From assembly GCA_041661545.1 (NCBI GenBank), contig JBAZUH010000001.1:544148-608147 (forward strand): DNA of 64,000 nucleotides, in the 5' to 3' direction. This document shows positions 1-64,000 of this stretch, piece by piece. Under the pieces are notes generated by a model. It had not been told where the DNA came from and searched no databases. It saw only the letters and a list, made by a program, of their open reading frames with translations. Numbering within the stretch: position 1 is the first letter of the stretch; each line of letters begins with the position of its first letter. The translations under genes were made by a program, and so were the position numbers. This DNA is from Candidatus Staskawiczbacteria bacterium (GTDB taxonomy: Bacteria > Patescibacteriota > Minisyncoccia > Minisyncoccales > Staskawiczbacteraceae).

Positions 1-114
1 TGCCAAACCTACAATTTCAAACCCGGGTAACCCTTTATTAGCTAAATTAATTTCAATATCAACTTTTATTGTTTCTAGCCCCAAACTCACCACCGACGGA
101 ACTTTAATAAGCAT
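1..114 (-). CDS. comM: N-terminal 38 codons of a ComM/YifB-type Mg-chelatase-like ATPase (gene continues past the window start)
   Basis: Own translation of the minus strand from ATG at 114-112 gives MLIKVPSVVSLGLETIKVDIEINLANKGLPGFEIVGLA. This matches the conserved YifB/ComM N-terminus (GLPGFxIVGL). Too short for the ORF track. Confidence 0.55.
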   Translation of the reverse strand, partial: MLIKVPSVVSLGLETIKVDIEINLANKGLPGFEIVGLA

Positions 115-140
115 AATAAAATTTTAAATTAATTATTATT

Positions 141-1070
141 TTAATTTATATAGTATTTACCGTTGTCGGAATTTATAAATCCTTTCAACTGCATTAACGA
201 TAAAGTGGTGCCAAGCTGGGCAACAGGGGTTGAAAAAAGTCGAGCCATTTCGTCAGCTTTCATAGACTCTCTTTTTAATTGTTCAATAATTTTATTCTCT
301 AAGGTGCCACGCTTACCCGCCGACTTGTCCGCCGAAGTTTTAACGAGGGTGGAAGCCTTTTGTGCACTAGGCAATATTTTAAAAAAATCTAAAATTTGTT
401 TGGCCTCAATTATTGGTTCAGCTCCCTCTCTTATCAATTCAATTGTTCCTTTTGAAACTTCGCTAGTAATAGGGCCCGGCACAGCAAAAATTTTTCTATT
501 AAATTTTTTAGCATAATTTGCAGTAATTAAAGAACCCGACTTTAAAGCAGCTTCTGTAACTAAAACTGCCTTACAAAGCCCGGCCACAATTCTATCTCTC
601 TGCACAAAAGAATAATTTGTTGGCTTAAACCCCGGCTCATATTCTGAAATTATTAGACCGTTATTATCTAAAATTTTATGATAAAGTTCTTTTTGCTGTG
701 GAGGAAAAATTATATCCACCCCACATGGCATAACAGCAATTGTTTTTCCACCGCATTTTACAGCAGCAGAATGAGCCGCTTCATCGCCTCCATACATAAA
801 TCCAGAAACAATTGTAATTCCAGATGCAGCAGCTTCTGTTACCAACTGCTCGGTTACTCTTCTGCCATAAGAAGTTAAATGACGCGAGCCTACAACCGCC
901 AAACAATTTTCTCCCGCCGCAGCGGGATCCCGCCTATCGGCGGGAAAAAATGCATTCCAATTTCCTTTATAATACAATTTTTTAGGACCCGAACTTGCAA
1001 CAAGGTTTTTTAACGCCTCTTTTAAAGCTTTAGGATATTTTGAATCTGTAATTTCAACAGCTTCTACCAT
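141..1070 (-). CDS. dprA: DNA processing protein DprA (Smf)
   Basis: 309 aa with DprA core motifs LAVVGSRHLTSYG, IVSGFMYGGDEAAH, FVQRDRIVAGL and LVTEAALKSGSLITA. Lies next to comM. Confidence 0.9.
   Translation of the reverse strand: MVEAVEITDSKYPKALKEALKNLVASSGPKKLYYKGNWNAFFPADRRDPAAAGENCLAVVGSRHLTSYGRRVTEQLVTEAAASGITIVSGFMYGGDEAAHSAAVKCGGKTIAVMPCGVDIIFPPQQKELYHKILDNNGLIISEYEPGFKPTNYSFVQRDRIVAGLCKAVLVTEAALKSGSLITANYAKKFNRKIFAVPGPITSEVSKGTIELIREGAEPIIEAKQILDFFKILPSAQKASTLVKTSADKSAGKRGTLENKIIEQLKRESMKADEMARLFSTPVAQLGTTLSLMQLKGFINSDNGKYYIN
315..355. repeat. GC-rich ACCCGCC-type element inside dprA, in frame
   Basis: ACCCGCCGACTTGTCCGCCGAAGTTTTAACGAGGGTGG stands out from the AT-rich coding context. 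It encodes the linker ..TSADKSAGKRGT.. and shares the ACCCGCC...GGGT termini with the other copies listed below. Confidence 0.5.
912..945. repeat. GGATCC-core double-hairpin element (copy 1), in frame in dprA
   Basis: TCCCGCCGCAGCGGGATCCCGCCTATCGGCGGGA folds as two adjacent hairpins (TCCCGC/GCGGGA and TCCCGCC/GGCGGGA). It encodes FPADRRDPAAAGE just before the conserved AVVGSR motif. Confidence 0.8.
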
Positions 1071-1113
1071 CTTTATTTACATAGTTACTATGTGTTTTTA
1101 AACAACTTATCCA

Positions 1114-2067
1114 CTATTTTATTGTGTTTATCAAAGGATATAGTTGTTTATCAATTGTTCTTGTAAAACAAGCCCTGCCCTCTTGATGATTCCAATTTTG
1201 CTCTATGCCCTTTTCCATATAATAAGCAGGTGTGGGTTGATTTTCTGGCGTTGGAACATTAAATGTTGCACATAGTTCAAAAGACAATTTATTGGCATCT
1301 ATTATTTTATATTCGTATGGTGTTTTTAATTGTGAATCTATTGGTACAATATATCCACTTATAGGATCATCTAGATCTGATAAAGAGTTTGGCAAAACTG
1401 CCTTTCTTTGATAGTAATATACAACTTGACCCTGGATATCTTGTAAGTTATAAATCTTTTGTTGGTCAAACTGGTTGAGCCTTGCAGAATTTGGAGAACC
1501 AATTATAAAAAATGCTCCAATAATTGCCGCTAAAACCAAAGCGCCTGCAACCCAAGCAAAGGGCTTCCCAAGTTTTGACGGAGTTTCTTTTCTTACATCG
1601 TCAAAATAATATCCAAAAACAAAACCTGCTACCAATAAAATAGATAATGCTTTTAAAATAAATCTTACTGTAGTTTCTCCTCCTAAAAGATTGTTTATTA
1701 CAGCTACCAAATCGCCTACAACAACTAGGGCTGCAATAAAAAGAGTTAAGTATAAAAGCCACTTTCTAATTTTAGATTCTCTTACAACTGCTTCTCTTCT
1801 ATAAATTTTATTTAAATACCATGAAACAATTATGAAAAGAGGGAATACAATAAATAACGATGAAACGGTAAAACGTATTAATTCTAAAGAATAACCCGAA
1901 GAATTATATAAGCCTAAATTTTCTGGCAAAATATAATTTATAAATTGCCAAAGCATAGTTGTAAATGTTATTGCCGACCAATAAAGAGTAACAATTGCCA
2001 AAAGATGCAAAAATAAATCTCTTGGAATATTTCGCTTAGGTGTTTGTATTTGAATATTTTCTTCCAT
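1114..2067 (-). CDS. Integral membrane protein, DUF5671-like N-terminus, function unknown
   Basis: 317 aa with several TM helices. LFLHLLAIVTLYWSAITFTTMLWQFINYILPE resembles the DUF5671-type N-terminus (from memory). Soluble C-terminal domain. Confidence 0.55.
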   Translation of the reverse strand: MEENIQIQTPKRNIPRDLFLHLLAIVTLYWSAITFTTMLWQFINYILPENLGLYNSSGYSLELIRFTVSSLFIVFPLFIIVSWYLNKIYRREAVVRESKIRKWLLYLTLFIAALVVVGDLVAVINNLLGGETTVRFILKALSILLVAGFVFGYYFDDVRKETPSKLGKPFAWVAGALVLAAIIGAFFIIGSPNSARLNQFDQQKIYNLQDIQGQVVYYYQRKAVLPNSLSDLDDPISGYIVPIDSQLKTPYEYKIIDANKLSFELCATFNVPTPENQPTPAYYMEKGIEQNWNHQEGRACFTRTIDKQLYPLINTIK

Positions 2068-2103
2068 GTTTTTTAGCGTCTTGCAACAACGCCCTTTAAT
2101 TAT

Positions 2104-2472
2104 TTATTTTTTACTTTTTGATTTAAAAAAATCATAGATTCCATATAAAATTCCTACTCCCAAAAGAGCTATTGCTATAGAAATAAAAAAAGCATTTCCT
2201 AAAAAATCCAACCGCATATTATAAATACTATTTATATAACCCATATAAAGCATTAAGATTCCAGCAAAATACATACTGCCCCCGACTAAACTTAACAAAA
2301 ATATAACACTCGCTACTATAATCGGCAAGCCGAAAAAAAATATAATCCATGGGGCGCTGCAACTATTTCCAAATGGTACGACCTGATGACAAGTGTTACC
2401 TGCAATTGCATTAACTACTATATATATTCCCAACACCATAAGCGTGCTCGCAATTATTTTTTTTGTTTTCAT
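2104..2472 (-). CDS. Small polytopic membrane protein, unknown function
   Basis: 122 aa, about 4 hydrophobic helices, Lys-rich C-terminus. Confidence 0.55.
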   Translation of the reverse strand: MKTKKIIASTLMVLGIYIVVNAIAGNTCHQVVPFGNSCSAPWIIFFFGLPIIVASVIFLLSLVGGSMYFAGILMLYMGYINSIYNMRLDFLGNAFFISIAIALLGVGILYGIYDFFKSKSKK

Positions 2473-2484
2473 AAATAAATTTCT

Positions 2485-2928
2485 TTAATTGTAAATTTTT
2501 TTATTTAAATATGCCTTTATCATTTTGGCGCTAGGGGGGAATACTTTTTCTGGTAGGTTATCTAAATTATACCACTTCCACTCTGTTATTTCATTGGGCT
2601 CCATTATTTGGGGCTCACCTTCAAAATCTTCACATAAAAAACCAACTGTCACATAATGATTATCATATACAATTTCATCAGCAACACTAATAACTTTTAG
2701 CTTGTCCTTATTTATTTTAATACTAGTTTCTTCAAATACTTCTCTGCATATGCCGTCTATTAAGGTTTCTTTAAAATCAAGCTTGCCCCCAGGCATTGTC
2801 CATGTGCCTTCACCATGCAAATCACTTGAAGCCTTTTTGGCATCATCATTTCTTTTTCCGAGCAAAACCCCATCCTTACTTAAAATCATCGCTCCTACGC
2901 CCACTTTTGGCCTTTGTTTTTCTTGCAT
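2485..2928 (-). CDS. NUDIX hydrolase
   Basis: 147 aa with Nudix box GGKLDFKETLIDGICREVFEETSI. Confidence 0.85.
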   Translation of the reverse strand: MQEKQRPKVGVGAMILSKDGVLLGKRNDDAKKASSDLHGEGTWTMPGGKLDFKETLIDGICREVFEETSIKINKDKLKVISVADEIVYDNHYVTVGFLCEDFEGEPQIMEPNEITEWKWYNLDNLPEKVFPPSAKMIKAYLNKKIYN

Positions 2929-2933
2929 AAGTT

Positions 2934-4841
2934 TTAAAAATTAGTCATTTTGGCTTTTATCTGCCCCTGACCTTTTATATCCAAATTATCTTGGTCATCC
3001 TCGTCAATAATCTCATCTATGTCCTCGTCACTTTCAGACCTTAAAAATCCACCTGCTTGTAACTCCCATAATTTTTTATACAAACTATTTTTATTTTTTA
3101 ATAATTCGGAGTGACTTCCTTGCTCAATTATTTTTCCTTGATCAATAACAATAATCCTATCCATTTTTTGAATTGTAGATAACCTATGAGCAATAACAAT
3201 TGTTGTTTTATGTTTCATTAAATTATTCAAAGCATCTTGAATTAAATGTTCTGAATTTGAATCTAAGCTTGAAGTGGCTTCATCTAAAATTAATATTGGA
3301 GCTGATTTTAAAATAGCTCTTGCAATAGCAACTCTTTGTCTTTCGCCACCAGATAATTTTATCCCTCGCTCTCCAACAAAAGTTTCGAAACCATTTGATA
3401 AATTTTTTATAAAATCATCGCAATGAGCTAATTCCGCAGCTTTTTCAATTTGTTCTTTTGTGGCCCCCCTACTGCCATATGCAATATTTTCTGCTAAAGT
3501 TCTATGAAATAAAATTGGATCTTGAGGAACCATTGAAATATTTTTTCTTAAACTTTCTTGAGTAACTTGTGAAATATCTTGCCCATCAATTAAAATCTGC
3601 CCAGAAGTAGCAGCATAAAATCTTAAAAGCAATCTTACAAAAGTTGTTTTACCAGCTCCCGAAGGCCCAATTAAAGCAATTTTTTCTCCAGGCTTAATTG
3701 TTAAATTAATATCTTTTAAAACTTGTTTGCCCTGTCCATATTTAAATTCTAAATCTTTAAATTCAATGCCTCCCTTATCTAATAAAAGCTCTTTAGCAAA
3801 AGTAACGTCTTTTATTTCATGTGGTAAAAGCTTAATTTCAACCATTTCTTTTGAATCAGCATATCCTTGATATAAATCTCTAACCAATCTGGTAAATCCC
3901 CATAATTGATTAATTATTCCTATTACATAAGTTTGTAGCATAACAAAAACACCAATTGTTATTAAACCTTGATCCCAATATTTAATTGCAAAATAAAACA
4001 AAACAAATTCAATTGCAAAACTTAAAAATGACTGCCCGCCTTCAATAATTGCGTCCAAGTTCCATGCAATTGTTGTTGTTTTTACTTGGTCATTTGTAAC
4101 TTTTTTATAACCCTGAGATTCAAACTCAAAACCATTAAAAAGTTGTATTGTATTTTGGTTAGATATTGTATCTGATAAATAGCCTGTAGCCACAGAATCT
4201 ATTTCTGCAACCTTAATATCATATTTTAATTTCCATCTAGAAAAAATAACATTAAATGACAAAAAAACAACCGTCCAAATTAAAATAATATATGCCATCC
4301 ATTTATTTATAAAGAAAACAACAACAAATATTGAAATTACTCTTACCACTAACGGCAACAAATTCCATACCAAATTGTCAGTCAATCTTTCAAATGCTCT
4401 AGAAAATCTATTAATTTTTTGCACCAGTGAACCTGCAAAATTATTAACGAAAAAAGAATATGAATGTTGCATCAAATGATCATAAGATTGCTGTTTTAAA
4501 TTTGCCATAACTATTGGCTCGTAATAATTATTAGCAACTGTGGCAAAGCGATAAAATAGCCAAATAATAGCATTTAAAAATAAAACCCAAAAAACTATTG
4601 AAAAAAGTTGAGGAACAATGATCGATTTATCAGTACCAGCTGATATAACATCAAAAAATTGTTTATAAAAAATAGGAATTATTATAGTTATAATGTTGGC
4701 TGCAACAACAGAAAAAACTAAAACAAAAAAATGTCCTTTTCTGGGCCTCATACCATTCCAAAAAGCTCTAAAAACTTCTTTAAGCCCTACTTTTGGATAT
4801 TTAATACTCTTTTCTTTTTTTGTTATTTTTTCTTTTTCCAT
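2934..4841 (-). CDS. ABC exporter, fused permease/ATPase (MsbA-like type)
   Basis: 635 aa. N-terminal 6-TM domain, Walker A GPSGAGKTT, signature LSGGERQR, Walker B ILILDEATS. Acidic C-terminal tail. Confidence 0.9.
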   Translation of the reverse strand: MEKEKITKKEKSIKYPKVGLKEVFRAFWNGMRPRKGHFFVLVFSVVAANIITIIIPIFYKQFFDVISAGTDKSIIVPQLFSIVFWVLFLNAIIWLFYRFATVANNYYEPIVMANLKQQSYDHLMQHSYSFFVNNFAGSLVQKINRFSRAFERLTDNLVWNLLPLVVRVISIFVVVFFINKWMAYIILIWTVVFLSFNVIFSRWKLKYDIKVAEIDSVATGYLSDTISNQNTIQLFNGFEFESQGYKKVTNDQVKTTTIAWNLDAIIEGGQSFLSFAIEFVLFYFAIKYWDQGLITIGVFVMLQTYVIGIINQLWGFTRLVRDLYQGYADSKEMVEIKLLPHEIKDVTFAKELLLDKGGIEFKDLEFKYGQGKQVLKDINLTIKPGEKIALIGPSGAGKTTFVRLLLRFYAATSGQILIDGQDISQVTQESLRKNISMVPQDPILFHRTLAENIAYGSRGATKEQIEKAAELAHCDDFIKNLSNGFETFVGERGIKLSGGERQRVAIARAILKSAPILILDEATSSLDSNSEHLIQDALNNLMKHKTTIVIAHRLSTIQKMDRIIVIDQGKIIEQGSHSELLKNKNSLYKKLWELQAGGFLRSESDEDIDEIIDEDDQDNLDIKGQGQIKAKMTNF

Positions 4842-4886
4842 AAGTTTACGTAGCGTAGCGATATAAGTTTGTATAGCGTATTATCG

Positions 4887-4957
4887 TGGACCCAGCGAGA
4901 GTCGAACTCGCGTTTCAGCAATGCGAATGCCGCGTCTTACCACTGGACCATGGGCCC
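4887..4957 (-). tRNA. tRNA-Ala (anticodon CGC), no encoded CCA
   Basis: The reverse complement GGGCCCATGGTCCAGTGGTAAGACGCGGCATTCGCATTGCTGAAACGCGAGTTCGACTCTCGCTGGGTCCA folds as a cloverleaf. It has the G3:U70 Ala identity pair and anticodon loop TTCGCAT. Confidence 0.9.
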
Positions 4958-4963
4958 GTTCTT

Positions 4964-5034
4964 TCGGGAGTGAAGGAATCGAACCTTCGTCCTACGGTTC
5001 CGAACCGTAGATTCTACCATTAAACCAACCCCCG
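4964..5034 (-). tRNA. tRNA-Pro (anticodon CGG), no encoded CCA
   Basis: The reverse complement CGGGGGTTGGTTTAATGGTAGAATCTACGGTTCGGAACCGTAGGACGAAGGTTCGATTCCTTCACTCCCGA has the C1:G72 pair typical of bacterial tRNA-Pro and anticodon loop TTCGGAA. Confidence 0.9.
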
Positions 5035-5055
5035 TTTTCTTTTACAAAGTAAATA

Positions 5056-6504
5056 TTATTTTACCCAATATTTTTGTTTTACCGATTCGTCTTCTTTGTT
5101 TTGAACTTCAAATTTATCTTCCTTCGATTTTTCTGCTAATTCTTTTAACTCTTTATCAGATAAGTTTATCAGTTTACTGGCCTCTTTTTCTAAAAATACT
5201 TTTGTATTTTTTTTAGGGTCATCTAAAACATAACTCAAAAGAATATCTAAAATTTGTCCAATTTTTGGCCCAGGTTTTACTTCCAAGGTAGACATCAAAT
5301 CATTTCCATTTATTTTTAACATTTTAACAGAAATAGGGTCTTTTGAAACCTTTTCAACCAAATATTTTAAATGTCTTAATTTATATGGTTCAGCTTTGGG
5401 CACGCCACTTCCAATTCTATCGGCCTGTCTTACTTGCAACAGTTCTTCCATATTTTCAGCACCAACATTTTTTACAAGCCTTCTAACCGAAGCCTCCCCC
5501 ACTTCGTCCACATTATAATAGAAGAGGTGATATCTTACTAACTTTGTAATTTTTTCAATTTCTTTTTTAGAAAATTTTAAACGATTTAAAATTTGAAAAC
5601 ACATTTTAGCTCCAATAATTTCGTGGTTATAAAACGTTGCACTTTCTCCTTGGCCAGCTTTTGACCTGGGCTTGCCAACATCATGAAGTAAAGAGGCTAT
5701 TCTTACATACATATTAAGTTTTTTCTTAGCAGTAAACTCTAAAGCTTTTATTGCATGCATATAGCAGTCATATATATGATGCTTGTTTTGAGCCACTCCA
5801 TAATTTTCTAAAAGCTCTGGCATAATATATTTTAACAAACCCAACTCTCGCAATAACTCAATACCGCCAGCTGCGTTGTCAGCCATAATTATTTTTATAA
5901 ATTCATCTCTAATTCTTTCTTGCGAAATAGCTTCTAACCAAATACTATTTTTTTTAATAGCCTCGGCGGTTTTTTCTTCAATTTTGAAATTAAGGGTTGT
6001 GGCAAATCTTACAGCTCTCAACATTCTTAAAGCATCTTCATTAAATCTTTCTTCTGGATTACCAACGGTTTTAATTATTTTATTTTTTAAATCCTTTTGA
6101 CCATCAAATAAATCTACAATTTTTTTATTTAGGTCCATTGCAAGAGCATTTATAGTAAAATCACGACGACTTAAATCATCTTCTAATTTGTCTGCATATT
6201 TTACTTGGTCAGGATGCCTTTTATCAGAATATTCTGCATCAAGCCTATAAGTTGTAATTTCAATTTCAGCTAACCCAGATTTTTTAGAACCAGTGCGCGC
6301 TGTTACTGTTAAAAAATTATTTTCATAAAAACTGTCGGGGAATACTTTTTGGATTTCTTCTGGCTTGGCATTAGTAGTAATATCCCAGTCTTTTGCTTCA
6401 ATTCCAAGCAAAAAGTCGCGCACGCATCCGCCCACAATATATGCCTCAAATCCAGTTTTTTCCAACTTTTCAATTATATTTTTAACCTCTTTTGGAATTA
6501 TCAT
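5056..6504 (-). CDS. cca: CCA-adding tRNA nucleotidyltransferase with HD domain
   Basis: 482 aa with GGCVRDFLLG..DWDITT head motif and HD motif LLHDVGKP. Adjacent to two tRNA genes that lack an encoded CCA. Confidence 0.85.
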   Translation of the reverse strand: MIIPKEVKNIIEKLEKTGFEAYIVGGCVRDFLLGIEAKDWDITTNAKPEEIQKVFPDSFYENNFLTVTARTGSKKSGLAEIEITTYRLDAEYSDKRHPDQVKYADKLEDDLSRRDFTINALAMDLNKKIVDLFDGQKDLKNKIIKTVGNPEERFNEDALRMLRAVRFATTLNFKIEEKTAEAIKKNSIWLEAISQERIRDEFIKIIMADNAAGGIELLRELGLLKYIMPELLENYGVAQNKHHIYDCYMHAIKALEFTAKKKLNMYVRIASLLHDVGKPRSKAGQGESATFYNHEIIGAKMCFQILNRLKFSKKEIEKITKLVRYHLFYYNVDEVGEASVRRLVKNVGAENMEELLQVRQADRIGSGVPKAEPYKLRHLKYLVEKVSKDPISVKMLKINGNDLMSTLEVKPGPKIGQILDILLSYVLDDPKKNTKVFLEKEASKLINLSDKELKELAEKSKEDKFEVQNKEDESVKQKYWVK

Positions 6505-6528
6505 CGTTTATATATCTTAGCCTAAAAG

Positions 6529-6557
6529 TTGCTTTTTTTCAATTTTTTATGTAAAAT
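6529..6557 (+). promoter_or_regulatory. Putative sigma70-type promoter for the GNAT gene
   Basis: TTGCTT, 17 nt, TAAAAT. It lies inside the 5' extension of the ORF-track model, which argues for the ATG at 6568 as the start. Confidence 0.4.
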
Positions 6558-6567
6558 ATTGGTAAAT

Positions 6568-6906
6568 ATGAATATAAACAAAAAAGAGGTTTCAGTTCAC
6601 GGAATAAAGTTTTTTATTGAGAAAGATGGCAAAGAAGTTGCCCGAGCTTTTTTATATATAATGAACAACAATTTACACAAAGAGCCTTTTGGATTTTTAG
6701 AAGATCTTTTTGTAGATGAAGACTTTAGAGGTCAAGGAATTGGCACAGAACTTTTAAATATAGTTATTAGCGAAGCTAAAACTCAAGGCTGTTATAAATT
6801 AATAGCCAATAGCAGACATGAAAACAAGCTCGTTCATAAAATATATGAAAAAATTGGTTTTAAAAATTTTGGCATAGAATTTAAAATGTATTTAAATGAA
6901 AAATAG
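6568..6906 (+). CDS. GNAT family N-acetyltransferase
   Basis: Acetyl-CoA binding motif FRGQGIGTELLNIVISEAK. Start moved from the TTG at 6529 to the ATG at 6568 (MNINKK). Confidence 0.8.
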   Translation: MNINKKEVSVHGIKFFIEKDGKEVARAFLYIMNNNLHKEPFGFLEDLFVDEDFRGQGIGTELLNIVISEAKTQGCYKLIANSRHENKLVHKIYEKIGFKNFGIEFKMYLNEK

Positions 6907-7870
6907 ACAAAAAATTGTAACTATTGGTGGAGGCTCTGGCAGTTTTATGGTTTTAACAGGATTAAAAAAATATCCCGTAGATTTGTCGGCGGTAGTTAAT
7001 ATGGTTGATGACGGAGGGTCTACTGGTATGTTACGCGACGAAATGGGCGTTCTCCCTCCGGGCGACGTAAGGCAATGCCTAGTCGCTCTCTCGCAAAATA
7101 CTGACGTTTTAAGAGAACTTTTTAATTACAGATACGGCCATGGCGGACTAAATGGGCATAGTTTTGGAAATATTTTTTTATCTACTTTAGAAAAAATAAC
7201 TGGCGGTTTTGATAAAGCTGTAATTGAGGCTAGTAGAATTTTAAGAATAAAAGGTTATGTTTTACCCGTTACGTTAAAAAGCACAAGGCTGGTTGCTGTT
7301 TTAAAAAATGGAAAAGAAATAATTGGCGAAAAGAATATTGAACTACACAAGAGCGGTTTTAAAAAACTTTACTTAAAGCCAAAAGCCGAATTAAATCCTA
7401 AAATTTTTAAAGCAATAAAAGAAGCAGACAAAATTATAATAAACCCTGGCGATTTATACACCAGTTTAATACCAAACTTTTTAGTTAATGGACTATCAAA
7501 GGCTATAGCAAAATCTAAAGCCAAAGTAATATATGTGGTCAATTTGATGACAGAGCCGGGACAAACTGATAATTTTTCTTCAACAGACTATATTGCTACT
7601 TTAGAAAAATATGTTGGAAAAGGAATTATAAAATACGCAATTTTAAATACCGAAACCCCAGACCAAAAACTACTTAAAAAGTATGCAAAAATGGGCGAAA
7701 AACCCGTTATAAAAGGAGACACAGAAAAGTTTCCAGAAATAATATTTTTAGAAAATAAAATATTAAGTCATGCAATCCATAAAATTAATAAAAACGATAA
7801 GCTTGCGTCTGAAAGATCATTAATAAGACACAACCCCGATAAATTAGCAAAAATAATTTACAATTTATGA
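6896..7870 (+). CDS. YvcK/CofD-family protein (gluconeogenesis factor-like, UPF0052)
   Basis: 324 aa with IVTIGGGSGS and VVNMVDDGGSTGMLRDE..PPGDVRQC. Confidence 0.85.
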   Translation: MKNRQKIVTIGGGSGSFMVLTGLKKYPVDLSAVVNMVDDGGSTGMLRDEMGVLPPGDVRQCLVALSQNTDVLRELFNYRYGHGGLNGHSFGNIFLSTLEKITGGFDKAVIEASRILRIKGYVLPVTLKSTRLVAVLKNGKEIIGEKNIELHKSGFKKLYLKPKAELNPKIFKAIKEADKIIINPGDLYTSLIPNFLVNGLSKAIAKSKAKVIYVVNLMTEPGQTDNFSSTDYIATLEKYVGKGIIKYAILNTETPDQKLLKKYAKMGEKPVIKGDTEKFPEIIFLENKILSHAIHKINKNDKLASERSLIRHNPDKLAKIIYNL

Positions 7871-8484
7871 TTTTACTTTTTGATTTAGACCATACTATTT
7901 TAGATGTAGAAAAATTTAAAAAAGAAAAAAGTAAACTTTTTAGATTAACTCCAGAAGAAAACGAAAAGCACGGTTTTGAACTTTTTAAAAAACACGGAAA
8001 AGGGTACAACCCATATCAACATATAAAATTTTTGCGAGATTCAAATCATATACAAACTGACAAAGAAGCTGAAATTATTACCCAACAATTTAATGAAGCA
8101 ATCAAAGATACTGATAAATATTTAATAGATGGGGCCGAAAACACCCTCTCTTACCTAAAAGAAAAGGGGTATAAAATGGTGTTAATGACTTTTGGAGACT
8201 TACAAATGCAAAAACCAAAAGTAGATAATTCAAGAATAAAAAAATATTTTGAAAAAATAATATATTCTGAAAAAGATAAATCAGAAAATGAATTTTTAAA
8301 AGAACTAGCCAACTCAAATGAAGATGTGCTCATTATTAATGATCATGCAGAACAGTCTCTAGCAATGCAAAAAGTTATAGGGCCTAAAGCTAAAATATTT
8401 TTAGTTAAAGGGCCTTATGCTGAAAATACTGATCATAAAGAAACTATACATAACAATATAAATGAGCTCAAAAACATACTCTAA
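7867..8484 (+). CDS. HAD-superfamily hydrolase
   Basis: 205 aa. Motif I is LLFDLDHTILD. The start overlaps the upstream gene by 4 nt. Confidence 0.65.
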   Translation: MILLFDLDHTILDVEKFKKEKSKLFRLTPEENEKHGFELFKKHGKGYNPYQHIKFLRDSNHIQTDKEAEIITQQFNEAIKDTDKYLIDGAENTLSYLKEKGYKMVLMTFGDLQMQKPKVDNSRIKKYFEKIIYSEKDKSENEFLKELANSNEDVLIINDHAEQSLAMQKVIGPKAKIFLVKGPYAENTDHKETIHNNINELKNIL

Positions 8485-8485
8485 A

Positions 8486-8514
8486 TTGTTTTTTAAGGCT
8501 TTTTAGGTTAAAAT
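8486..8514 (+). promoter_or_regulatory. Weak candidate promoter for the tRNA-Arg / pilin / tRNA-Lys unit
   Basis: TTGTTT, 17 nt, TAAAAT, about 18 nt upstream of the tRNA-Arg 5' end. Confidence 0.35.
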
Positions 8515-8531
8515 AACAATAAGTTAATTTT

Positions 8532-8607
8532 GCCCTCGTGGTGAAATCGGATATCACACTTGGCTTCGAACCAAGAATTCCGGGTTCGAGTCCTGGCGAG
8601 GGCACCA
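8532..8607 (+). tRNA. tRNA-Arg (anticodon TCG), CCA encoded
   Basis: GCCCTCG/CGAGGGC acceptor stem, anticodon stem CTTGG/CCAAG with loop CTTCGAA, T-arm CCGGGTTCGAGTCCTGG, 3' ACCA. Confidence 0.9.
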
Positions 8608-8615
8608 CAACAAAC

Positions 8616-8987
8616 ATGAATAAAAAAATACTTTTGTCGGTTATTATATTATCATTAGCCTTGACTCCATTATTAGCCATGGCAGTGGACGAGGGGCTAG
8701 TAAAATGTGGAAATGACGTTAATAATCCATGCGACTTAGATGATTTTATGACAATACTAGATGATATTTACACATTTATAGTTTACACAATAGCCGCTCC
8801 TCTAGCTGTTATTGCTATTATAATTGGTGGCGTATTAATGATGACTTCTGCAGGCAACCCCAATATGATGAGCCTAGGTAAAAAAGTTTTTTGGTCTGCT
8901 ATTATAGGACTAGTTTTAGCTTTTGGGGCAAAAGCCATTATTAATTTTGTTCTTGAAGTTGTCGGGTATAATAAGGAACCAATATAG
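8616..8987 (+). CDS. Free-standing T4SS-type (VirB2/TrbC-like) pilin-module protein
   Basis: MNKKILLSVIILSLALTPLLAMA signal peptide, then two TM helices separated by a short Gly/Lys loop (..IIIGGVLMMTSAGNPNMMSLGKKVFWSAIIGLVLAF..). The start was moved from 8538 because that extension overlaps tRNA-Arg. Confidence 0.6.
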   Translation: MNKKILLSVIILSLALTPLLAMAVDEGLVKCGNDVNNPCDLDDFMTILDDIYTFIVYTIAAPLAVIAIIIGGVLMMTSAGNPNMMSLGKKVFWSAIIGLVLAFGAKAIINFVLEVVGYNKEPI

Positions 8988-9008
8988 TAACCAAAATTAT
9001 AATCATAT

Positions 9009-9084
9009 GCCCCCGTAGCTCAATTGGTAGAGCAGTTCCCTCTTAAGGAATTGGTTCCGAGTTCGAGTCTCGGCAGGGGCACCA
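9009..9084 (+). tRNA. tRNA-Lys (anticodon CTT), CCA encoded
   Basis: GCCCCCGTAGCTCAATTGGTAGAGCAGTTCCCTCTTAAGGAATTGGTTCCGAGTTCGAGTCTCGGCAGGGGCACCA with anticodon loop CTCTTAA. One acceptor-stem mismatch. Confidence 0.88.
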
Positions 9085-9091
9085 TTAACTC

Positions 9092-9120
9092 TTTACAAAA
9101 CCATAAAAATAGAGTATACT
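9092..9120 (+). promoter_or_regulatory. Putative promoter of rpsO
   Basis: TTTACA, 17 nt, TATACT. Confidence 0.5.
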
Positions 9121-9142
9121 AAATTATAAAAATAAACTAATT

Positions 9143-9161
9143 GAAGTGCCGGAAGCACTTC
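9143..9161 (+). promoter_or_regulatory. Leader hairpin in the rpsO 5' UTR
   Basis: GAAGTGC-CGGAA-GCACTTC, a 7-bp GC-containing stem in an otherwise AT-rich leader, 17 nt before the ATG. Confidence 0.4.
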
Positions 9162-9177
9162 CTATTTATAAAAGAAA

Positions 9178-9447
9178 ATGGCATTAAATACAAAGGAAAA
9201 GTCAAAAATTATAAAAGACGTATCAATTGATGAAAAAGATACAGGTTCTGCAGATGTACAAATTGCATTGCTATCAAAACAAATAGATAAGCTAGTTTTG
9301 CATTTAAAAAAACATGCTCAAGATGTTCACTCTAAAAAAGGCCTAATAACAATGGTCATTAAAAGAAAGAAAATGTTAGCTTTTCTTAAAAAAACATCTG
9401 AAAAAAGATATACTGCTATCATCAAAAAAATAGGACTAAAAAAATAG
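9178..9447 (+). CDS. rpsO: 30S ribosomal protein S15
   Basis: 89 aa with GSADVQIALLSKQIDKLVLHLKKH..D.HSKKGL. Confidence 0.92.
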   Translation: MALNTKEKSKIIKDVSIDEKDTGSADVQIALLSKQIDKLVLHLKKHAQDVHSKKGLITMVIKRKKMLAFLKKTSEKRYTAIIKKIGLKK

Positions 9448-9984
9448 ATGCAACCAAAACCAAAAGAGCAGAGAGTAGAGGTGCTAATAGATGTACAAAA
9501 CTTGTACTATTCAGCAAAAAATCTCTATCACTCAAAAGTTAATTTTCAGGAAGTTTTAAAACAAGCAGTGGCAGGCAGAAAGTTTATTAGAGCTTTTGGG
9601 TACGTTGTGCGCACAAAAACTGGCGAAGAAGCGCCATTTTTTGATGCATTAAGTAAAATTGGAATTGAAACAAGAGTTAAAGATTTACAAGAATTTTATG
9701 GTGGAGCCAAAAAAGCCGACTGGGATGTAGGCATTGTAATTGATGCAATTAGAACAGCTCCGGGCGTTGATGTAATTGTGCTAGTTTCTGGCGATGGTGA
9801 TTTTATTGCATTGGTAGAATATTTAAAAAATATGGGCAAGAGAGTAGAGGTGGTTGCCTTTGGCCGTTCAACCTCTGGAAAATTAAAAGAAACAGCAGAT
9901 GAATTTATAGATTTAGATGAAGGATTAAGCAAATTCTTATTATCTAGCGATAACAGAACAAAAGAAAAAATTATTAAAAAATAA
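9448..9984 (+). CDS. NYN/LabA-like (DUF88) domain protein
   Basis: 178 aa with VLIDVQNLYYSAK, DWDVGIVIDAI and VLVSGDGDFIALVEYLK. Starts at the nucleotide after the rpsO stop. Confidence 0.8.
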   Translation: MQPKPKEQRVEVLIDVQNLYYSAKNLYHSKVNFQEVLKQAVAGRKFIRAFGYVVRTKTGEEAPFFDALSKIGIETRVKDLQEFYGGAKKADWDVGIVIDAIRTAPGVDVIVLVSGDGDFIALVEYLKNMGKRVEVVAFGRSTSGKLKETADEFIDLDEGLSKFLLSSDNRTKEKIIKK

Positions 9985-10081
9985 ATAATCGCAGTAGAGA
10001 GAAGAGGTGTGCGGCTATATGAAAGCGTTGAAAATCAACTTTTTCACATATTCGTACAATCATCTCTCGTTGCAAAAATAA

Positions 10082-12241
10082 ATGGCTACGAAAGATACGT
10101 TTGAGATAAAGGTTGGCGAAAAGCCAGTCATAATTGAAACTACAAATTGGACCGAGCAAGCATCGGGCTCTTGTTTAGTTTCTTGCGGAGAAACAAAAGT
10201 TTTAGTAACAGCAGTTCTATCCCCTTTCACAAGAGAGGGCATAGATTATTTTCCACTAACAGTTGAATATGAAGAAAGATTTTATGCTGCAGGAAAAATA
10301 TTTGGTTCAAGATTTGTAAGAAGAGAAGGCCGAGCAACAGATGAAGCAGTTTTAACCGCCCGCATGATTGACCGAGCAATAAGGCCTTTGTTTCCAAAAG
10401 ATTTTATGAAAGAAGTTCAAGTAATTGTTACTTGTTTATCTTGGGATGGCGAAAATGACCCAGATATTTTAGGAATGATTGGCGCTTCATTTGCATTAGC
10501 TACTTCACAAATTCCGTGGAATGGGCCCTTAGGAGCTATTAGAATTACTAAGAATAATGGCGAGTGGGTTTTTAATTCTAATTACGAACAAAGAAAAGAT
10601 TGCGACATGGATTTAACTTTATCAGCCATAGAAAAAGATGGCGACATATTAGTTAACATGATTGAAATGGGAGCAAAAGAAATTTTAGAAAAAGATGTTT
10701 TAGAAGCCTATGAAGTTGCTAAAAAAGAATTGAAAAAAATTATTGATGCACAAATTTTAGCTGTCAAAAAAATTGGCAAAGAAAAAAATGTTTTTGAGCC
10801 AGCAGTTGAATTAGATATTGCTAATGAAATAAAAGAATGGCTGGGAGACAAATTAGAAAAAGCAATAACTAATGCTCCAAAAGGAGAAAAAAATCTTGGT
10901 GCTACTGAAATTTTAAAACAAGAATTAGTAAAATATTTATCAGAAAAATATCCTGAGGGAAGCCTGCCTGCCGGTAGGCAGGGAAAAGCCAGCCAAGTTT
11001 TGTCTTTTTTTGAAAAAGAAATTGAACGAATAATAATTAAAAATATCATTGATAAAAATTACAGACCAGATGGTAGAAAAGATGTTGATATAAGACCATT
11101 ATCTTGCGAAGTAGCAGTTTTACCAAGAGCTCATGGAAGCGCAGTATTTTTTAGAGGATTAACAAGAGTGCTTTCAATTTTAACTTTAGGAGGGCCCGGT
11201 GACTCACAAATTTTAGAAGGAATGGAAATTATTGGTAAAAAAAGATTTATGCATCACTACAATTTTCCTCCATTTTCATCTGGAGAAACAGCTCCAATGA
11301 GAGGGCCAAAAAGAAGAGAAATTGGGCACGGTGCATTAGTTGAAAAAGCTTTATTGCCTGTTTTACCAGAAATAGAAAAATTTCCTTATACAATAAGAAT
11401 TGTTTCTGAGGTGGTTTCTTCAAATGGGTCTACTTCTCAGGCTTCAACTTGTGCAGCTTGCATTGCTTTAATGGACGCAGGAGTACCAATAAAAGAACCT
11501 GTGGCAGGAATTTCTGTTGGATTGGCCAAAGATGAACAAACAGGAAAATATAAAGTGTTAACCGATATTCAGGGCCCAGAAGATCATTATGGAGATATGG
11601 ACTTTAAAGTTGCAGGAACTCGCAACGGAATTACTGCAATTCAAATGGATATTAAAATAGACGGCATTGATAAAAAAATCATGGAAGAAGCTTTAAACAG
11701 AGCAAAAGATGCAAGATTTAAAATACTCGATATAATAAAAAAAGAAATATCCGAACCAAGAAAATCTTTATCGCCTTATGCTCCTAAAATTGCTACCCTA
11801 ACAATAAATCCTTCAAAAATTGGGGAAGTTGTTGGACCAAAGGGCTCGGTTATAAATAAAATAATTGAAGCCTGCGGAGGAGTAGCAATTGACATAGAAG
11901 ATTCTGGATTTGTTTCTGTAACAGGACAAAACCAAGAAGATGTTGATAAAGCTGTTGCCTGGATTAAAGGAATTGTTAGAGAAGTTCAAGTTGGAGAAAC
12001 CTTTCAAGGAAAGGTTGTAAAAATTATGGACTTTGGTGCTTTTGTAGAATTGTTTCCTGGCACCGATGGCATGGTTCATATTTCAAAATTTGTAAAAGAA
12101 AGAATAAATAGCGTTACAGAGGTGGTGCATGAGGGGCAAATAATTCCAGTAAAAGTAATGTCTGTTGATGAGCTAGGCAGAATAAATTTGTCAGCAATTG
12201 ACGCAGGGTTTCATCCAACTCCCAAGAACGAAAAGCACTAA
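10082..12241 (+). CDS. pnp: Polynucleotide phosphorylase
   Basis: 719 aa with two RNase PH domains, KH (GPKGSVINKI) and S1 (GKVVKIMDFGAFVEL). Confidence 0.95.
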   Translation: MATKDTFEIKVGEKPVIIETTNWTEQASGSCLVSCGETKVLVTAVLSPFTREGIDYFPLTVEYEERFYAAGKIFGSRFVRREGRATDEAVLTARMIDRAIRPLFPKDFMKEVQVIVTCLSWDGENDPDILGMIGASFALATSQIPWNGPLGAIRITKNNGEWVFNSNYEQRKDCDMDLTLSAIEKDGDILVNMIEMGAKEILEKDVLEAYEVAKKELKKIIDAQILAVKKIGKEKNVFEPAVELDIANEIKEWLGDKLEKAITNAPKGEKNLGATEILKQELVKYLSEKYPEGSLPAGRQGKASQVLSFFEKEIERIIIKNIIDKNYRPDGRKDVDIRPLSCEVAVLPRAHGSAVFFRGLTRVLSILTLGGPGDSQILEGMEIIGKKRFMHHYNFPPFSSGETAPMRGPKRREIGHGALVEKALLPVLPEIEKFPYTIRIVSEVVSSNGSTSQASTCAACIALMDAGVPIKEPVAGISVGLAKDEQTGKYKVLTDIQGPEDHYGDMDFKVAGTRNGITAIQMDIKIDGIDKKIMEEALNRAKDARFKILDIIKKEISEPRKSLSPYAPKIATLTINPSKIGEVVGPKGSVINKIIEACGGVAIDIEDSGFVSVTGQNQEDVDKAVAWIKGIVREVQVGETFQGKVVKIMDFGAFVELFPGTDGMVHISKFVKERINSVTEVVHEGQIIPVKVMSVDELGRINLSAIDAGFHPTPKNEKH
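10963..10983. repeat. GC-rich hairpin insert in pnp, in frame
   Basis: CCTGCCT-GCCGGT-AGGCAGG, a 7-bp stem encoding ..SLPAGRQGK.. in the variable linker region. Confidence 0.6.
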
Positions 12242-12256
12242 AAAAAATACATAAAA

Positions 12257-12286
12257 AATTCCCTAACTAGTTAGGGAATTTTTTTA
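12257..12286 (+). terminator. Rho-independent terminator of pnp
   Basis: AATTCCCTAAC-TA-GTTAGGGAATT followed by a T-run. Confidence 0.75.
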
Positions 12287-12360
12287 TTATGCGTACCCCG
12301 CTCCCCTCTCCACTTTTAAATTTAATAAATAAGGTTTAAAATAAAGTATAGAAAAAAATT

Positions 12361-13383
12361 ATGGTTACTAAAGACGAAGAAATACAAGCTAAAGAATTTT
12401 TAAAAAGGGCTGAAATTAGAACAATGAAAAAAGACTTAATGGCCCTTCGCGAAACTGATGCTCTAAAAGAAAGAGATAAAATTGTTAAGTTAAAAACGCT
12501 TGAAGAACAATTAACCGAAAAACAAAAAGCTAATGAACTAGCACAAGCAAAAACAGTTGCAGAAAAAATTGGAAGAGAAGAGGTGCTTACAAAAAATGAG
12601 GGCGAAGAAAGAATTGCAGAAAAAGATTTAAAAAATTATGCTGCCGAAGAAGAGCGCCAACAAATATTTTTGCTTGAATCACAACGGCTTGGTTTTGAAA
12701 AACAAGTTGACCAAATAGACCAACAAAAAGATCCTGCATTAAAATTAGAAAAAAATAAATTATTACTACAAAAACGCGAACAAGAAGCTAAATTAAATTC
12801 TGTTTTAGCAGAAGAAAAAAAGCTAGAAGATGAACAAAAGTTTATTGTAGATAAAGAAAAAACAACAACCGTTGATGCAGAAAGAAAGGGCTTAGAACAA
12901 TCAAGGTGGGATTTAGAAGAAAAAATAAAAGATGTAGAAAAAAGAAGGTGGGCAGCAGAAACAGACATAAAAAATACCAACAGCAAGGTAGCAGAAATAG
13001 ATAAATCTTCAGACCAACTTGTTATTGAAAAAAATGGTTTACGTGATAAAATATTAGGAACTGATAAATCATTAAGAGACATTTATTCTGCTGTAATGGC
13101 AAGAGAAGAAGAGCAAAGAAGAGGCTTAGCTGCAGAACAAATAGCAAAAAGAGAGGCTTTAGCTAAAATAAGATCTGTTGAAAAAGAACAAGTTCAACGA
13201 CAACAATGGGGTCACTCAACAGTTACTTCTGGTGGGAGAGCTGGAATACCAATACCTGTACCTCAAAGAAAAAAAGTGATAAAATCATTTGAAGCTGAAG
13301 AAGAAGCAAGAAAACAATTTTTAAAAGATGTTGAGCAAGGAGCTCAATCAGGAAGTCCGCAACAAAAAAGTAATATTAATTAA
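12361..13383 (+). CDS. Lys/Glu-rich coiled-coil protein, unknown function
   Basis: 340 aa, strongly charged heptad-like composition, no recognised motif. Confidence 0.5.
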   Translation: MVTKDEEIQAKEFLKRAEIRTMKKDLMALRETDALKERDKIVKLKTLEEQLTEKQKANELAQAKTVAEKIGREEVLTKNEGEERIAEKDLKNYAAEEERQQIFLLESQRLGFEKQVDQIDQQKDPALKLEKNKLLLQKREQEAKLNSVLAEEKKLEDEQKFIVDKEKTTTVDAERKGLEQSRWDLEEKIKDVEKRRWAAETDIKNTNSKVAEIDKSSDQLVIEKNGLRDKILGTDKSLRDIYSAVMAREEEQRRGLAAEQIAKREALAKIRSVEKEQVQRQQWGHSTVTSGGRAGIPIPVPQRKKVIKSFEAEEEARKQFLKDVEQGAQSGSPQQKSNIN

Positions 13384-13392
13384 ACCAAAAAA

Positions 13393-13749
13393 ATGAATAA
13401 AGAGTTAATTGATAAATTAAAAAAAACCCTAGAAGATCAAAAAGAATCTCTGCAAAAAGAATTAGAAAGTTTTGCTAAAAAAGATCCTAATGTAAAAGAT
13501 AATTGGGATGCAAAATACCCAAACAGAGAAGACACCGACAAAGATGAAGACGCCGATGGTGTTGGAGAATATGAAAACAAAGTTGCACTAGAACGCAACT
13601 TAGAATCAAAATTAAAAGACGTAAATAGCGCCTTAGAAAAAATAGAAAATAACACTTATGGAATATGTGAAGGTTGTGGCAAAAAAATTGACGAAGAAAG
13701 ACTACTCGCCTGCCCTGATGCAAAAACATGCTTGAAGTGCGGAGAATAA
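13393..13749 (+). CDS. DksA/TraR-family C4 zinc-finger protein
   Basis: 118 aa with C-terminal CEGCGKKI..(17)..CLKC. Confidence 0.8.
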   Translation: MNKELIDKLKKTLEDQKESLQKELESFAKKDPNVKDNWDAKYPNREDTDKDEDADGVGEYENKVALERNLESKLKDVNSALEKIENNTYGICEGCGKKIDEERLLACPDAKTCLKCGE

Positions 13750-13765
13750 CATCTAGCATGCAAAT

Positions 13766-13793
13766 AAAAATCCGAGATAAATCTCGGATTTTT
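13766..13793. terminator. Bidirectional terminator between convergent genes
   Basis: AAAAATCCGAGA-TAAA-TCTCGGATTTTT. Confidence 0.75.
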
Positions 13794-13810
13794 ATTTGCT
13801 CAATATTTAT

Positions 13811-14566
13811 TTATATGCCTGTATTTTGATTTTCTTGTGACTCAGTAAAGTTTCCATTTTCAAATTCAACCTCCTCACCCACTTGCGAAGACACACCTTT
13901 TTTTGGCACCTGCAATTGTTTTTGAAGATGGTTAATTTGAGATGATAACAATTGTTTTGTGTTTCTTGCATCGGTTATTATTTTTTCAATTAAACCTTGT
14001 AAGAACTTTTCTCTTTCTACTAATTCATTATCTTTGGCCTTATAATCAATAAGCAATGATTCATATTTCTTAATCCAGTCTTTTTTCTCAGCCCGGTCTT
14101 CTTTTAATATTTCTAAAAACTCTCGGTCAACGGTTATTTGATCGGGCGCATAAGCGGTGGGCTCGGCGCTTCTGCGATTTGGCTTAGGTTCTTCTGACCG
14201 CTTAAGCGGTTCTTCTAACTGACTAGATATTTCACTAGACTGTTCCGGTACCACCGCATAAGCGGTAGGCTCGGCGCTTAAGCGGTTTGGTTCAGGTTCA
14301 TCTGACCGCTTAAGCGCTTCTTCAGACCGCTTAAGCGGTACCGCATAAGCGGTTTCTTTTGCTATAGCTTCTAACTCTTTAACCCAAAAATCTTCTTTTA
14401 AAAGAATAACATTCCCCACTCCTTTGTCATACCTTTCAGTTAAAACTCCCTCTAATTTTTGTGGGTCTACCAATCTATACTTTCTAATTCTTCTTCTAAT
14501 CCTAACATCTGGAACTTCATATTTTTGAATAAATTCTTGTATTGTTAAAAATTCGTTATTATCCAT
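13811..14566 (-). CDS. HTH-like (excisionase/MerR-type N-terminus) protein with an internal tandem repeat and a C-terminal coiled coil
   Basis: 251 aa. N-terminus FLTIQEFIQKYEVPDVRIRRRIRKY. Two repeats of about 36 aa (..LKRS[DE]EP[EK]PNR.SAEPTAYA..). The CDS contains 4 perfect and 3 degenerate copies of the palindrome found upstream. Confidence 0.5.
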   Translation of the reverse strand: MDNNEFLTIQEFIQKYEVPDVRIRRRIRKYRLVDPQKLEGVLTERYDKGVGNVILLKEDFWVKELEAIAKETAYAVPLKRSEEALKRSDEPEPNRLSAEPTAYAVVPEQSSEISSQLEEPLKRSEEPKPNRRSAEPTAYAPDQITVDREFLEILKEDRAEKKDWIKKYESLLIDYKAKDNELVEREKFLQGLIEKIITDARNTKQLLSSQINHLQKQLQVPKKGVSSQVGEEVEFENGNFTESQENQNTGI

Positions 14567-14588
14567 TTTTTTTGTTTTATTTTTATAC

Positions 14589-14724
14589 CGCTTAAGCGGT
14601 AGGGGTGACCGCTTAAGCGCTTTTAGGCACCGCTTAAGCGATACCGCTTAAGCGCTTTTAGGTACCGCTTAAGCGATACCGCTTAAGCGCTTTTAGGTAC
14701 CGCTTAAGCGATACCGCTTAAGCG
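14589..14724. repeat. Array of 8 perfect CGCTTAAGCG palindromes (alternating 21/14-bp spacing)
   Basis: Copies start at 14589, 14610, 14631, 14645, 14666, 14680, 14701 and 14715. The higher-order unit is ACCGCTTAAGCGATACCGCTTAAGCGCTTTTAGGT (35 bp). The array lies directly upstream of the 13811-14566 gene. Confidence 0.95.
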
Positions 14725-14774
14725 ATTATTGATTAATTCTATCAACCAGATAAAGTGATGTCAACCTTAACAAT

Positions 14775-14804
14775 AAAAAAGCCCCGCCAAGGCGGGGCTT
14801 TTTT
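14775..14804 (-). terminator. Terminator of the LysM-M23 peptidase gene
   Basis: AAAAAAGCCCCGCC-AA-GGCGGGGCTTTTTT. Confidence 0.8.
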
Positions 14805-14808
14805 ATTT

Positions 14809-15957
14809 CTATTTATAATTAATTGTTGACCCTCTACTATATCCTGCCAAAGGATTTCTTACCCCCACAACTTGAAAGTGAACGTGACATCCCGTTGATC
14901 TACCAGCACCGGCCATACCCGGCTTGCCACCCATCAAACCAATATTTTGTCCTGTATAAACTTTTTCACCTGGCGAAACTAACACAGTCATTAAGTGTCC
15001 GTAATAGGTAACTGCTCCATTGCTATGTAAAATTGTAACATGGTTTCCCATACCAGAATTATATTTACCATTACCCACAGCTCTTTGAACAACTCCAGCG
15101 GCTGCAGCATAAATTGGAGTTCCACATTTATTGGCAACATCAACAGCATTAAAGTAGTGAAGTCCTTGAGTAATTCGTCCCTGTGTTGGAAAAATAAAGA
15201 AATTATTTGCTACAGGAATTCTAGTATTATTATTCTTTATTGGAGCTGCTTTCTTAGGCATTACTCCTTCTGGCACCACTAAAATATCTCCTATATAAAC
15301 ATCGTTTTGATTAGCCAAGTCATTATAGGCAATTATGTTTTCTGATTTAGATTTATATTGCGAAGCAATAGCTGAAATAGTATCTCCAGATTTTACAACG
15401 TGCAACACTCCATCTGTTGGCAAAATTACTAAACTATCTCCAACTTTAATTTTTGAAGAAGATGTTAAATCGTTTGCCCAGAGTAGGGTATCAAGAGATA
15501 TTTTATGGGCTTGGGCAATAGATTTAAATGTATCACCTGTTTGAACTTCGTAATCAATTATGTCTTTACTCTCTTGATAATTACCTCCAAAAACATCTCC
15601 TAAAACTTTGCCCGAAACAATGCACGGCGTTGATACAGCACAAACTGTATTGTCTTGTATTATTTTTAAATCAGGAGTTTCTAGGGCAATCATATCTGAT
15701 TGGCTAGAGAATAAACTATCTACAATTGCACCATTTGGGTTGTCAAAAGAATTTAAAAATATGCTACGGCTGTGGCCTAAATTGTCTGAAGCTTCGCAAG
15801 ACATATAAATACCAATAAATATAAAAATAGCTATTAAACCGAAAAAAAACAAAGGATTCTTTGATGATCCTCTAAAACCAGCCCCTTTCTTTGAGTTCTT
15901 TGTGGAGGGCCAAACCTTCTTTATCCCTATTAATAATTTGTTAATTATTTTTAACAA
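14809..15957 (-). CDS. LysM-domain M23 family metallopeptidase
   Basis: 382 aa. N-terminal TM, two LysM repeats (YEVQTGDTFKSIAQ.., HVVKSGDTISAIAS..) and M23 motifs HLMT, GCHVHFQV. Confidence 0.9.
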   Translation of the reverse strand: MLKIINKLLIGIKKVWPSTKNSKKGAGFRGSSKNPLFFFGLIAIFIFIGIYMSCEASDNLGHSRSIFLNSFDNPNGAIVDSLFSSQSDMIALETPDLKIIQDNTVCAVSTPCIVSGKVLGDVFGGNYQESKDIIDYEVQTGDTFKSIAQAHKISLDTLLWANDLTSSSKIKVGDSLVILPTDGVLHVVKSGDTISAIASQYKSKSENIIAYNDLANQNDVYIGDILVVPEGVMPKKAAPIKNNNTRIPVANNFFIFPTQGRITQGLHYFNAVDVANKCGTPIYAAAAGVVQRAVGNGKYNSGMGNHVTILHSNGAVTYYGHLMTVLVSPGEKVYTGQNIGLMGGKPGMAGAGRSTGCHVHFQVVGVRNPLAGYSRGSTINYK

Positions 15958-16093
15958 CTTGTTTCTAGCTTAGCATTTTCAAACAAGCTAGTCAAATAGT
16001 TATGCACAATTATTTGTCTGCTATTTTAAGAAAAAATATGTAAAAAAAGAGCGCCATATTTGTGAGATAGACGCATAACAGCAAGAAAGGATT

Positions 16094-17518
16094 TCACGGA
16101 ATGTCCGTAGATTTGGCTATCGCTTGGGCGGGGTTTTGAGCCTTCCATGCGCCCGAATCAGTAGAGCTGTAGACATATCCGCCCATGACCGTCGCAGTCA
16201 TACTGCGAAAGTCTACGGATGCGGACACGTCAGACCAATTCTGCTTGTCGGCAACCGGCTCCCAATCCACCCCGAAATTGCCAGAGGTGTAAAGCGAGCC
16301 TCCAGACTCTGCAGCCAAGAATCGACGACCATCGCCCGAACACTTAATGGCCACCCATTTCCGAACATTGTCGGTTAACCGTGGTTGCCACGTCTGCATA
16401 AAGTCAGTGGAGATGTAGATATATCCACCATTTACAGTGGCGCCCCAAAACTGGGCGTTATAATTGGTTGTTAGGTCCGTCCAATCGCGGGACTCGCCAA
16501 CGGGCTTCCATGTCTGGCCCCCGTTGTAGGACGCATAAAGCCAACTATTGGAGGCTGCTACCCCCCGAAATTGACCACCAAAATCCATCTCGCCAGCCAC
16601 CCAATTCGGGCCAGCAAACCCGGTCGTCTCCCAGCTATCCCCCCAATCATACGTCTGCCAGATGTATCCACCTGGATCAACGGCCATCAGAAGTTGGCCA
16701 TCATCAGAAGTTGCTACGGACCTCCACCGGATTTTCAGGTCGCCCTCATAGGGCAAGTCGTATGCTTTCCAGGTCTGACCATAGTCAGCGGACCCATATA
16801 ACTCTCCATCAAGGGTCCCTATAATCTGGTTTTGGCCATAATAGGACACGGCGACGCAGGAAGGTTTATCTATATCTACGGTCCGCCAAGTGCTCCCGCC
16901 ATCGGCGGAGACATAAACTGGCGCGTTGCCAGCGATAAGCGTCCTATATTTTCCGTCACCAGACATGGAAGCACCGTTCCATGCAAGACTGGGACTGCCC
17001 ACGGCAGGTGAGGGGGGATTGGGTGTGTTACCACCATCGCCACCACCACCATTGCCACCGCCAGGACCTCTGCTCCCATCTCCTCCACCAATGGGGCCGA
17101 AAGAATAAAATGGAACAGATTCCTTGGTCTTATGCCTGATTATGGGGCTCCAATTAGCATAAGCCGTTGGTGTCGTCGCAGGATTAGATGTTGTTGTGCG
17201 CGAACCAAAGTTGGTTCGTGCAATGCTCGCCTGCGGGGCAACAACCTCTGCTCGAGGAATATTCGTGCCAGCTCTCTTTAAACTGACTTGGCCTTCGTTG
17301 TGTCCACTGGATTTCAAATTCCAGGGCTTGTATTTGTTCGCGGTCAAGCCTTGACCCGACCTAAACAATTTCAACGACGGCCTTTCGGGCTCGCTGAGCC
17401 ACACTACAAAAAAGATCGGCACTAGCAGTGCCAGTAGAGTAGCGCCCAGTTTCTTGAGCCCTATCTTCTGCAAAACCGCCGTCGCGGTAGAAATCTTCTC
17501 AAGGCTTTTTGTGTTCAT
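16094..17518 (-). CDS. Membrane-anchored Asp-box (BNR) repeat beta-propeller protein, on a GC-rich island
   Basis: Seven SxDxGxTW-like boxes (SADGGSTW, SADYGQTW, TYDWGDSW, SYNGGQTW, STDFMQTW, TSGNFGVDW, STDSGAW). Gly/Pro linker and TM anchor. ATG at 17518 is preferred over the GTG at 17581 because AAGGAG sits 10 nt upstream. Confidence 0.7.
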   Translation of the reverse strand: MNTKSLEKISTATAVLQKIGLKKLGATLLALLVPIFFVVWLSEPERPSLKLFRSGQGLTANKYKPWNLKSSGHNEGQVSLKRAGTNIPRAEVVAPQASIARTNFGSRTTTSNPATTPTAYANWSPIIRHKTKESVPFYSFGPIGGGDGSRGPGGGNGGGGDGGNTPNPPSPAVGSPSLAWNGASMSGDGKYRTLIAGNAPVYVSADGGSTWRTVDIDKPSCVAVSYYGQNQIIGTLDGELYGSADYGQTWKAYDLPYEGDLKIRWRSVATSDDGQLLMAVDPGGYIWQTYDWGDSWETTGFAGPNWVAGEMDFGGQFRGVAASNSWLYASYNGGQTWKPVGESRDWTDLTTNYNAQFWGATVNGGYIYISTDFMQTWQPRLTDNVRKWVAIKCSGDGRRFLAAESGGSLYTSGNFGVDWEPVADKQNWSDVSASVDFRSMTATVMGGYVYSSTDSGAWKAQNPAQAIAKSTDIP

Positions 17519-17604
17519 GGCTGACTTTCTCCTTTCCAAAAAGTTTTCAATGCTAGAAGTGGTTGACAAAATGTCTTCCACGTTGCTTCTAGCGTGCTAC
17601 TTCA

Positions 17605-17633
17605 ATAATGCTATTTAAAGTGCATCTTGTCAA
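17605..17633 (-). promoter_or_regulatory. Putative promoter of the BNR gene
   Basis: The minus strand reads TTGACA, 17 nt, CATTAT. Confidence 0.45.
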
Positions 17634-17674
17634 GGGTTTTTCACTTGCTTCTATATATATGATATAATACACAA

Positions 17675-18535
17675 ATGAATTTAACTTCTCCAACCATAAT
17701 AAAAGAACTTCTTTCAAAATATAAAACCCGGCCTTCAAAAGGATTGGGGCAAAATTTTTTAATAGATAAAAATGTTTTAAGAAAAATTATTGAAGCTTCA
17801 AATATAAAACCAACAGATATTATTTTAGAAGTGGGGCCGGGCATTGGCATACTAACTCAAGAATTAGCCAAACATGCAAAAAAAGTTATAGCAATTGAAA
17901 AAGATTTTACAATGTGCGAAGTTTTAAAAGAAACTTTGTCTGATCTTAAAAACATTCAAATTGAAAATTGTGATATTTTAAAATTTATTGAAAATTGGAA
18001 ATTGAAAATTGAAAATTATAAGGTAGTTGCCAACATTCCATATTATTTAACTTCGCCATTAATTAGAAAATTTTTAGAAAACCCACCAGGTGGGGAACAG
18101 CCACAAGAAATAATTTTAATGATACAAAAAGAAGTTGCTCAAAGAATTTGTGCAAGCCCGCCAAAAATGAGTTTGCTAGCAGTGTCAGTGCAATTTTATG
18201 CAGAACCTAAAATTATAAGTTATGTTACAAAAAATTGTTTTTGGCCTGCACCCAAAATTGATTCTGCAATAATAAATATCAAGCCCAAAAATAATTTTAA
18301 TAAAGAAATAGATGTTGATGCATTTTTCAAAGTTGTTAAAGCAGGTTTTTCGCAACCAAGAAAACAACTTGTGAATAACTTGACTACCTTAAAATATTTA
18401 GATGGTGTAAAATTAACAAAAGAAGAAATTTCTAATTGGCTTTCTAAAAATAATTTAAAATCTAATCAACGGGCCGAAAGCCTAACAATCAACGATTGGG
18501 AAAATCTAACAAACAGTTTTTTAACTTTAAAATAG
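17675..18535 (+). CDS. rsmA: 16S rRNA (adenine1518/1519-N6)-dimethyltransferase
   Basis: 286 aa with GQNFLIDKNVLRKI, EVGPGIGILT and VVANIPYYLTSP. Confidence 0.92.
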   Translation: MNLTSPTIIKELLSKYKTRPSKGLGQNFLIDKNVLRKIIEASNIKPTDIILEVGPGIGILTQELAKHAKKVIAIEKDFTMCEVLKETLSDLKNIQIENCDILKFIENWKLKIENYKVVANIPYYLTSPLIRKFLENPPGGEQPQEIILMIQKEVAQRICASPPKMSLLAVSVQFYAEPKIISYVTKNCFWPAPKIDSAIINIKPKNNFNKEIDVDAFFKVVKAGFSQPRKQLVNNLTTLKYLDGVKLTKEEISNWLSKNNLKSNQRAESLTINDWENLTNSFLTLK

Positions 18536-18539
18536 AATC

Positions 18540-20525
18540 ATGTTTCAACAATTCTCATTTCTAAAAAATAAATATTTATTTTTCACTCTTTTCTGTTTTA
18601 TTATATTACTAGGAGCATTAATGCCCGTACACGTCTTAGCCGAATCAAATGACAGTGCTGGCTGGGGTAATACAGGAGATAGATCAAAAATAATAAATCT
18701 ATTTACTTCTGCATCTCCTGATTCTTTCTCTCCCGAAGGTGGTTGGGATGCAACAACGTGGCCCAAATATTTAATTGGATATTTATTATTTTCAATCGTA
18801 TGGCTAGCCTTCAAAATAGCTGCTTTAGCACAGTTGTTATTATCTTATGTATTGGGTGTAATTGTAAGCTTATCAATAACCAAAGATCCTAATTGGCTTC
18901 CAATATGGGGCAGCCTTAGAGATTTAGGAAATATGGTTATTGTATTGGGATTCGTAGTAGTAGGCATTGCTACATCTCTAAGATTTAAAGACTATGAAGC
19001 TAAAAAGATCTTGTTGCCTTTGATACTAGTTGCTATTCTAATCAACTTCTCCGGATTAGTTTGTGGATTAATTATAGATGCGTCTAATTTAGTAACTACT
19101 GGATTAATAGAGGGAAGTGAAGCTTCCATGATGCCATATAACGTCTTACAACAAATGATTCTCGTTAGCTCGTGCGTGCATACCACAGGACACGATGCGG
19201 GGCCCGATGCATATGTTGAAGTATCAACGTCAGTAAACACCCCCTCGTGTATTTCAACCGAAAATTATGATAAAGATCTTAAAATATTTATAGCAATATG
19301 TTGTTTATGGATGATTTTGTACTTAGCCATAGGTCTTACATTTTTATATATGGCAGTTTTACTTTTGGCAAGATATGCCATTTTAATAATGTTATTTATA
19401 TTATCTCCTTTAGCTTTCACTTTCTGGGTTTTTCCAATTACTAAAAAATTGTGGCAAGAGTGGTGGAATCATTTTGTAAAATGGTGTTTTGTTGGAGTCT
19501 ATGCATCGTTTACTCTCTACATAGCTACTACCATTATAACAAAAGTGCCCATCGTGGGAGGCACTGCAGACAACCTGAATAGTGACTTATGGCAACTAAC
19601 TCTTGTATATTCTATTGCAATAGTATTTTTGATTGTTGGATTTAAAATGACCGTCAGCAAGGTTGGAGGAGCCGCTGTAACAGCTATTTTGGGACTAGCA
19701 ACTGGTGGCGCGGCTTTGGCCGGTAGAGCAACCCTTGGTGCAACCAAACTTGCTGGAAGAGGAATCGGAGCCGGAGCCAGAGCATTAGATAATAAAGCTA
19801 CTGGCGGAAAGGTTACTTCGGCGATAGGCAACATGGGTAGGAAGGTTGGTAGCAGTACCGGAAGATTTCTGGATGCTATGGCAGGAACTCCTGGTGCTAG
19901 AGCTGGAGGTGTAGCGAAAGAATTCTCAGCAGGCTCTGATAGAATTGGAGATATGGATTTAGCCAGCCAAGTTAAATTAGCTTCAGGCAAAGGAATGGGT
20001 GGCATGGCAAGAACAAAAGAAAGAGCTGAGGCAGTACAAGCCTTGGCAAAAAGCGGAAATCTTTGGAGAATTAGCGATGATATAAATGAACAATCAAGAG
20101 CCGTTAATTTTGCAGATAAATATATGCAAAGCAAAGGGATAGATGCCACTAAATTTAGAGGGGACGTTAGCAAGAATGCTCCTGTGCTAGAAGCATACAA
20201 TCGTCCTATTGTAGAAAAAATTCAACAACAGCATCCAAATTGGAGCCCTGCTCCCGACGCAAGCTTGGGTGGATTAACTCGAGCTCAACATGAAGCGGTT
20301 GTACGTGCAGTAGCGAGAATGCCAGAAGACGGTTTAAATGCCAGCACGGCAAAATCAATGCATCATTCTGCTATAACAGCAGCGGGAGCTAGAATGAACG
20401 ATAGAAAAAAACAAACATGGCAAAAAGCTTCTTATAATGATATGCGCCAAGAGGCGCTGGCTATGAATGCTGGGCCAGAACAAACCGCCTTGGCAGAAAG
20501 AGCAAGAGCAATGTTTGATTTATAA
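18540..20525 (+). CDS. Polytopic membrane protein, TrbL/VirB6-like by architecture
   Basis: 661 aa. Signal peptide (..VHVLAES), at least 6 TM helices, Gly/Ala-rich segment, hydrophilic C-terminal third. No motif-level proof. Confidence 0.5.
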   Translation: MFQQFSFLKNKYLFFTLFCFIILLGALMPVHVLAESNDSAGWGNTGDRSKIINLFTSASPDSFSPEGGWDATTWPKYLIGYLLFSIVWLAFKIAALAQLLLSYVLGVIVSLSITKDPNWLPIWGSLRDLGNMVIVLGFVVVGIATSLRFKDYEAKKILLPLILVAILINFSGLVCGLIIDASNLVTTGLIEGSEASMMPYNVLQQMILVSSCVHTTGHDAGPDAYVEVSTSVNTPSCISTENYDKDLKIFIAICCLWMILYLAIGLTFLYMAVLLLARYAILIMLFILSPLAFTFWVFPITKKLWQEWWNHFVKWCFVGVYASFTLYIATTIITKVPIVGGTADNLNSDLWQLTLVYSIAIVFLIVGFKMTVSKVGGAAVTAILGLATGGAALAGRATLGATKLAGRGIGAGARALDNKATGGKVTSAIGNMGRKVGSSTGRFLDAMAGTPGARAGGVAKEFSAGSDRIGDMDLASQVKLASGKGMGGMARTKERAEAVQALAKSGNLWRISDDINEQSRAVNFADKYMQSKGIDATKFRGDVSKNAPVLEAYNRPIVEKIQQQHPNWSPAPDASLGGLTRAQHEAVVRAVARMPEDGLNASTAKSMHHSAITAAGARMNDRKKQTWQKASYNDMRQEALAMNAGPEQTALAERARAMFDL

Positions 20526-20543
20526 ATATTAATTAATAATATA

Positions 20544-21167
20544 ATGGTAAATAATCAACAAAAAATTATTATTTTTGAGAATCAAGGCTCTAAAAGCATA
20601 TGGGCGATTATTTCAGAAGTTTTAAAAGATAATGGGATGGAAGAAACAGCCATTGATTTTTTCAAAAAAGTGGACGAGAAGAAAATACCATTTTCAAGCA
20701 TAATATATAAATTATCTAGAAAACTTGCTCAAGAAGAAATTACAGAAGAAAATTTTGTTACATCAATCAAAGACCAATTAAAAATTGAGCAACAAGTTGC
20801 TGAAAAAATATTAAAAGATGTAAAAGAAAAAATTTTACCGCTGGCTAGAACGCTTGAAAAAGATGAACTAGTAAAAGATGAAACAATTAGCACTGTGCCA
20901 CAGAGCCTAAAAACAATAAATAAAAATTTCTCACCGGCAACAGAAAAAAATAACATAAATATTTCTGGCTCAGAAATTTTGGCTAATGAGCCAATAGATT
21001 CTTTGCCAAAAAATGAAACTCAAAATATTGCAAACACAATTACTCCTGCGACCATTGAAACACCAACAAAAAGAATTAGAAAACCTTTACCTAAAAAACC
21101 TTTTGTACCAGAAACTCAACCAACACAACCTAGCAAGCCAGATTCTTATAGAGAACCTATAGAGTAA
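20544..21167 (+). CDS. Hypothetical protein with Pro/Thr-rich C-terminus
   Basis: 207 aa, follows the VirB6-like gene on the same strand. Confidence 0.45.
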   Translation: MVNNQQKIIIFENQGSKSIWAIISEVLKDNGMEETAIDFFKKVDEKKIPFSSIIYKLSRKLAQEEITEENFVTSIKDQLKIEQQVAEKILKDVKEKILPLARTLEKDELVKDETISTVPQSLKTINKNFSPATEKNNINISGSEILANEPIDSLPKNETQNIANTITPATIETPTKRIRKPLPKKPFVPETQPTQPSKPDSYREPIE

Positions 21168-21180
21168 AAGCAGTAAACAA

Positions 21181-21209
21181 CCCCACACCAATTTCGGGTG
21201 GGGTTTTTT
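21181..21209 (+). terminator. Terminator after 20544-21167
   Basis: CCCCACACC-AATTTC-GGGTGGGG followed by TTTTTT. Confidence 0.7.
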
Positions 21210-21213
21210 ATTT

Positions 21214-21270
21214 AAAAAAAGGGGCGAGCTTCGTGGTGTCGTGTAAAAAACGACACCATCGAAGCCCGCC
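21214..21270 (-). terminator. Long-stem terminator of the GC-rich SPFH-like gene
   Basis: GGCGAGCTTCGTGGTGTCGT / ACGACACCATCGAAGCCCGCC form an imperfect stem of about 20 bp. The T-run is on the minus strand. Confidence 0.6.
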
Positions 21271-21289
21271 TTTGGGTTATGTTCTGAGG

Positions 21290-22468
21290 TTACAGGCCGT
21301 CCAAATCGTCCGGCCCCAACTCTATCGCTGGCGGAGGCGAACCTCCACCAGGCTGATTGCGTCTGTCACCACGACGATTCCCCCCGTCTCCCCGAGCCAA
21401 TGGCTGAAGAGCATTGCCGAGTTCGCGTGCCAACGTAACACCGGCTGCGAAGTTGGCCTCAATCGGTTGGCCACCGCTGGTGACATCAAACTTGGTGAAT
21501 CCGCGACCAGCGAGCGCCTGCGATCGTAGTTGCTCAAGCGCCTGTTTATGTTGAGCATATTCACCACTTCTTTTCAGCTTGGCAACGAGTTTCTTCATCG
21601 CCACCGAATCCGACGAGTCAACTCCCGCGAGCCTTGCTTCTTCGGTAATCCATTCTTGCATGGCAAGCTGGACCGGGCCAAAAACCCGCGCCTTTTCGCC
21701 TTCAGCCAACAATTGCTGTTTGCTTTTGGCCTCCAAGGCTTCCTGATATCCGGGCTGGTATCCCACATCTTCAACGATGACAGAATTTTCCAGAATCCGA
21801 AGACCCCAGTCATTTTCCATCGTCGTGAAAACAGGAAGCGATCCCTGATTAACCAGGTCTTGCCAAAGCTGGGCGCCATTACCCCTGGCGGCTTGAGCAC
21901 GCTCTTGTGAACCGCCACGAACCCATGCTCGCAACGTTGAATCCATCCGCCGTATAACCTGAGCGCTAACGTCGCGGGGTGCCACAAACAGCCATTTGTA
22001 CAGGTTGACGATTCTCATGACGGAAACGAATTTCACGTCAAGTGGAACGCTCTCAGGAGCTGCCGTTTCTGCTTTAGAGATCATGGGTTCAGGAGCGACG
22101 TTTCCGACGCGGACATGAATGCCCGCACCAAACATGTCGGCACTTCCATTCTGCTGAGCGTATCGAACGGCCGAGACAAACGGCCATAGATAAATCACCC
22201 AGCCCCCAAAACGGCACATAAACCATGACCCCTGGCCATAGCCGTCGGGGTAATCTCCCTCGACAACGTTGCCGTTTTCATCGAAGCCATGCCCCCTGAA
22301 ATTCATCCCTAGGTAGCAGAAGCTACCGAAGCTGAGAAAGGCAATGGCTGTGCCTTCTCGGATGATTGCCACCCTAATAATACGCAACGCCCAGAGGAGG
22401 AAGATTGTGAAAATCATCCACCAAAGGTGATCGCTCAGCCAATCGAACACTGAATATATCGCTTGCAT
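21290..22468 (-). CDS. Membrane-anchored SPFH/band-7-like protein, on a GC-rich island
   Basis: Start taken at MQAIYSVFDW (ATG at 22468). N-terminal TM. The segment IIREGTAIAF...VKFVSVMRIVNLYKWLFVAP.DV resembles an SPFH fold pattern. Coiled-coil and Gly/Arg-rich tail. Confidence 0.45.
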   Translation of the reverse strand: MQAIYSVFDWLSDHLWWMIFTIFLLWALRIIRVAIIREGTAIAFLSFGSFCYLGMNFRGHGFDENGNVVEGDYPDGYGQGSWFMCRFGGWVIYLWPFVSAVRYAQQNGSADMFGAGIHVRVGNVAPEPMISKAETAAPESVPLDVKFVSVMRIVNLYKWLFVAPRDVSAQVIRRMDSTLRAWVRGGSQERAQAARGNGAQLWQDLVNQGSLPVFTTMENDWGLRILENSVIVEDVGYQPGYQEALEAKSKQQLLAEGEKARVFGPVQLAMQEWITEEARLAGVDSSDSVAMKKLVAKLKRSGEYAQHKQALEQLRSQALAGRGFTKFDVTSGGQPIEANFAAGVTLARELGNALQPLARGDGGNRRGDRRNQPGGGSPPPAIELGPDDLDGL

Positions 22469-22609
22469 TTTGGTTGTTGGTTGTTGGTTGTGGTTGGTTG
22501 GTTTTGAACAGTCACTTAACGGTTGGCGCGAGAACACCTCGCTCCACACAGGAATTACCCTGCGTTCATAATGAAAACCGTGTTTGACAATGTTCTTTCA
22601 GATACATTT

Positions 22610-22638
22610 ATTATATCATATTATACGCACCTTGTCAA
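22610..22638 (-). promoter_or_regulatory. Consensus sigma70 promoter of the SPFH-like gene
   Basis: The minus strand reads TTGACA, 17 nt (AGGTGCGTATAATATGA), TATAAT. Confidence 0.6.
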
Positions 22639-22664
22639 TACGTACTCTAACGTGTGAATAACAC

Positions 22665-22695
22665 TTGTATCTACTAATAATTATTATGGTATAAT
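22665..22695 (+). promoter_or_regulatory. Candidate extended -10 promoter of the T4SS-like operon
   Basis: TTGTAT, 19 nt spacer, TGGTATAAT. Confidence 0.4.
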
Positions 22696-22712
22696 AAATG
22701 AAATCAGAAGCA

Positions 22713-22797
22713 CGAAATCCGAAACTCAAAATAAATTCAAATTTTCTAAATTCGAAATATAAAATACGTTTCGAATTTCGATATTCGAATTTCGAAT
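22713..22797. repeat. CGAAT/TTCGAA-rich repeat block in the operon leader
   Basis: CGAAW at 22713, 22720, 22753, 22772, 22779, 22786 and 22793. The last four are 7 bp apart (TTCGAATTTCGATATTCGAATTTCGAATTTC). Four TTCGAA palindromes occur within 50 bp. Confidence 0.7.
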
Positions 22798-22818
22798 TTC
22801 TTTTGCTTCACAAAAGCT

Positions 22819-23226
22819 ATGGAACAATATCCTATACCACAATTTATTGAAGCAGAAAGTAAAATTGCTTTTTTCATATCTTTTAAACAATTTTTCTACT
22901 TAGTAGGGGCGGGGCTTATTTGTTTTTTTCTATATTACATTTTGCCTCGTGCAATTTTTTATGTAGTCGCGTCTATAATTTTTATTGCTGCGGCAATATT
23001 AGCCTTTGCCACCATAAATGGAACTCCTATAATAAACATCATTTTAAATTCAATTGGTTTTTCTATGGGTGGCAAAAACTATACATGGAAGAAAAAAGAA
23101 TCTCCCTATCCATTTAAACCAATTTCAAGAACTAAAATTAAAAAAATAGATGTGGGGCCAGTGTTACAAGCACAAACAAGCCAGCTAAAAAAAACTAAAA
23201 CATTAATAGACTTAAAGACTAAATAA
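22819..23226 (+). CDS. PrgI/VirB3-like small membrane protein
   Basis: 135 aa. YPIPQFIEAESKIAFFISFKQFFYL followed by two TM helices, positioned directly upstream of VirB4. Confidence 0.6.
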   Translation: MEQYPIPQFIEAESKIAFFISFKQFFYLVGAGLICFFLYYILPRAIFYVVASIIFIAAAILAFATINGTPIINIILNSIGFSMGGKNYTWKKKESPYPFKPISRTKIKKIDVGPVLQAQTSQLKKTKTLIDLKTK

Positions 23227-23248
23227 TTTCTAATTAAAAATTAATATT

Positions 23249-23908
23249 ATGGCAGAATCTGCAACACAAGCATTTTTAGAAGTGCAAGATATAAGAGAAG
23301 GAGTTTTGCTTTTAAAAAATAATTCTATTAGAGGAATTTTAATGACTTCTTCTATAAACTTTGCTTTAAAGTCTGAAGAAGAACAAACTGCTACAATATA
23401 TGCCTTTCAAAGTTTTTTAAATTCATTAGACTTTTTTTGCCAAATTGTTATTCAATCAAGAAATATAAACATTACTCCATATTTAGATAGTTTAAAAGAT
23501 TTAGAAAATAAACAAACAAACGAATTATTAAAAAAACAAACTATCTCATACAGAGAGTTTATAAAAGAAATGGTGGTGGGGGATGTAGTTATGACAAAAA
23601 GTTTTTATATAGTTATACCATATAATCTTATGGAAATTTTTGGGTTAAAGGGTGCCCAAAAAAAATTCAACTTTGGAGATGCCTCGGGCGGAGCAAACAA
23701 CAAACCAATGGGTGATGATGATTTTGAAAGATGCAAAACACAACTTTGGCAAAGAATGGAATATGTATCTATGGGGCTAAGAAGATGTGGCCTAGAAGCT
23801 GTTCCATTAACTACGCCAGAACTCATAGAATTATTTTGGTCTATACACCATCCCGATCAAGCAGAGGTGGGGTATTATCCAGAAATATTACCCGAATTAT
23901 TAAAATAA
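23249..23908 (+). CDS. Probable detached N-terminal domain of VirB4 (ICE/Firmicutes type)
   Basis: 219 aa. FLEVQDIREGVLLLKNNSIRGILMTSSINFALKSEEEQTATIYAFQSFLNSLDFFCQIVIQS resembles the N-terminus of Orf16-type VirB4 ATPases (from memory). Confidence 0.4.
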   Translation: MAESATQAFLEVQDIREGVLLLKNNSIRGILMTSSINFALKSEEEQTATIYAFQSFLNSLDFFCQIVIQSRNINITPYLDSLKDLENKQTNELLKKQTISYREFIKEMVVGDVVMTKSFYIVIPYNLMEIFGLKGAQKKFNFGDASGGANNKPMGDDDFERCKTQLWQRMEYVSMGLRRCGLEAVPLTTPELIELFWSIHHPDQAEVGYYPEILPELLK

Positions 23909-23926
23909 TAATTTAAAATTATTGCC

Positions 23927-25732
23927 ATGGATTTTTTTAATAATATTTTTGGAAAAAAAGAGGAAGACTTAACAGAACAAATTTTTAAAGAAGAAGCTTT
24001 TGATGTAAAAGATATTATAGCTCCTCCATATATTGGGGTTCTTCAAGACCATATAAAACTAGGCGAAAGACTTGCTAAATCTTTTTTCGTTTTTTCTTAT
24101 CCTAGATATTTAAATACTGGTTGGTTTTCTCCTGTTATAGATTTAAATACTCCAATGGATATTTCATTTTTTATACATCCTGTTAGTAGTGAATTAATTT
24201 TAAAAAAATTAAGAAAAAAAGTTACAGAGGTTTCTTCAGAACTTTTAGAAAGAGAAGAAAAAGGTTTAATTAGAGACCCTTCTCTAGAAACAGCCTATAA
24301 AGATATTGAAGCGCTACGCGACAATTTAATGACTGCTCAAGAAAAAATGTTTAGGCTTGGTCTTTATATAACAATTTACGAAACCTCTGAAAAAGAATTA
24401 CGAGAAACCGAGCTTACATTAAGATCAATTTTTGAATCTAGATTAATTTATATAAAACCTGCTTTGTTCAAGCAAAAAGAAGGTTTTATTTCTTGCAATC
24501 CTTATGGAATGGATTTATTAGATGTTCACACCCCCATGGACACAGCTCCCTTATCAACTTGTTTTCCATTTATTTGTTTTGACTTAAGCTCTAACGAAGG
24601 AATTTTATATGGCATAAACAGACATAATAATTCTTTAGTTTTATTTGATAGATTTAGTTTAGAAAATGCCAACATGGTAGTGTTTGCAAAATCTGGTTCT
24701 GGAAAATCTTTTGCTATTAAATTAGAAATTTTAAGATATTTAATGCAAGGCATAGACTGCATAATTGTTGACCCAGAAAATGAATATGAGTTTTTAGCCG
24801 ATGCAGTTGGGGGAGCATTTTTAAAAATTTCTTTAACATCTGCAAACCATGTAAATCCTTTTGACTTGCCCGTGCCAGGGCCAGATGACAACCCACAAGA
24901 TATTTTAAGATCTAACGTTATAAACTTGGTGGGACTTTTAAGAATTATGTTAGGAGGCTTAACCCCAGAAGAAGATAGTATTTTAGACGAAGCTCTAACA
25001 GAAACTTATGCAATAAGAGATATAACTGCCGAATCAGATCCAACAACATGGGCTAACAACACTCCATTAATGTCAGACTTTCAAGAAGTTTTACAAAGTA
25101 TGACTGGAACAGAGTCTTTAGTAAAACGTATTGGAAAATTTACCAAAGGAACTTTTTCTGATTTCTTTAACCAACAATCTAATATTACTATGGATAAAAG
25201 TTTGGTTGTTTTTGGAATTAGAGATATGGAAGAGTCGCTAAGACCTATAGCCTTATATATTATTATGAGATATATTTGGAATACTGTAAGACAAAAATTA
25301 AAAAAAAGAATTTTAGTTATTGATGAGGCATGGTGGTTAATGCAGTCAGCTGATGGAGCATCTTTTCTTTTTGGGATAGTAAAAAGAGGAAGAAAATATT
25401 GGCTAGGCGTAACTACAATTACGCAAGATGTGGCCGACTTTATGAAATCAGATTATGGCAAAGCAATTGTTACCAACTCGTCTTTGCAACTTTTAATGAA
25501 GCAATCAACAGCTGACATTGATTCTGTTCAAAAAGTTTTTCAATTAACAGAACAAGAAAAATATTTATTACTAGAAGCCGCGGTGGGCGAGGGGTTGTTT
25601 TTTGCAGGCAAAAAACATGTATTTTTATCTGTAGTTGCAAGTCAAACAGAAAGTCAAATAATTACTACCAACCCTCAAGAAGTTTTAGCAAACAGACAAG
25701 CCAAAAAAGATTTAGAGTCAGCACAAAATTAA
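23927..25732 (+). CDS. VirB4/TrbE/CagE-family T4SS ATPase (C-terminal two thirds)
   Basis: 601 aa with Walker A FAKSGSGKSF, Walker B RILVIDEAWWLM and TTITQD. Confidence 0.85.
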   Translation: MDFFNNIFGKKEEDLTEQIFKEEAFDVKDIIAPPYIGVLQDHIKLGERLAKSFFVFSYPRYLNTGWFSPVIDLNTPMDISFFIHPVSSELILKKLRKKVTEVSSELLEREEKGLIRDPSLETAYKDIEALRDNLMTAQEKMFRLGLYITIYETSEKELRETELTLRSIFESRLIYIKPALFKQKEGFISCNPYGMDLLDVHTPMDTAPLSTCFPFICFDLSSNEGILYGINRHNNSLVLFDRFSLENANMVVFAKSGSGKSFAIKLEILRYLMQGIDCIIVDPENEYEFLADAVGGAFLKISLTSANHVNPFDLPVPGPDDNPQDILRSNVINLVGLLRIMLGGLTPEEDSILDEALTETYAIRDITAESDPTTWANNTPLMSDFQEVLQSMTGTESLVKRIGKFTKGTFSDFFNQQSNITMDKSLVVFGIRDMEESLRPIALYIIMRYIWNTVRQKLKKRILVIDEAWWLMQSADGASFLFGIVKRGRKYWLGVTTITQDVADFMKSDYGKAIVTNSSLQLLMKQSTADIDSVQKVFQLTEQEKYLLLEAAVGEGLFFAGKKHVFLSVVASQTESQIITTNPQEVLANRQAKKDLESAQN

Positions 25733-25759
25733 AATTTAAAAAATCCTATAATTATACAA

Positions 25760-28700
25760 GTGAAATTTTTTTATAAAAAACTTTTTTTCTTTTTTTGTAT
25801 TGCGCTTATTTTCTTGTTTGGTGCAAATTTTGTTTTAGGCTTAGAAGCAAATTATCCAGAATTTTTTGGAAAATCTTTAGATGATGACTCTTCAATAGGC
25901 GACTTTGTTTGTTATTTTTTTAACGCTGGTCTATCTATTGCCATAACTTTATGTGCAATTATAATAGCTTTTGGGGGAATTTATTATTTAGTTTCTTATG
26001 GCCGAGGAAAGTTTACCAGCGAGGCCAAAGACTGGATTAAAGCAGGCATTTTGGGGCTTTTAATAATTGTCTGTTCATCTTTGGTTATATATACAATTAA
26101 TCCCAATATAAGTTCTTGTAAAATTGGGATTTTAGAAGCCTTAAAATCAGTTGTATCTTTGGGCCAGGATTATAACTCATCTGAAGATACCTTAGTGCTC
26201 ACATATGACGAAATCCCAATAGGAGTATTAACTGAAAATCTTTTGACTCGAGCAGGATTTTGCTCTACTTTTGATAGATTTGGAGACCCGCTTCCAGAAA
26301 GTTTGGCGCAATCAACTGGTGGTGGTGTTCAAGCTGATACCAGTGAAGTAATTACTAATGACAGAGTAGATTGTTTAAGAAGACAATGGGAGAGTGCTAT
26401 AAAAAAAACTCAAGTTGTGGCATCTTTGTCCGATGAAATAGTTAAGTTAATGAATACTTGTGATTGCAGTATTAAAGATGCTAACGGTAAAAATAAATGT
26501 GAGCCAGTTTGCAACCCTCTAACTGGGTGCCAAACAACAGGGTCCTGCCCCAACGGTTCTTGCACCGGAAATTGCATAAATGGATTATGCCAACAAGCTA
26601 ATAATTCAACTGACTGTTGCCCCACAGGAGTAAAAGAAAAAATTGAGCACGGCCCAATTTTTGTACCAGCCAGCATTTTTCATAGTACAGCAGAAAACTC
26701 TAATGCTGGGAGCACCGGAACAGGGAGCGACGAAGCTAGCACTTGTTTTTTCACTTGTAATGTAGACAAAGACTGCGGGAATCAAGAAGTTTGCGACCCT
26801 GCAACTCATCAATGTGGAAAAATTTATAAAGGATTAGATGAATTTAGATGTGATGAAGAAAACAAAAGCCCTCACGGTCGCGATCCAACGTTACCAAATG
26901 AGGGAAAAGACCAATGCCATACTATAAGAGATTTAGTTTCCGATGGAACATTCCATGCGGGAACAAGGGGTGGATATGATTTAAGCGAAAAAAAGTGGAA
27001 GCATTTAACTCTACTACAGCAAATGACTTGGTTTGAAGAAAATATTGATTTTTGGGGAAATGATATTTTTGGCATACAACACGATATAATTAATTTAAAA
27101 CAAGCGAAAAATAAATTAAACTCTTGCTATAATCCTGTAAGTGCCATGGATATTGTAGCAAAATATCAAGTTTCAGAACAGAAAAAAACTGTTGTTCTCA
27201 AAGAGCCTACAAGAATTAAAGATTGGCAAAGTAATAAATTAATAGATTCTGGGCAATATTGCAAAGGTTTTAATTATAATAATTCTTCTTGTTTAGAGGT
27301 TTGCAATAATTCTTGTCCAGAAAGCGACAAAAATGCACTAGCAGCCCTGGCTCAATGTGCCGAAAATAGTAATTCTTCAAACTCAGAAAATGGCTCTTCA
27401 AGCGACGATGAAAGTGAAGATGAAAAGAATGAGCTACAAGAATGCGTTAAAAATGCAATGACCTCAAGGTCGTGTCCATATGGAGATGGTTATGGTAATT
27501 TTGAAGACTGCATAAGCTCTTGCCGAGACTCATGTCACGCATCTTGCGTTGCTCAGTTCTCGCCATGCACAGCGGAATTTGGTTTTTGTGCAAGTCAGTG
27601 CGCTAATAACGGACAATGTGTTTTAGATAATTTGGACAAATGTGTGCTTGACAAACGAGCCTCTCAAAATGCTGCTGATTGCGCTGAAGGCGTAACAGGT
27701 GATAGCAATATAAAATATTGCGTTGATAATTCTTTTTTATGCAAGGATGGCTCTCAGCAATATTCAGGTTATTATGATTGTATAAAGCCAGATAAACTAT
27801 CCAAATGCTCGGATGAAGAAAATAATGATTGGGAAGCGTGCCAAGTTTTAGGAGGTACTGGCGGAGGGTGCGTATGGAATGTAGCCAGGTGTGACGGAAC
27901 CCCTTGCGCTTATTTTAGCAAATTACAATGCGGAACAACCGAATTATCAACTTCGTGCGAATGGGATGATGAGGATGATGTTTGCTCGGGTAAATCTTGT
28001 CCTTCAGCAAATGCTCCAGAAGAATGCAATGCTATCCCTCAATGCGAATGGTTTGAGAATAAATGTAAAGAAAAGCCATGCACTTCTTTTTTAACAAAAG
28101 GGGTCTGTAATAGTCTTTCTCCTAGATGTTCATGGATAAAAGAGAGTTGCACTCAAGATTATTCAGCTTCATATTTATATGAAAACAAAGATATACAAAA
28201 ATGTCTTGCCACTGATGACTCTAACTCTAATGCTAAATGCCAAGAAACATATCCAGAAACTTCAAAATGCCCAACAGCTTCCAACTGCCCATATTGCCCT
28301 TGTAACCAATTAGATGAAACATTTAAATTTACTATTCCTAATGGAAGCACAGCTGTTAGCTTAGTTTTTTGCACAGATGATAATGATTGTTTTGAAGATC
28401 AAGTATGTGAGAAGAGCTTTCTCTCAACTTCTGTAGATAATTCAAATACTTCTGTCTGTAAAAAGAAAGAAAACAAAATACTTTGCGACAAAAAAGCTGA
28501 TTGTCACCCAGATCAAACCTGCGTAGAAACATGCTATTGCCCAGATAGCAAAATAGATAAAAAAAATCCTGATGTATGTTTAGTAGAGCGTGTTTGTAAC
28601 AAAATCTGTATGCATACTGGGAAAAATGACAAATCTTGTAACGAAGATGCCGATTGTTCTGATGAAGAAGCAGTTTGTAGCCCACGCGGGTTTTGTATTA

Positions 28701-29725
28701 GCAATGCTGGCCAAGAGGGTTATTCTGTTGCACAGCCTCAAATTGTTGGATATCAAATGGTGGGCCCTCAATGTACTGAATATGCTTATAATGGCGACCC
28801 TTTAACATTTTATTGTCAAAAAGAATTTTGGAATGATCCTCAAAAAGAGCAAGGTAAACCTCCAACGCCCATAGGAAGTGAAAAAAATGTAGATTATAGT
28901 TTAAAATCAGAGATACCAGTAGGTCAAACAGTTGACGATGCTTTGGCTTGGGCTAATAAATTAGTTACTACAAGTACTTATTTGCATAGAGATGTCCAAA
29001 GAATTGTAGAAGATATGAGAATAATGGGTAAGGCTCAGAATAATAAAATTCTAGATAAAAAAAATGAGGAAATTGATAATCCTGCTAAAGATTACTGCAA
29101 ATGTAATGCTAAATTAATAAATGGAGATCCTATTTGTACAGGAAACTGCAAGTATGCTGAAACTTTAATGCCAACATATGATGATCAGGGCACTTATTTG
29201 GGAGAAGAGTGGCAATGTAGCTGTAACTCAGAACCATGCAAGGGAAATCCTTGCCAACAAATGATAAATTATCATTCTCATCTTTGGAATGATTTTAAAA
29301 ATTTTAAAAGAGAATACATAAATTATGATACTTGGATAATTTCTGAACCCAGAAGTGATATTTTAAAAGAATTAACTTATTCTAGACAACAAATAGATAG
29401 TTGTAATGTAAAATCAACTGATTATGGATTATCCAAAGCTAGATTACTGAGTTGCTCAAAAGCCGAAAGAGAACTAGTGCCACCAATAAATACTACCGAA
29501 TATTTAAAAAAACAAGAATTATCTAACATTTTACACATTCCTTTAGAAACCGAAAGGCTTGAAAAACTTATAGATGAAAAAATAGAAGGAGTGTGTTATG
29601 GTCAAAAACTAGGGTTAATAACTGGTGTTGATATAATGGATAATTGGTTTTGTGTAACCCAGTGGGCTGATGACCGCGTTCCTAATAATAATCCAATATA
29701 TAATATAGAAAATAATAATTTTTAA
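25760..29725 (+). CDS. Giant Cys-rich surface protein with an N-terminal pilin-like membrane module
   Basis: 1321 aa with a GTG start. Signal peptide, TM, GG, Lys loop, TM ending YTINPNI. The ectodomain has about 98 Cys by hand count and repeated CxxDxDCxxxxxC and CxWxxxxC motifs. Confidence 0.6.
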   Translation: MKFFYKKLFFFFCIALIFLFGANFVLGLEANYPEFFGKSLDDDSSIGDFVCYFFNAGLSIAITLCAIIIAFGGIYYLVSYGRGKFTSEAKDWIKAGILGLLIIVCSSLVIYTINPNISSCKIGILEALKSVVSLGQDYNSSEDTLVLTYDEIPIGVLTENLLTRAGFCSTFDRFGDPLPESLAQSTGGGVQADTSEVITNDRVDCLRRQWESAIKKTQVVASLSDEIVKLMNTCDCSIKDANGKNKCEPVCNPLTGCQTTGSCPNGSCTGNCINGLCQQANNSTDCCPTGVKEKIEHGPIFVPASIFHSTAENSNAGSTGTGSDEASTCFFTCNVDKDCGNQEVCDPATHQCGKIYKGLDEFRCDEENKSPHGRDPTLPNEGKDQCHTIRDLVSDGTFHAGTRGGYDLSEKKWKHLTLLQQMTWFEENIDFWGNDIFGIQHDIINLKQAKNKLNSCYNPVSAMDIVAKYQVSEQKKTVVLKEPTRIKDWQSNKLIDSGQYCKGFNYNNSSCLEVCNNSCPESDKNALAALAQCAENSNSSNSENGSSSDDESEDEKNELQECVKNAMTSRSCPYGDGYGNFEDCISSCRDSCHASCVAQFSPCTAEFGFCASQCANNGQCVLDNLDKCVLDKRASQNAADCAEGVTGDSNIKYCVDNSFLCKDGSQQYSGYYDCIKPDKLSKCSDEENNDWEACQVLGGTGGGCVWNVARCDGTPCAYFSKLQCGTTELSTSCEWDDEDDVCSGKSCPSANAPEECNAIPQCEWFENKCKEKPCTSFLTKGVCNSLSPRCSWIKESCTQDYSASYLYENKDIQKCLATDDSNSNAKCQETYPETSKCPTASNCPYCPCNQLDETFKFTIPNGSTAVSLVFCTDDNDCFEDQVCEKSFLSTSVDNSNTSVCKKKENKILCDKKADCHPDQTCVETCYCPDSKIDKKNPDVCLVERVCNKICMHTGKNDKSCNEDADCSDEEAVCSPRGFCISNAGQEGYSVAQPQIVGYQMVGPQCTEYAYNGDPLTFYCQKEFWNDPQKEQGKPPTPIGSEKNVDYSLKSEIPVGQTVDDALAWANKLVTTSTYLHRDVQRIVEDMRIMGKAQNNKILDKKNEEIDNPAKDYCKCNAKLINGDPICTGNCKYAETLMPTYDDQGTYLGEEWQCSCNSEPCKGNPCQQMINYHSHLWNDFKNFKREYINYDTWIISEPRSDILKELTYSRQQIDSCNVKSTDYGLSKARLLSCSKAERELVPPINTTEYLKKQELSNILHIPLETERLEKLIDEKIEGVCYGQKLGLITGVDIMDNWFCVTQWADDRVPNNNPIYNIENNNF

Positions 29726-29736
29726 TATTTTATAAT

Positions 29737-30759
29737 ATGTTAAAATTTTTACAAAAAAATAAAGCGTGTCTAATATTATTCTCTACTCTTTTTTTAGGAT
29801 TTGCTAATTTAGCTTCAGCCCTAGAAGTCACCAATGGCCCCTGCTCTAATTCTGATAATTTAGGACAATGCGTAGTAAATATTTTTGATTGGGGAATTGG
29901 CATAGCTGCCATAATAGCCTCGGTGTCATTTGCTATTGGGGCTGTAACATTTATGTTATCTGGAGATAGTGGGGAGAGGTCCTCAAGCGGTAAAGACCGA
30001 ATGAAAGGAGCAGTTTTAGGATTAGTACTGCTGGGCGCTTCTTTCCTTATTATGAAAACAATAAATCCTATCTTAGTTAATCCTGACATTGACTCATTAG
30101 ATGAGGTAGAGCTAGAAACCCCTCCGCGCACCCCAGGTATATATTTTTATCCCGATGCATCTTGCGACAAAACATCTTTATATTATAGCAATACTAGTTT
30201 GGAAAACATTGGTGCCGAAGTTAATGGCATTGAAATTGTAAATGACCTAGGATATAAATATGGCGTTGTGCTACACAAGACTCCGGGACTTGGCGAGGGT
30301 GGAGATTGTCTTGAACCTATATTAGATGAGGGGTGTCACTCAACTGATAATTTTTATGGGGCTATTGATATCTTTTCAATAAATCCAAAACCTATCACGT
30401 CTGGTACTGGTGTAGAGTTTTATAGTGAAGCGCATGGATTGGATAAAGGCTCAAGGGGTGGCCACTATTTAATAAAAGCTGAAGATATGACGGGCGACGA
30501 GGGCACCCCTGGATTAAAAGACTTTGAATGGGATGGATCCATAAATGATATACAAAAACAAGAGTGCCCTGATTTTAAGACTTGTCCAGGATCTATGGAC
30601 GTGAAGGGGAGCTTCTTTGTTGCTGTATATTCTGATTCCAAAGAAGGTGGTCTATATTGTCAAACTTTTACCGATAAAGTTGCGGAGTTTAATGCCGAAC
30701 CAGTAGTACACGATGGCGACTCAGAAATAACTAAAGTTACTATTTTCCCTACTAATTAA
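29737..30759 (+). CDS. Pilin-module fusion protein (paralog A)
   Basis: 340 aa. Same N-terminal module ending KTINPILV, then PGIYFYPDASC.. in a Cys-containing domain. Confidence 0.55.
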   Translation: MLKFLQKNKACLILFSTLFLGFANLASALEVTNGPCSNSDNLGQCVVNIFDWGIGIAAIIASVSFAIGAVTFMLSGDSGERSSSGKDRMKGAVLGLVLLGASFLIMKTINPILVNPDIDSLDEVELETPPRTPGIYFYPDASCDKTSLYYSNTSLENIGAEVNGIEIVNDLGYKYGVVLHKTPGLGEGGDCLEPILDEGCHSTDNFYGAIDIFSINPKPITSGTGVEFYSEAHGLDKGSRGGHYLIKAEDMTGDEGTPGLKDFEWDGSINDIQKQECPDFKTCPGSMDVKGSFFVAVYSDSKEGGLYCQTFTDKVAEFNAEPVVHDGDSEITKVTIFPTN

Positions 30760-30786
30760 TTTTTGTGATATTTCTAATATATATAT

Positions 30787-32085
30787 ATGGAAAATTATAA
30801 AAAGAAACTATACAGATTAATTTTATTAATTATCTTTTTATTAGTTGGTTCTTTTTATTTCCCTATAAATAAAGTTTTTGCTCAATTAGAAGTTAAATAT
30901 CCTGCCCTCCCCACAATAACTGGGGGGACTACTGAACCAGTAAGCGATTTACCAAGCTATGTAAAATATCTGTTTGTGGGAGGAGTATCTATAGGATTTT
31001 TAATTGCTTTGATATCTTTAGTAGTAGCGGGTGTATTATATTTTATATCTCCCATAAATGTTAGCGCAAAAAAAGAAGCTAAAGATAGGATAATGGGTTC
31101 TATTTTAGGGATACTTATCCTTTTATTGTCATATTTAATTATAACAACTATCAACCCACAACTTAATATTTTTACCATAAATAAATTAGAATCTGTTAAA
31201 ACAGAATCGCCCAAAATTAAAAAAGAGCCAGGAGTTTATTTTTATAAAGAAAGCGGAGAAAGTAGGTGTGAGGGGAATACACCCGCTCACACAACAAATA
31301 TTGGAAATTTTGGCGATTTAAAAAATCAAATTAATTCTGTAGATATTGTAAGAGACCCCACATCTGATGTTGCTTATATAGCTATTTTATATGAACATCC
31401 TAATTTTTGGGGAAATTGCCATTATATCAACCCAGATGGGGGATGTGAGTGGCAAAGGCCTTTATATTCATCTGCCTCTATACATAGATATGATTTTAAA
31501 CCAGAGGGCGACGGAATATATTTTTTTCGCAAACCATGCTTCAACACCCAAGAGTACAAAAAAAATAACAACACTGATGACCCCGCAGTCGCGCCCACAT
31601 ATGATTATGACAAACCACTTGATGGAAAAGAATATACTGATATAGAAAAGGTAATTGAATATTGTAAAGAAAATAGTGGTGGTTGGTATCAAATTGAAAA
31701 CTCTGAGGTTACAGGTAAAATTTATACAACCACATTAGATGACTTAAAATTTAAAGATGTTCCAGAAGGGGAAGAAGATTGCATCAAATATGATAAATAT
31801 AACAGATGTACATCTACACAAGCACCATCACTTGGCGGGAAAAATATTTCTTCTATGATAATTGCTGGCGATTATTCAGTAGTTTTTTATAATAAAAAAG
31901 ACCCAAATGAAGGTGGTCGGGATATAGGCAATATTGGATCGGCTGATTGGAGTGCTTGCCAAGAGTTTCCTTCTTCTTATGATATTGATAAATCTGGCAC
32001 ACGACAAATAAAATGGGAAATTGTTATGAATCACAACGGACTCATACTTCCTGATTCTGTGGCTGTTATTCCTATACGTCCATAA
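30787..32085 (+). CDS. Pilin-module fusion protein (paralog B)
   Basis: 432 aa. Same N-terminal module ending TTINPQLN, then PGVYFYKESGESRC.., homologous to paralog A. Confidence 0.55.
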   Translation: MENYKKKLYRLILLIIFLLVGSFYFPINKVFAQLEVKYPALPTITGGTTEPVSDLPSYVKYLFVGGVSIGFLIALISLVVAGVLYFISPINVSAKKEAKDRIMGSILGILILLLSYLIITTINPQLNIFTINKLESVKTESPKIKKEPGVYFYKESGESRCEGNTPAHTTNIGNFGDLKNQINSVDIVRDPTSDVAYIAILYEHPNFWGNCHYINPDGGCEWQRPLYSSASIHRYDFKPEGDGIYFFRKPCFNTQEYKKNNNTDDPAVAPTYDYDKPLDGKEYTDIEKVIEYCKENSGGWYQIENSEVTGKIYTTTLDDLKFKDVPEGEEDCIKYDKYNRCTSTQAPSLGGKNISSMIIAGDYSVVFYNKKDPNEGGRDIGNIGSADWSACQEFPSSYDIDKSGTRQIKWEIVMNHNGLILPDSVAVIPIRP

Positions 32086-32100
32086 TTTATCCTTATAAGC

Positions 32101-32128
32101 AAAAAGCCCCGCTATAGCGGGGCTTTTT
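32101..32128. terminator. Bidirectional terminator (T4SS-like operon / jag)
   Basis: AAAAAGCCCCGC-TATA-GCGGGGCTTTTT. Confidence 0.85.
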
Positions 32129-32136
32129 AAATTAAT

Positions 32137-32643
32137 TTAATTAGGTTTTATAACAATATGTCTTTCTAAGCCTTCCCCTCTACTTTCTGTTACAACATCT
32201 GTTCTTTTAGCAAGCTCTGCGTGCACTATTCTTCTCTCATACGAAGACATGGGGGAGAGCTCTCTCTCCTCTTTATTAAAAGAAACTTGATCTGCATAAT
32301 CTTTAACTAAATATTTCAAATATTCTATTTTCTTTTTTTTATATCCATCTATGTCTAAATTAAGATAAAAATTTTGTTGGAATTTTTTATTTAAAACTGA
32401 CCTTAATAAGCGTTGAAGTTCAAACAATGTTTGCCCCTGTTGTCCAATCAAAATTTGAGGTTCTTCTATTTTAATATCTAAATCAATAATATCTAAATCC
32501 TCTTTAACAGATTCTTGTATATTTATTTGTTTTTTTTCTGCTAAAGAAGCCCCTATGTTTATATCTAAAATAGCTATAGTCATTTTATCAAAAAATTCTA
32601 TTACTGCCTCTTTAATTTTATCTATTTGATCTTGGTCTATCAT
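32137..32643 (-). CDS. jag: Jag-like KH/R3H RNA-binding protein
   Basis: 168 aa with R3H motif SSYERRIVHAELA. Located downstream of yidC. Confidence 0.85.
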   Translation of the reverse strand: MIDQDQIDKIKEAVIEFFDKMTIAILDINIGASLAEKKQINIQESVKEDLDIIDLDIKIEEPQILIGQQGQTLFELQRLLRSVLNKKFQQNFYLNLDIDGYKKKKIEYLKYLVKDYADQVSFNKEERELSPMSSYERRIVHAELAKRTDVVTESRGEGLERHIVIKPN

Positions 32644-32644
32644 A

Positions 32645-33388
32645 TTATTGTTTTATTAACTCTTCTACTTTATTTTTCTTGAAAATAAAATACTGTTGAA
32701 TTATAGAAAATAATCCACTAGCTATCCAATATAAGCCTAGTGCAGATGGCAACCCTATAAGTATTATTACTGTGAATATTGGAAAGAAATAAAGCATCTG
32801 TTTTTGCATTATTTGAGAAATATCAGCTTTTTTATCTTGGCCAGTTATGTTTATTTTGGTTTTGGGCATCAACATCTTTGTTTGAAAATATTGAACTGCA
32901 CCGGCCAAAATAGCTAAAATTATATTTGGTTTTGATAAATTAACTATTTGTAAAAATAATGGATTTATTTGACCTGGGTTTAAAATAAAATTATATAAAA
33001 CAGAAAGTTTTGCTTGGTTAAGACCATCCCAAAAAACTTGATAAAGGGCTATTAATATTGGCACCTGTATCAGCGCTAAAAATATCCCCGAAAAAGGATT
33101 TATTTTTTCTCTTTTATAAAGATCTAAAATTTCTTTGGCTTGTTTTTCTTTATCATTTTTATACTTGTCCTGTATCTCTTTCATTAAGGGTTGTAATTTT
33201 TGAAGAGCTTTCTGAGATTTAACAGCTTTTACCGAGATAGGGTAGAGTATAAGTCTTATAACTATGGTTAAAATTATTATTGCTATACCAAAATCATGTC
33301 CTGGAACAGAATTATATAACCAAACCAAGGAATTAAAAAGTGGCTGATATAGCACTACATAAAAAAAATTTACTACAGATTCAAACAT
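32645..33388 (-). CDS. yidC: Membrane protein insertase YidC (short form)
   Basis: 247 aa. Motifs NPFSGIFLALIQVPILIALY and GLPSALGLYW, plus synteny. Confidence 0.9.
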   Translation of the reverse strand: MFESVVNFFYVVLYQPLFNSLVWLYNSVPGHDFGIAIIILTIVIRLILYPISVKAVKSQKALQKLQPLMKEIQDKYKNDKEKQAKEILDLYKREKINPFSGIFLALIQVPILIALYQVFWDGLNQAKLSVLYNFILNPGQINPLFLQIVNLSKPNIILAILAGAVQYFQTKMLMPKTKINITGQDKKADISQIMQKQMLYFFPIFTVIILIGLPSALGLYWIASGLFSIIQQYFIFKKNKVEELIKQ

Positions 33389-33389
33389 T

Positions 33390-33752
33390 TTATTTTAAAT
33401 ATAATCCTGATTTAATAATAGTATTTTTCACCGCTTCTTCTAAAATGGGGAATTCTTTTTTTTCTATACCCCGCAAAGCTATAATAACCACGTCTTTCCC
33501 ATTTTTAAGTTTTTCTACCTGGTTAGCGCTATTAATTTCTTTTTTTATTATCTCCGCCAACCTTCTTCTAATTTTGTTTCTAATAGTAGCCCTTTTAGAA
33601 ACCTTACTGCTAATTATAAAACCAAATCTATTTATATCTAATTCGTTTTTTGTTATTTTAAAAATAAAGAGGTTATTTTTAAAGCTCTTTGAATTTTTAA
33701 AAATTGACTCAAAATCCTTTTTTTTTCTAATTCTATTGATTTTGGGCAACAT
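33390..33752 (-). CDS. rnpA: Ribonuclease P protein component
   Basis: 120 aa, basic, MLPKINRIRKKKDF. Synteny with rpmH. Confidence 0.85.
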   Translation of the reverse strand: MLPKINRIRKKKDFESIFKNSKSFKNNLFIFKITKNELDINRFGFIISSKVSKRATIRNKIRRRLAEIIKKEINSANQVEKLKNGKDVVIIALRGIEKKEFPILEEAVKNTIIKSGLYLK

Positions 33753-33759
33753 TTTTAGA

Positions 33760-33894
33760 CTATACGGTTATTTTAGCTCTTCCTTTTCTTCTTCTTTTCT
33801 GCATTACTTGTTTACCTGTTTTTGTTTTTTTCCTTCTCAAAAAACCGTGTGTATTGGCTCTTTTTTTCTTTTTTGGTTGATATGTTTTGCTCAT
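33760..33894 (-). CDS. rpmH: 50S ribosomal protein L34
   Basis: Own translation gives MSKTYQPKKKKRANTHGFLRRKKTKTGKQVMQKRRRKGRAKITV (44 aa). Too short for the ORF track. Confidence 0.92.
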   Translation of the reverse strand: MSKTYQPKKKKRANTHGFLRRKKTKTGKQVMQKRRRKGRAKITV

Positions 33895-34050
33895 TATTGT
33901 ATATTTTTTTAGTTAATATATAATATAGCCAGTATATCTTAAAAGTATGTTTTTTACAAGATATTATCTGTTGCGATATTTTGCGATGTTCACAAAGTGA
34001 ATGTTGTAAAATATCTATTGTGCGTCCATTTAAGATACATATAACACACG

Positions 34051-34059
34051 TTATCCACA
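34051..34059 (+). promoter_or_regulatory. Perfect DnaA box TTATCCACA upstream of dnaA
   Basis: Exact 9-mer consensus in the rpmH-dnaA intergenic region. Confidence 0.65.
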
Positions 34060-34148
34060 GTTTAATAACATCTCTATTGTATTTAAGTCTATTTGACAAA
34101 GACTTAATAAAAAGGAAAAATATAACTATTAGAAATAATTCTTCAATT

Positions 34149-35510
34149 ATGATTATGAACAATATAGAACTTTGGCAATCCGTCTTAGCACAGATGCAAT
34201 TTCATATTTCGCGAGCTAATTTTGCAACATGGTTTCAAAATACCGAAATTATATCTAAAGAAAACGAGAAAATAATAATTTCAGTTCCTAATGCTTTTTC
34301 TAAAGAGTGGCTAAGCAATAAATATAATAAATTAATTTTAAAAACACTTCACGATATAGATGACTCTATAAGAGAGTTAGAATTTATTATAAAACCTCAA
34401 CCAATAAAAAGCTCTCAACTTAAAACGCCTACTAATAGTGAAGAGCAAGAAGAGGTTCAATTAAAATTCGAGGAGTTTAAAATAAATAAAGAAACCAACC
34501 TTAACCCAAGATATACATTTAATAGTTTTGTAGTTGGGTCTTTTAATGAATTAGCTCATGCAGCTGCACTGGCTGTAGCTGACAGCCCTGGCCTTACATA
34601 TAATCCTTTATTTATTTATGGCGGTACGGGATTGGGTAAAACCCATTTAATACAAGCTGTTGGAAATAAAATAAACGACGAATTAAAAAAGAAAAAAATA
34701 AAATATATTTCTTCTGAAAAATTTGTTTCTAGTATTGTTTCTGCCATAAGAACCAATACAATGGAAACATTTAAAGCCAGCTTAGCTCCTATAGATGTTT
34801 TGATTTTAGATGATATACAATTTATAGCTGGAAAAAATAAAAGCCAAGAAGAATTTTTCCATATTTTTAACTCTTTATATGAAAAAAATAAACAAATTAT
34901 TCTTTCCTCAGATAGGCCACCAAATGCAATTGCAGAGCTAGAAGACCGCCTAAGATCTAGATTTGAAGGGGGAATGATAGCTGACGTTAGCTTACCAGAC
35001 TATGAAACAAGACTTGTTATTCTAAAAACTAAACTCCAAGAAAAAAATATGGATCTTTCGGAGGAAATTTTAGATTATATAGCTGCAAATGTTAAAAAAA
35101 ATATTCGCGAGCTAGAAGGAGCGCTAAATAAAATATTAGTGCATAGTAAAATAAATCCCGATTTAAATGTTGAAGTTGTAAAAAAATTACTCAGAGGATT
35201 TGTTTTTTCTCCATTTGATGTGGCTAATTATAAAAAAATTATAGAAACTGTTGCTAAGTTTTATAATTTAGAAGAAAAAAATCTATTTGATCCAACAAGG
35301 CGCAAAGAAATTGTAAAACCAAGACAAGTAGCCATGTTTTTATTAAGAAAAGAGTTAAAATATTCTTTTCCAGCTATAGCAAGAAAGTTTGGCGGCAAAG
35401 ATCACACAACTGCAATATATGCATACAAAAAAATTCTACAAGAAAATGAAGAAAATAATAAATTAACCGAGGAATTAAATTTAATAAAACAGAGAATATA
35501 TAGTGGATAA
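34149..35510 (+). CDS. dnaA: Chromosomal replication initiator DnaA
   Basis: Start taken at MIMNNIELWQSVL. Walker A GGTGLGKTHL, ILDDIQF, C-terminal DNA-binding HTTA motif (GGKDHTTAIYA). The ORF-track 5' extension from 33981 was rejected. Confidence 0.95.
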   Translation: MIMNNIELWQSVLAQMQFHISRANFATWFQNTEIISKENEKIIISVPNAFSKEWLSNKYNKLILKTLHDIDDSIRELEFIIKPQPIKSSQLKTPTNSEEQEEVQLKFEEFKINKETNLNPRYTFNSFVVGSFNELAHAAALAVADSPGLTYNPLFIYGGTGLGKTHLIQAVGNKINDELKKKKIKYISSEKFVSSIVSAIRTNTMETFKASLAPIDVLILDDIQFIAGKNKSQEEFFHIFNSLYEKNKQIILSSDRPPNAIAELEDRLRSRFEGGMIADVSLPDYETRLVILKTKLQEKNMDLSEEILDYIAANVKKNIRELEGALNKILVHSKINPDLNVEVVKKLLRGFVFSPFDVANYKKIIETVAKFYNLEEKNLFDPTRRKEIVKPRQVAMFLLRKELKYSFPAIARKFGGKDHTTAIYAYKKILQENEENNKLTEELNLIKQRIYSG

Positions 35511-35722
35511 CTGGTGTTAAAAAGTATAATAAATTTATAGATACAAAAGTTTAACTCTAATTTATATATATTAATCCATTAATTAATACACACCTTTTTC
35601 ACAAAAATATTTTAGACTAAAAAATAATTATTTAAGACTATTTATTTTTTAAAAAAAGAGAAAATTAAAGACACTAATAACAATAAGTTTAATTAATATA
35701 TAATTAAATTATTAATAATAAA
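35511..35722. other. Extremely AT-rich dnaA-dnaN spacer with degenerate DnaA boxes (candidate oriC / unwinding region)
   Basis: AGTGGATAA at 35502-35510 (8/9 match, reverse orientation) and TTTTTCACA at 35595-35603 (7/9 match). Long A/T-only runs. Confidence 0.45.
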
Positions 35723-36853
35723 ATGAAAGTAGAAATATTAAAAGAAAATTTAAAAAATGGATTAAGCGTTGTTGAAAAAATTGTTGGTAAAAATTCTTCT
35801 TTACCAATTTTAGACAATGTTTTAATAGACACAGAAGACAATTTTTTAAGTTTAAGCTCAACAGATTTAGAAACTGCCGTAAAATTATGGATATTAACTA
35901 AAATAGTAAAAAAGGGTAAAGTGGTTATTCCAGCTAAATTTTTTTCAAATTTTGTTTCTTTATTACCTAATGAAAAAGTCACATTAGAAGAAAGTGGCCA
36001 GGGTTTAAAAATAGAGTGTAAAAGTTTTAAAAATCATATACAGGGATTTAATCCAGAAGAATTTCCCTTAATACCAGAATTCAAAAATGAAGAATTTTTG
36101 GAAGTAAATAATAATAAGTTTTGCCAAGGTTTAGCTCAAATAGTTGATATTGCTTCGCCTTCTCAATCTAGGCCAGAAATAGCAGGTATTTATTTTATTT
36201 TTTCAAAAAATTATATTAAAATTGTAGCCACAGATAGTTTTAGATTAGCTGAGAAAAATATAGTTTTAGAAGATTCAATTAAAAGAGATATATCTTTTAT
36301 TCTTCCACAAAAACCAGCAAGAGAATTAATTAATATTTTAAGTGAAAAGGAGGGGAATATAAAAATGTATTTTTCTTCTAGTCAGGCAATGTTTGAACTT
36401 CCTATGAAAGATTCACCTCGTCCACAAATGCAAATTATTTCTAGACTAATAGAGGGCGAATACCCAAACTATGAAGAAATTATTCCCAAAAAATTTAAAA
36501 CACACGTTGTTATCAAAAGAGATGAGTTTTTAAATCAAATTAAAGCAGCTTCTTTATTCTCTGGTAAAGTTAATGAAATAAAAATAAAAATAATTCCCCA
36601 AAATAAAGAAATAGAAATATCTGCTCAAGATGCAGATATAGGAGAAAGTAAATCTACTATATCTGCAAAAATTGAAGGAGAAGAAATGGAAGCGTCGTTC
36701 AATTATAAGTTTTTATCAGATGGATTGTTAAACATAAAAAGCTCAGAAGTAACATTTGATTTAAGTAAAGAAGATGGTCCTTGTATATTAAAACCAGTGG
36801 GAGATAATAGTTATATTTATGTTGTTATGCCCATTAAGTCTACACAAATTTAA
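35723..36853 (+). CDS. dnaN: DNA polymerase III beta sliding clamp
   Basis: 376 aa, three-domain length, synteny after dnaA, ATDSFRLAE motif. Confidence 0.95.
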   Translation: MKVEILKENLKNGLSVVEKIVGKNSSLPILDNVLIDTEDNFLSLSSTDLETAVKLWILTKIVKKGKVVIPAKFFSNFVSLLPNEKVTLEESGQGLKIECKSFKNHIQGFNPEEFPLIPEFKNEEFLEVNNNKFCQGLAQIVDIASPSQSRPEIAGIYFIFSKNYIKIVATDSFRLAEKNIVLEDSIKRDISFILPQKPARELINILSEKEGNIKMYFSSSQAMFELPMKDSPRPQMQIISRLIEGEYPNYEEIIPKKFKTHVVIKRDEFLNQIKAASLFSGKVNEIKIKIIPQNKEIEISAQDADIGESKSTISAKIEGEEMEASFNYKFLSDGLLNIKSSEVTFDLSKEDGPCILKPVGDNSYIYVVMPIKSTQI

Positions 36854-36855
36854 AA

Positions 36856-36887
36856 CAAAAAACACTCCCTATTTTGGGAGTGTTTTT
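36856..36887. terminator. Bidirectional terminator (dnaN / PBP1A)
   Basis: AAAAAACACTCCC-TATTTT-GGGAGTGTTTTTT. Confidence 0.8.
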
Positions 36888-36891
36888 TGTT

Positions 36892-39075
36892 TTATGATTC
36901 ATCCATATTAATAGTTTCGTCTATTGGAGGAAGTGTTTCATCTACAGGGGGTAGTGTTTTAAATAGCCAATTATTTATGCCTGTTTGCCATAAATTATAT
37001 TGTGGATCATTGTAGGGATTTTGAGGCGGGGAACCTAATGGGTCACTTTTATTAACATAATATAAAATAGTATTAGTGTCTCCTGCGGGTAATTGTCCTA
37101 GTAATGCAGAACTTCTATTTTTTATAGCATCTGGTGCAATAAAATTTTCAACAGGAAGTAATGAGATAGATTTTTTCATAACTTTATTCCATATGGGGCC
37201 AGCAACGCCCGCTCCACTGTCTCTCATTGGTTTATTATTGTTATTTCCAGTCCATACACCTATTGCAACAGAGGGGGTATATCCCATTGTCCATCCATCA
37301 ACATATCTTTCAGTCGTTCCAGTTTTAGCTGCTACTTGATACCCCGGTATATGTAATTGAGAATTAGCTCCAAAAATAGAAATTCGGGCGTTGTTGTCAG
37401 ATAATACGCTATTAATTTGGCGGGCTATTTGAGTATCTAAAACTTTTGTTGATTGTTGTTTATTTTCTTCTATAATATTTCCTTGTGCATCTGTTATTTT
37501 TAATATACTTACAGGAGGTATATAATTTCCTTCGGTTGCAAAAACTCCATAAGCAGATGTCATTTCTAATAAATTAACATCTCCTCCTCCTAAAACTAAT
37601 GACAATCCGTAATCTTCAGTTTTTGTTAGAGTTGTTATGCCTAGGGCTTTAGCTGTTTTTAGTGTGTCTTTTACTCCAGCTAAATAAAGAACTTTTACTG
37701 CAGGAATGTTTAAAGAAGATCCAAGCGCTGTTCTAAGAGTTACAGGCCCTCTATTTCCTCCATCATAATCTTGGGGGTTATAACATTTACTGCCGTCTCG
37801 TCCTTTTTGACTGTCTCCACTTGGGTCGCAGGCAGGATTAAATTCAGTTTTAACATCCCATAATATAGTGCTAGGAGTATAACCTTTTTCAAAAGCAGTT
37901 ATATATGCAAATGGCTTAAAAGAAGAGCCTGGTTGCCTATGACCCATTGTGGCTACATCATATTTGGGTTCAAAATAACAACTTCCTGGGCCTTTATCAT
38001 CACATCCTTCGGGGTATGATGGAGCAAAGTAATCTTTAGACCCTATCAAAGCCAAAATTTGACCTGTTTTAGGGTCTAAAACTACCATAGCAGTATTATA
38101 TGCTCCCTTGGCTATATTGTTGCTGTCAGCCTCTTTTATTACTTGTTCAGCATATTCTTGAATTTCCCAATTTAAAGATGTATAAACTCGTAAACCTTTT
38201 TCCTTTAAATAGTCGCCACCATATTTTTCATCTAAATATTTTTTAACATACAACACAAAATCAGGAGCTTTTATAGATTTTGAATTCTTAGCAAAAACCA
38301 GTTTTTCGTCTTTTGCTGTAAGCAATTGTTCATCATTAATATATCCTAATTTTTTCATTCTATCTAAAACTAAATCTTTTCTTTGTAATAGCTCGGCTTT
38401 ATTAGGACCATAAGGAGAATAATAACTTGGTGCTGGTATCATTGCAGCTAGTGCCGCTGCTTCGGCTAAAGTTAGATCGTAAGCTGATTTATTAAAATGA
38501 GTTTGGCTGGCAGCCTCTGCTCCATAAGCATTTTCTCCAAAAGGTATTGCATTTAAATACCAATCAAAGATTTGGTCTTTAGAATATTTACCTTCAAGCT
38601 GTATGCTCAAAACAATTTCTTTGACTTTTCTGGATATACTTTTTTGGTTTGTAAGATATACAGACCTAATAAGTTGTTGAGTTAAAGTAGATCCGCCCTG
38701 TTTTTTTGATTGATGTGTTACATCAACCCATATAGCTCTTGCTATACCTTCTAAATCTATTGCTCCATGTTGATAAAATCTAGAATCTTCCGATGCTAAA
38801 ACAGCTTGTTTTAAATTATTAGAAATTTTATCAAAAGAAACAATTTCTCTTTTTTCTTCGCCATAAATATCATAAAGTATAACCTTGCCAGTGCTGTCGT
38901 AAATTTTAGTTGATTGTATAAAAGGAGTTTCTGTAAATTTTTCTGGTTGGGGGAGATTCCAGGTGTAATAGATAAACAAAACAAAAAGAAGGCCACATCC
39001 TATAAGAAATAAAAAGCCCAGATATTTCCATAAGACTGGTAAAGATTTTTTATTAAAAATATTAAATTTTTTCAT
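36892..39075 (-). CDS. Bifunctional penicillin-binding protein 1A (glycosyltransferase + transpeptidase)
   Basis: 727 aa with GT51 motifs EDSRFYQHGAID and GGSTLTQQL, plus transpeptidase motifs SSFKP and KTGTT. Confidence 0.9.
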   Translation of the reverse strand: MKKFNIFNKKSLPVLWKYLGFLFLIGCGLLFVLFIYYTWNLPQPEKFTETPFIQSTKIYDSTGKVILYDIYGEEKREIVSFDKISNNLKQAVLASEDSRFYQHGAIDLEGIARAIWVDVTHQSKKQGGSTLTQQLIRSVYLTNQKSISRKVKEIVLSIQLEGKYSKDQIFDWYLNAIPFGENAYGAEAASQTHFNKSAYDLTLAEAAALAAMIPAPSYYSPYGPNKAELLQRKDLVLDRMKKLGYINDEQLLTAKDEKLVFAKNSKSIKAPDFVLYVKKYLDEKYGGDYLKEKGLRVYTSLNWEIQEYAEQVIKEADSNNIAKGAYNTAMVVLDPKTGQILALIGSKDYFAPSYPEGCDDKGPGSCYFEPKYDVATMGHRQPGSSFKPFAYITAFEKGYTPSTILWDVKTEFNPACDPSGDSQKGRDGSKCYNPQDYDGGNRGPVTLRTALGSSLNIPAVKVLYLAGVKDTLKTAKALGITTLTKTEDYGLSLVLGGGDVNLLEMTSAYGVFATEGNYIPPVSILKITDAQGNIIEENKQQSTKVLDTQIARQINSVLSDNNARISIFGANSQLHIPGYQVAAKTGTTERYVDGWTMGYTPSVAIGVWTGNNNNKPMRDSGAGVAGPIWNKVMKKSISLLPVENFIAPDAIKNRSSALLGQLPAGDTNTILYYVNKSDPLGSPPQNPYNDPQYNLWQTGINNWLFKTLPPVDETLPPIDETINMDES

Positions 39076-39151
39076 TTTTTATTAAAAATATTAAATTGAG
39101 ATTTATGTATTATACATCTATTGGCTATTTTATAAAAGTGTTTATAGAAAT

Positions 39152-39189
39152 AAAAACTCCACCTATTAAATAGGGGAGTGGAGTTTTTA
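39152..39189 (-). terminator. Terminator after the acidic small ORF
   Basis: AACTCCACCTATT-AA-ATAGG(GGA)GTGGAGTT with flanking A/T runs. Confidence 0.6.
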
Positions 39190-39199
39190 TTTAAAATTT

Positions 39200-39382
39200 T
39201 TATTCTTCTTCTGGCGTAGAAATCTCTTCGCCTTCCTCATCCTCTTCTTCGTCTTCATCTAAGTCTAAATCATCATCTGCATCATCGTCTTTTGATGAAT
39301 CATCCGATGATCCATCATCCCAATTAGTATCTTCAAAGTCATCATCCTCACTTATTAATTTGCTTAAAAATTCCTCTTCCAT
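39200..39382 (-). CDS. Hyper-acidic 60-aa protein
   Basis: MEEEFLSKLISEDDDFEDTNWDDGSSDDSSKDDDADDDLDLDEDEEEDEEGEEISTPEEE. Has its own terminator. Confidence 0.45.
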   Translation of the reverse strand: MEEEFLSKLISEDDDFEDTNWDDGSSDDSSKDDDADDDLDLDEDEEEDEEGEEISTPEEE

Positions 39383-39470
39383 TTTTTTATTTTTTAATAT
39401 TATTTATTATTATATTTTATCTATTATATTTTTTCATGAATTATTGTCAAGTATATTTTCTCCACACACG

Positions 39471-39974
39471 CTAATAATTTTTTAACGCAGCGCAGATTGC
39501 CAAGCCTATAGCATCAAAAGCATCATCTTTTTTTCGATTATTCTTTGATAAATCAAAATTTTCTATATTAACAGTTTTTTTTATCATTTTCTGAACTTGT
39601 TTCTTTTCGGCTCTACCATATCCTGCAATAGCCATTTTCATTTGTAAAGGAGTAAATTCGCAAACACGTAATTTTTTTTCTGCTGCTGCTAATAAAATAA
39701 CTCCTTTAGTTTGGCTTACAGGTATTATAGTTTTAAGATTTTTAAAAAAGAAAAGCCTTTCTATAGACATTACATTGGGGCGATATTTTTCTATTAACTT
39801 AGTTATTTCTTTATGTGTTTGTTTTAAGCCCTCGCCAGTTGTAGAAAATTTATCAGTTATTATGCATCCAAAGTCAATAACATCTAATGACCCAGAGGGT
39901 GCCCCGGCGGTGTTTTTTTTGATAATTGCATATCCTGTAATTACAGAGCCAGGGTCTACTCCGATGATTATCAT
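39471..39974 (-). CDS. ruvC: Holliday junction resolvase RuvC
   Basis: 167 aa with IIGVDPGSVITGYA and DAFDAIGLAI. Confidence 0.9.
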   Translation of the reverse strand: MIIIGVDPGSVITGYAIIKKNTAGAPSGSLDVIDFGCIITDKFSTTGEGLKQTHKEITKLIEKYRPNVMSIERLFFFKNLKTIIPVSQTKGVILLAAAEKKLRVCEFTPLQMKMAIAGYGRAEKKQVQKMIKKTVNIENFDLSKNNRKKDDAFDAIGLAICAALKNY

Positions 39975-39980
39975 AAGAGA

Positions 39981-40709
39981 TTATGAGTTTTTAATGTTTG
40001 AGTAAATATCGTTTACCGCATCATTTTCATCTAAAGCTTCAAAAAGTTTTTCAGCTTGTTCTTTTTCTTTTTCAGACAACTCTACTTCTTCTTTGGCAAC
40101 AAAATCTATAGAAGAAGATTCAATTTTGATTTGCTTTTCTTCTAAAGCTTTTTTTACAGTTTCTAAATCTTCTGGTTTTGTATAAATATCTAAATTATTC
40201 TCGCGTACAGAAACATCATCTGCACCCAGCTCTATGGCAAGTAGTTCCAATTCTTCCTTTGGTTTGTCTTCTATATTTATGGTTATAGATCCTTTTCTTT
40301 CAAACATCCATCTAACTGCGCCCTCTCCCGCCATTTTGCCATTGTTTTGATTTAAAATAGATTTTATTTCGCTTAAGGTTCTATTTGTATTATCAGAAAT
40401 ACCATTAATTATTAAAGCAATTCCTCCTGGGCCAAACCCCTCGTAAGAAACTTCTTCTAGTGCTTCGCCAGCTAATTCTCCAGTACCTTTTTTAATAGCC
40501 CTTTCAATATTTTCTTTAGGCATATTAACTTTTTTGGCCTGCTCTATTATAGCTTTAAGCTTTGAATTTTTTAAAGGATCTCCAGAACCTCCTCCATCTT
40601 TTACGGCAATAGTAATTAATCTTCCATATTTAGAGTATATTTTGCCTTTTTTAGCGTCGTTAGCCATTTTTGTGGCCATAACGGTTTTCGCATGACTATG
40701 TCCTGACAT
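39981..40709 (-). CDS. yebC: YebC/PmpR-family transcriptional regulator
   Basis: 242 aa with MSGHSHAKTV..K.A.DAKKGKIY. Confidence 0.9.
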   Translation of the reverse strand: MSGHSHAKTVMATKMANDAKKGKIYSKYGRLITIAVKDGGGSGDPLKNSKLKAIIEQAKKVNMPKENIERAIKKGTGELAGEALEEVSYEGFGPGGIALIINGISDNTNRTLSEIKSILNQNNGKMAGEGAVRWMFERKGSITINIEDKPKEELELLAIELGADDVSVRENNLDIYTKPEDLETVKKALEEKQIKIESSSIDFVAKEEVELSEKEKEQAEKLFEALDENDAVNDIYSNIKNS

Positions 40710-40724
40710 GTTTGTGTTTGAGAA

Positions 40725-41687
40725 TTAGTCGTCAAATGTTGTTTCTTTTTTTCTTCCTAATCTCAATTTAATGAATAATGTAATTATTGCTAATATTATA
40801 GTTATTATTAAAACTATAAAAAATAAAAACCAAGGGCTTTTTATATTTTTATGTTGATCTGTTGCCAAGCTTTGGCTAATATCTGCTAACCCTATGGTTG
40901 CTAAGTCATTATTAGCAGAATTTTTTGTTTTTGACAAGGTTGTTGCGCCCGTGATAATGTTTTGAGCGCCAGGAGTTAGTGTTTTACTAAATGTCCAGCC
41001 ATTATTTGTTTTATTATATGATTGGCCCGTAGAAGCTTTTGGATATGAAGCAGAGTCTACGATATTCCCATCAGGAGATAATAAATTTATACCATCAGTG
41101 TCATTATTTAACATTATTTTAGTCTCGGGTCTTTTAAAAACTAAAAAGCTGTTTGCCAAAATATTTGTATCTTTAGGAATAGTAAAAGTTTTTGGAGACC
41201 CTTGAGTGTCTTGAATTTGCCAACCTGATAAATCAACATTAAAATTATTAGAATTATATAACTCTATCCATTCATCGATGTCATCAGCACCTTTAGGGCT
41301 AGGTAAAAGTTCATTTATATATATACCGTCAGAGTATGTTGTTGGAGACGGGGTAGGAGTAGGAGCTTCTTCGGATATCGCTGTTTGAGTGTTTGCTTGG
41401 CTCGCTGCAGCCTCGGTGGAGGTGGCGCAACTAACACAGGCAAATCCCTGGTCTTTTATTTTTTGTAAAGTTGAATCACCAATTCCTTTAACTCTGTTTA
41501 AATCGTCAACTGAAGAAAATGGTCGCGCATCTATTATGGCCTGTGCTTTTACTGGGCCTATTCCCGCTAGTTCGTCTAACTGCGATAACGAGGCATTGTT
41601 TATATCTATACTTATAGCTAAAATGTCAGCCACTTGTAGGCAAAAAAATAATATAAAAAATAATAAAAGTGTATATTTTTTAAACAT
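40725..41687 (-). CDS. ComEA-like HhH DNA-binding domain fused to a lamin-tail-like domain, membrane anchored
   Basis: 320 aa. LDELAGIGPVKAQAIIDARPF..LNRVKGIGDSTLQKI (HhH x2). INELLPSPKG..DEWIELYN..LSGWQIQD (LTD-like). C-terminal TM helix. Confidence 0.7.
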   Translation of the reverse strand: MFKKYTLLLFFILFFCLQVADILAISIDINNASLSQLDELAGIGPVKAQAIIDARPFSSVDDLNRVKGIGDSTLQKIKDQGFACVSCATSTEAAASQANTQTAISEEAPTPTPSPTTYSDGIYINELLPSPKGADDIDEWIELYNSNNFNVDLSGWQIQDTQGSPKTFTIPKDTNILANSFLVFKRPETKIMLNNDTDGINLLSPDGNIVDSASYPKASTGQSYNKTNNGWTFSKTLTPGAQNIITGATTLSKTKNSANNDLATIGLADISQSLATDQHKNIKSPWFLFFIVLIITIILAIITLFIKLRLGRKKETTFDD

Positions 41688-41778
41688 TATTGTATTTTAC
41701 AATAAAAAGAGTATATTTAAAATCACCTAAGGTAATTATAAACAAAATATAACAATTATTAAACTAATAAATAATAAT

Positions 41779-42453
41779 ATGAGTAAAAAGCAATTACTGT
41801 TCGCAATAATATTTACTATTTTAGGGCTTTTAGCCTTTCAGATTTCTGTTAGTCAAATTATAGGGTCTGCTCAAAAATTCACTTTATTTGAATTGTTGGG
41901 GCCCATTGGTGGCATGTTTTTAGGTCCAATTTTAGGAGCGGCATCTGTTTTCTTTGTTAGAGCTTTTAATATATTATTTTTTAATCAACCGGTAGATTTT
42001 TTAACAGTTATAAGATTTTTGCCAATGATGGCCGCCGCTGTTTATTTTGGATTAAAAACGAAAAAAACAGCAATTATATTTCCAATATGTATTGCGTTGT
42101 TTTTATTAAATCCAATAGGCAGGCAGGCATGGATGTATTCAGCAATTTGGTTAATTCCTTTTGTAGCTACATTTTTTAAGAAAAAATTAATTTTAAATAG
42201 CTTGGGGGCTACTTTTACAGCGCATGCTATTGGTTCTGTTATTTTTCTTTATTCCTTTGGATTAACTCCAGCAATTTGGATTTCTCTAATTCCCGTTGTA
42301 TTTATAGAAAGAGGATTTTTTACAATAGGAATTTGGTTTAGTTGTTTGGTATTTAATACTGCACTAGATAAACTTACAAATTTTAAATTTGCTTCGGCTT
42401 TAAAACCACTTGTTAAGCCAGAGCTACTTTTTAATGCTAGTAAAAGCAATTAA
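41779..42453 (+). CDS. Polytopic membrane protein, unknown function
   Basis: 224 aa, about 6 TM helices. Confidence 0.5.
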   Translation: MSKKQLLFAIIFTILGLLAFQISVSQIIGSAQKFTLFELLGPIGGMFLGPILGAASVFFVRAFNILFFNQPVDFLTVIRFLPMMAAAVYFGLKTKKTAIIFPICIALFLLNPIGRQAWMYSAIWLIPFVATFFKKKLILNSLGATFTAHAIGSVIFLYSFGLTPAIWISLIPVVFIERGFFTIGIWFSCLVFNTALDKLTNFKFASALKPLVKPELLFNASKSN

Positions 42454-43207
42454 AACACGTCCATTAGTTCCTCCACAAGATAATTTGCTATCTGTTATAA
42501 AGCAAAGCTTTTTAAAATATAAACTAAAAGAAGGGTCTATAATAGTAATTACCTCTAAGGTGGTATCTATCTGGCGCGGAGATTGCATTAAGATAAGCCA
42601 GATAAAAGATAAAGATAGCCTGATAAAGAAAGAAGCTAACTTATATATTGCTAGAAAAAAGGTTTCAAAAGACTGTTCTGTAATGCTAACAATTAAAAAC
42701 AATATTTTAATTCCAACGTCGGGCATAGATGAAAGCAATGCCAATGGGCATTATATTTTGTGGCCCAAAAATCCATTTGGCGATGCTAAAGAAATTTATA
42801 ATTTTATAAAAAAAGAATTTAAATTAAAAAATTTTGGTGTAATAATTTCTGATAGTCATACTACTCCATTAAGAACAGGAATTATAGGAATTGGAATTGC
42901 TTATTATGGGTTTTATCCTTTAAGAGATTATAGAAACAAAAAAGATATTTTTGGCAGAAAATTAAAAATGTCTCAAACAAATATTGTTGATTCTTTGGCT
43001 GTTAGTGCGGTTTACGAAATGGGGGAGGGTGCCGAGCAAACTCCAATTGCCGTTATTGAAAGCCCCGGCAATATAAAATTTGAAACCAAGAGTTACAAAA
43101 AAGACACATTATTAATTAGTATTGATGAAGATATCTATTCGCCATTTTTAAAAAGTGTAAAATGGCAAACCCTTCGACGTGACTCAGGGCGTGCAGACAA
43201 AAAATAG
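42434..43207 (+). CDS. CofE-like gamma-glutamyl ligase family protein
   Basis: Start taken at MLVKAIKT. Motifs GIDESNA, ISDSHTTPLRTG and GEGAEQTPIAVI. GC-rich 3' tail (QTLRRDSGRADKK). Confidence 0.72.
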   Translation: MLVKAIKTRPLVPPQDNLLSVIKQSFLKYKLKEGSIIVITSKVVSIWRGDCIKISQIKDKDSLIKKEANLYIARKKVSKDCSVMLTIKNNILIPTSGIDESNANGHYILWPKNPFGDAKEIYNFIKKEFKLKNFGVIISDSHTTPLRTGIIGIGIAYYGFYPLRDYRNKKDIFGRKLKMSQTNIVDSLAVSAVYEMGEGAEQTPIAVIESPGNIKFETKSYKKDTLLISIDEDIYSPFLKSVKWQTLRRDSGRADKK

Positions 43208-43208
43208 C

Positions 43209-43238
43209 TTGACAGTAGCTACTAGGGGGGGGTAAACT
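43209..43238 (+). promoter_or_regulatory. TTGACA / G-run / TAAACT promoter module (copy 1)
   Basis: TTGACA, 18 nt ending in GGGGGGGG, then TAAACT. Shares about 40 nt with 49177-49238. Confidence 0.5.
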
Positions 43239-43266
43239 AAAATAAAAATAATTAAATATAAAATAT

Positions 43267-44145
43267 ATGGTAAAATCAGAATTAAAAGAAAATCAAGAAA
43301 TAAAAGGGAGTGAAACATATAAACAGCTCGACATAGAAGGTCGCCTTAAACTTCTTGCTGAGCCACCAGAAAATAGGGAGAATTTTCCTGCTATAGACCA
43401 ACAAATCGAAAAATTTGATGAAGCGCATATGGATACGGTGACCAAGCCGCAGACTGAGAAATTTAGAAAAGCCGGTATGCCAGAAAAGGAGGTAGAACAG
43501 CAGCATGCTAATCATAAACAATGGCTAGCTGAGCAAAAAACTAATTTGGAAATGAATTTAACAAATTGTTTAACTAGAGCTCTAGAATTTATGGAAAATA
43601 ATAGATTTTTGGCTAGACCTACAGATAAAACTATTGATCGCTTAACGGGTAGAGAAAATGCTCTTGGAGATCTTAACTCGGTTAAAGGAGCTGACGTTCT
43701 AGAACAAATTCAACAAGCGAGTGAAGGCTTGGTAATTGGAGATATTAGAAAGGGTCTAGAAGGGGGTGATATGCGTGCAGCAAAGATGGCTTTGATATAT
43801 GCTATATCAGGTCTTGAAGTGAATATGCATAGGCTATATGGGATACGGGGCAAGAAAGAAGAAGAAAGTGCTGTAGCTGACATATCTGAAGCCAGGGATC
43901 CAGGACGATTTGAAGCTAAACGAGAAAGAAGCCACGATATGAACGAATTATCAGAAAGAGCGCGATATCTTTCTGCAATAAAGAAACAATATGAAGATTT
44001 ACTTTTTTCTATATCGCAATTGACTGGAGATAAGAGGTCGTTTGATGATCATGCTAAGTTAACAAAAGAAATATCCCCAGATTATGAGGAAAGATCAAAA
44101 GAAGCAATTATTCAAATTATTGATGGCGCCAAGCCAAAGGGATAG
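43267..44145 (+). CDS. Hypothetical soluble protein (orphan)
   Basis: 292 aa, charged and helical, no recognised motif. G+C somewhat above background. Confidence 0.5.
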   Translation: MVKSELKENQEIKGSETYKQLDIEGRLKLLAEPPENRENFPAIDQQIEKFDEAHMDTVTKPQTEKFRKAGMPEKEVEQQHANHKQWLAEQKTNLEMNLTNCLTRALEFMENNRFLARPTDKTIDRLTGRENALGDLNSVKGADVLEQIQQASEGLVIGDIRKGLEGGDMRAAKMALIYAISGLEVNMHRLYGIRGKKEEESAVADISEARDPGRFEAKRERSHDMNELSERARYLSAIKKQYEDLLFSISQLTGDKRSFDDHAKLTKEISPDYEERSKEAIIQIIDGAKPKG

Positions 44146-44156
44146 TTGAAAAATAA

Positions 44157-44180
44157 AAAATCACTCAATTGAGTGATTTT
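44157..44180. terminator. Bidirectional terminator
   Basis: AAAATCACTCAATTGAGTGATTTT (perfect palindrome). Confidence 0.8.
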
Positions 44181-44187
44181 TATTTAG

Positions 44188-45243
44188 TTAGAATAGGCCG
44201 CTTTGCTTGCGGAGATGGCCTAAGCCGAGGTGGTTGTAGGCAAGTGCAGTGGCCATTCGGCCTTTTGGGGTGCGTTCAAGTAAGCCACATTGCATTAAAT
44301 AGGGTTCATAAATATCTAAAATTGTTTCTTCTTCTTCCATAGCAGCTGCTGCTAAAGATTGCAATCCAACTGGGCCTCCTCCAAATTTTTCTATTAAGGC
44401 TAATAAAATATTTCGGTCGCTTGGTTCTAGGCCCATTAAATCTACCTCTAAAGAATTAAGGGCATGTTCGGCAATTGCTTTTGTTATTATTTCAGCATTT
44501 TGAACTTGGGCAAAATCTCTTACTCTTTTTACAAGCCTGTTTGCGACTCTTGGGGTAAACCTTGAGCGCTCGGCAATTGCTGTTATGGCTTCGGGTTCCA
44601 TTTTTATTTTTAAAAGTTTTCCAGATCTTTCAATTATTTTTTTAACATCTTCTATATTATAAAAATTAAGTTGAAAAGTGGCACCAAATCTGTTTCGTAG
44701 GGGAGCAGATAATAACCCAGGGCGAGTGGTGGCTCCAATTAAAGTAAACTTAGGCAATTTTAGCTCCATTGTACGGGCCATGGGCCCTTTGCCCAAAATT
44801 AAATTTAATTTATATTCTTCTAGTGCAGGATATAAATACTCTTCAATAGTTTTGTTAATTCTGTGTATCTCATCTAAAAACAAAACATCACCCTCTGACA
44901 AATTTGTTAAAATTGCAGCTAAATCTCCTGCTCTTTCTAGGGCAGGGCCAGAAGTAGATTTAATTTTTTTACCCATTTCGTTGGCCACTATATAGGCTAG
45001 GGTGGTTTTTCCTAAGCCTGAGTTTCCATAAAGCAATAAATGGTCTGGACTTTGACCTCTTTGTTTGGCTGCAGTAATAATTACTTGTATATTTTCTTTA
45101 ATTTTATCTTGACCAACATAATCATGCCAAGAAGTCGGCCTTAAAGCCGAATCTAGAGTTTCATCCGTTGCCTCGCCAAAGCTTTTAGCGGAGGCGGGTT
45201 CTTTCCTGTTGTTGGTTGGTGTAGGGGTTGACATATGATACAA
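44188..45243 (-). CDS. ruvB: Holliday junction branch-migration helicase RuvB
   Basis: 351 aa with GNSGLGKTTLA, LFLDEIHR and RFG..F.L.FY. Confidence 0.95.
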   Translation of the reverse strand: MYHMSTPTPTNNRKEPASAKSFGEATDETLDSALRPTSWHDYVGQDKIKENIQVIITAAKQRGQSPDHLLLYGNSGLGKTTLAYIVANEMGKKIKSTSGPALERAGDLAAILTNLSEGDVLFLDEIHRINKTIEEYLYPALEEYKLNLILGKGPMARTMELKLPKFTLIGATTRPGLLSAPLRNRFGATFQLNFYNIEDVKKIIERSGKLLKIKMEPEAITAIAERSRFTPRVANRLVKRVRDFAQVQNAEIITKAIAEHALNSLEVDLMGLEPSDRNILLALIEKFGGGPVGLQSLAAAAMEEEETILDIYEPYLMQCGLLERTPKGRMATALAYNHLGLGHLRKQSGLF

Positions 45244-45308
45244 ATAATGATATACTTGAAGATATTTAAGCTATGCGCAAAAAAGCGCTATTATTTCAAC
45301 TAAAAGAC

Positions 45309-45445
45309 TAAGCGGTTTTAGAGTTGGAGGTATTTATTTGGATTTACCTTAGCTTCGGATAATTCTGCTCCGGCTCAATTATTCCTCAGGCAAATCTTTG
45401 TTTATGTCCCAGACATAAGAACACCTCCAGCTCCAAGACCGCTTA
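45309..45445 (+). other. 137-nt element closed by 23-nt imperfect inverted repeats (structured 5' leader RNA or MITE)
   Basis: TAAGCGGTTTTAGAGTTGGAGGT ... ACCTCCAGCTCCAAGACCGCTTA. On the plus strand this gives 20 Watson-Crick pairs, 2 G-U pairs and 1 A-C mismatch. Internal hairpins GGATAATT/AATTATTCC and TTATGTC/GACATAA. Confidence 0.6.
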
Positions 45446-45475
45446 ATAGGTGGCTCCTTTACAACCAATCATGTC

Positions 45476-45895
45476 ATGAAAAAGCCGATAATGTATCTAG
45501 CGATAACCACACTCTCTGCATTACAGCCCATTCGTTTTGTAGCCATAGCAATCTCTCTTGGTATAATCGGGGGTCTTGCACAATATATATGGTTACTTAA
45601 GACACACGGGGCAAAGAAGATTCAGCGAGATGATGATACTGACATAGATGTGAGCGTTAAAAGGCTCATTGTGTTGGAACTCTTTGCATTTGCATCAGCG
45701 ATCACGGTGTTAACATATATTGGGGAGACGCCTTCCAATTGGGAAAGCTTTGTAAGGTCTACCCAATCTCTGTCCTTAACTTGGTTTTTCGGCACATTCG
45801 TTCTTGTGAGTGCCATACGTTTCTGGCATCCTGTAACTCATGACCTGCGGTCTCGGCGAGACTGTGCAAGCGACGAAGATTCTTCAGGCTCTTAG
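45476..45895 (+). CDS. Small 4-TM membrane protein, elevated G+C
   Basis: 139 aa with hydrophobic helices and an acidic, Ser-rich tail. Confidence 0.5.
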   Translation: MKKPIMYLAITTLSALQPIRFVAIAISLGIIGGLAQYIWLLKTHGAKKIQRDDDTDIDVSVKRLIVLELFAFASAITVLTYIGETPSNWESFVRSTQSLSLTWFFGTFVLVSAIRFWHPVTHDLRSRRDCASDEDSSGS

Positions 45896-45939
45896 TAACT
45901 TATAGTGAATAGGGCTTCTTTTTTTGTAAAATTACTTTA

Positions 45940-46290
45940 TTATTTTTGTTCGGGTGGGGGATTTTTGTTTGGATCTTTTCCTCCTTCATGGTGTGCTAAA
46001 TATATTTCAGCCCTTATAATTAGTCCTTCAGCATATTTTTTGTATTCGGGGCCGATATATTCAAGAAGGGGCTTCAATTCATCAACAGTAGCTTTTAGAG
46101 CATCTTCTTGATTTTTATAGCCGTATGCACCACCCAAAAGAGGGTTATCTAAATTTATTTTTCCCTTTTCCACATTTTCCATAAATAAATAAAGTGAAGA
46201 CAATGTTATTGATGCTTGTTGATGTTTATCTATTCCCTCATATTTATCTGGTTTGTCTTCTGATGGGCTTTCGCCTAGTTCTTTTTCCAT
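45940..46290 (-). CDS. Hypothetical protein downstream of the PilB-like ATPase
   Basis: 116 aa, 24 nt after the ATPase stop on the same strand. Confidence 0.45.
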   Translation of the reverse strand: MEKELGESPSEDKPDKYEGIDKHQQASITLSSLYLFMENVEKGKINLDNPLLGGAYGYKNQEDALKATVDELKPLLEYIGPEYKKYAEGLIIRAEIYLAHHEGGKDPNKNPPPEQK

Positions 46291-46314
46291 AATTTAAAAT
46301 TATTTTAATAAAAT

Positions 46315-47643
46315 TTATTCAGATATTTTATTTTCATCTTCTTCAACAACTCTTAAAACTTCTTCCATAGTTGTTTTTCCTTCAACAACATCTATCAACC
46401 CAGATTGATACATCGTTACCATACCTTTTTTAATAGCCAACTCTCTAATAGAAGAAACTGGGGGATTGGTTAAAATAAATTTTTCCATTTCAGAATCAAC
46501 TAAAAATGCTTCAAACAATCCTTGCCTGCCTTTATAGCCTGTAAAATTACAAGCTTCGCATCCATTTTCTTTAGCTTTAGCTATTTTAACAGCATCTAGG
46601 TCAGGGATTTTAATTGTTTTAGATAATGATTTTAATCCTTTTTTTATTTCTGCTAATTCTGTTGTGCTAGGCTCCACTAAGGTAGAGCACTTTTTGCATA
46701 CTTTTCTAAGTAATCTTTGGGCAACAGCCATTTTTAAGCCTGATGCAATAGATGAAGCATCTACGCCAAGATCTACAAGCCTTGGAATGGTTCCAGCTGC
46801 GTCGTTGGTGTGTAATGTAGATAATACTAAGTGGCCGGTTAGGGCTGCTTGCAGGGCTATTTTAGAGGTTTCTAAATCTCTGATTTCACCAACTAAAATA
46901 ACGTCTGGGTCTTGCCTTACAATAGATCTTAATCCATCAGAAAAATCATATCCTTTTTCTGGAGCCACTTGTGTTTGAGAAACTCCTTGTAAATGATACT
47001 CAATTGGATCTTCAATAGTAATAATTTTAATTTCTGGGTCTTGTATCTTTTTTAAAAAAGCATAAAGAGTAGTTGTTTTACCAGAGCCAGTGGGGCCAGT
47101 AACAATTATCATTCCATTGGGTTTTTCAATTTCTTTTTGGAAAGTTTTATAAAGGTCATCCCTTAAACCCAAATCATCTAAAGAAATTAAACTTTTTGGG
47201 TTTAAAATTCTCATAACTATAGATTCACCATATTCTGCTGGTAAGCTAGAAGTTCTAACCTCTATAAGTAAATTATCAACCTCAATTGTATATCTACCAT
47301 CTTGAGGTTTGTCTTTAATATTTAGTTTTAATTTTGAAAGAAGCTTTAATCTAGAAATTAAGTGGCCATATGTGGCGTGGTCAAAGAAAATAACATCTTG
47401 TAATATGCCGTCCAATCTAACTCTTAATCTAGCTTCTTTTTCTTGTGGTTCAATGTGAATATCAGAAACATCAAGTATTATTGATCCATATAAAATAACA
47501 TCTAATAAATCTGTAACACTGGCAACAAGATATTCTTCTATTTTTTTCTTAAATCCACCAATGTCTTTAACTTGGCTTTTGATTTCTTCAATAATTTTGG
47601 GCGAAATTGTTACTAGCCCAAGTAGCTTTTTATTATCTGCCAT
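46315..47643 (-). CDS. PilB/GspE-family secretion ATPase (short form)
   Basis: 442 aa with Walker A GPTGSGKTTT, VGEIRD, His box LSTLHTNDA and C-terminal CKKC..CEAC cluster. Confidence 0.9.
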   Translation of the reverse strand: MADNKKLLGLVTISPKIIEEIKSQVKDIGGFKKKIEEYLVASVTDLLDVILYGSIILDVSDIHIEPQEKEARLRVRLDGILQDVIFFDHATYGHLISRLKLLSKLKLNIKDKPQDGRYTIEVDNLLIEVRTSSLPAEYGESIVMRILNPKSLISLDDLGLRDDLYKTFQKEIEKPNGMIIVTGPTGSGKTTTLYAFLKKIQDPEIKIITIEDPIEYHLQGVSQTQVAPEKGYDFSDGLRSIVRQDPDVILVGEIRDLETSKIALQAALTGHLVLSTLHTNDAAGTIPRLVDLGVDASSIASGLKMAVAQRLLRKVCKKCSTLVEPSTTELAEIKKGLKSLSKTIKIPDLDAVKIAKAKENGCEACNFTGYKGRQGLFEAFLVDSEMEKFILTNPPVSSIRELAIKKGMVTMYQSGLIDVVEGKTTMEEVLRVVEEDENKISE

Positions 47644-47655
47644 ATAATTATAATT

Positions 47656-47720
47656 CGAATGTCATCCGAATAAATCCGAATGCCACGAATACGTATTCGA
47701 ATCATTTGGATAATTCGTAG
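47656..47720. repeat. Helically phased CGAAT repeats upstream of the PilB-like gene
   Basis: CGAAT at 47656, 47667, 47677, 47686 and 47698 (spacing 11, 10, 9, 12), plus a degenerate CGTAG at 47716. Confidence 0.6.
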
Positions 47721-47727
47721 ATTGGGA

Positions 47728-48435
47728 TTATGTTTTTTTGTAAATATTATTTATTATTTCTTTTAGGTCGGCTCCTTTTTTCATTAATGCTGAGGCTAAT
47801 GCAAAAACATCAGCAGTTACTTTATTTTTAAAATTGTCTGTATAGATAACCAGTCCCGTTAATAGGCATTTGCTAGATTCTAATTTTAATTCTTCAAATA
47901 AATTAACAATAATCTCTGAAAGAGACGTGCCTTCTATTAAATTAATTTTACCAAATTTTTGATTATCTTTCGAGTTATCAATGTTTAAGACCGGTGAATC
48001 AAGCAAAAATCCAAAAGAGTCTAATTTTTCAGCAAGCTCTTTTTGATAATCTTTAACCCCAACAGTAATAATTAAATCTGGTTTGGTTTCAGAAAAATAA
48101 AAAGCAATGTTCTCTTTTTTAATATTACCACCATCTAAAGTGAGATGTATTTTTAAAGCTTCATCATTTTTCTCATAATAAATTTGCGATATCTGCGCAA
48201 CTTTATTTGGTATAGATATTACAAAGTTTTTTGGATAAGAAATAAAATCTAAAGAAGGAGACAAAAATTTTAAATTTTCAGGCAAATTGTCTATGAGCAA
48301 GTTTACATTTTTGCCTAAATCTTTTAAAGTATAAAAAAGAGCCAGCGTAGCAACAATTGCTTCAGGCTCTTGCGAAGTTATTAAATAAATATTTTTAGCT
48401 TCGGCTATTAAATTTTTTGCTTCTTGATTTTCCAT
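47728..48435 (-). CDS. DHH-family (NrnA-like) fold protein with degenerate catalytic motifs
   Basis: 235 aa. Layout ..IYLITSQEPEAIVATLAL.., NIDNSKDNQKFG and LLTGLVIYTDNF parallels DHH motifs I-IV, but the Asp/His residues are replaced. Confidence 0.4.
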   Translation of the reverse strand: MENQEAKNLIAEAKNIYLITSQEPEAIVATLALFYTLKDLGKNVNLLIDNLPENLKFLSPSLDFISYPKNFVISIPNKVAQISQIYYEKNDEALKIHLTLDGGNIKKENIAFYFSETKPDLIITVGVKDYQKELAEKLDSFGFLLDSPVLNIDNSKDNQKFGKINLIEGTSLSEIIVNLFEELKLESSKCLLTGLVIYTDNFKNKVTADVFALASALMKKGADLKEIINNIYKKT

Positions 48436-48442
48436 AGGCTTG

Positions 48443-48500
48443 CCCGGTTAAATAATTTTGCTTCACAAAATTAAAATCTAAGAGATTTTATTTAACCGGG
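48443..48500. repeat. AT-rich three-way-junction element B1
   Basis: CCCGGTTAAATA ... TATTTAACCGGG (perfect 12-bp closing stem) enclosing hairpins ATTTTG/CAAAAT and AAATCT/AGATTT. Confidence 0.65.
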
Positions 48501-48534
48501 TGAATTAATATACCCTATAAAATTTTGATAAATA

Positions 48535-49074
48535 ATGCAAGTGGATAAGAAATACACAACAACAAGTTTTAAACAAACACAAAAGCTTGGAAAAGATTTT
48601 GCCCTTCAGCTACATTCGGGGCAAGCCAAAAAAATACCACAAAAAACGGCTACGGTCTTAACATTGCACGGAGATTTAGGTGCAGGCAAGACTACATTTT
48701 TGCAGGGTTTTGCAAAAGGACTGGGTGTTAAAGAAAAAATATTAAGCCCAACATATGTAATTTTGAAACATTACAAAATTACAGAATATGGAATTAAGTA
48801 TTTAGAAGCTAGAATAAATTCTAAATTCAAGATACAAGATACAAGATTCACAGAGCTATACCATTTTGATTGTTATAGACTAAAAAACGAAAAAGATGTT
48901 TTAGAATTAGGTTTTAAAGAAATAATTTCTAATCCTAAAAATATTGTAGCAATTGAATGGCCAGAAAGAATAAAAAAAGTTCTCCCAAAAAATATAATTA
49001 GAATAAATTTTAAAATGGTAGGGGAGAACAAGCGAGAAATTACAATAAAAACTAACCTTAAAATATCAGGTTAA
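48535..49074 (+). CDS. tsaE: tRNA t6A biosynthesis ATPase TsaE
   Basis: 179 aa with LHGDLGAGKTTFLQGFAKGLGV and ..YHFDCYRL... Carries an insert of about 30 aa. Confidence 0.8.
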   Translation: MQVDKKYTTTSFKQTQKLGKDFALQLHSGQAKKIPQKTATVLTLHGDLGAGKTTFLQGFAKGLGVKEKILSPTYVILKHYKITEYGIKYLEARINSKFKIQDTRFTELYHFDCYRLKNEKDVLELGFKEIISNPKNIVAIEWPERIKKVLPKNIIRINFKMVGENKREITIKTNLKISG

Positions 49075-49082
49075 ACATTATT

Positions 49083-49136
49083 AACCTGCATCATAATCTA
49101 CGCTATCGCGTGAAATATGATGTGGGTTATTTTTTT
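49083..49136 (+). terminator. Terminator of tsaE
   Basis: AACCTGCATCATA ... TATGATGTGGGTT (13 bp including 2 G-U pairs) followed by ATTTTTTT. Confidence 0.6.
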
Positions 49137-49176
49137 GGTTACATTGCTCATTTTTGCTATTTTAGTCGCGAGGCGC

Positions 49177-49202
49177 TTGACTTTCTGTTGGGGGGGTAAA
49201 CT
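49177..49202 (+). promoter_or_regulatory. TTGAC / G-run / TAAACT promoter module (copy 2)
   Basis: TTGACT, 14 nt ending in GGGGGG, then TAAACT. The downstream leader is similar to copy 1. Confidence 0.4.
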
Positions 49203-49238
49203 AAAAGAAAATAATATAATTAAATAAAATAAAATAAT

Positions 49239-49592
49239 ATGACAATAGGAGAAAAAAGAGAGCCACAAAGAGAAGAGAGCCCTAAGCCAGTAGAGTTTTG
49301 GATATCTGAGCGCGATGATCTGTCCGCCAGTATTGATAAAGTTTTTACCGCAGAAGAATACAAAGCCTTAAATGATGATGAGAAATATGACCCCGGTACT
49401 GTCTTCCGAAGGATTATTGTAGCAAGCGAAGAGGATAAAAAGAAGTATCTAGAGTTATTATCTGAACAGCTATCTCTTTCATGGGCTTCTAATCAAGGAC
49501 CTGAAGAAATAACGAGCAATAAGCCAAAAATCGCCAGCTTAAAAGAACAGATGAGGACATTAGAAGAAAAAGCTATGGATGTTAAAGAGTAA
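49239..49592 (+). CDS. Hypothetical soluble protein (orphan)
   Basis: 117 aa, acidic, no motif recognised. Confidence 0.45.
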   Translation: MTIGEKREPQREESPKPVEFWISERDDLSASIDKVFTAEEYKALNDDEKYDPGTVFRRIIVASEEDKKKYLELLSEQLSLSWASNQGPEEITSNKPKIASLKEQMRTLEEKAMDVKE

Positions 49593-49604
49593 AGAGGAAT
49601 ATGA

Positions 49605-49635
49605 AAAGACCTGCACTTGTTGTGGGTCTTTTTGT
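49605..49635 (+). terminator. Terminator after 49239-49592
   Basis: GACCTGCA-CTTGT-TGTGGGTC followed by TTTTTG. Confidence 0.65.
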
Positions 49636-49650
49636 TTCTAAAATTTTAAG

Positions 49651-49689
49651 ACCCGCCTGCATCCTTGCGGATTATGGCGAGGCACAGTA
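49651..49689. repeat. ACCCGCCT...GGCGAGGCACAGTA element, intergenic copy
   Basis: ACCCGCCTGCATCCTTGCGGATTATGGCGAGGCACAGTA, 10 nt before the exonuclease ATG. Compare 51785-51819. Confidence 0.65.
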
Positions 49690-49698
49690 GAATAAAGA

Positions 49699-50613
49699 AT
49701 GGAAAAAAATCAGAGGTTAATTATTATAGATTCTAATGCATTGTTGCACAGGTCGTTTCATGCTTTGCCACCGCTAAAAACAAAATCAGGGCAGGAGACT
49801 GGGGCTGTTTATGGATATTTGCTTACACTTTTTAAGGCACTAACTGATTTATGTCCCTCCGGGACATCTCCCGAAGGGAGAAAACCTCTCTATATTGTTG
49901 CTTGTTTTGATACAAAAGGGGCAACATTTCGCCACGAAATGTATAAAGATTATAAAGTGCAAAGGCCAGCAACTCCTAGTGGAATTGTTTCACAAATTCC
50001 TGTGGCAAAAGAAGTTGTTGAAGCCTTGGGCATTCCTATTTTTGCTAAAGAGGGGGTAGAGGCCGATGATTTAATTGCTACTATTTGCACAAAAAATTCA
50101 GAATTAGAAATTTTTATTGTTTCTGGAGATATGGATAATACTCAACTAGTTAATGAAAAGATAAAAGTTTATACTTTGGGCAAAGGGATAAAAGATACAA
50201 TTATTTATGATATTAACAGGGTGCGAGAAAGGTTTGGAGTAGAGCCTTCGCAAATGGTAGATTTTAAAGCTTTAATGGGTGATGCTTCTGATAACATCCC
50301 AGGAGTTGAAGGTATTGGAAAAAAAACAGCAGCAGAAATAATACAAAAATATGGCAGTATAAAAAATCTTTATGAGGAGTTGGCCACAGACACAGCTGTT
50401 TTAAAACCAAAAGTAAAAGAAGCTTTAAAGCAAAACAAAGAATCTGCTTTAATGTCTCTTGAATTAGCACGAATGAAAGCAGATGTTGATATAGATTTTA
50501 AAATTGAAGATTGTAAATTTGGAAATTTTGACAAAAATAAAGTTGCGGAAGTTTTTAATAGTTTAGAATTTTATAGTCTCGTTGACCGCTTGTCACAGTT
50601 GGGCTATAATTAA
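49699..50613 (+). CDS. Stand-alone 5'-3' exonuclease (Pol I N-terminal/FEN-type)
   Basis: 304 aa with IIDSNALLHRSFHALP, GVEADDLIAT and H3TH motif GDASDNIPGVEGIGKKTA. Confidence 0.87.
   Translation: MEKNQRLIIIDSNALLHRSFHALPPLKTKSGQETGAVYGYLLTLFKALTDLCPSGTSPEGRKPLYIVACFDTKGATFRHEMYKDYKVQRPATPSGIVSQIPVAKEVVEALGIPIFAKEGVEADDLIATICTKNSELEIFIVSGDMDNTQLVNEKIKVYTLGKGIKDTIIYDINRVRERFGVEPSQMVDFKALMGDASDNIPGVEGIGKKTAAEIIQKYGSIKNLYEELATDTAVLKPKVKEALKQNKESALMSLELARMKADVDIDFKIEDCKFGNFDKNKVAEVFNSLEFYSLVDRLSQLGYN
49853..49881. repeat. GC-rich double hairpin insert in the exonuclease gene, in frame
   Basis: GTCCC-TCC-GGGAC A TCTCCC-GAA-GGGAGA, encoding LCPSGTSPEGRK between conserved blocks. Confidence 0.7.
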
Positions 50614-50646
50614 TTAATAAATTTAATAAATTGAATATTTTAAAAT

Positions 50647-51243
50647 ATGCAAAAAACTTCATTTAAGGTGGCGCTTCCGGTTATTTTAGCAGGTATGTTT
50701 TCAATAGTTGTTTTTTTAGCACTTAACCCAGAAGGATTAGAGCCTAGTTTTTATATAATTCTTTTTTTATTATCTATTTTTATATTTTTTTATGGTTTGC
50801 ATATTGGGCAATCAGTGGCAATGCCTGTAAAAAAAATATTAAAAAGAGCAATTGATTTAAGTAAAGGAGATTTAAAAACTAGATTTTATTTAGAAACAAA
50901 AGATGAATTTGGTGAGCTAGCTCAAATTTTTAATAAAATAGCAGATGACTTAGAGCAAAGTAGAATGAATGCTGAAAATTCAGAAAAGTCGGTTGGCATA
51001 AAAGTAAAAGCAAAAACCCAAGACTTAGAAGAAACTATTAATGCCCTTGAGCAAAAAGTTAAAAATAGAACCGTAGAAATTGAAAAACTTATGCAAGAAT
51101 CGGCTAGATTGCAAAATCAAATAAAGACCAAAGAAGTAGAAAACACAGATCTTTCTGGAGAAATAAGCAAAATTAAATCCAGTGTTCCTAGCCGTGCTCC
51201 TAAAAAAGAAATCGTTACAAATAGTGATGAAGTGATTAAATAA
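50647..51243 (+). CDS. Membrane protein with HAMP domain and coiled coil
   Basis: 198 aa. Two TM helices, then PVKKILKRAIDLSKGDL..DEFGELAQIFNKIADDL. Confidence 0.6.
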   Translation: MQKTSFKVALPVILAGMFSIVVFLALNPEGLEPSFYIILFLLSIFIFFYGLHIGQSVAMPVKKILKRAIDLSKGDLKTRFYLETKDEFGELAQIFNKIADDLEQSRMNAENSEKSVGIKVKAKTQDLEETINALEQKVKNRTVEIEKLMQESARLQNQIKTKEVENTDLSGEISKIKSSVPSRAPKKEIVTNSDEVIK

Positions 51244-51255
51244 AAAATTTAAAAA

Positions 51256-52167
51256 ATGCCAGAGCTACCCGAAGTAGAAACAACAGTGAAAGGTTTAAAT
51301 GCAAAGGTCCTTAATAGGACCTTTGTTTCTGTTTGGTCTGATTGGAAAAAGTTAGTTAAAAAACCGAAAGATTTTTTGCAATTTGAAAAACAAATAAAAA
51401 ATAAAAAAATTATAAAAATATGGCGTAGAGCCAAAAATATAATATTTGATTTGTCTGGAGGCCTCTCGCTTTTAGTGCATCAAAAAATGACGGGTCATAT
51501 GTTGGTGGGCAAGTGGTCCCGCCACAGCGGGATCCCGCCCGAGGCGGGAAGCATATGGAAACCAATAAAAGAAGGTCCGCTTAATGATCCATATAATAGG
51601 TTTTTGCATTTGATATTTTTTCTTGATAATAAAGAAATGATAGCTCTTTCAGATGCTAGAAAATTTGCAAAAGTTGAGTTATGGGAAAAAAAAGAATTAG
51701 AAAGCGAACTTAAAAAAATAGGGCCTGAGCCCTTGGAAAAATCTTTTACTTTTGAAAAATTTAAAGAAAATTTGTTATGGCAAAACCCGCCTTCGCCAAG
51801 GCTACGGCAGGGCACAGTAAAGCAGATTTTAATGGTGCCAGAAGTGATAGCTGGCATTGGAAATATTTATGCATCAGAAATTTTATGGTGGGCAAAAGTT
51901 CATCCCCAAAAAAGTGTTGCAAAGCTAAATGAAAAAGAGTTAAGGTTAATTTATAAAGCTATAAAAAGCGTTTTACAAAAAGCAGTTAAATTGGGTGGAG
52001 AAAGTTTCTCTGATTATAGAAAGCCAGATGGAACCAAAGGAGATTTTGATACAGAAAGAAGAGTTTATAAAAGAGAGGGGCAAAAGTGTGGCAGGTGTAG
52101 CGTAAAAATTAAAAGAATTAAATTTGGCGGTAGAAGCACCTTTTTCTGCCCCAAATGCCAATCATGA
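51256..52167 (+). CDS. mutM: Formamidopyrimidine-DNA glycosylase
   Basis: 303 aa with MPELPEVET, GIGNIYASE and zinc finger CGRC..CPKC. Confidence 0.92.
   Translation: MPELPEVETTVKGLNAKVLNRTFVSVWSDWKKLVKKPKDFLQFEKQIKNKKIIKIWRRAKNIIFDLSGGLSLLVHQKMTGHMLVGKWSRHSGIPPEAGSIWKPIKEGPLNDPYNRFLHLIFFLDNKEMIALSDARKFAKVELWEKKELESELKKIGPEPLEKSFTFEKFKENLLWQNPPSPRLRQGTVKQILMVPEVIAGIGNIYASEILWWAKVHPQKSVAKLNEKELRLIYKAIKSVLQKAVKLGGESFSDYRKPDGTKGDFDTERRVYKREGQKCGRCSVKIKRIKFGGRSTFFCPKCQS
51517..51549. repeat. GGATCC-core double-hairpin element (copy 2), in frame in mutM
   Basis: TCCCGCCACAGCGGGATCCCGCCCGAGGCGGGA, encoding SRHSGIPPEAG. Confidence 0.85.
51785..51819. repeat. ACCCGCCT...GGCAGGGCACAGTA element, in frame in mutM
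   Basis: ACCCGCCTTCGCCAAGGCTACGGCAGGGCACAGTA, encoding NPPSPRLRQGTV. Confidence 0.7.
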
Positions 52168-53114
52168 TTTATTTTATATACGGCGAAGATTCATACAGGT
52201 CAAAAAAGAAATTAGAAGAAATAGTTTTAAGTTACAAAGAAAAACATAAATCTGGGTTAAACTTAATTTATGTAGATACTCTTACCAACAGCTTTGGCGA
52301 TTTTTATAACAGTTTGAAAATTAATTCCATGTTTGCTGAAAAAAAATTAATAGTTTTGAGAAATTTATTTTTAACTAAGAGCGAATCAGTTTCTGGTTGG
52401 CAAGAAGATTTTTTAGAGAATATAAAAAAAATAGAAGAATTAAAAGACATAGTTGTTGTGTATGAAAGTAGTTTGCCAGATAAAAGAACAAAACTTTTTA
52501 AAGCTTTACAAAAAAATACCAAGTGCCAGGAATTTAACTTATTAACAGATGTTAATTTAAAAAAATGGATAGCTAGTGAGTTTTTATTACAAAAAGTAAA
52601 AATAAATAATGATGCAGTTGATTTGCTTGCCAGCTATATTGGGAGTGATTTGTGGCGAATGGCAAATGAAATAAATAAATTATCAAACTACAAAAAAGGA
52701 ACAATAGTATTAAAAGAAAATGTGGAACTATTAGTAAAGCCTAATATAGATAATGATATTTTTAAAACAATAGATGCCCTAGCTTCTAAAAATAAAAAAT
52801 TAGCCCTTTCTCTTTTGCATAAGCACATGGATGGGGGAGACTTTCCTTTATATTTATTATCTATGATTGCATATCAGTTTAGAAATCTTTTGATAATAAA
52901 AGATTTATCCGCTCAAGGTGGACCAGCCTCGGGTTGGCAAAAAAAATCTGGTTTGCACCCCTTTGTTATTCAAAAAAGTAGTTATTTGTGTAGTCAATTT
53001 TCTATGGTTGAATTGAAAAAAATTTACCAAAAAATTTTTCAAATAGATTTAAATATAAAAACAGGAAAAATTGAAGCAGAAACAGCTATAGACTTATTAA
53101 TTTCTGAAATCTAA
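52155..53114 (+). CDS. holA: DNA polymerase III delta subunit
   Basis: 319 aa. N-terminus IYFIYGEDSYRSKKKLEEI, with length and organisation typical of HolA. Confidence 0.75.
   Translation: MPIMIYFIYGEDSYRSKKKLEEIVLSYKEKHKSGLNLIYVDTLTNSFGDFYNSLKINSMFAEKKLIVLRNLFLTKSESVSGWQEDFLENIKKIEELKDIVVVYESSLPDKRTKLFKALQKNTKCQEFNLLTDVNLKKWIASEFLLQKVKINNDAVDLLASYIGSDLWRMANEINKLSNYKKGTIVLKENVELLVKPNIDNDIFKTIDALASKNKKLALSLLHKHMDGGDFPLYLLSMIAYQFRNLLIIKDLSAQGGPASGWQKKSGLHPFVIQKSSYLCSQFSMVELKKIYQKIFQIDLNIKTGKIEAETAIDLLISEI
52908..52937. repeat. GC-rich double hairpin insert in holA, in frame
   Basis: TCCGC-TCAAG-GTGGA CCAGCC-TCG-GGTTGG, encoding SAQGGPASGW. Confidence 0.55.
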
Positions 53115-53141
53115 AAACCGCCCTGTTGGGCGGCTTTTTTT
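53113..53141. terminator. Bidirectional terminator (holA / rpsT)
   Basis: AAAAACCGCCC-TGTT-GGGCGGCTTTTTTT. Confidence 0.85.
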
Positions 53142-53403
53142 ATTGCTTTTTATCAATTAACTTTGTAAGTCTAGACTTTCTTCTAGAAGCATTATTTTTT
53201 TTGATAACGCCCACTTTAGCAGCTTTATCTAATGCTTTATAAATATCTGGTAAAAGCTTTTTAGCATCTGCAAGTTTCTTTTTAGAAACTAAACTCCGGG
53301 CCTCTTTTACTAGTGCTTTTATTTTGTCTTTATAGACAATATTGCGTTCTTTTCTTCTCGCAGTTTGTCTTATAGCTTTTTTAGCTGATTTTGTTATTGC
53401 CAT
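53140..53403 (-). CDS. rpsT: 30S ribosomal protein S20
   Basis: 87 aa with MAITKSAKKAIRQTARRKERN. Confidence 0.92.
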   Translation of the reverse strand: MAITKSAKKAIRQTARRKERNIVYKDKIKALVKEARSLVSKKKLADAKKLLPDIYKALDKAAKVGVIKKNNASRRKSRLTKLIDKKQ

Positions 53404-53460
53404 ATATTTTATTTAGTAGAGCAATAATAGCATATGATATTGATTTTTGCAAGGGACGCG

Positions 53461-55476
53461 TTATTTGTTATTCAATTTTTTTATTAAATCTCTTATCTCA
53501 GCTGCTCTTTCAAAATCTAAATTTTTTGCCGCTATTTTCATTTCTTTTTCTAAAAGTTTTTGGTCATGTATTGCAAAAAATTCTTCATTAATGCTTTCTT
53601 TATCTGAGTTTGCAGAAGAATCTTTAGAAAATTTCCAATCTCTTATGTTAGAAACAATTGTTGCAGGAGTTATATTATTTTTTTTATTATAATCTTCTTG
53701 TATTTTTCTTCTTCTGTTTATTTCTTTTATAGCATTTTTCATAGACAGAGTTTCTTTATCAGCATACAAAATAACTCGTCCATTTAAATGTCTAGCAGCC
53801 CTTCCCATAGTTTGTATTAATGTTGTTTCGTTTCTCAAAAATCCTTCTTTATCAGCATCCAAAATAGCCACTAAAGAAACTTCTGGTAAATCTATTCCTT
53901 CTCTTAGTAAATTAATTCCTACAAGTACATCATATTTGCCCTCTCTGAGATTTTTTAATATTTCGGGCCTCTCCATAGTTTTGATTTCAGAATGTAGGTA
54001 TTGAGTTTTTATCCCTTTTTCGGTTAAATAATCAGAGATTTCTTCAGCCAGTTTTTTTGTTAAGGTAACAACAATTGTTCGATGTTTTTTATCTACTTGT
54101 TTTTTTATTTCTTCTATTAGGTCTTTAATTTGGTTTTCGGTTTTTTTTATTTCTATAGATGGCTCTAAAAGTCCGGTAGGTCTTATTATTTGCTCAATAA
54201 TATGGCTATTAGCCTTTTGCTTTTCAAAAATAGCGGGGGTGGCCGATACATAAATTGTTTGTTTTTGTCTTTCTTCAAATTCTTTAAAATTTAAAGGTCT
54301 ATTATCAATGGCCGAGGGCAATCTAAACCCAAAATCAATTAGGGTTTGTTTTCTAATTCTGTCTTGTACTGACATGGCCCTAATTTGAGAAATAGAAATA
54401 TGTGACTCATCTATAAAAATTAATGACCCGCCAGGGGCCTGCTCTGAGCCTGCCTGCAGTGAGCTTGTCGAATCTGTCGAAGGGTTAAAATAGTTAAAGT
54501 AATCAACTAAAGAGAAAGGGGCTTGCCCGGGTTTTCTAAACTCCATATGGCTAGAATAATTTTCTATGCCCTGGCATCGGCCAGTTTCAGCCAACATTTC
54601 TAAATCGTAGTTTGTTCTTTGTTCTAATCTTTCTGCTTCTAAGTTTTTGCCTAATTTTTTAAGTTTTATTAGTTGGTTTTTTAATTCTGTTTTTATATTT
54701 TCAATTGCAATTTTAAATTTATCTTGAGGGGCTACCCAAAAAGTAGCGGGGAATAATGTAATTTTATCTCCCGATGATTGGTATTTTTTATCTAAACTTG
54801 GGGTGGACTCAGAAATTTTTTCTATTTTGTTTCCATTAAATTCAATGCGAAATATTTTTTCTCCTGTAACTATATATATTTCAACCATATCTCCTCTAAC
54901 GCGAAAAGTGCCCGGCTTAAAATCAATATCATTTCTTTGATATTGCAAGCCTGTAAGTAAAATCAAAAAATCTTTTCTTGTAATTTTTTCATTTACTTTA
55001 ATTTCTAAAGAAGTGCGTCCATAGTTTTCTGGAGAACCAATATTATAAATACAAGAGACCGAAGCAACTACTATAACATCTTTTCTTGCTATAACATCTT
55101 GAACAGCTGCATGGCGCAACCTATCTATTTCTTCATTAATTTTTGCGTCTTTTTCTATATATGTATCTGAATGCGGTATATATGCTTCTGGTTGATAATA
55201 GTCATAATAAGAAACAAAATAATGAACTGCATTGTTAGGAAAAAATTCTTTAAACTCTTGATATAGTTGAGCAGCCAAAGTTTTATTTGGAGAAATTATT
55301 AGGGTTGGTTTTTGTATTTTTTCAATAACATTTGCTAAAGTAAAAGTTTTTCCCGATCCCGTTACGCCCAAAAGCACCTGGTCTTTTATGCCAGATTCTA
55401 AATTATTGGTCAGTTGTTTTATAGCATTTGGCTGATCTCCTGTGGGTTTAAATTTTGATTTTAGTTTAAATTTCAT
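53461..55476 (-). CDS. uvrB: Excinuclease ABC subunit B
   Basis: 671 aa with GVTGSGKTF, FIDESH, helicase motifs and a C-terminal UVR domain (LDFERAAEIRD). Confidence 0.96.
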   Translation of the reverse strand: MKFKLKSKFKPTGDQPNAIKQLTNNLESGIKDQVLLGVTGSGKTFTLANVIEKIQKPTLIISPNKTLAAQLYQEFKEFFPNNAVHYFVSYYDYYQPEAYIPHSDTYIEKDAKINEEIDRLRHAAVQDVIARKDVIVVASVSCIYNIGSPENYGRTSLEIKVNEKITRKDFLILLTGLQYQRNDIDFKPGTFRVRGDMVEIYIVTGEKIFRIEFNGNKIEKISESTPSLDKKYQSSGDKITLFPATFWVAPQDKFKIAIENIKTELKNQLIKLKKLGKNLEAERLEQRTNYDLEMLAETGRCQGIENYSSHMEFRKPGQAPFSLVDYFNYFNPSTDSTSSLQAGSEQAPGGSLIFIDESHISISQIRAMSVQDRIRKQTLIDFGFRLPSAIDNRPLNFKEFEERQKQTIYVSATPAIFEKQKANSHIIEQIIRPTGLLEPSIEIKKTENQIKDLIEEIKKQVDKKHRTIVVTLTKKLAEEISDYLTEKGIKTQYLHSEIKTMERPEILKNLREGKYDVLVGINLLREGIDLPEVSLVAILDADKEGFLRNETTLIQTMGRAARHLNGRVILYADKETLSMKNAIKEINRRRKIQEDYNKKNNITPATIVSNIRDWKFSKDSSANSDKESINEEFFAIHDQKLLEKEMKIAAKNLDFERAAEIRDLIKKLNNK
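54426..54485. repeat. GC-rich insert of about 60 nt in uvrB, in frame
   Basis: ACCCGCCAGGGGCCTGCTCTGAGCCTGCCTGCAGTGAGCTTGTCGAATCTGTCGAAGGGT. It encodes NPSTDSTSSLQAGSEQAPGG immediately before the DESH box, where E. coli UvrB (from memory) has only ..DYLPADGLLVVDESH. Confidence 0.7.
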
Positions 55477-55498
55477 ATAGAATTACTTTAATACATAT

Positions 55499-56092
55499 AT
55501 GATAGCATTTTTAGAGGGAAAAATTATATTAAAAAAGGAGAAGTTTGTGATTGTTGAAGTGGCCGGCATTGGCTACAAGGTTTTTTTAAACCGCCAAGCC
55601 CTAATAACTTTACCCGCCTCCGCTCCAGAAGAGCTTCGGCAGGGCAAGCCAGAAATTAATTCTGTAAAACTCTTTATATACCATGAGACAAAAGAAGACA
55701 AGTCTGATTTGTATGGATTTCTTACTTATGAGGAATTTGAATTTTTTGAGATATTAATGGACATTAGAGGAGTGGGGCCAAGGTCAGCATTAGATATTTC
55801 AGCTTTAGGTTCTTTAGACAAAATAAAAGATAGAATTTTAAAACAAGACGAAAAAATATTTGAGGGCATTCCAGGAATTGGTTCAAAAAAGGCAATGACT
55901 ATAATTTTAGAGCTTACAGGTAAAATAAACATACTCGGTCAGAAAAAAAGTTCTGGCGACGAAGCAGAAAGCGCTTTGGTTCAGCTTGGGTTTTCAAAGC
56001 AACAAGCCAAAGATGCTTTGAGTCGTGTGCCCGCCTCTATAAAAGATTCAGAAGAGCGCATAAAATTAGCTTTAAAAAATTTAGGCAAATAA
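55499..56092 (+). CDS. ruvA: Holliday junction DNA helicase subunit RuvA
   Basis: 197 aa with VEVAGIGYKV and HhH motifs IRGVGPRSAL and IPGIGSKKA. Confidence 0.9.
   Translation: MIAFLEGKIILKKEKFVIVEVAGIGYKVFLNRQALITLPASAPEELRQGKPEINSVKLFIYHETKEDKSDLYGFLTYEEFEFFEILMDIRGVGPRSALDISALGSLDKIKDRILKQDEKIFEGIPGIGSKKAMTIILELTGKINILGQKKSSGDEAESALVQLGFSKQQAKDALSRVPASIKDSEERIKLALKNLGK
55612..55650. repeat. ACCCGCCT...GGCAGGGCA element, in frame in ruvA
   Basis: ACCCGCCTCCGCTCCAGAAGAGCTTCGGCAGGGCAAGCC, encoding PASAPEELRQGKP in the OB-domain loop. Confidence 0.7.
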
Positions 56093-56093
56093 G

Positions 56094-56522
56094 ATGAAGA
56101 AAGGGGAAGATTTTATTGGAGTTACGGTTGTATATTTCTGTCATGATGGAGATGGAAATTTTTTGTTTAATAAAAGAAGTAAAAATTGCAGAGATGAAGT
56201 TGGAAACTGGGATTGTGGGGGAGGTGGGCTAGAATTTGAAGATACGGTTGAAGATACTTTAAAAAAAGAAATTAAAGAAGAATATTGTGTAGACATTTTA
56301 AATTATGAGTTTTTAGGTTATAGAGATGTGCATAGGAATAGAAATGGAATTAAGAATCATTGGATTGCTTTAGACTTCAAAGTTTTAGTTGATAGAAATA
56401 AAGTAAAAAATGGGGAACCTCATAAATTTGAAGAAATTGGTTGGTTTAAAATAGACAATTTGCCCTCGCCATTGCATTCTCAAATTCCCAATGCTATAAA
56501 ACTTTATAAAGATAAATTATAA
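56094..56522 (+). CDS. NUDIX hydrolase
   Basis: 142 aa with Nudix box GGGLEFEDTVEDTLKKEIKEEYC. Confidence 0.8.
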   Translation: MKKGEDFIGVTVVYFCHDGDGNFLFNKRSKNCRDEVGNWDCGGGGLEFEDTVEDTLKKEIKEEYCVDILNYEFLGYRDVHRNRNGIKNHWIALDFKVLVDRNKVKNGEPHKFEEIGWFKIDNLPSPLHSQIPNAIKLYKDKL

Positions 56523-56525
56523 ACA

Positions 56526-57812
56526 ATGAGCGTTAAAGAAATAATTCACCCGATTAAATACCGCGAAGCGTTGATTTCGTTTTTAACGAAATCATTTAAC
56601 CGGGTAAAAAAATTTATACCGAAATTTTTGATAAGAATTTATCATTATAAATTAGCTTTGTTGGGAGCTGTGGTTTTTGGTTTTCCTGGCCTTAATAAAA
56701 ATATAAAAATAATAGGGGTAACAGGCACCAGTGGGAAATCAACTACAGTAGATTTTGTAACCAGAATTTTTGACGAGGCAAATGAAAAGGTGGCTTCGGT
56801 GTCTTCTATTAGATTTAAAGTTGCAAATAAAGAATGGGAGAATAAATATAAAATGACAATGCCTGGCCGTTTTGTAATTCAAAAACTATTGAGCCAGGCA
56901 AAAAAAGCAGGTTGTAAATATGTTGTTTTAGAGGTTACATCAGAGGGAATAAGACAATTTCGTCATAAATTTATAAATTTTGATTGTGTGGTTTTTACTA
57001 ACTTAACACCCGAACATATTGAAAGTCATGGAGGGTTTGAAAATTATAAAAAAGAAAAATTAAAATTATTTAAAGAAAATAAAAATATACATATTATAAA
57101 TATAGATGACAAAAATTCAAAAGAATTTTTGGATATTCCAGCTAAACAAAAAATTGAATTTTCTATCAAAGATGCAGAAAATATAAAGTTTGATTCCAAC
57201 TTAATTAGTGGGTTTAATATTTATAATGCTTTATCTGCTATTTCTGTTGCAAGAGTTTATGGGATTAGTTTAGATGTTTGTAAAAAAGCTTTAGAAAAAA
57301 TAAAAGTTATTCCAGGAAGAATGGAAGTGGTGTTAGAATTTCCTATTAAAGTTATTGTTGATTATGCGCATACCCCCGACCAACTTGAAGCAGTTTATAA
57401 AACATTTTCCGCCAAAGGCGGATCCGCCTTTGGCGGAAGCCTCGTTTGTGTTTTAGGTTCTTGTGGTGGGGGAAGAGACAAATGGAAAAGGCCTGTTTTA
57501 GGAGAAATAGCAAAAAAATATTGTAAAGAAATTATAATTACCAACGAAGACCCATATGACGAAGATCCACTTTCTATTATGAAAGAAATAGAAAGTGCCC
57601 TGTTGTATGACGGGGCTAATTCTAAGCACCATATGATTTTAGACAGGAAAGAAGCCATAGAAAAGGCAATAAAGCTTGCTAAACCTGGAGATGTGGTTAT
57701 AATTACAGGAAAGGGGTCTGAACCTTGGATGTGTCTAGAAAATGGACGCAAAATACCATGGAACGATAAGCAAATAGCACAAGATGCTGTTAAAAAATTT
57801 TTTACCCCGTAA
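56526..57812 (+). CDS. Mur ligase family protein (MurE-like)
   Basis: 428 aa with IGVTGTSGKSTT, DYAHTPDQLE, GGGRDKWKRP and GKGSE. Confidence 0.8.
   Translation: MSVKEIIHPIKYREALISFLTKSFNRVKKFIPKFLIRIYHYKLALLGAVVFGFPGLNKNIKIIGVTGTSGKSTTVDFVTRIFDEANEKVASVSSIRFKVANKEWENKYKMTMPGRFVIQKLLSQAKKAGCKYVVLEVTSEGIRQFRHKFINFDCVVFTNLTPEHIESHGGFENYKKEKLKLFKENKNIHIINIDDKNSKEFLDIPAKQKIEFSIKDAENIKFDSNLISGFNIYNALSAISVARVYGISLDVCKKALEKIKVIPGRMEVVLEFPIKVIVDYAHTPDQLEAVYKTFSAKGGSAFGGSLVCVLGSCGGGRDKWKRPVLGEIAKKYCKEIIITNEDPYDEDPLSIMKEIESALLYDGANSKHHMILDRKEAIEKAIKLAKPGDVVIITGKGSEPWMCLENGRKIPWNDKQIAQDAVKKFFTP
56548..56605. repeat. AT-rich three-way-junction element B2 (within the annotated 5' end of the Mur ligase gene)
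   Basis: ACCCGATTAAAT ... ATTTAACCGGGT closing stem (1 mismatch) enclosing CGC-GAA-GCG and GATTTCG-TTTTTAA-CGAAATC. Confidence 0.55.
57417..57448. repeat. Perfect 32-nt palindrome with GGATCC core (copy 4, variant), in frame in the Mur ligase gene
   Basis: TTCCGCCAAAGGCGGATCCGCCTTTGGCGGAA, encoding SAKGGSAFGG between DYAHTPD and the GGGRDK block. Confidence 0.85.
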
Positions 57813-57844
57813 AATATTTAAAGATTATTAAAATCAATAACAAT

Positions 57845-58324
57845 ATGCCAGAGCAAGAACCAACAATTGAAAATGCACTAGAAACTAATGCAGAAGGAGT
57901 GTCTACTCCAGAAGGAGCTGTGGGCACTGCCATGTCAGCTCTTGAAAAAGAAGCTGGCGGAGACGAATTTATTTTATCAGAATCTTTAAAGGATTTTGTT
58001 GAATGGGTAAAATCTGGCTCAGATGTTTTAAAATCCAAAATAGGGACCGGCAAAGATGCGGGCAAGGCTCTTGTTGAACAATTTAAAAGAGAACATCCAG
58101 AGGCAACTGAAAATCTAGTTTTAGGGGGCAAGGTAATTGGGAAGACAGCAAAAGTTGGTTGGAATGTTGGAAGAATAGGATTATATGTTGCGTTTAAAAT
58201 GTTGTGGCCTCTTTTAAAATTTGCTGGATTAGCACTCTCTAAAAAAGGAAAGGTTGGATGGAAAGACGGTTGGAAATTAGGTGGGCAAATGTTTGATTAC
58301 AAAGCTAAAAAAGATAACAAATAA
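57845..58324 (+). CDS. Hypothetical protein with a C-terminal amphipathic/hydrophobic segment
   Basis: 159 aa. The 5' part has elevated G+C. Confidence 0.45.
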   Translation: MPEQEPTIENALETNAEGVSTPEGAVGTAMSALEKEAGGDEFILSESLKDFVEWVKSGSDVLKSKIGTGKDAGKALVEQFKREHPEATENLVLGGKVIGKTAKVGWNVGRIGLYVAFKMLWPLLKFAGLALSKKGKVGWKDGWKLGGQMFDYKAKKDNK

Positions 58325-58599
58325 TGGCACAAGATGATTTTTTAAAAAATTTAACTGATCAGCAAGAGAAATTAGGTTTAAGAATTTTTGATTTGATTTT
58401 AGGTAGAATTTTTAAAAAAGTATATGCTAGGTTAGATGAAGCAGGAAAAGACTATATGGGTAAAGTTTTTTTAGTTGGTGATGATAAACAAAAAAATGAG
58501 TTTGTAGAAAAATTTATTTCTGATTTTCAGAAGTTGTTTGAAGAAGAGGCTAAAAACATAGAAGCAGATATTAAAGAAAAAATAGAACAAGTAGTTTAG
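58324..58599 (+). CDS. Hypothetical small helical protein
   Basis: 91 aa. The start overlaps the upstream stop (TAATG). Confidence 0.45.
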   Translation: MAQDDFLKNLTDQQEKLGLRIFDLILGRIFKKVYARLDEAGKDYMGKVFLVGDDKQKNEFVEKFISDFQKLFEEEAKNIEADIKEKIEQVV

Positions 58600-58631
58600 G
58601 TTGTCTTTTAGATAAGTTTATGATAAAGTTT

Positions 58632-58655
58632 AAGACACAAAAAGTGTCTTTTTTA
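58632..58655 (+). terminator. Rho-independent terminator
   Basis: AAGACAC-AAAAA-GTGTCTT followed by TTTT. Confidence 0.75.
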
Positions 58656-58690
58656 AATAAATATTATTAATTTAAAAAAAATATATAATT

Positions 58691-59647
58691 ATGAAAATAC
58701 AAGACATATTTCAATTAGCAATAAAAATGGGCATAGACGCTGATTTTAGAGGCAGAGAAGGTGTAGAGAAATTATTAAAACGTAAAAAAGAGTTTTTTGA
58801 TAATCTTTCACAAAAAGATAAAGAAGAGTTTGACCAAGAAGCTTTGACAAACCCCTATATGGACTCGGGAGTTTATAATATTTCAGAAGACAAAGAGGTC
58901 AAAAAAGTTTTAGTGGGCATTGATATTGAGCCAGCAGAAATATTGCTAGCCAAGCAGTTGGGCGATATTGATTTGGTTATTGCTCACCACCCAGAGGGTA
59001 AAGGGTTGGCACAATTGGCAGATGTTATGCATTTACAAGCAGATGTTTTAAGCCAATATGGAGTGCCAATTAATATTGCAGAATCTTTAATGAAAATTAG
59101 AATTTCTGAAGTAGCCAGAGGAGTTAATGCTATCAACCATCAAAGAACCATTGATACAGCTAGAATTTTAGGAATTAATTTTATGAATTCCCATACGCCA
59201 TGTGATAATTTGGTTGCACGATACTTAAAAAATCTTATAGAAGAAAAAAAACCGGAAACTGTGGGAGAAATTACTTCTTTGTTAAAAGAATTACCAGAAT
59301 ATAAAGAAGCAATGAAAATTGGAGTGGGGCCTAAAATATTTGTAGGAAGCCCAGAAAATAGGGTTGGTAAAATTGCTGTTTCCGAAATTACAGGAGGCAC
59401 AGAAGGCTCAATAAAAATGTATGAAAAAATGTCACAAGCTGGCATTGGCACAGTAATTGCAATGCACACCTCCGAAGAACACAGAAAAGAAGCTGAAGCA
59501 GCTCACCTTAACATTATAATTGCAGGCCACATGTCATCGGATTCTTTAGGAGTTAATTTGCTTATGGATGAATTAGAAAAACAAGGAATTGAAATTGTAC
59601 CATGTTCAGGATTTACTAGATGTTCAAGAGTTCACCCAGTTAAATAA
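58691..59647 (+). CDS. NIF3/YbgI-like (DUF34) dinuclear-metal family protein
   Basis: 318 aa with DLVIAHHPEG, NSHTPCDN and IIAGHMSSDSLG. Confidence 0.55.
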   Translation: MKIQDIFQLAIKMGIDADFRGREGVEKLLKRKKEFFDNLSQKDKEEFDQEALTNPYMDSGVYNISEDKEVKKVLVGIDIEPAEILLAKQLGDIDLVIAHHPEGKGLAQLADVMHLQADVLSQYGVPINIAESLMKIRISEVARGVNAINHQRTIDTARILGINFMNSHTPCDNLVARYLKNLIEEKKPETVGEITSLLKELPEYKEAMKIGVGPKIFVGSPENRVGKIAVSEITGGTEGSIKMYEKMSQAGIGTVIAMHTSEEHRKEAEAAHLNIIIAGHMSSDSLGVNLLMDELEKQGIEIVPCSGFTRCSRVHPVK

Positions 59648-59697
59648 ATTCTGGCTTAGCCAGAATTTAAAATCCGAAGGATTTTATTTAACCGGGG
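59635..59697. repeat. AT-rich three-way-junction element B3 (supplies the stop codon of the NIF3-like gene)
   Basis: CCCAGTTAAATAAA ... TTTATTTAACCGGG closing stem enclosing TTCTGGC-TTA-GCCAGAA and AAAATCC-GAA-GGATTTT. Confidence 0.6.
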
Positions 59698-59731
59698 TAA
59701 ATAAATAATTTTTTGAGGGGATATTTATACA

Positions 59732-59759
59732 TTGACATTGAGTTTTTTTAGAATAAAAT
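59732..59759 (+). promoter_or_regulatory. Promoter of a candidate small RNA
   Basis: TTGACA, 16 nt, TAAAAT. Confidence 0.5.
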
Positions 59760-59764
59760 AGATA

Positions 59765-59936
59765 GTTATGAGGGGGTGCGAGATTCATCTCAAGGACATA
59801 ATATTTTGTAACGAAAGAGGAACAAGTATATACCTAAATTCATTGTCCGAATTAGGCTCGAGAAAAATCCAATATCGTTGCAAATTATTTACCCCCTCCA
59901 CAAAGTCCGCTCCGACGCACGTCGGAGCGGTTTTTG
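59765..59936 (+). ncRNA. Candidate small RNA of about 170 nt, family unknown
   Basis: Bounded by the promoter above and an intrinsic terminator (CCGCTCCGAC-GCAC-GTCGGAGCGG plus TTTTT, 59907-59935). Long-range pairing GAGGGGGT/ACCCCCTC and hairpin CCTAA(A)TT/AATTAGG. Confidence 0.4.
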
Positions 59937-59949
59937 ATTGTTATTTGGC

Positions 59950-59978
59950 TTGACATAATTTGAATTCTATTTTAAGCT
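59950..59978 (+). promoter_or_regulatory. Promoter of the GC-rich membrane protein gene
   Basis: TTGACA, 17 nt, TAAGCT. Confidence 0.5.
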
Positions 59979-60018
59979 GTACGTAGTCCTTTGAATCATG
60001 AACTAAGAAGAGAACAAC

Positions 60019-60651
60019 ATGAAAAAGATAAACAGCATTGCATTAGCCGTTGCATCGGCTTTGATTTTATGTGCCCAAGGCCAAGTCGAGGAGAAGGTAG
60101 AAATAGATCAAAAAGGCAATGTGAGAGTCGTCCCGATAGAACCGGTTTGGCGAGATCTGACTCCAGCCGAGCAGATAGCTCGCAGTCAACCGGGCATGCC
60201 TGTGCCCATTAATCTCGCGACCAGATGGGAGAGGAATTGGAAAGAGGACTTCTTCCATGCAATCGAGGTTGAACTCAGTTCCGAAGTGCTGATCTTTAGC
60301 GAGGACCAGATTAAGCCTATTAGCTCTGAAACACGAAAGGTCCAGAGAAAGAGTTTTTTGTGGAATATTCCACTGACGTTTTTGGCAATCAGTCTGCTGG
60401 CAACTAGCAATGCTTTACGTTGGAAGGGCATGCGCGTCTCCGCCGCTTTCTCCGTTCTCTTCGCTGCCATTAGCACCTTTATCAGTGCTTTCTTCGCTCT
60501 TAGCTCCCTTGCTATCGTAGTTGGCCTTTTGGGCGTTATTGTTGTTGTTCTGGTCACTATCTCTGCTTTCGTCGACGATGATGTGAAAAGTTATAGGATG
60601 TTGAGTATTTTTTCCTATATTCTGCTGTTGGCAAGGCTCTTTGTTCTCTGA
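60019..60651 (+). CDS. Secreted/membrane protein, elevated G+C
   Basis: 210 aa. Signal peptide (..ASALILCAQG), soluble domain of about 90 aa, then 3-4 TM helices. Confidence 0.5.
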   Translation: MKKINSIALAVASALILCAQGQVEEKVEIDQKGNVRVVPIEPVWRDLTPAEQIARSQPGMPVPINLATRWERNWKEDFFHAIEVELSSEVLIFSEDQIKPISSETRKVQRKSFLWNIPLTFLAISLLATSNALRWKGMRVSAAFSVLFAAISTFISAFFALSSLAIVVGLLGVIVVVLVTISAFVDDDVKSYRMLSIFSYILLLARLFVL

Positions 60652-60663
60652 CATTTCTAGTTT

Positions 60664-60697
60664 GCCCCAAGGAATTTTCTTTGCGGGCTCTTTTTTT
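60664..60697 (+). terminator. Terminator of 60019-60651
   Basis: GCCCCAAGGAA ... TTCTTTGCGGGC imperfect stem followed by TCTTTTTTT. Confidence 0.55.
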
Positions 60698-60720
60698 GCA
60701 AAAATATTTTTTTGATTGCT

Positions 60721-60749
60721 TTGAGAGCGTTTTTTTGATAGAGTAAAAT
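60721..60749 (+). promoter_or_regulatory. Candidate promoter for 60780-63330
   Basis: TTGAGA, 17 nt, TAAAAT. Confidence 0.45.
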
Positions 60750-60779
60750 ATAGTAATTATTATTAATTTTTTAAAAATT

Positions 60780-61115
60780 ATGCCTGCAAAAAAGAAAATA
60801 ATAAAAAAAGTTTCTCGAAAAATTAAGTCAAAAATAAAGATTAAAATTAATGTTAAAAGCAAAGCCGAAGGAAAACCTGTTGGTAAAATAACTCATTATT
60901 TTTCTAATATAGATGTAGCGGTTATTAATTTGGTTAGCCCCTTAAAAGTAGGAGAAAAAATAAGAATAATAGGGGGTCAAGAAACTGATTTTGAGCAAAA
61001 AGTAGGGTCTATGCAAGTTGAGCATAAAGATGTAAAAGTTGGCAAAAAAGGAGAGTCTGTTGGAATAAAGATTGAAGAAAAAGTTCATGAAGGTTACAAA
61101 GTTTACAAAGTTTAA
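60780..61115 (+). CDS. Small protein with Lys-rich N-terminus and an EF-Tu domain-2-like beta-barrel
   Basis: 111 aa. GKITHYFSNIDVAVINLVSPLKVGEKIRIIG...VGKKGESVGIKI resembles translation-factor domain II. Confidence 0.45.
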   Translation: MPAKKKIIKKVSRKIKSKIKIKINVKSKAEGKPVGKITHYFSNIDVAVINLVSPLKVGEKIRIIGGQETDFEQKVGSMQVEHKDVKVGKKGESVGIKIEEKVHEGYKVYKV

Positions 61116-61126
61116 AATTTAAAATA

Positions 61127-62098
61127 ATGATAGAAAATATAAAAGAAGAAATTGAAGATAAAATTATAGATTATATTAATTCTAGCGTAACTGGTAGATT
61201 GATAGTTTTTAAGCCCGATAAAAAGGGGATGGATGACTATTTAGTTGTAGAAAGAAGAGGAAAATATAAAGAAGATAAAATATATCTTGAAATTAATAGT
61301 TTAGTTTTGCCAGCCCAAAATAAAAATTTTATAAAAGATTTTTCGCAAGAAAAGTTTAAAGCAGACAAAAACTTTTATTTAATTTTTGCTTACTTTGACG
61401 AAGTTACACAAAAAATAAATGATTATATATGGATTATTCCATCATTAAAGTTTCAAGATATAGCGGAGGTTGTAAAACATTCCAACAACAAGAAGTCTCT
61501 AAGGTTTGAGTCTTCTTCTAATTTTAAAGATAAAAATAAATATTCTGAATTCTTAATAAACATAAAAGATTTAGGAGATATATTATTAGGGGCTTTAAAA
61601 GACAAAAAGCAAGCTAAATTTCAGGCAGTTGATTTTGATGGTAAAAGTTTGATAAATTTAGAAAATTTAAAAGAATTTTTATGTAATGCTCGTCAAAATA
61701 CTTATGCAGCAAACTCATCGGGAATAGATAATCCAAGGCTTTTAGAATCTAAACAGCTAGAATTTCAAAAGGGGGAATATTTTTATAGGGATGTTTATTT
61801 TACTGGTAAAACAAAATTTATAGGCCAAGAAATTATTTATCAAGATTTAAAGCCTATTTGGGGTATGAATTATATAGGAAAAGCTATTGGCAAATTAGAA
61901 ACAAATTTTTTAAAAGAATCTTTAATGGAGTTATCTGATAAATGTCGTCTTGGACAAGAATGTGAATATAATAAAAGAGAATATAAATATAAAGACAAGG
62001 GGGTTGGAGATGTTAGTGAATTTTCTGGTAAAGAGGAAATTCTCTTAAATGAAAAAAGTATTTATAAATTAGATTATCAGGGCGGTTTAATCTCATGA
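61127..62098 (+). CDS. Two-domain protein: unassigned N-terminal domain plus DUF5680-like C-terminal domain
   Basis: 323 aa. The C-terminal part (FLCNARQNTYAA.., PIWGMNYIG, FLKESL, FSGKEEI, YQGGLI) matches my recollection of DUF5680. ATGA overlap with the next gene. Confidence 0.45.
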   Translation: MIENIKEEIEDKIIDYINSSVTGRLIVFKPDKKGMDDYLVVERRGKYKEDKIYLEINSLVLPAQNKNFIKDFSQEKFKADKNFYLIFAYFDEVTQKINDYIWIIPSLKFQDIAEVVKHSNNKKSLRFESSSNFKDKNKYSEFLINIKDLGDILLGALKDKKQAKFQAVDFDGKSLINLENLKEFLCNARQNTYAANSSGIDNPRLLESKQLEFQKGEYFYRDVYFTGKTKFIGQEIIYQDLKPIWGMNYIGKAIGKLETNFLKESLMELSDKCRLGQECEYNKREYKYKDKGVGDVSEFSGKEEILLNEKSIYKLDYQGGLIS

Positions 62099-63330
62099 AG
62101 TTTATAGCAGATTTTCATATACACTCAAAATATTCTAGGGCAGTGTCTCCTTTAATGAATTTAGAAAATTTAGCTAAGTGGGCAGAAATAAAAGGAGTAA
62201 AAGTTTTAGGCACAGGTGATTTTACTCACCCTAAATGGCTTGGCGAAATAAAAAAACAACTAAGCCCCGCAGAGCGGGGTCTTTTTTCCCGCCACAGCGG
62301 GATCCCGCCAAAGACGGGAAAGCTTGGCAGTAAAACTCGTTTTATTCTTACAACTGAGATAAGTTGTATATATAAAAAACTAGGAAAAGTTAGAAAAATT
62401 CATATTATTGTTTTTGCTCCATCAATAGCCACGGTAGAAAAAATAAACTTAGCATTATCTAAAATTGGCAATTTACATTCAGACGGTAGGCCAATTTTGG
62501 GGCTAGATGCAAAAGAGTTAGTAAAGATTGTTTTAAATATAGATAAAAATTGTTTAATAGTGCCAGCTCATGCCTGGACACCATGGTTTTCTATTTTTGG
62601 CTCAAAGTCAGGATTTAATTCTTTAGAGGAGTGTTTTGAAGAATATACAAAATATATTTATGCAATTGAAACTGGGTTGTGTTCAAATCCTGCTATGAAT
62701 TGGAGAATATCTAAACTAGATAAAATTACTTTAATTTCTAACAGTGATGCACACTCTCTTGCTAAAATTGGACGGGAAGCAAATGTTTTTGATACGGAGC
62801 TGAGTTATAAGGGGATTGTTGAGGCCATTAAGTTTCCAGAAAAAAAGTTTTTATATACTATAGAATTTTTTCCTGAAGAAGGTAAATATCATTATGATGG
62901 TCATCGTAATTGTGGTATAAGTTTAGCTCCTCAACAATCTAAAAAGAATAATAATATATGTCCTAAATGCAACAAACCCTTGATAATAGGGGTTTTAAAT
63001 AGGGTAGAAGAATTGGCTGATAGGCCAGAAGGATTTTTGCCTAAAAAAGGAATTCCATTTAAAAGTTTAATTCCTTTAAATGAAATAATAGCTGAATCAA
63101 TTGGCGTTTCAACAGCATCAAAAAAAGTTATAAAATATTATGATAATTTAATAAAAAATTTAGGACCAGAGTTAGAAATATTATTAGAATCAACAGAAAA
63201 AGATATAAAAGAAAAATCTTTACCAGAAATTGCCAAAGGGGTTATAAAAATGCGCAAGGGGCGCGTTTTTATTGAGCCAGGATATGACGGTGTTTATGGA
63301 AAAATTAATATTTTATTTAATAATGGTTGA
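62095..63330 (+). CDS. PHP-domain endonuclease Q-like protein
   Basis: 411 aa with FIADFHIHSKYSRA, PAHAWTPWF, SNSDAHS and Zn-ribbon CPKCNKP. Confidence 0.72.
   Translation: MKFIADFHIHSKYSRAVSPLMNLENLAKWAEIKGVKVLGTGDFTHPKWLGEIKKQLSPAERGLFSRHSGIPPKTGKLGSKTRFILTTEISCIYKKLGKVRKIHIIVFAPSIATVEKINLALSKIGNLHSDGRPILGLDAKELVKIVLNIDKNCLIVPAHAWTPWFSIFGSKSGFNSLEECFEEYTKYIYAIETGLCSNPAMNWRISKLDKITLISNSDAHSLAKIGREANVFDTELSYKGIVEAIKFPEKKFLYTIEFFPEEGKYHYDGHRNCGISLAPQQSKKNNNICPKCNKPLIIGVLNRVEELADRPEGFLPKKGIPFKSLIPLNEIIAESIGVSTASKKVIKYYDNLIKNLGPELEILLESTEKDIKEKSLPEIAKGVIKMRKGRVFIEPGYDGVYGKINILFNNG
62287..62319. repeat. GGATCC-core double-hairpin element (copy 3), in frame in the EndoQ-like gene
   Basis: TCCCGCCACAGCGGGATCCCGCCAAAGACGGGA, encoding SRHSGIPPKTG. 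The first 24 nt are identical to copy 2. Confidence 0.85.
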
Positions 63331-63392
63331 CATTTATAACGTGCTGGAATAATATAATACAATAAAAAGGTTAAATAAAAAGGTTAAATGCG

Positions 63393-63869
63393 ATGGAAGA
63401 TAAAATTTTTTATATAACTAGAGAAAAGTTGCAAGAGTTAAAAAAAGAACATGAACAGCTGGTGGAGTTTGAGCATAAAAAAGCTTTAAGTGAAGAAATG
63501 CCCAAAATTTTTGAATCGGAAGATTTGAATCCCGAATTTGTAAGTTTTCAAGAAGACATAGGTTTTTTAAGGTCTAGGATTGATGAACTAAGGCATATTT
63601 TAGATAATCATAAATTAATAAAAAATCCGGGGAAAAATTTTAAAGATACAGTTGGATTGGGGTCTAAAGTTAAAATAGACGTAAATGGTCAAAAAGATGA
63701 ATTTACAATTGTGGGCACTCTTGAAGCAAATCCAGCTTTAGGAAAAATTAGTAATGAATCTCCAGTTGGTAAGGCTTTATTAGGTCATAAAATTGGAGAC
63801 GAAATTGTTGTTTCTTCACCAGTAAAGACAACATATAAAATTAGAAACGTAAAATACGAATTAAGTTGA
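63393..63869 (+). CDS. greA: Transcription elongation factor GreA
   Basis: 158 aa with an N-terminal coiled coil and C-terminal VGLGSKV...ISNESPVGKALLGHKIGDE. Confidence 0.9.
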   Translation: MEDKIFYITREKLQELKKEHEQLVEFEHKKALSEEMPKIFESEDLNPEFVSFQEDIGFLRSRIDELRHILDNHKLIKNPGKNFKDTVGLGSKVKIDVNGQKDEFTIVGTLEANPALGKISNESPVGKALLGHKIGDEIVVSSPVKTTYKIRNVKYELS

Positions 63870-63885
63870 TTTGTTTATTCTTAAA

Positions 63886-63912
63886 AGAGCGGGCATACAA
63901 TGCCCGTTTTTG
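63886..63912 (+). terminator. Terminator of greA
   Basis: CGGGCA-TACAA-TGCCCG followed by TTTTT. Confidence 0.75.
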
Positions 63913-63951
63913 TTTAATTAAAAAATACGATATGTGGTAAAATATATAAAT

Positions 63952-64000
63952 ATGAGAAATCAAGAATTATCTAAAATATTTTTTACAATCGCAGATTATT
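63952..64000 (+). CDS. First 16 codons of a possible PolX-family protein (truncated by the window end)
   Basis: Own translation gives MRNQELSKIFFTIADY, which resembles PolX N-termini (M.N.EIA..F..IAD). Very short. Confidence 0.35.
   Translation, partial: MRNQELSKIFFTIADY

Follow-up and report, generated by a model that had tools for sequence, protein, structure and literature searches.

A perfect GC-rich palindrome in a Mur ligase gene of Staskawiczbacteria as a probable copy of a short double-hairpin repeat

Selfish palindromic repeats inside protein-coding genes are already known from Rickettsia and from mitochondria, and the closest analogues of the repeats described here appear to be the Rickettsia palindromic elements (RPEs), the mitochondrial GC clusters and the mitochondrial double-hairpin elements (DHEs). 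The yeast var1 gene carries optional in-frame copies of GC clusters. The DHEs of Allomyces mtDNA, for which PMC4478555 cites Paquin, Laforest and Lang (2000), reportedly occur between genes, in introns and in some coding sequences, are somewhat longer than 30-34 bp, and were considered mobile from their presence or absence in relatives. Bacterial REPs lie, by definition, outside genes, and they are associated with a RAYT transposase and with a conserved 5' tetranucleotide. According to the parts of PMC10969869 that treat them, RPEs (Ogata et al. 2000) are palindromes of ~100-150 bp, each family with a conserved peptide, which lie in frame in unrelated housekeeping genes, are tolerated as an extra surface peptide and are viewed as selfish; the pneumococcal SPRITE is presented there as a terminator-like MITE. 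Yeast mitochondrial GC clusters are mobile, very short GC-rich hairpin repeats in an AT-rich genome, and the GC42 copies are mostly intergenic, with an AG target dinucleotide and variation mainly in the loops, which was taken as a structural constraint (PMC4478555). For CPR/Patescibacteria, a full-text literature search that included MITEs and RPEs in prokaryotes returned no description of such intragenic repeats.

The elements reported here were found in the window, which is the whole 64-kb stretch of DNA that was analysed, and elsewhere. They resemble RPEs as palindromic repeats in frame inside unrelated protein-coding genes of a small AT-rich bacterial genome. Unlike RPEs, they measure 30-34 bp, occur in varied frames and orientations, have a two-hairpin architecture, extend over CPR and other phyla, and have no known sequence relation to RPEs. 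With the GC clusters they share GC-rich hairpin repeats that are dispersed in an AT-rich genome and present or absent between orthologues, whereas, in contrast to GC42, they are bacterial and, in the window, intragenic, and one copy decays in its stems. The likeness to the Allomyces DHEs, GC-rich with two adjacent hairpins, is one of architecture only, and the host here is a CPR bacterium, not a mitochondrion. REP/BIME and terminator-like MITEs likewise are imperfect palindromes, short and GC-rich, which often stand in inverted pairs and are dispersed in many copies. Unlike REP/BIME, the double hairpins of the window, five in all, are each contained in a long ORF, and no RAYT was found in the part of the window examined.

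The palindrome that was followed up, TTCCGCCAAAGGCGGATCCGCCTTTGGCGGAA, is identical to its own reverse complement across 32 nt and has no strand of its own. The preliminary description had recognized a perfect 32-nt palindrome, which held, but had placed it at 57417-57448; the true position is 57407-57438, 10 nt further left. It consists of two back-to-back 15-nt hairpins, TCCGCC-AAA-GGCGGA (57408-57422) and TCCGCC-TTT-GGCGGA (57423-57437), arranged around a central GGATCC. The in-frame translation is F-SAKGG-SAFGG-S, and no frame of the element contains a stop codon. The GC content was 62% compared to 32% in the window, and the codons TCC and GCC are rare in the genome (6% of Ser and 17% of Ala codons, respectively). 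Five perfect palindromes of at least 20 nt were present in the window, while block shuffles gave none in 19 of 20 cases and one in the remaining case, and the Mur palindrome was the only GC-rich intragenic one among the five. The earlier suggestion that it could fold as two hairpins or as one cruciform was borne out by folding and self-complementarity. As one long hairpin it reached -28.0 kcal/mol as RNA (z = -5.9) and -18.4 kcal/mol as DNA (z = -6.1), and 0 of 200 shuffles were equally stable in either case. The Mur palindrome is far beyond chance.

The host gene is, by its sequence matches, a MurE-type ligase, and its substrate class is putative. The longest ORF encodes 428 aa (56526..57812, plus strand), and the NCBI annotation gives 394 aa, equivalent to a start at 56628. 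Pfam assigned Mur_ligase_M (PF08245, E = 4.4e-35) and Mur_ligase_C (PF02875, E = 7.3e-27). The top 13 of 15 solved-structure matches were MurE or MurE-like (E = 4e-50 to 1e-35), and the solved MurE relatives were 4bub, 7b6o, 1e8c, 2wtz and 4c12. The DYAHTP and GGxRDKxKRP motifs were unchanged throughout 120 orthologues. When the N-terminal UDP-MurNAc-binding domain 1 was looked for, the protein proved to be ~70-100 aa shorter than the solved bacterial MurE proteins, and the matches to 4bub, 7b6o and 4c12 begin at about chain residue 90, opposite query residues 42-46.

The insert was delimited by codon alignment to the two nearest orthologues, L001 and L004 (77 and 74% identity), and by comparison with the 120 orthologues and the empty-site DNA. 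The net inserted segment is 21 nt, or 7 codons (GGSAFGG, 57417..57437, plus strand), instead of the approximately 10 residues proposed before, and its placement inside the repeat is ambiguous. The left part of the palindrome, TTT TCC GCC AAA, aligned with existing codons, which read TTT TCA GGT AAA in L001. The insertion indeed lies between the DYAHTPDQLEAVYKTF helix and the LVCVLGSCGGGRDKWKRP strand, and it is in frame and lineage-specific, the palindrome sequence being present in 0 of the 120 closest orthologues. The statement that E. coli MurE runs almost directly from block to block was inaccurate, as the E. coli protein has 19 residues there, whereas the window protein has 23 and the nearest orthologues have 16; compared with the MurE of E. 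coli (1e8c/7b6o) and T. maritima (4bub), the window protein is only 4 residues longer here. In the AF2 model, a helix (250-260) is followed by a loop and a strand (272-276), with pLDDT down to 64 over the insert, so that the insert is placed by the model in the helix-to-strand loop of the C-terminal domain. Unrelated inserts, either microsatellite-like repeats or other hairpins, occupied the same loop in ~40 of the 120 orthologues, and the alignment thereby marks the loop as an insertion hot spot and a permissive site. The consequence of a 7-residue Gly/Ser/Ala surface-loop extension for the Mur ligase itself is probably nil.

Then, the window was scanned for further double hairpins. An unrestricted census was swamped by AT-rich hairpins (545 compared with ~200 in shuffles), and a GC-restricted census was used instead; a MAFFT alignment of 38 copies fell out of structural register through variable loop lengths and was replaced by explicit hairpin scans with shuffled controls. 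The window contained 13 perfect GC hairpins compared with ~1 expected from the shuffled controls, and five GC-rich double hairpins, all within long ORFs, compared with ~0.1 in shuffles. Three of these are sister copies. The first, TCCCGC-CGCA-GCGGGA / TCCCGCC-TATC-GGCGGGA (912..945, minus strand), lies in frame in DprA (ORF 141..1070, minus strand) in the opposite orientation and another frame, is read as PADRRDPAAAG, and is also present in the independent Logan contig L208. The second, TCCCGC-CACA-GCGGGA / TCCCGCC-CGA-GGCGGGA (51517..51549, plus strand), lies in frame in Fpg (ORF 51256..52167), encodes SRHSGIPPEAG and adds a net 7 aa relative to L001. The third (62287..62319, plus strand) has one stem mismatch and is read in frame as SRHSGIPPKTG in a PHP-like gene (ORF 62095..63330), whose orthologues in L001 and L004 carry the Pfam domain MJ0043_C. 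These three copies have a 23-nt core in common, while the genes, orientations and reading frames differ, which indicates that the conserved unit is the DNA and not the peptide. The orthologous copy of the third element in L004 carries four uncompensated stem substitutions, and the other 18 aligned orthologues lack the element. This decay indicates that the hairpin of this sister copy is not under selection. A further double hairpin of 30 nt with unlike stems, TGTCCC-TCC-GGGACA / TCTCCC-GAA-GGGAGA (49852..49881, plus strand), adds 10 aa relative to L001 in frame in an ORF (49699..50613) identified as a 5'-3' exonuclease from synteny with L001. Double hairpins with such unrelated stems could mean a structure-generating process, not one mobile family.

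Exact copies of the TCCGCC type were rare: the 64-kb window has one, and the ~1.9 Mb of loci compared yielded only a handful. Comparison with other copies, which the preliminary description had suggested, was rewarding: in L027, another Parcubacteria genome and a contig from an unrelated JGI metagenome, the PolX gene carries the identical 30-mer TCCGCCAAAGGCGGATCCGCCTTTGGCGGA in frame, and close variants that have the hairpin sequences in common occurred at three more loci, namely the PHP domain of PolX in L020, an intergenic terminator loop in L007 and an ORF in L189. The Mur ligase of L027 is 65% identical to that of the window and its loop is short and empty. Conversely, the PolX insert of L027 was missing from 11 orthologues and from the PolX of the source genome itself (L207). 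The two sites are thus reciprocal, with Mur filled and PolX empty in the source genome, and PolX filled and Mur empty in L027. This arrangement shows that the 30-mer was inserted independently into a second gene in a different genome. The net gain was 18 nt at PolX and 21 nt at Mur, while the palindrome itself measures 30-32 nt.

To extend the comparison, a genome collection was scanned with the sister motif, and many loci in Patescibacteria, Omnitrophota, WOR-3 and Ignavibacteria were among the matches listed; as the scan was conditioned on this motif, common descent of all matches is not implied. At least 32 full double hairpins with conserved flanks were among these listed matches, with T at -2 in 26/32 and A at +2 in 24/32. 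No match to the element was found in plasmid and phage collections. Two viral-contig matches lay in contigs of 53-55% GC, had non-complementary loops and were uninformative.

These comparisons place the Mur palindrome, at the level of sequence, in the double-hairpin family. We consider it probable that the palindrome represents one copy of a neutral or selfish double-hairpin repeat, GC-rich and 30-34 bp long, which is tolerated in a permissive loop. The family, two back-to-back stem-loops, would be dispersed over this AT-rich genome of Staskawiczbacteria as well as further Parcubacteria and further low-GC uncultivated bacteria, and the Mur copy would have been gained after the lineage split from its nearest sampled relatives. 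It may have been copied in from another copy, for which a hairpin-recognising single-strand transposase is one candidate, and recombination or template-switch repair from another copy is the other. Simple cut-and-paste fits poorly, because the net gain is smaller than the palindrome and the left arm lies on existing codons. The empty sites are 74-77% identical orthologues, which makes the element boundaries ambiguous, and no target-site duplication is definable. Terminal inverted repeats, as used to recognize MITEs, are only trivially present, since the whole element is two inverted 16-nt arms. The insert would have survived because the net change is a multiple of three, because no frame of the element has a stop codon, and because it landed in an insertion-tolerant helix-to-strand surface loop, where it would be read as a Gly/Ser/Ala-rich extension of 7 residues. 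It would then persist as neutral or selfish DNA, with neither the hairpin nor the peptide needed. The preliminary description had called retention of the palindrome notable, as a hazard in an essential gene. This view found no support, since perfect palindromes of 26-32 nt are common in the window as terminator-like sites. Approximately a third of the orthologues carry unrelated inserts in the loop, and the L004 sister copy decays uncompensated. This decay argues for neutral persistence rather than maintenance.

An alternative is that the palindrome arose locally, by a template-switch or fold-back error that perfected a short quasi-palindrome in the loop codons (TTT TCx Gxx AAA) with no donor. 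This would agree with the left arm on existing codons and the net gain of 21 instead of 32 nt, and the two loops are exact complements (AAA/TTT), as inverted copying predicts. Moreover, perfect palindromes like that in Mur made up 4 of the 32 full sister double hairpins among the matches listed, compared with ~0.3 by a rough estimate for independent loops. However, the identical 30-mer occurs in another gene and genome and near-identical hairpins occur at three further loci, and local errors that arose separately in AT-rich flanks would not all lead to one GC-rich sequence of 30 nt. The GC-rich arms are also not derivable from the AT-rich empty-site sequences. A purely local origin is therefore unlikely. 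Template switching may still account for the perfecting of copies.

A functional role appears less likely still, whether the palindrome acted as an intragenic attenuator or pause hairpin, bound a protein, was methylated at GATC, or gave the ligase a flexible linker of adaptive value. The hairpin is very stable and still perfect, and a consensus scanner scored both strands of the palindrome as terminator-like and found a weak T-rich tail; the U-tract, however, is poor and separated from the stem. The reading frame could also be taken as a sign of function, since 4/4 TCCGCC-type copies inside ORFs are read in the Ser-Ala-x-Gly-Gly frame, but a simpler explanation is that purifying selection removes copies read in the alternative frames, which are rich in Arg/Trp or in Pro. 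Against a role also stand the lack of the element in 120/120 of the closest orthologues, with unrelated inserts at the site in others, and the sister copies in either orientation, in different frames and in unrelated genes, of which the one at 62287 decays without compensation in L004. Rfam identified four tRNAs in the window and nothing around the palindrome, even at E <= 1, and only one tRNA on L092, L027 and L007.

The Logan contig L209 (run SRR18595301), an independent assembly, begins at window position 57409, within the palindrome, and matched the window with 0 mismatches over 4513 nt, covering 30 of the 32 nt and 4.5 kb of flank. An assembly or sequencing artefact (collapsed, chimeric or adapter-like), which the preliminary description had also raised, is very improbable: chimeric reads can yield perfect palindromes, L209 breaks exactly at the palindrome and leaves the left junction outside its cover, and no second contig was found on the left side (no exact match to the Mur ORF of 394/428 aa or to the upstream 142-aa ORF), but two assemblers agree over the covered stretch, the reading frame is unbroken and the conserved residues on either side are preserved, an unrelated JGI metagenome contig carries the same 30-mer in frame, sister elements are common to orthologous genes of different MAGs, and the plasmid and phage collections held no match that would suggest a vector or linker. 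The break itself would be expected where a de Bruijn graph meets a self-complementary 30-mer.

Beyond the reading of the Mur palindrome as a tolerated repeat copy, we tentatively propose, at odds below even, that the 30-34-bp double hairpins are undescribed ultra-small mobile DNA that moves within and between genomes of CPR and low-GC uncultivated phyla. Survival would be favoured for in-frame insertions in loops of conserved proteins, and a hairpin-recognising mechanism would move the elements; the family would correspond, in bacteria, to the mitochondrial GC clusters and double-hairpin elements, and the Mur palindrome would be a recent, still perfect transposition product. If truly mobile, the family would count among the smallest transposable units known from bacteria, and it would vary the length of loops in proteins that are otherwise highly conserved in streamlined genomes. 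In practice it would also be a nuisance, as its elements appear, from the case of L209, to break de Bruijn-graph contigs, and they would make proteins look more diverged than they are and give rise to spurious small ORFs. Shared decayed insertions may serve as natural markers for relationships among poorly resolved CPR lineages.

With regard to a mobilising gene, Pfam was applied to the host genes and to 10 ORFs between window positions 12.3 and 23.9 kb, and detected neither a transposase nor a RAYT-like gene. On L092, 4.2 kb of sequence lie between the two copies of a 55-nt inverted pair that belongs to a longer hairpin element. This segment was considered as a transposase carrier and rejected, as it holds putative Suf, ribosome-related and TsaD-like housekeeping genes, judged from their translations. 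The Mur palindrome was also considered as an intrinsic (Rho-independent) terminator, and this was rejected as well: the palindrome does supply a stem, but its tail reads CCUCGUUUGU, and it lies mid-gene, with the stop codon 374 nt further on. Single hairpins with the same stems, by comparison, are flanked by A-runs and T-runs and are terminator-like in relatives (L018 8142, L030 4935).

The 32 nt at positions 57407-57438 of the window, TTCCGCCAAAGGCGGATCCGCCTTTGGCGGAA, were identical to their own reverse complement throughout. The preliminary description had recognized this perfect palindrome and placed it at 57417-57448, 10 nt too far to the right. Just beyond its ends, T at 57406 is opposite G at 57439, which prevents any extension of the arms. 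The GC content of the palindrome was 62%, compared to 32% in the window. The window contained five perfect palindromes 20 nt or longer, and block shuffles contained none in 19 of 20 cases and one in the other. The remaining four were AT-rich, and their three longest had A/T-run flanks and were terminator-like. The palindrome strand alone was predicted to form either a single hairpin of 14-15 bp with GAUC as the loop (RNA, -28.0 kcal/mol, z = -5.9; DNA, -18.4 kcal/mol, z = -6.1) or two 15-nt hairpins, TCCGCC-AAA-GGCGGA and TCCGCC-TTT-GGCGGA, in agreement with the two structures proposed earlier. It matched no Rfam family, and nothing similar was found in plasmid and phage collections. Its terminator-like score rested on a poor T-tract displaced from the stem, at a site that lies mid-gene. 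Perfect AT-flanked palindromes of 26-36 nt at 12253-12284, 32101-32128, 44156-44181, and 14772-14807 had the look of bidirectional intrinsic terminators. The first sits in a gap among the listed ORFs (one ends at 12241, the next starts at 12361), and since it is also exactly 32 nt, palindromes of this size are routine outside the genes of this Staskawiczbacteria genome.

The palindrome lies in frame within ORF 56526..57812, which carries the Mur_ligase_M and Mur_ligase_C domains and whose best solved-structure relatives are MurE. A protein 100% identical to it is annotated in a Candidatus Staskawiczbacteria MAG (737,971-bp contig). The short loop YKTF-xxx-NLICVLG was found in 80 of the 120 closest orthologues (66-77% identity), and KGGSAFG in none. 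In the codon alignment, the window reads GCC AAA, then GGC GGA TCC GCC TTT GGC GGA, then AGC CTC, where the nearest genomes L001 and L004 read GGT AAA AAT TTA and GGC AAA AAT TTG, respectively. The left arm of the palindrome aligned with codons already present in both genomes. The net insertion relative to them was 7 codons and not about 10 residues as first estimated. The near-direct passage between the flanking blocks claimed for E. coli MurE was not found either, as the window protein exceeds this protein and T. maritima MurE by only 4 residues across this stretch. In the AlphaFold model (mean pLDDT 78.9; residue number equal to the longest-ORF number minus 34), the insert joins helix 250-260 to strand 272-276 in the C-terminal domain, and the pLDDT falls to 64 there. 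About 40 of the 120 orthologues carried other insertions at exactly the same point (1-12 residues, mostly 6-7), and more distant loci carried up to 28 residues in this loop. These alignments indicate that the site is permissive. The DNA of the other inserts was of two kinds, microsatellite-like repeats and other hairpins. Related loci with in-frame microsatellite-like inserts were L009, L020, L022, and L061 (telomere-like (CCCTAAA)n), L030 ((AAATACA)n), L038 and L031 ((GAAATCC)n), L019, and L054; the examples include (ACTCATAA)n. The hairpin kind was represented by L025, with a TCCCGC hairpin, and L036, whose hairpin has a 21-bp stem (-45.6 kcal/mol).

The identical 30-mer TCCGCCAAAGGCGGATCCGCCTTTGGCGGA was also found in a different Parcubacteria genome (JGI contig L027; Mur ligase identity, 65%). 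It lies there in frame (FSAKGGSAFGG) in the PolX palm domain, at a site where 11 PolX orthologues read RxK(D/E)-GFD, with a net gain of 6 residues. The insert was absent from PolX of the window's own genome (Logan contig L207), and the Mur ligase loop of L027 was shorter than any other. The filled site of either genome is therefore unoccupied in the other, which is the signature of independent insertion of one sequence. The palindrome is a member of a repeat family. Variants sharing one or both hairpins occurred at three more places: the PHP domain of L020 PolX (SARGGFAFGG), an ORF of L189, and L007 13020-13085, where a double hairpin of the palindrome type lies within the loop of a terminator between genes (stem AAAAGCCGCC ... 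GGCGGCTTTT), giving a three-way-junction-like arrangement. A GC-restricted census of perfect double hairpins in the window and 82 related loci (0.96 Mb) yielded 9, five of them from the window and one being the L027 30-mer, compared to 0-1 in local shuffles. All four in-ORF copies of the palindrome type used the Ser-Ala-x-Gly-Gly frame; the alternative frames would read FRQRRIRLWRK or PPKADPPLAE, and the chance that the other three share the frame of the first is about 0.04. This suggests that selection acts as a filter on which insertions survive.

A sister type, TCCCGC(C)-loop-(G)GCGGGA / TCCCGCC-loop-GGCGGGA with the centre GGGATCCC, was more abundant; the palindrome differs from it, the main difference being that each palindrome arm has one C:G pair less. 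The AAA loop was common to the palindrome and the 62303 hairpin. The three window copies, in DprA (912-945), Fpg (51517-51549), and a PHP-like gene whose orthologues match Pfam MJ0043_C (62287-62319), had a 23-nt core in common. The latter two encode SRHSGIPPxAG, and the DprA copy is inverted and read in another frame (PADRRDPAAAG), indicating that the conserved unit is DNA, not a peptide. With one stem mismatch allowed, the window held 5 GC-rich double hairpins, all in long ORFs, compared to about 0.1 in shuffles. Moreover, perfect GC hairpins whose stem measured 6 bp or more numbered 13 (9 in ORFs, 4 intergenic), where about 1 was expected. Nearly every gene between 49 and 64 kb contained in-frame, GC-rich inserts coding for 7-16 residues when compared to L001 or L004, which have their own inserts at other places, such as AATCCGCCAGCTGGCGGATT in L001 Fpg. 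GC-rich in-frame inserts relative to L001/L004 in UvrB (54429-54477, +16 aa), RuvA (55625-55658, +11 aa), and again Fpg (51775-51796, +7 aa), and a perfect hairpin in PNPase (10951-10985, CCTGCC-GGTA-GGCAGG), were not same-sequence double hairpins. The hairpin CCCCGC-AGA-GCGGGG at 62265-62279, just upstream of the 62287 element, was rejected as an insertion, as it encodes PAE(R/P)G, conserved in all orthologues.

A collection with one genome per species was scanned for TCCCGC-N3-5-GCGGGATCCCGC. The matches listed included many Patescibacteria, Omnitrophota, WOR-3, Ignavibacteria, and Bacteroidota; 83 of those listed were in loci below 50% GC, 32 of them well within ORFs of 100 aa or more. A separate scan gave at least 32 complete sister-type double hairpins, whose flanks were conserved, with T at -2 in 26 of 32 and A at +2 in 24 of 32; four of the 32 were perfect palindromes with complementary loops, like the Mur one. 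The family is a dispersed DNA repeat with copies in different genes and different genomes. Among the scan loci listed, a variant ending ...GGCGGTGAT recurred in several phyla. In the Roizmanbacteria contig L092, a 4.2-kb segment is bordered by two inverted copies (633-687 and 4878-4932, 96% complementary) of a longer, 55-nt multi-hairpin element with the TCCCGC double-hairpin core. To judge from ORF translations, the segment carries housekeeping genes, Suf-like ones for Fe-S cluster assembly and TsaD-like ones.

The 62287-62319 copy (TCCCGCCACAGCGGGATCCCGCCAAAGACGGGA) has an orthologous copy in L004 (GCA_026395295.1; TCCCGCCACAGTCAGATCACGCCAAAGGCGGGA) and was missing in the other 18 aligned orthologues. 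There was one stem change in the window and four in L004, where the first hairpin was destroyed, and none was compensated. This insertion is therefore old, inherited, and drifting, and the comparison gave no sign of selection on its hairpin structure. By contrast, the Mur palindrome was found in neither L004 nor L001 and is still perfect, which fits a younger insertion. Copies survive in frame in permissive loops and decay neutrally.

Simple cut-and-paste is a poor fit to several observations: the PolX and Mur sites gained 18 and 21 nt net from a palindrome of 30-32 nt, the left arm lies on old codons, and perfect-palindrome forms are in excess. The same observations suggest that new copies arise through recombination or template switching, after which the arms may have been perfected intramolecularly. 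Copying by a hairpin-recognising single-strand transposase is possible; no transposase was found in the window parts examined. A purely local template-switch origin of the Mur palindrome is unlikely given the identical 30-mer in L027 PolX. Terminators are also a conceivable source, since monomers with the same stems occur in relatives as terminator-like hairpins with A-run/T-run flanks.

An assembly artefact or chimera, the concern raised in the preliminary description, is argued against by a second assembler (Logan contig L209 of run SRR18595301, 0 mismatches over 4513 nt), the intact Mur reading frame, the sister copy shared with L004 at 62287-62319, and the recurrence of the 30-mer in the unrelated metagenome of L027. 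L209 starts at window position 57409, inside the palindrome (CCGCCAAAGGCGGATCCGCCTTTGGCGGAAGCC...), and covers the right flank, so the independent confirmation does not reach the left junction. A contig break at a self-complementary 30-mer is the behaviour that would be expected of a de Bruijn graph, and perfectly palindromic family members may cause breaks in k-mer assemblies. Contig L208 of the same run assembles through the imperfect DprA double hairpin and reproduces it.

Among known systems, the closest in architecture are the double-hairpin elements of Allomyces, together with GC42 and other GC clusters of yeast mitochondria (PMC4478555). Both are organellar, whereas the present elements are bacterial. 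The closest bacterial precedent in behaviour is the Rickettsia palindromic elements, which are about 150 bp long and in frame in many genes, with a conserved peptide per family (PMC10969869); the present elements are much shorter and their peptide is not conserved. Unlike REP/BIME repeats, they are intragenic. Full-text literature searches retrieved no account of such elements from CPR/Patescibacteria. The single palindrome, modest alone, points to a wider and perhaps undescribed phenomenon.

In addition, another GC-rich palindrome (ACCGC-TTAA-GCGGT, with variants) formed dense arrays at 14142-14726, in which a 35-nt unit is tandemly repeated 3.3 times with 98% identity (14608-14724). These arrays partly overlap ORF 13811..14566 (minus strand), which had no Pfam hit. 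The region 16000-22500 had 43-47% GC compared to about 32% elsewhere. It contains an rRNA dimethylase gene among the large ORFs 16094..17581 (weak Sortilin-Vps10 match), 18540..20525, 20544..21167, and 21290..22549 (the last three without Pfam hit), and may have been horizontally acquired or encode surface proteins.

Follow-up and report, generated by a model that had tools for sequence, protein, structure and literature searches.

We consider it fairly probable that positions 59765-59935 (+ strand) of the window, i.e. of the whole 64,000-nt stretch of Staskawiczbacteria DNA that was analysed, encode a structured non-coding RNA of ~171 nt that is transcribed on its own, ends at a constitutive terminator and founds an uncatalogued family. 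In an earlier note, a stand-alone small RNA (sRNA) had been proposed at this locus, ~170 nt in length and equipped with a promoter and a terminator of its own, and this proposal is borne out by the finding that promoter, structured core and terminator are conserved as a unit in 113 homologues. Transcription of the sRNA is deduced solely from these conserved signals. The features to which we refer below are as follows.

59649-59686, + strand: two short hairpins just 3' of the NIF3 stop codon (59647), read from the sequence
59732-59759, + strand: predicted sRNA promoter of the sigma-70 type, from its 11/12 score and its conservation in homologues
59770-59778, + strand: 5' strand of helix P1, GAGGGGGUG, with its partner at 59890-59898, from RNAalifold and pair counts
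59780-59791, + strand: P2 hairpin, GAGA-UUCA-UCUC; covariation in 4/4 pairs, 97.9% of cells paired
59794-59798, + strand: J2/3, GGACA, 5' half of the predicted pseudoknot, with the P5 loop as its partner
59800-59814, + strand: 5' strand of P3, with its partner at 59875-59889; 10/15 pairs covary
59819-59821, + strand: 5' strand of P4, GGA, with its partner UCC at 59868-59870; 3/3 pairs covary
59826-59833, + strand: palindrome 1, GUAUAUAC, abutting P5 on the 5' side; 4/4 self-pairs altered on both sides, 92% paired
59834-59855, + strand: P5 hairpin, CCUAAAUUC / GAAUUAGG, capped by the 7-nt loop AUUGUCC; 99.2% of cells paired, 4/7 pairs covary
59857-59862, + strand: palindrome 2, CUCGAG, abutting P5 on the 3' side; 3/3 self-pairs altered on both sides, 92% paired
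59868-59898, + strand: 3' strands of P4 (59868-59870), P3 (59875-59889) and P1 (59890-59898), from covariation
59907-59935, + strand: predicted intrinsic terminator and RNA 3' end; stem at 59907-59930 with 10 bp (8 G-C) and a 4-nt loop, TTTTT at 59931-59935
60019-60651, + strand: ORF for a predicted membrane protein of 210 aa, inserted in this lineage between the sRNA and the gene that usually follows it
60780-61115, + strand: conserved neighbour, gene of a 111-aa barrel protein, from linkage, Pfam, AF2 and Foldseek

Conserved signals of a transcription unit

The TTGACA-16-TAAAAT promoter described in the earlier note is indeed there, and in the promoter scan it is the best one of the region 58500-61200, with TTGACA at 59732-59737, a 16-nt spacer and TAAAAT at 59754-59759. 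Promoter-like sites as a class are not enriched in this region (13 against 10.2 expected in the scan), and thus the significance of this promoter comes from its being kept across homologues, not from any local enrichment. Of 103 homologues, 99 have a promoter with a score of 9/12 or more and 83 reach 11/12, with the distance to P1 constant; the -35 box is TTGACA in 86/103, the spacer measures 16 nt in 94/103 and the -10 box is TAAAAT in 69/103, while the columns align one-to-one. We infer from the sequence that transcription of the sRNA would start at about 59765.

The second claimed signal, a 10-bp GC stem followed by TTTTT at 59907-59935, was found as well. A terminator hairpin (<= -6 kcal/mol) followed by at least four T residues is present in 85 of 106 homologues; terminators average -11 kcal/mol, and in their stems the pairing is kept while the sequence differs freely among species. 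Folding of the locus gives an MFE z-score of -6.8 if the terminator is included and of -4.4 if it is left out. On the upstream side, the two hairpins behind NIF3 probably terminate the upstream transcript, as far as can be judged from their sequence. The sole near-match to Rfam at these hairpins was a generic two-hairpin entry on the minus strand (E=0.0076) that stays under the gathering score.

The homologues were collected by nhmmer and a covariance model (39 sources, all GTDB genomes), by a pattern scan of metagenomes (68) and through loci anchored by the neighbouring protein (6). In the 39 sources, nhmmer and the covariance model found exactly one + strand copy per source, at 50-157 bits, with no more than 32 bits on the reverse strand, and the strand preference amounts to 138.9 bits on the + strand versus 18.6 bits on the - strand. 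As far as sampled, the RNA family is limited to Staskawiczbacteria, Nealsonbacteria and related Parcubacteria. A search of viral contigs for the sRNA gave 0 matches, and a phage or defence origin was rejected on this ground and for want of a PADLOC match. The earlier note had also suggested comparing the intergenic region in relatives, and in this comparison the RNA unit is kept, while NIF3 and the membrane gene are not its constant context.

The window does hold an ATG-initiated ORF of 61 codons at 59768-59953, and one could ask if the region codes for this 61-aa protein instead of an RNA. We regard the probability of this as negligible. Of 107 homologues, 47 have no start ATG and, where it is present, the frame mostly spans 3-38 codons (18 members read ATG AGG GGG TGA); in the window itself, the ORF extends through the terminator. 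A conserved open frame was sought over the 107 homologues, both for the 61-aa ORF and in all other frames, and none was found, any frame being open through the core in only 9/107 members. Indels in the core are not multiples of three, and its substitutions are those of compensatory base pairing. The earlier opinion that the ORF is fortuitous is therefore upheld. Annotation of Parcubacteria genomes at present either shows nothing at this locus or wrongly assigns it to a hypothetical ORF.

Core fold and predicted pseudoknot

The structured core comprises 138 nt (59764-59901). It is closed by helix P1 and contains the variable hairpin P2 and a long arm made up of P3, P4 and P5. In an unfitted MAFFT alignment 91.5% of the cells are paired, and 92.8% in the alignment made with the covariance model, versus 39-57% over both alignments when partners are slid and 39-54% in the latter. 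Pairs altered on both sides number 33/50 and 36/50 in the two alignments, respectively, and none of 500 shuffles reaches the observed values. The long-range pairing of GAGGGGGT (59770-59777) with ACCCCCTC (59891-59898), which had been noticed by eye, corresponds to P1 and is backed by covariation, with two-sided changes in 8/9 pairs of this helix and 90% of its cells paired. P2 is highly variable in length, being expanded in four members (L010, L036, L039 and L024, by ~165 nt in the last) and missing in three others (L003, L021 and L057). P3 contains many G-U pairs, and this fixes the transcribed strand. The most conserved bases of the family are those of the P5 loop together with the apical UUC/GAA.

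It is strongly suggested by the sequences that GGAC(A) of J2/3 pairs with (U)GUCC of the P5 loop (UGUCC at 59844-59848), and that the core is thus pseudoknotted. The basis for this proposal is invariance together with one compensatory event. GGAC/GUCC is unchanged in 112 of 113 members, and the remaining one, L050, has GGUC/GACC, a two-sided change that preserves pairing. Because the pattern used in the metagenome search preset the pseudoknot bases, members found in this way are uninformative on pseudoknot variation; the six divergent protein-anchored members again have GGAC/GUCC, and L050 is the sole member that varies. A fifth pair is inconsistent among members. Neither the pseudoknot, nor the two covarying palindromes, nor the true conserved genomic partner of the RNA had been described in the earlier note.

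The consensus of J3/4, GAAGGAGG, looked like a perfect Shine-Dalgarno sequence, and a Shine-Dalgarno mimic or anti-SD sponge was thus considered. This candidate was rejected because the motif varies (AAGAGG, AGUAGG, AAAAGG, AACAAG) and half of it lies inside P4. Shine-Dalgarno sequences were found in only 2 of 50 genes of the organism.

The downstream gene and competing classifications

The constant companion of the RNA is the gene of the small barrel protein, which lies downstream on the same strand in 39/39 GTDB loci, in 60/63 metagenome loci found through the RNA and in 6/6 loci found through the protein. NIF3 lies directly upstream of the RNA in just 16/44 loci. Two Nealsonbacteria genomes have a NIF3 locus (L060, L064) that is devoid of the RNA, and in them the RNA and the small gene occur together on another contig (L171, L173). 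The RNA thus travels with the small EF-Tu-D2-like gene and not with NIF3, and the pair survives genome rearrangements. The membrane ORF, which separates the two in the window, is outside the conserved unit, judging from its distribution: 35 of 39 GTDB loci lack it at this position, tblastn gave no match in 68 metagenome loci, and its product matched nothing in Pfam, NCBIfam or PADLOC. There are, however, 12 of 51 GTDB loci, the close relative L002 among them, in which the small gene has no RNA directly upstream, so the protein is not strictly dependent on an adjacent RNA gene.

The 111-aa product of this gene consists of a Lys-rich N-terminal tail and a beta-barrel of the EF-Tu-domain-2 / U32-C / Pbp11 type. 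The barrel is strongly conserved, and some orthologues are without the basic tail. The match to Pfam PF03144 (E=6.6e-6) stays under the cut-off; AF2 models the barrel with a pLDDT of ~90, and Foldseek matches include 4he6, 7anu, EF-Tu D2 and IF2 C2, the nearest fold being the U32 C-terminal domain (TMt 0.84-0.90), with Pbp11, EF-Tu D2 and IF2 C2 as further similar folds. By analogy with these structural relatives, which bind tRNA or RNA 3' ends, the protein is a candidate RNA partner. Pbp11 of Pyrococcus abyssi (PDB 7anu) binds tRNA, for which its N-terminal part is required (PMC9540759), and it is in this position that the window protein bears its Lys-rich tail. Pbp11 and the C-terminal domain of U32 peptidases (4he6, PF16325) are, like the window protein, stand-alone barrels of the EF-Tu domain 2 type with ~80-90 residues. 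On the other hand, identity is only 12-24%, the protein described here is from CPR bacteria and not from archaea, it has no proteasome context, and its RNA binding is putative.

Such a gene order makes it plausible to ask if the element acts in cis as a regulatory 5' leader for the EF-Tu-D2-like gene, namely as an autoregulatory protein-binding attenuator or a riboswitch, with a regulated terminator and the gene expressed via read-through. Attenuating leaders, such as riboswitches and ribosomal-protein leaders, likewise combine a structured domain with an intrinsic terminator behind it and precede a consistent gene, and here, too, one gene family follows 3' on the same strand, with the terminator between RNA and gene. 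Moreover, at some loci (L014, L005) the gap is short and contains no clear second promoter, and a strict promoter rule is passed by only 16/35 spacers. Those 16 spacers nevertheless mean that promoter-like sites follow the terminator in 46% of cases versus 19% in shuffles, and clear TGnTATAAT boxes are present in 6/6 Nealsonbacteria-like loci. In relatives, a promoter-like sequence, often TGnTATAAT, lies between the terminator and the next gene. As for the window itself, the second promoter claimed at 59950-59978 is confirmed only in part: its -35 box is a perfect TTGACA, but its -10 box TAAGCT is poor (3/6), and it went uncalled in the scan.

A co-varying antiterminator or alternative pairing was sought by comparing own with swapped terminator arms and was not found. 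The core pairs with its own and with swapped arms equally well (-6.6 vs -6.7 and -7.3 vs -7.5 kcal/mol; p=0.43 and 0.15), and an antiterminator or riboswitch platform was rejected, own arms being no better than swapped ones. The core is fixed while terminator stem sequences vary freely, and the RNA is intact despite the presence of another gene behind it (the window, L053, L068) or of inserted IS elements (L119, L129). Also, the small gene is present at 12 loci without this RNA upstream, and palindromes for intermolecular pairing would be unexpected in an attenuator. As the RNA is unlike attenuating leaders in having no mutually exclusive antiterminator and surviving downstream insertions, and as the next gene in relatives appears to have a separate promoter, we favor a stand-alone sRNA and regard a leader as quite unlikely.

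Direct pairing between the sRNA and the leader of the adjacent small gene was tried and rejected as well, since own combinations are no better than swapped ones (-27.05 vs -27.48 kcal/mol, p=0.48). For the conserved AAAGGUC motif in the leader of the small gene, no complement was found in the sRNA. AAAGGTC as a general signal was also rejected, as it occurs 6 times in the window (both strands) against ~4 expected per strand, and not upstream of genes.

With respect to known RNAs, Rfam 15 at the gathering score returned only 4 tRNAs from the whole window, all of them elsewhere, and at E<=10 there was nothing credible over 59764-59901, the best overlap being PsrR1 (E=5.5). At 7 homologous loci no match was obtained at E<=1, and at 4 related loci only tmRNA, located elsewhere, was found at the gathering score. 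An Rfam scan had been proposed in the earlier note; run on the window and on the homologues, it gave no confident match to a known RNA family, and the impression that the RNA is not 6S, SRP, tmRNA or RNase P RNA holds even at E<=10 in the window. Nor did the literature searched yield an account of this RNA.

It is very unlikely, in our opinion, that we are dealing with a strongly diverged form of a known housekeeping or system RNA, whether 6S RNA or an antitoxin RNA belonging to a type III toxin-antitoxin system. 6S RNA has a rod-like fold with a closing stem, a large two-sided central bubble and a terminal stem. The sRNA, at about 170 nt, is similar to 6S RNA (RF00013 and relatives; ~170-190 nt) in size, in its strong, housekeeping-type promoter and in the pairing of its 5' and 3' ends into a closing stem; however, it has no large central bubble, since the P1/P3 junction is one-sided, with 0-2 nt on the 3' side and P2 and J2/3 on the 5' side, and its core is predicted to be pseudoknotted. 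In type III (ToxIN-like) systems, an antitoxin RNA made of tandem direct repeats is accompanied by an endoribonuclease toxin, and the order of RNA, terminator and small protein gene at our locus resembles them. Nevertheless, tandem repeats were sought in the RNA and none was found, and the neighbour protein is an EF-Tu-D2-like barrel for which PADLOC gave no match. Against both identities speak the missing covariance-model matches in the window and the 7 homologues, the single-copy, syntenic and housekeeping-like character of the locus and the absence of the RNA from viral contigs.

Covarying palindromes and a possible RNA dimer

In the GTDB set, the palindromes taken alone are 92.3% paired versus 38-50% with slid partners, 7/7 of their pairs are altered on both sides, and their covariation score is 0.664 versus 0.335+-0.024. 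The result was replicated in the metagenome set (92.8% versus 29-65%; 6/7 pairs altered on both sides). About 15 distinct palindromic variants occur at each of the two sites, among them GCAUAUGC, GCGUACGC, GGACGUCC and GCAGCUGC for palindrome 1 and CCCGGG, CCUAGG, UUUAAA, CUUAAG, CUGCAG and UUCGAA for palindrome 2; protein-anchored members add GGAUAUCC and UGCUAGCA at the first site and CUUUAAAG at the second. UCGCGA and CUCUAGAG also occur at palindrome 2, and in fixed columns they are not counted as palindromic; the ~8% of palindrome cells that are unpaired in fixed columns reflect mostly, not wholly, register shifts of 1 nt. All this strongly suggests that the self-complementarity of palindrome 1 (8 nt) and palindrome 2 (6 nt) is maintained by compensatory change.

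A palindrome with zero loop is unable to fold on itself, and therefore the simplest reading is that duplexes form between two copies of the RNA. Pairing of palindrome 1 with palindrome 1', and of palindrome 2 with palindrome 2', would then give a C2-symmetric homodimer, and homodimerisation is strongly suggested as the best explanation of the palindromes. Pairing of the two palindromes with each other, or a lengthening of P5 by them, was rejected, their sequences being not complementary on inspection. Palindrome duplexes inside intact P1, P3 and P4 are pseudoknotted in the concatenated representation of RNAcofold, which makes the dimer model not representable there.

One may argue that the sRNA is a monomer whose palindromes have another cause (for instance alternative local folds, or a dimeric protein that recognises them), and that its link to the small gene is meaningless inherited synteny. 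The case for the dimer does come from covariation, the palindrome counts are dominated by the majority variants GUAUAUAC and CUCGAG, and independent columns alone would predict a perfect-palindrome fraction of ~0.43-0.46; the 12 loci with protein and without RNA are also in line with mere synteny. On the other hand, all of the ~15 sequences per site are self-complementary, G+C-rich ones included (GCGUACGC, GGACGUCC, GCAGCUGC, CCCGGG, CUGCAG), the central dinucleotides, too, are either self-complementary or wobble, and no hairpin is possible in a loopless palindrome of 6-8 nt. A protein site would be expected to keep its sequence, not its symmetry alone, and meaningless synteny does not sit well with the RNA remaining beside the small gene after loss of the NIF3 context. 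We thus find a monomer of this kind unlikely, though somewhat less so than the leader discussed above, and prefer the homodimer as the explanation of the palindromes.

It is recognised that natural RNAs can form homodimers by way of palindromic pairing (PMC12990946). Examples are the group-IIC-derived ribozymes HYER1 and HYER5, ARRPOF RNA and OLE, which dimerise by palindromic base pairing (PMC12990946, PMC12286853). In those RNAs, as would be the case here, self-complementary segments provide symmetric RNA-RNA contacts, and in the family described here the symmetry is kept in a compensatory manner at two sites. Unlike HYER1 and OLE, which have 577-637 nt, the sRNA has a core of 138 nt, it resembles these RNAs neither in sequence nor by any Rfam model, and its two short palindromes abut one hairpin, the dimer being deduced from covariation.

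The homodimer would act in trans, probably bound in a ribonucleoprotein to the small basic barrel protein encoded next to it, and its cellular role may possibly be linked to translation or tRNA. Adjacency of the two genes could also reflect cis regulation or mere synteny instead of a physical complex. A similar arrangement is known from raiA-motif RNA and similar orphans, which lie beside one characteristic gene and have their own promoter and terminator; raiA-motif RNA is likewise stand-alone, highly structured, pseudoknotted, 150-200 nt long and habitually located 5' of one translation-linked gene family, but its sequence and fold are unrelated, and the RNA described here differs in its CPR Parcubacteria hosts, its neighbour gene and its palindromes. 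tmRNA (ssrA) with SmpB and Y RNA with Rsr are pairs of genes for a non-coding RNA and a small RNA-binding protein, and our locus resembles them in that the RNA gene adjoins the gene of a small protein of RNA-binding type, from the world of translation-factor barrels. In contrast to them, the sRNA is without a tRNA-like domain, a tag ORF or a match in Rfam, and the protein is neither SmpB nor Ro but a barrel of the U32-C/EF-Tu-D2/Pbp11 type, with putative binding. Taking the proposal to its furthest extent, the RNA would represent a hitherto unrecognised class of small bacterial RNAs, obligate symmetric homodimers whose two copies are joined by the short covarying palindromes on either side of the pseudoknotted hairpin, with a dedicated ribonucleoprotein formed with the stand-alone EF-Tu-domain-2/U32-C-type barrel protein, i.e. 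a lineage-specific, translation- or tRNA-linked particle of CPR bacteria with no counterpart in model organisms. This scenario we put forward tentatively, as a possibility rather than as an expectation.

CPR bacteria have minimal genomes and are not culturable alone. Very few CPR-specific non-coding RNAs have been described, and none was found in the literature searched. As a near-consensus promoter is kept in more than 100 species-level lineages with minimal genomes, the RNA gene is probably important. The alignment supplies a covariance-model seed for annotating Parcubacteria genomes, and the sRNA itself is a small (138-nt core), covariation-supported target for structure determination. It is also one of the rare candidates for a natural homodimer among small RNAs; the known examples are mostly large. 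Its close pairing with a highly conserved, unstudied barrel protein makes both molecules experimentally approachable, and together they could reveal a new translation- or tRNA-associated particle.

The sRNA gene and its transcription signals

The earlier note had proposed a stand-alone structured small RNA gene, and our analysis supports this reading: promoter, core and terminator are conserved across an uncatalogued Parcubacteria family, of which this non-coding RNA gene is the founding member. The host group is Candidatus Staskawiczbacteria (Parcubacteria/CPR), to which all of the closest NIF3 loci belong. The locus is laid out as follows (window positions).

NIF3-like gene, stop at 59647, upstream of the sRNA
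59649-59686, two adjacent short hairpins (UUCUGGC-UUA-GCCAGAA and AAAAUCC-GAAG-GAUUUU) 3' of the NIF3 stop codon, probably the NIF3 terminator
59732-59759, sRNA promoter TTGACA-16-TAAAAT, score 11/12, the top site within the surrounding 2.7 kb
59765-59935 (+), predicted sRNA transcript of about 171 nt (138-nt core, 59764-59901)
59907-59930, then TTTTT, sRNA terminator with a 10-bp stem (8 G-C pairs), about 170 nt beyond the promoter
60019-60651, 210-aa membrane ORF, inserted between the sRNA and the small gene
60780-61115 (+), small gene for a 111-aa barrel protein
63393-63869, GreA, after the gene of a TIGR00375/PHP-domain protein

The terminator scan missed the hairpins behind NIF3 because their stems or T tracts are weak.

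With NIF3 as the anchor, 80 species loci were retrieved from GTDB, and nhmmer followed by a covariance model detected the sRNA in 39 sources, among them the window. Each has a single copy, which scores 50-157 bits and is in every case oriented + relative to NIF3. On the opposite strand no score exceeded 32 bits (18.6 against 138.9 on the + strand for the window itself). Scanning JGI metagenomes with a pattern yielded 90 stretches; the model check, which covers the 80 listed as loci, confirmed 68 members (62 distinct). Six further members came from loci retrieved via the neighbouring small protein, and a pattern scan of viral contigs gave no match.

Both signals that had been read from the window alone recur in the family. 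Of 103 members, 99 have a promoter score of 9/12 or better (11/12 in 83); the -35 is TTGACA in 86, the spacer measures 16 nt in 94, the -10 is TAAAAT in 69, and the distance from promoter to helix P1 is constant. A hairpin and then a T run lie 3' of the core in 85/106 members, the stems varying freely in sequence while their pairing is kept. The sRNA folds far more stably than shuffled sequence, at z = -6.8 when the terminator is included and -4.4 when it is left out. Promoter-like matches as a class are not locally enriched (13 found vs 10.2 expected), and thus the case for the locus rests on conservation. A second promoter suggested at 59950 stood only in part: its -35 is perfect, but its -10 matches at 3/6 positions and the scan made no call there.

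The 61-aa ORF crossing the unit is fortuitous, as had been suspected. Its ATG is missing in 47/107 homologues, the frame mostly closes after 3-38 codons where the ATG is kept, and only 9/107 members have any frame open across the core. Nor does the sRNA match a known family: Rfam 15 returned no gathering-score match, nothing credible at E<=10 for the window region and no match at E<=1 in seven homologous loci. 6S RNA was rejected, as its two-sided central bubble has no counterpart in this fold. No tandem repeats were found in the sRNA, and a defence-system search gave no matches.

Helices, probable pseudoknot and palindromes

The helices are backed by RNAalifold and by explicit pair counts, and include the long-range interior pairing noticed earlier.

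59770-59778 with 59890-59898 (+), P1, including GAGGGGGT (59770-59777) paired to ACCCCCTC (59891-59898)
59780-59791 (+), P2, a variable hairpin
59800-59814 with 59875-59889 (+), P3
59819-59821 with 59868-59870 (+), P4
59834-59841 with 59849-59855 (+), P5, loop AUUGUCC
59826-59833, palindrome pal1, GUAUAUAC, 8 nt directly 5' of P5
59857-59862, palindrome pal2, CUCGAG, 6 nt directly 3' of P5

In a MAFFT alignment, fitted to no structure, 91.5% of the cells are paired, as compared to 39-57% with slid partners, and both sides have changed in 33/50 pairs, values reached by 0/500 shuffles. Across all 39 members, the model-based alignment gives 92.8% and 36/50, respectively. Which strand is transcribed follows from the many G-U pairs and from the unequal model scores of the two strands. 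P2 is an expansion hot spot, longer by 20-165 nt in four loci (L024:15808-16111; L039:4719-4898; L010:6188-6345; L036:10994-11160), L024 holding about 165 extra nt within an extended L039-type stem; it is missing in three GTDB members (L003, L021, L057) and several metagenome ones.

The best-conserved bases are AAGGACA in the joining segment J2/3 and UUGUCCGAA in the P5 loop. GGAC in the former is complementary to GUCC in the latter, and this core is invariant in 112/113 members, while L050 changes both sides together (GGUC/GACC). Because this is a single compensatory event, we regard the pseudoknot as probable, not proven.

Both palindromes stay palindromic across species while their sequence changes. 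Variants of pal1 include GCAUAUGC, GCGUACGC, GUGUACAC, GGACGUCC, GCAGCUGC, AUGCGCAU, GGAUAUCC and UGCUAGCA, and those of pal2 CCCGGG, CCUAGG, UUUAAA, CUUAAG, CUGCAG, UUCGAA and CUUUAAAG; UCGCGA and CUCUAGAG also occur at pal2, but are not palindromic in fixed alignment columns. Counted as self-pairs, 92.3% of the cells are paired (38-50% when slid), 7/7 pairs show both-side changes, and the covariation score is 0.664 vs 0.335+-0.024 in shuffles; the independent metagenome set gives 92.8% vs 29-65%. There are 15 distinct palindromic variants at each site, and most failures are 1-nt register shifts. As the central dinucleotide is self-complementary or wobble, there is no room for a loop, and neither segment can fold back on itself. 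Pairing of pal1 with pal2 is ruled out, the two not being mutually complementary, and a protein operator would keep the sequence, whereas here it is the symmetry that is kept. This covariation strongly suggests a homodimer as the simplest explanation: two sRNA copies would pair symmetrically, with pal1-pal1' and pal2-pal2' duplexes bracketing both P5 hairpins. That natural RNAs can dimerise by palindromic pairing is well established (PMC12990946).

Linkage to the small gene

The small gene lies downstream on the same strand in 39/39 GTDB loci (directly adjacent in 35), 60/63 RNA-anchored metagenome loci and 6/6 protein-anchored loci. NIF3, by comparison, is directly upstream in only 16/44 loci, and two Nealsonbacteria genomes whose NIF3 loci (L060, L064) lack the sRNA carry it together with the small gene on another contig (L171, L173). 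The three RNA-anchored metagenome loci without the small gene are IS insertions in L119 and L129 and a different ORF in L117. In the former (L119:488-1761 and L129:228-1535, oriented), transposase/IS-like genes on the opposite strand directly follow the sRNA terminator and displace the small gene. In the metagenome contig L117 (294-551, oriented), an 85-aa, extremely Lys-rich ORF without a barrel replaces it, preceded by the sRNA, a second promoter and an AAAGGUC motif.

Since one gene family nearly always follows on the same strand, the element might be thought an attenuator-type leader of the small gene. However, it does not look like one, in agreement with the earlier view that the unit is not simply a leader. 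A member's core pairs with its own terminator arms no better than with arms taken from the rest of the family (-6.6 vs -6.7 and -7.3 vs -7.5 kcal/mol), and promoter-like sites are enriched directly 3' of the terminator (46% vs 19%), with unmistakable TGnTATAAT boxes in Nealsonbacteria-like loci. Moreover, the sRNA is unchanged where a different gene comes next, the small gene stands without an sRNA upstream in 12 loci, and a search for pairing that co-evolves between sRNA and small-gene leader found none.

In relatives, small-gene leaders conserve an AAAGGUC(G/A) motif a few bases past the -10 box of the gene's own promoter, so it probably coincides with the mRNA 5' end or lies close to it (for example L171:1965-1975; also L012, L019, L031, L038, L041). 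It also occurs in loci without the sRNA, is absent before window 60780 and shows no enrichment in the rest of the window; it resembles AAGGAC of the sRNA, and no complementarity was found. A Shine-Dalgarno-like motif precedes only 2/50 genes (window ORFs of at least 150 aa) and leaders are A/U-rich; the organism apparently starts translation without SD pairing.

Several features of the surroundings deserve mention. The N-terminus of the 210-aa ORF resembles a signal peptide and its C-terminal half is hydrophobic; it has no family match and, of the genomes sampled, only that of the window has it at this place. A different ORF (182-193 aa) is found there in L053 and L068. In five species, another conserved unit, not related to the sRNA, lies between NIF3 and the small gene (L027:11028-11268; L051:1180-1417; L023:10965-11204; L046:12166-12381; L022:1427-1597), in tandem with the sRNA in L022 and in its place in the other four. 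Its parts are a DnaA-box-like GTTATCCACAG, a promoter made up of CTTGACA and a -10 box, a transcript of about 170 nt that is rich in C and A (CCCCAACCCCCUCAA), and a terminator; it has no Rfam match. In Nealsonbacteria-like genomes, the sRNA is preceded on its own strand, at a distance of about 50-260 nt, by a tRNA-Arg(CCU) gene (L171:1639-1711; L172:1596-1668; L173:1436-1508; L174:1581-1653). Downstream of the small gene, window 61127-63330 encodes a DUF5680 protein (PF18931, E=4e-25; 323 aa, only 117-186 aa in many relatives) and the TIGR00375/PHP-domain protein, which carries a CxxC zinc-finger-like motif and presumably resembles the endonuclease Q family.

The barrel protein as a candidate partner

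The small protein of the window (111 aa; Lys-rich tail plus beta-barrel) has a 100% identical counterpart, annotated as hypothetical, in a Staskawiczbacteria MAG. Conservation is very high in the barrel, which spans about 80 residues. We found 490 homologues for it and 2057 for the L050 protein, unnamed or annotated as 'putative protease' or 'EF-1alpha', many matching Pfam PF16325. The AlphaFold model has a pLDDT of about 90 in the barrel, and Foldseek places the U32-peptidase C-terminal domain first (4he6, TMt 0.84-0.90, rmsd 1.3-1.4 A), followed by Pyrococcus abyssi Pbp11 (7anu), PF0907, EF-Tu domain 2 and IF2 C2. Pbp11, itself a stand-alone barrel, uses its N-terminal part to bind tRNA (PMC9540759). 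Such relatives make it plausible that the small protein binds RNA and that the sRNA next to it is the ligand.

We place the sRNA among the orphan structured sRNAs with a cognate neighbouring gene. It would form an RNP with the barrel protein and act in trans; less likely, but with a real chance, it is something more unusual, a small RNA that exists only as a homodimer and builds a particle specific to this lineage.
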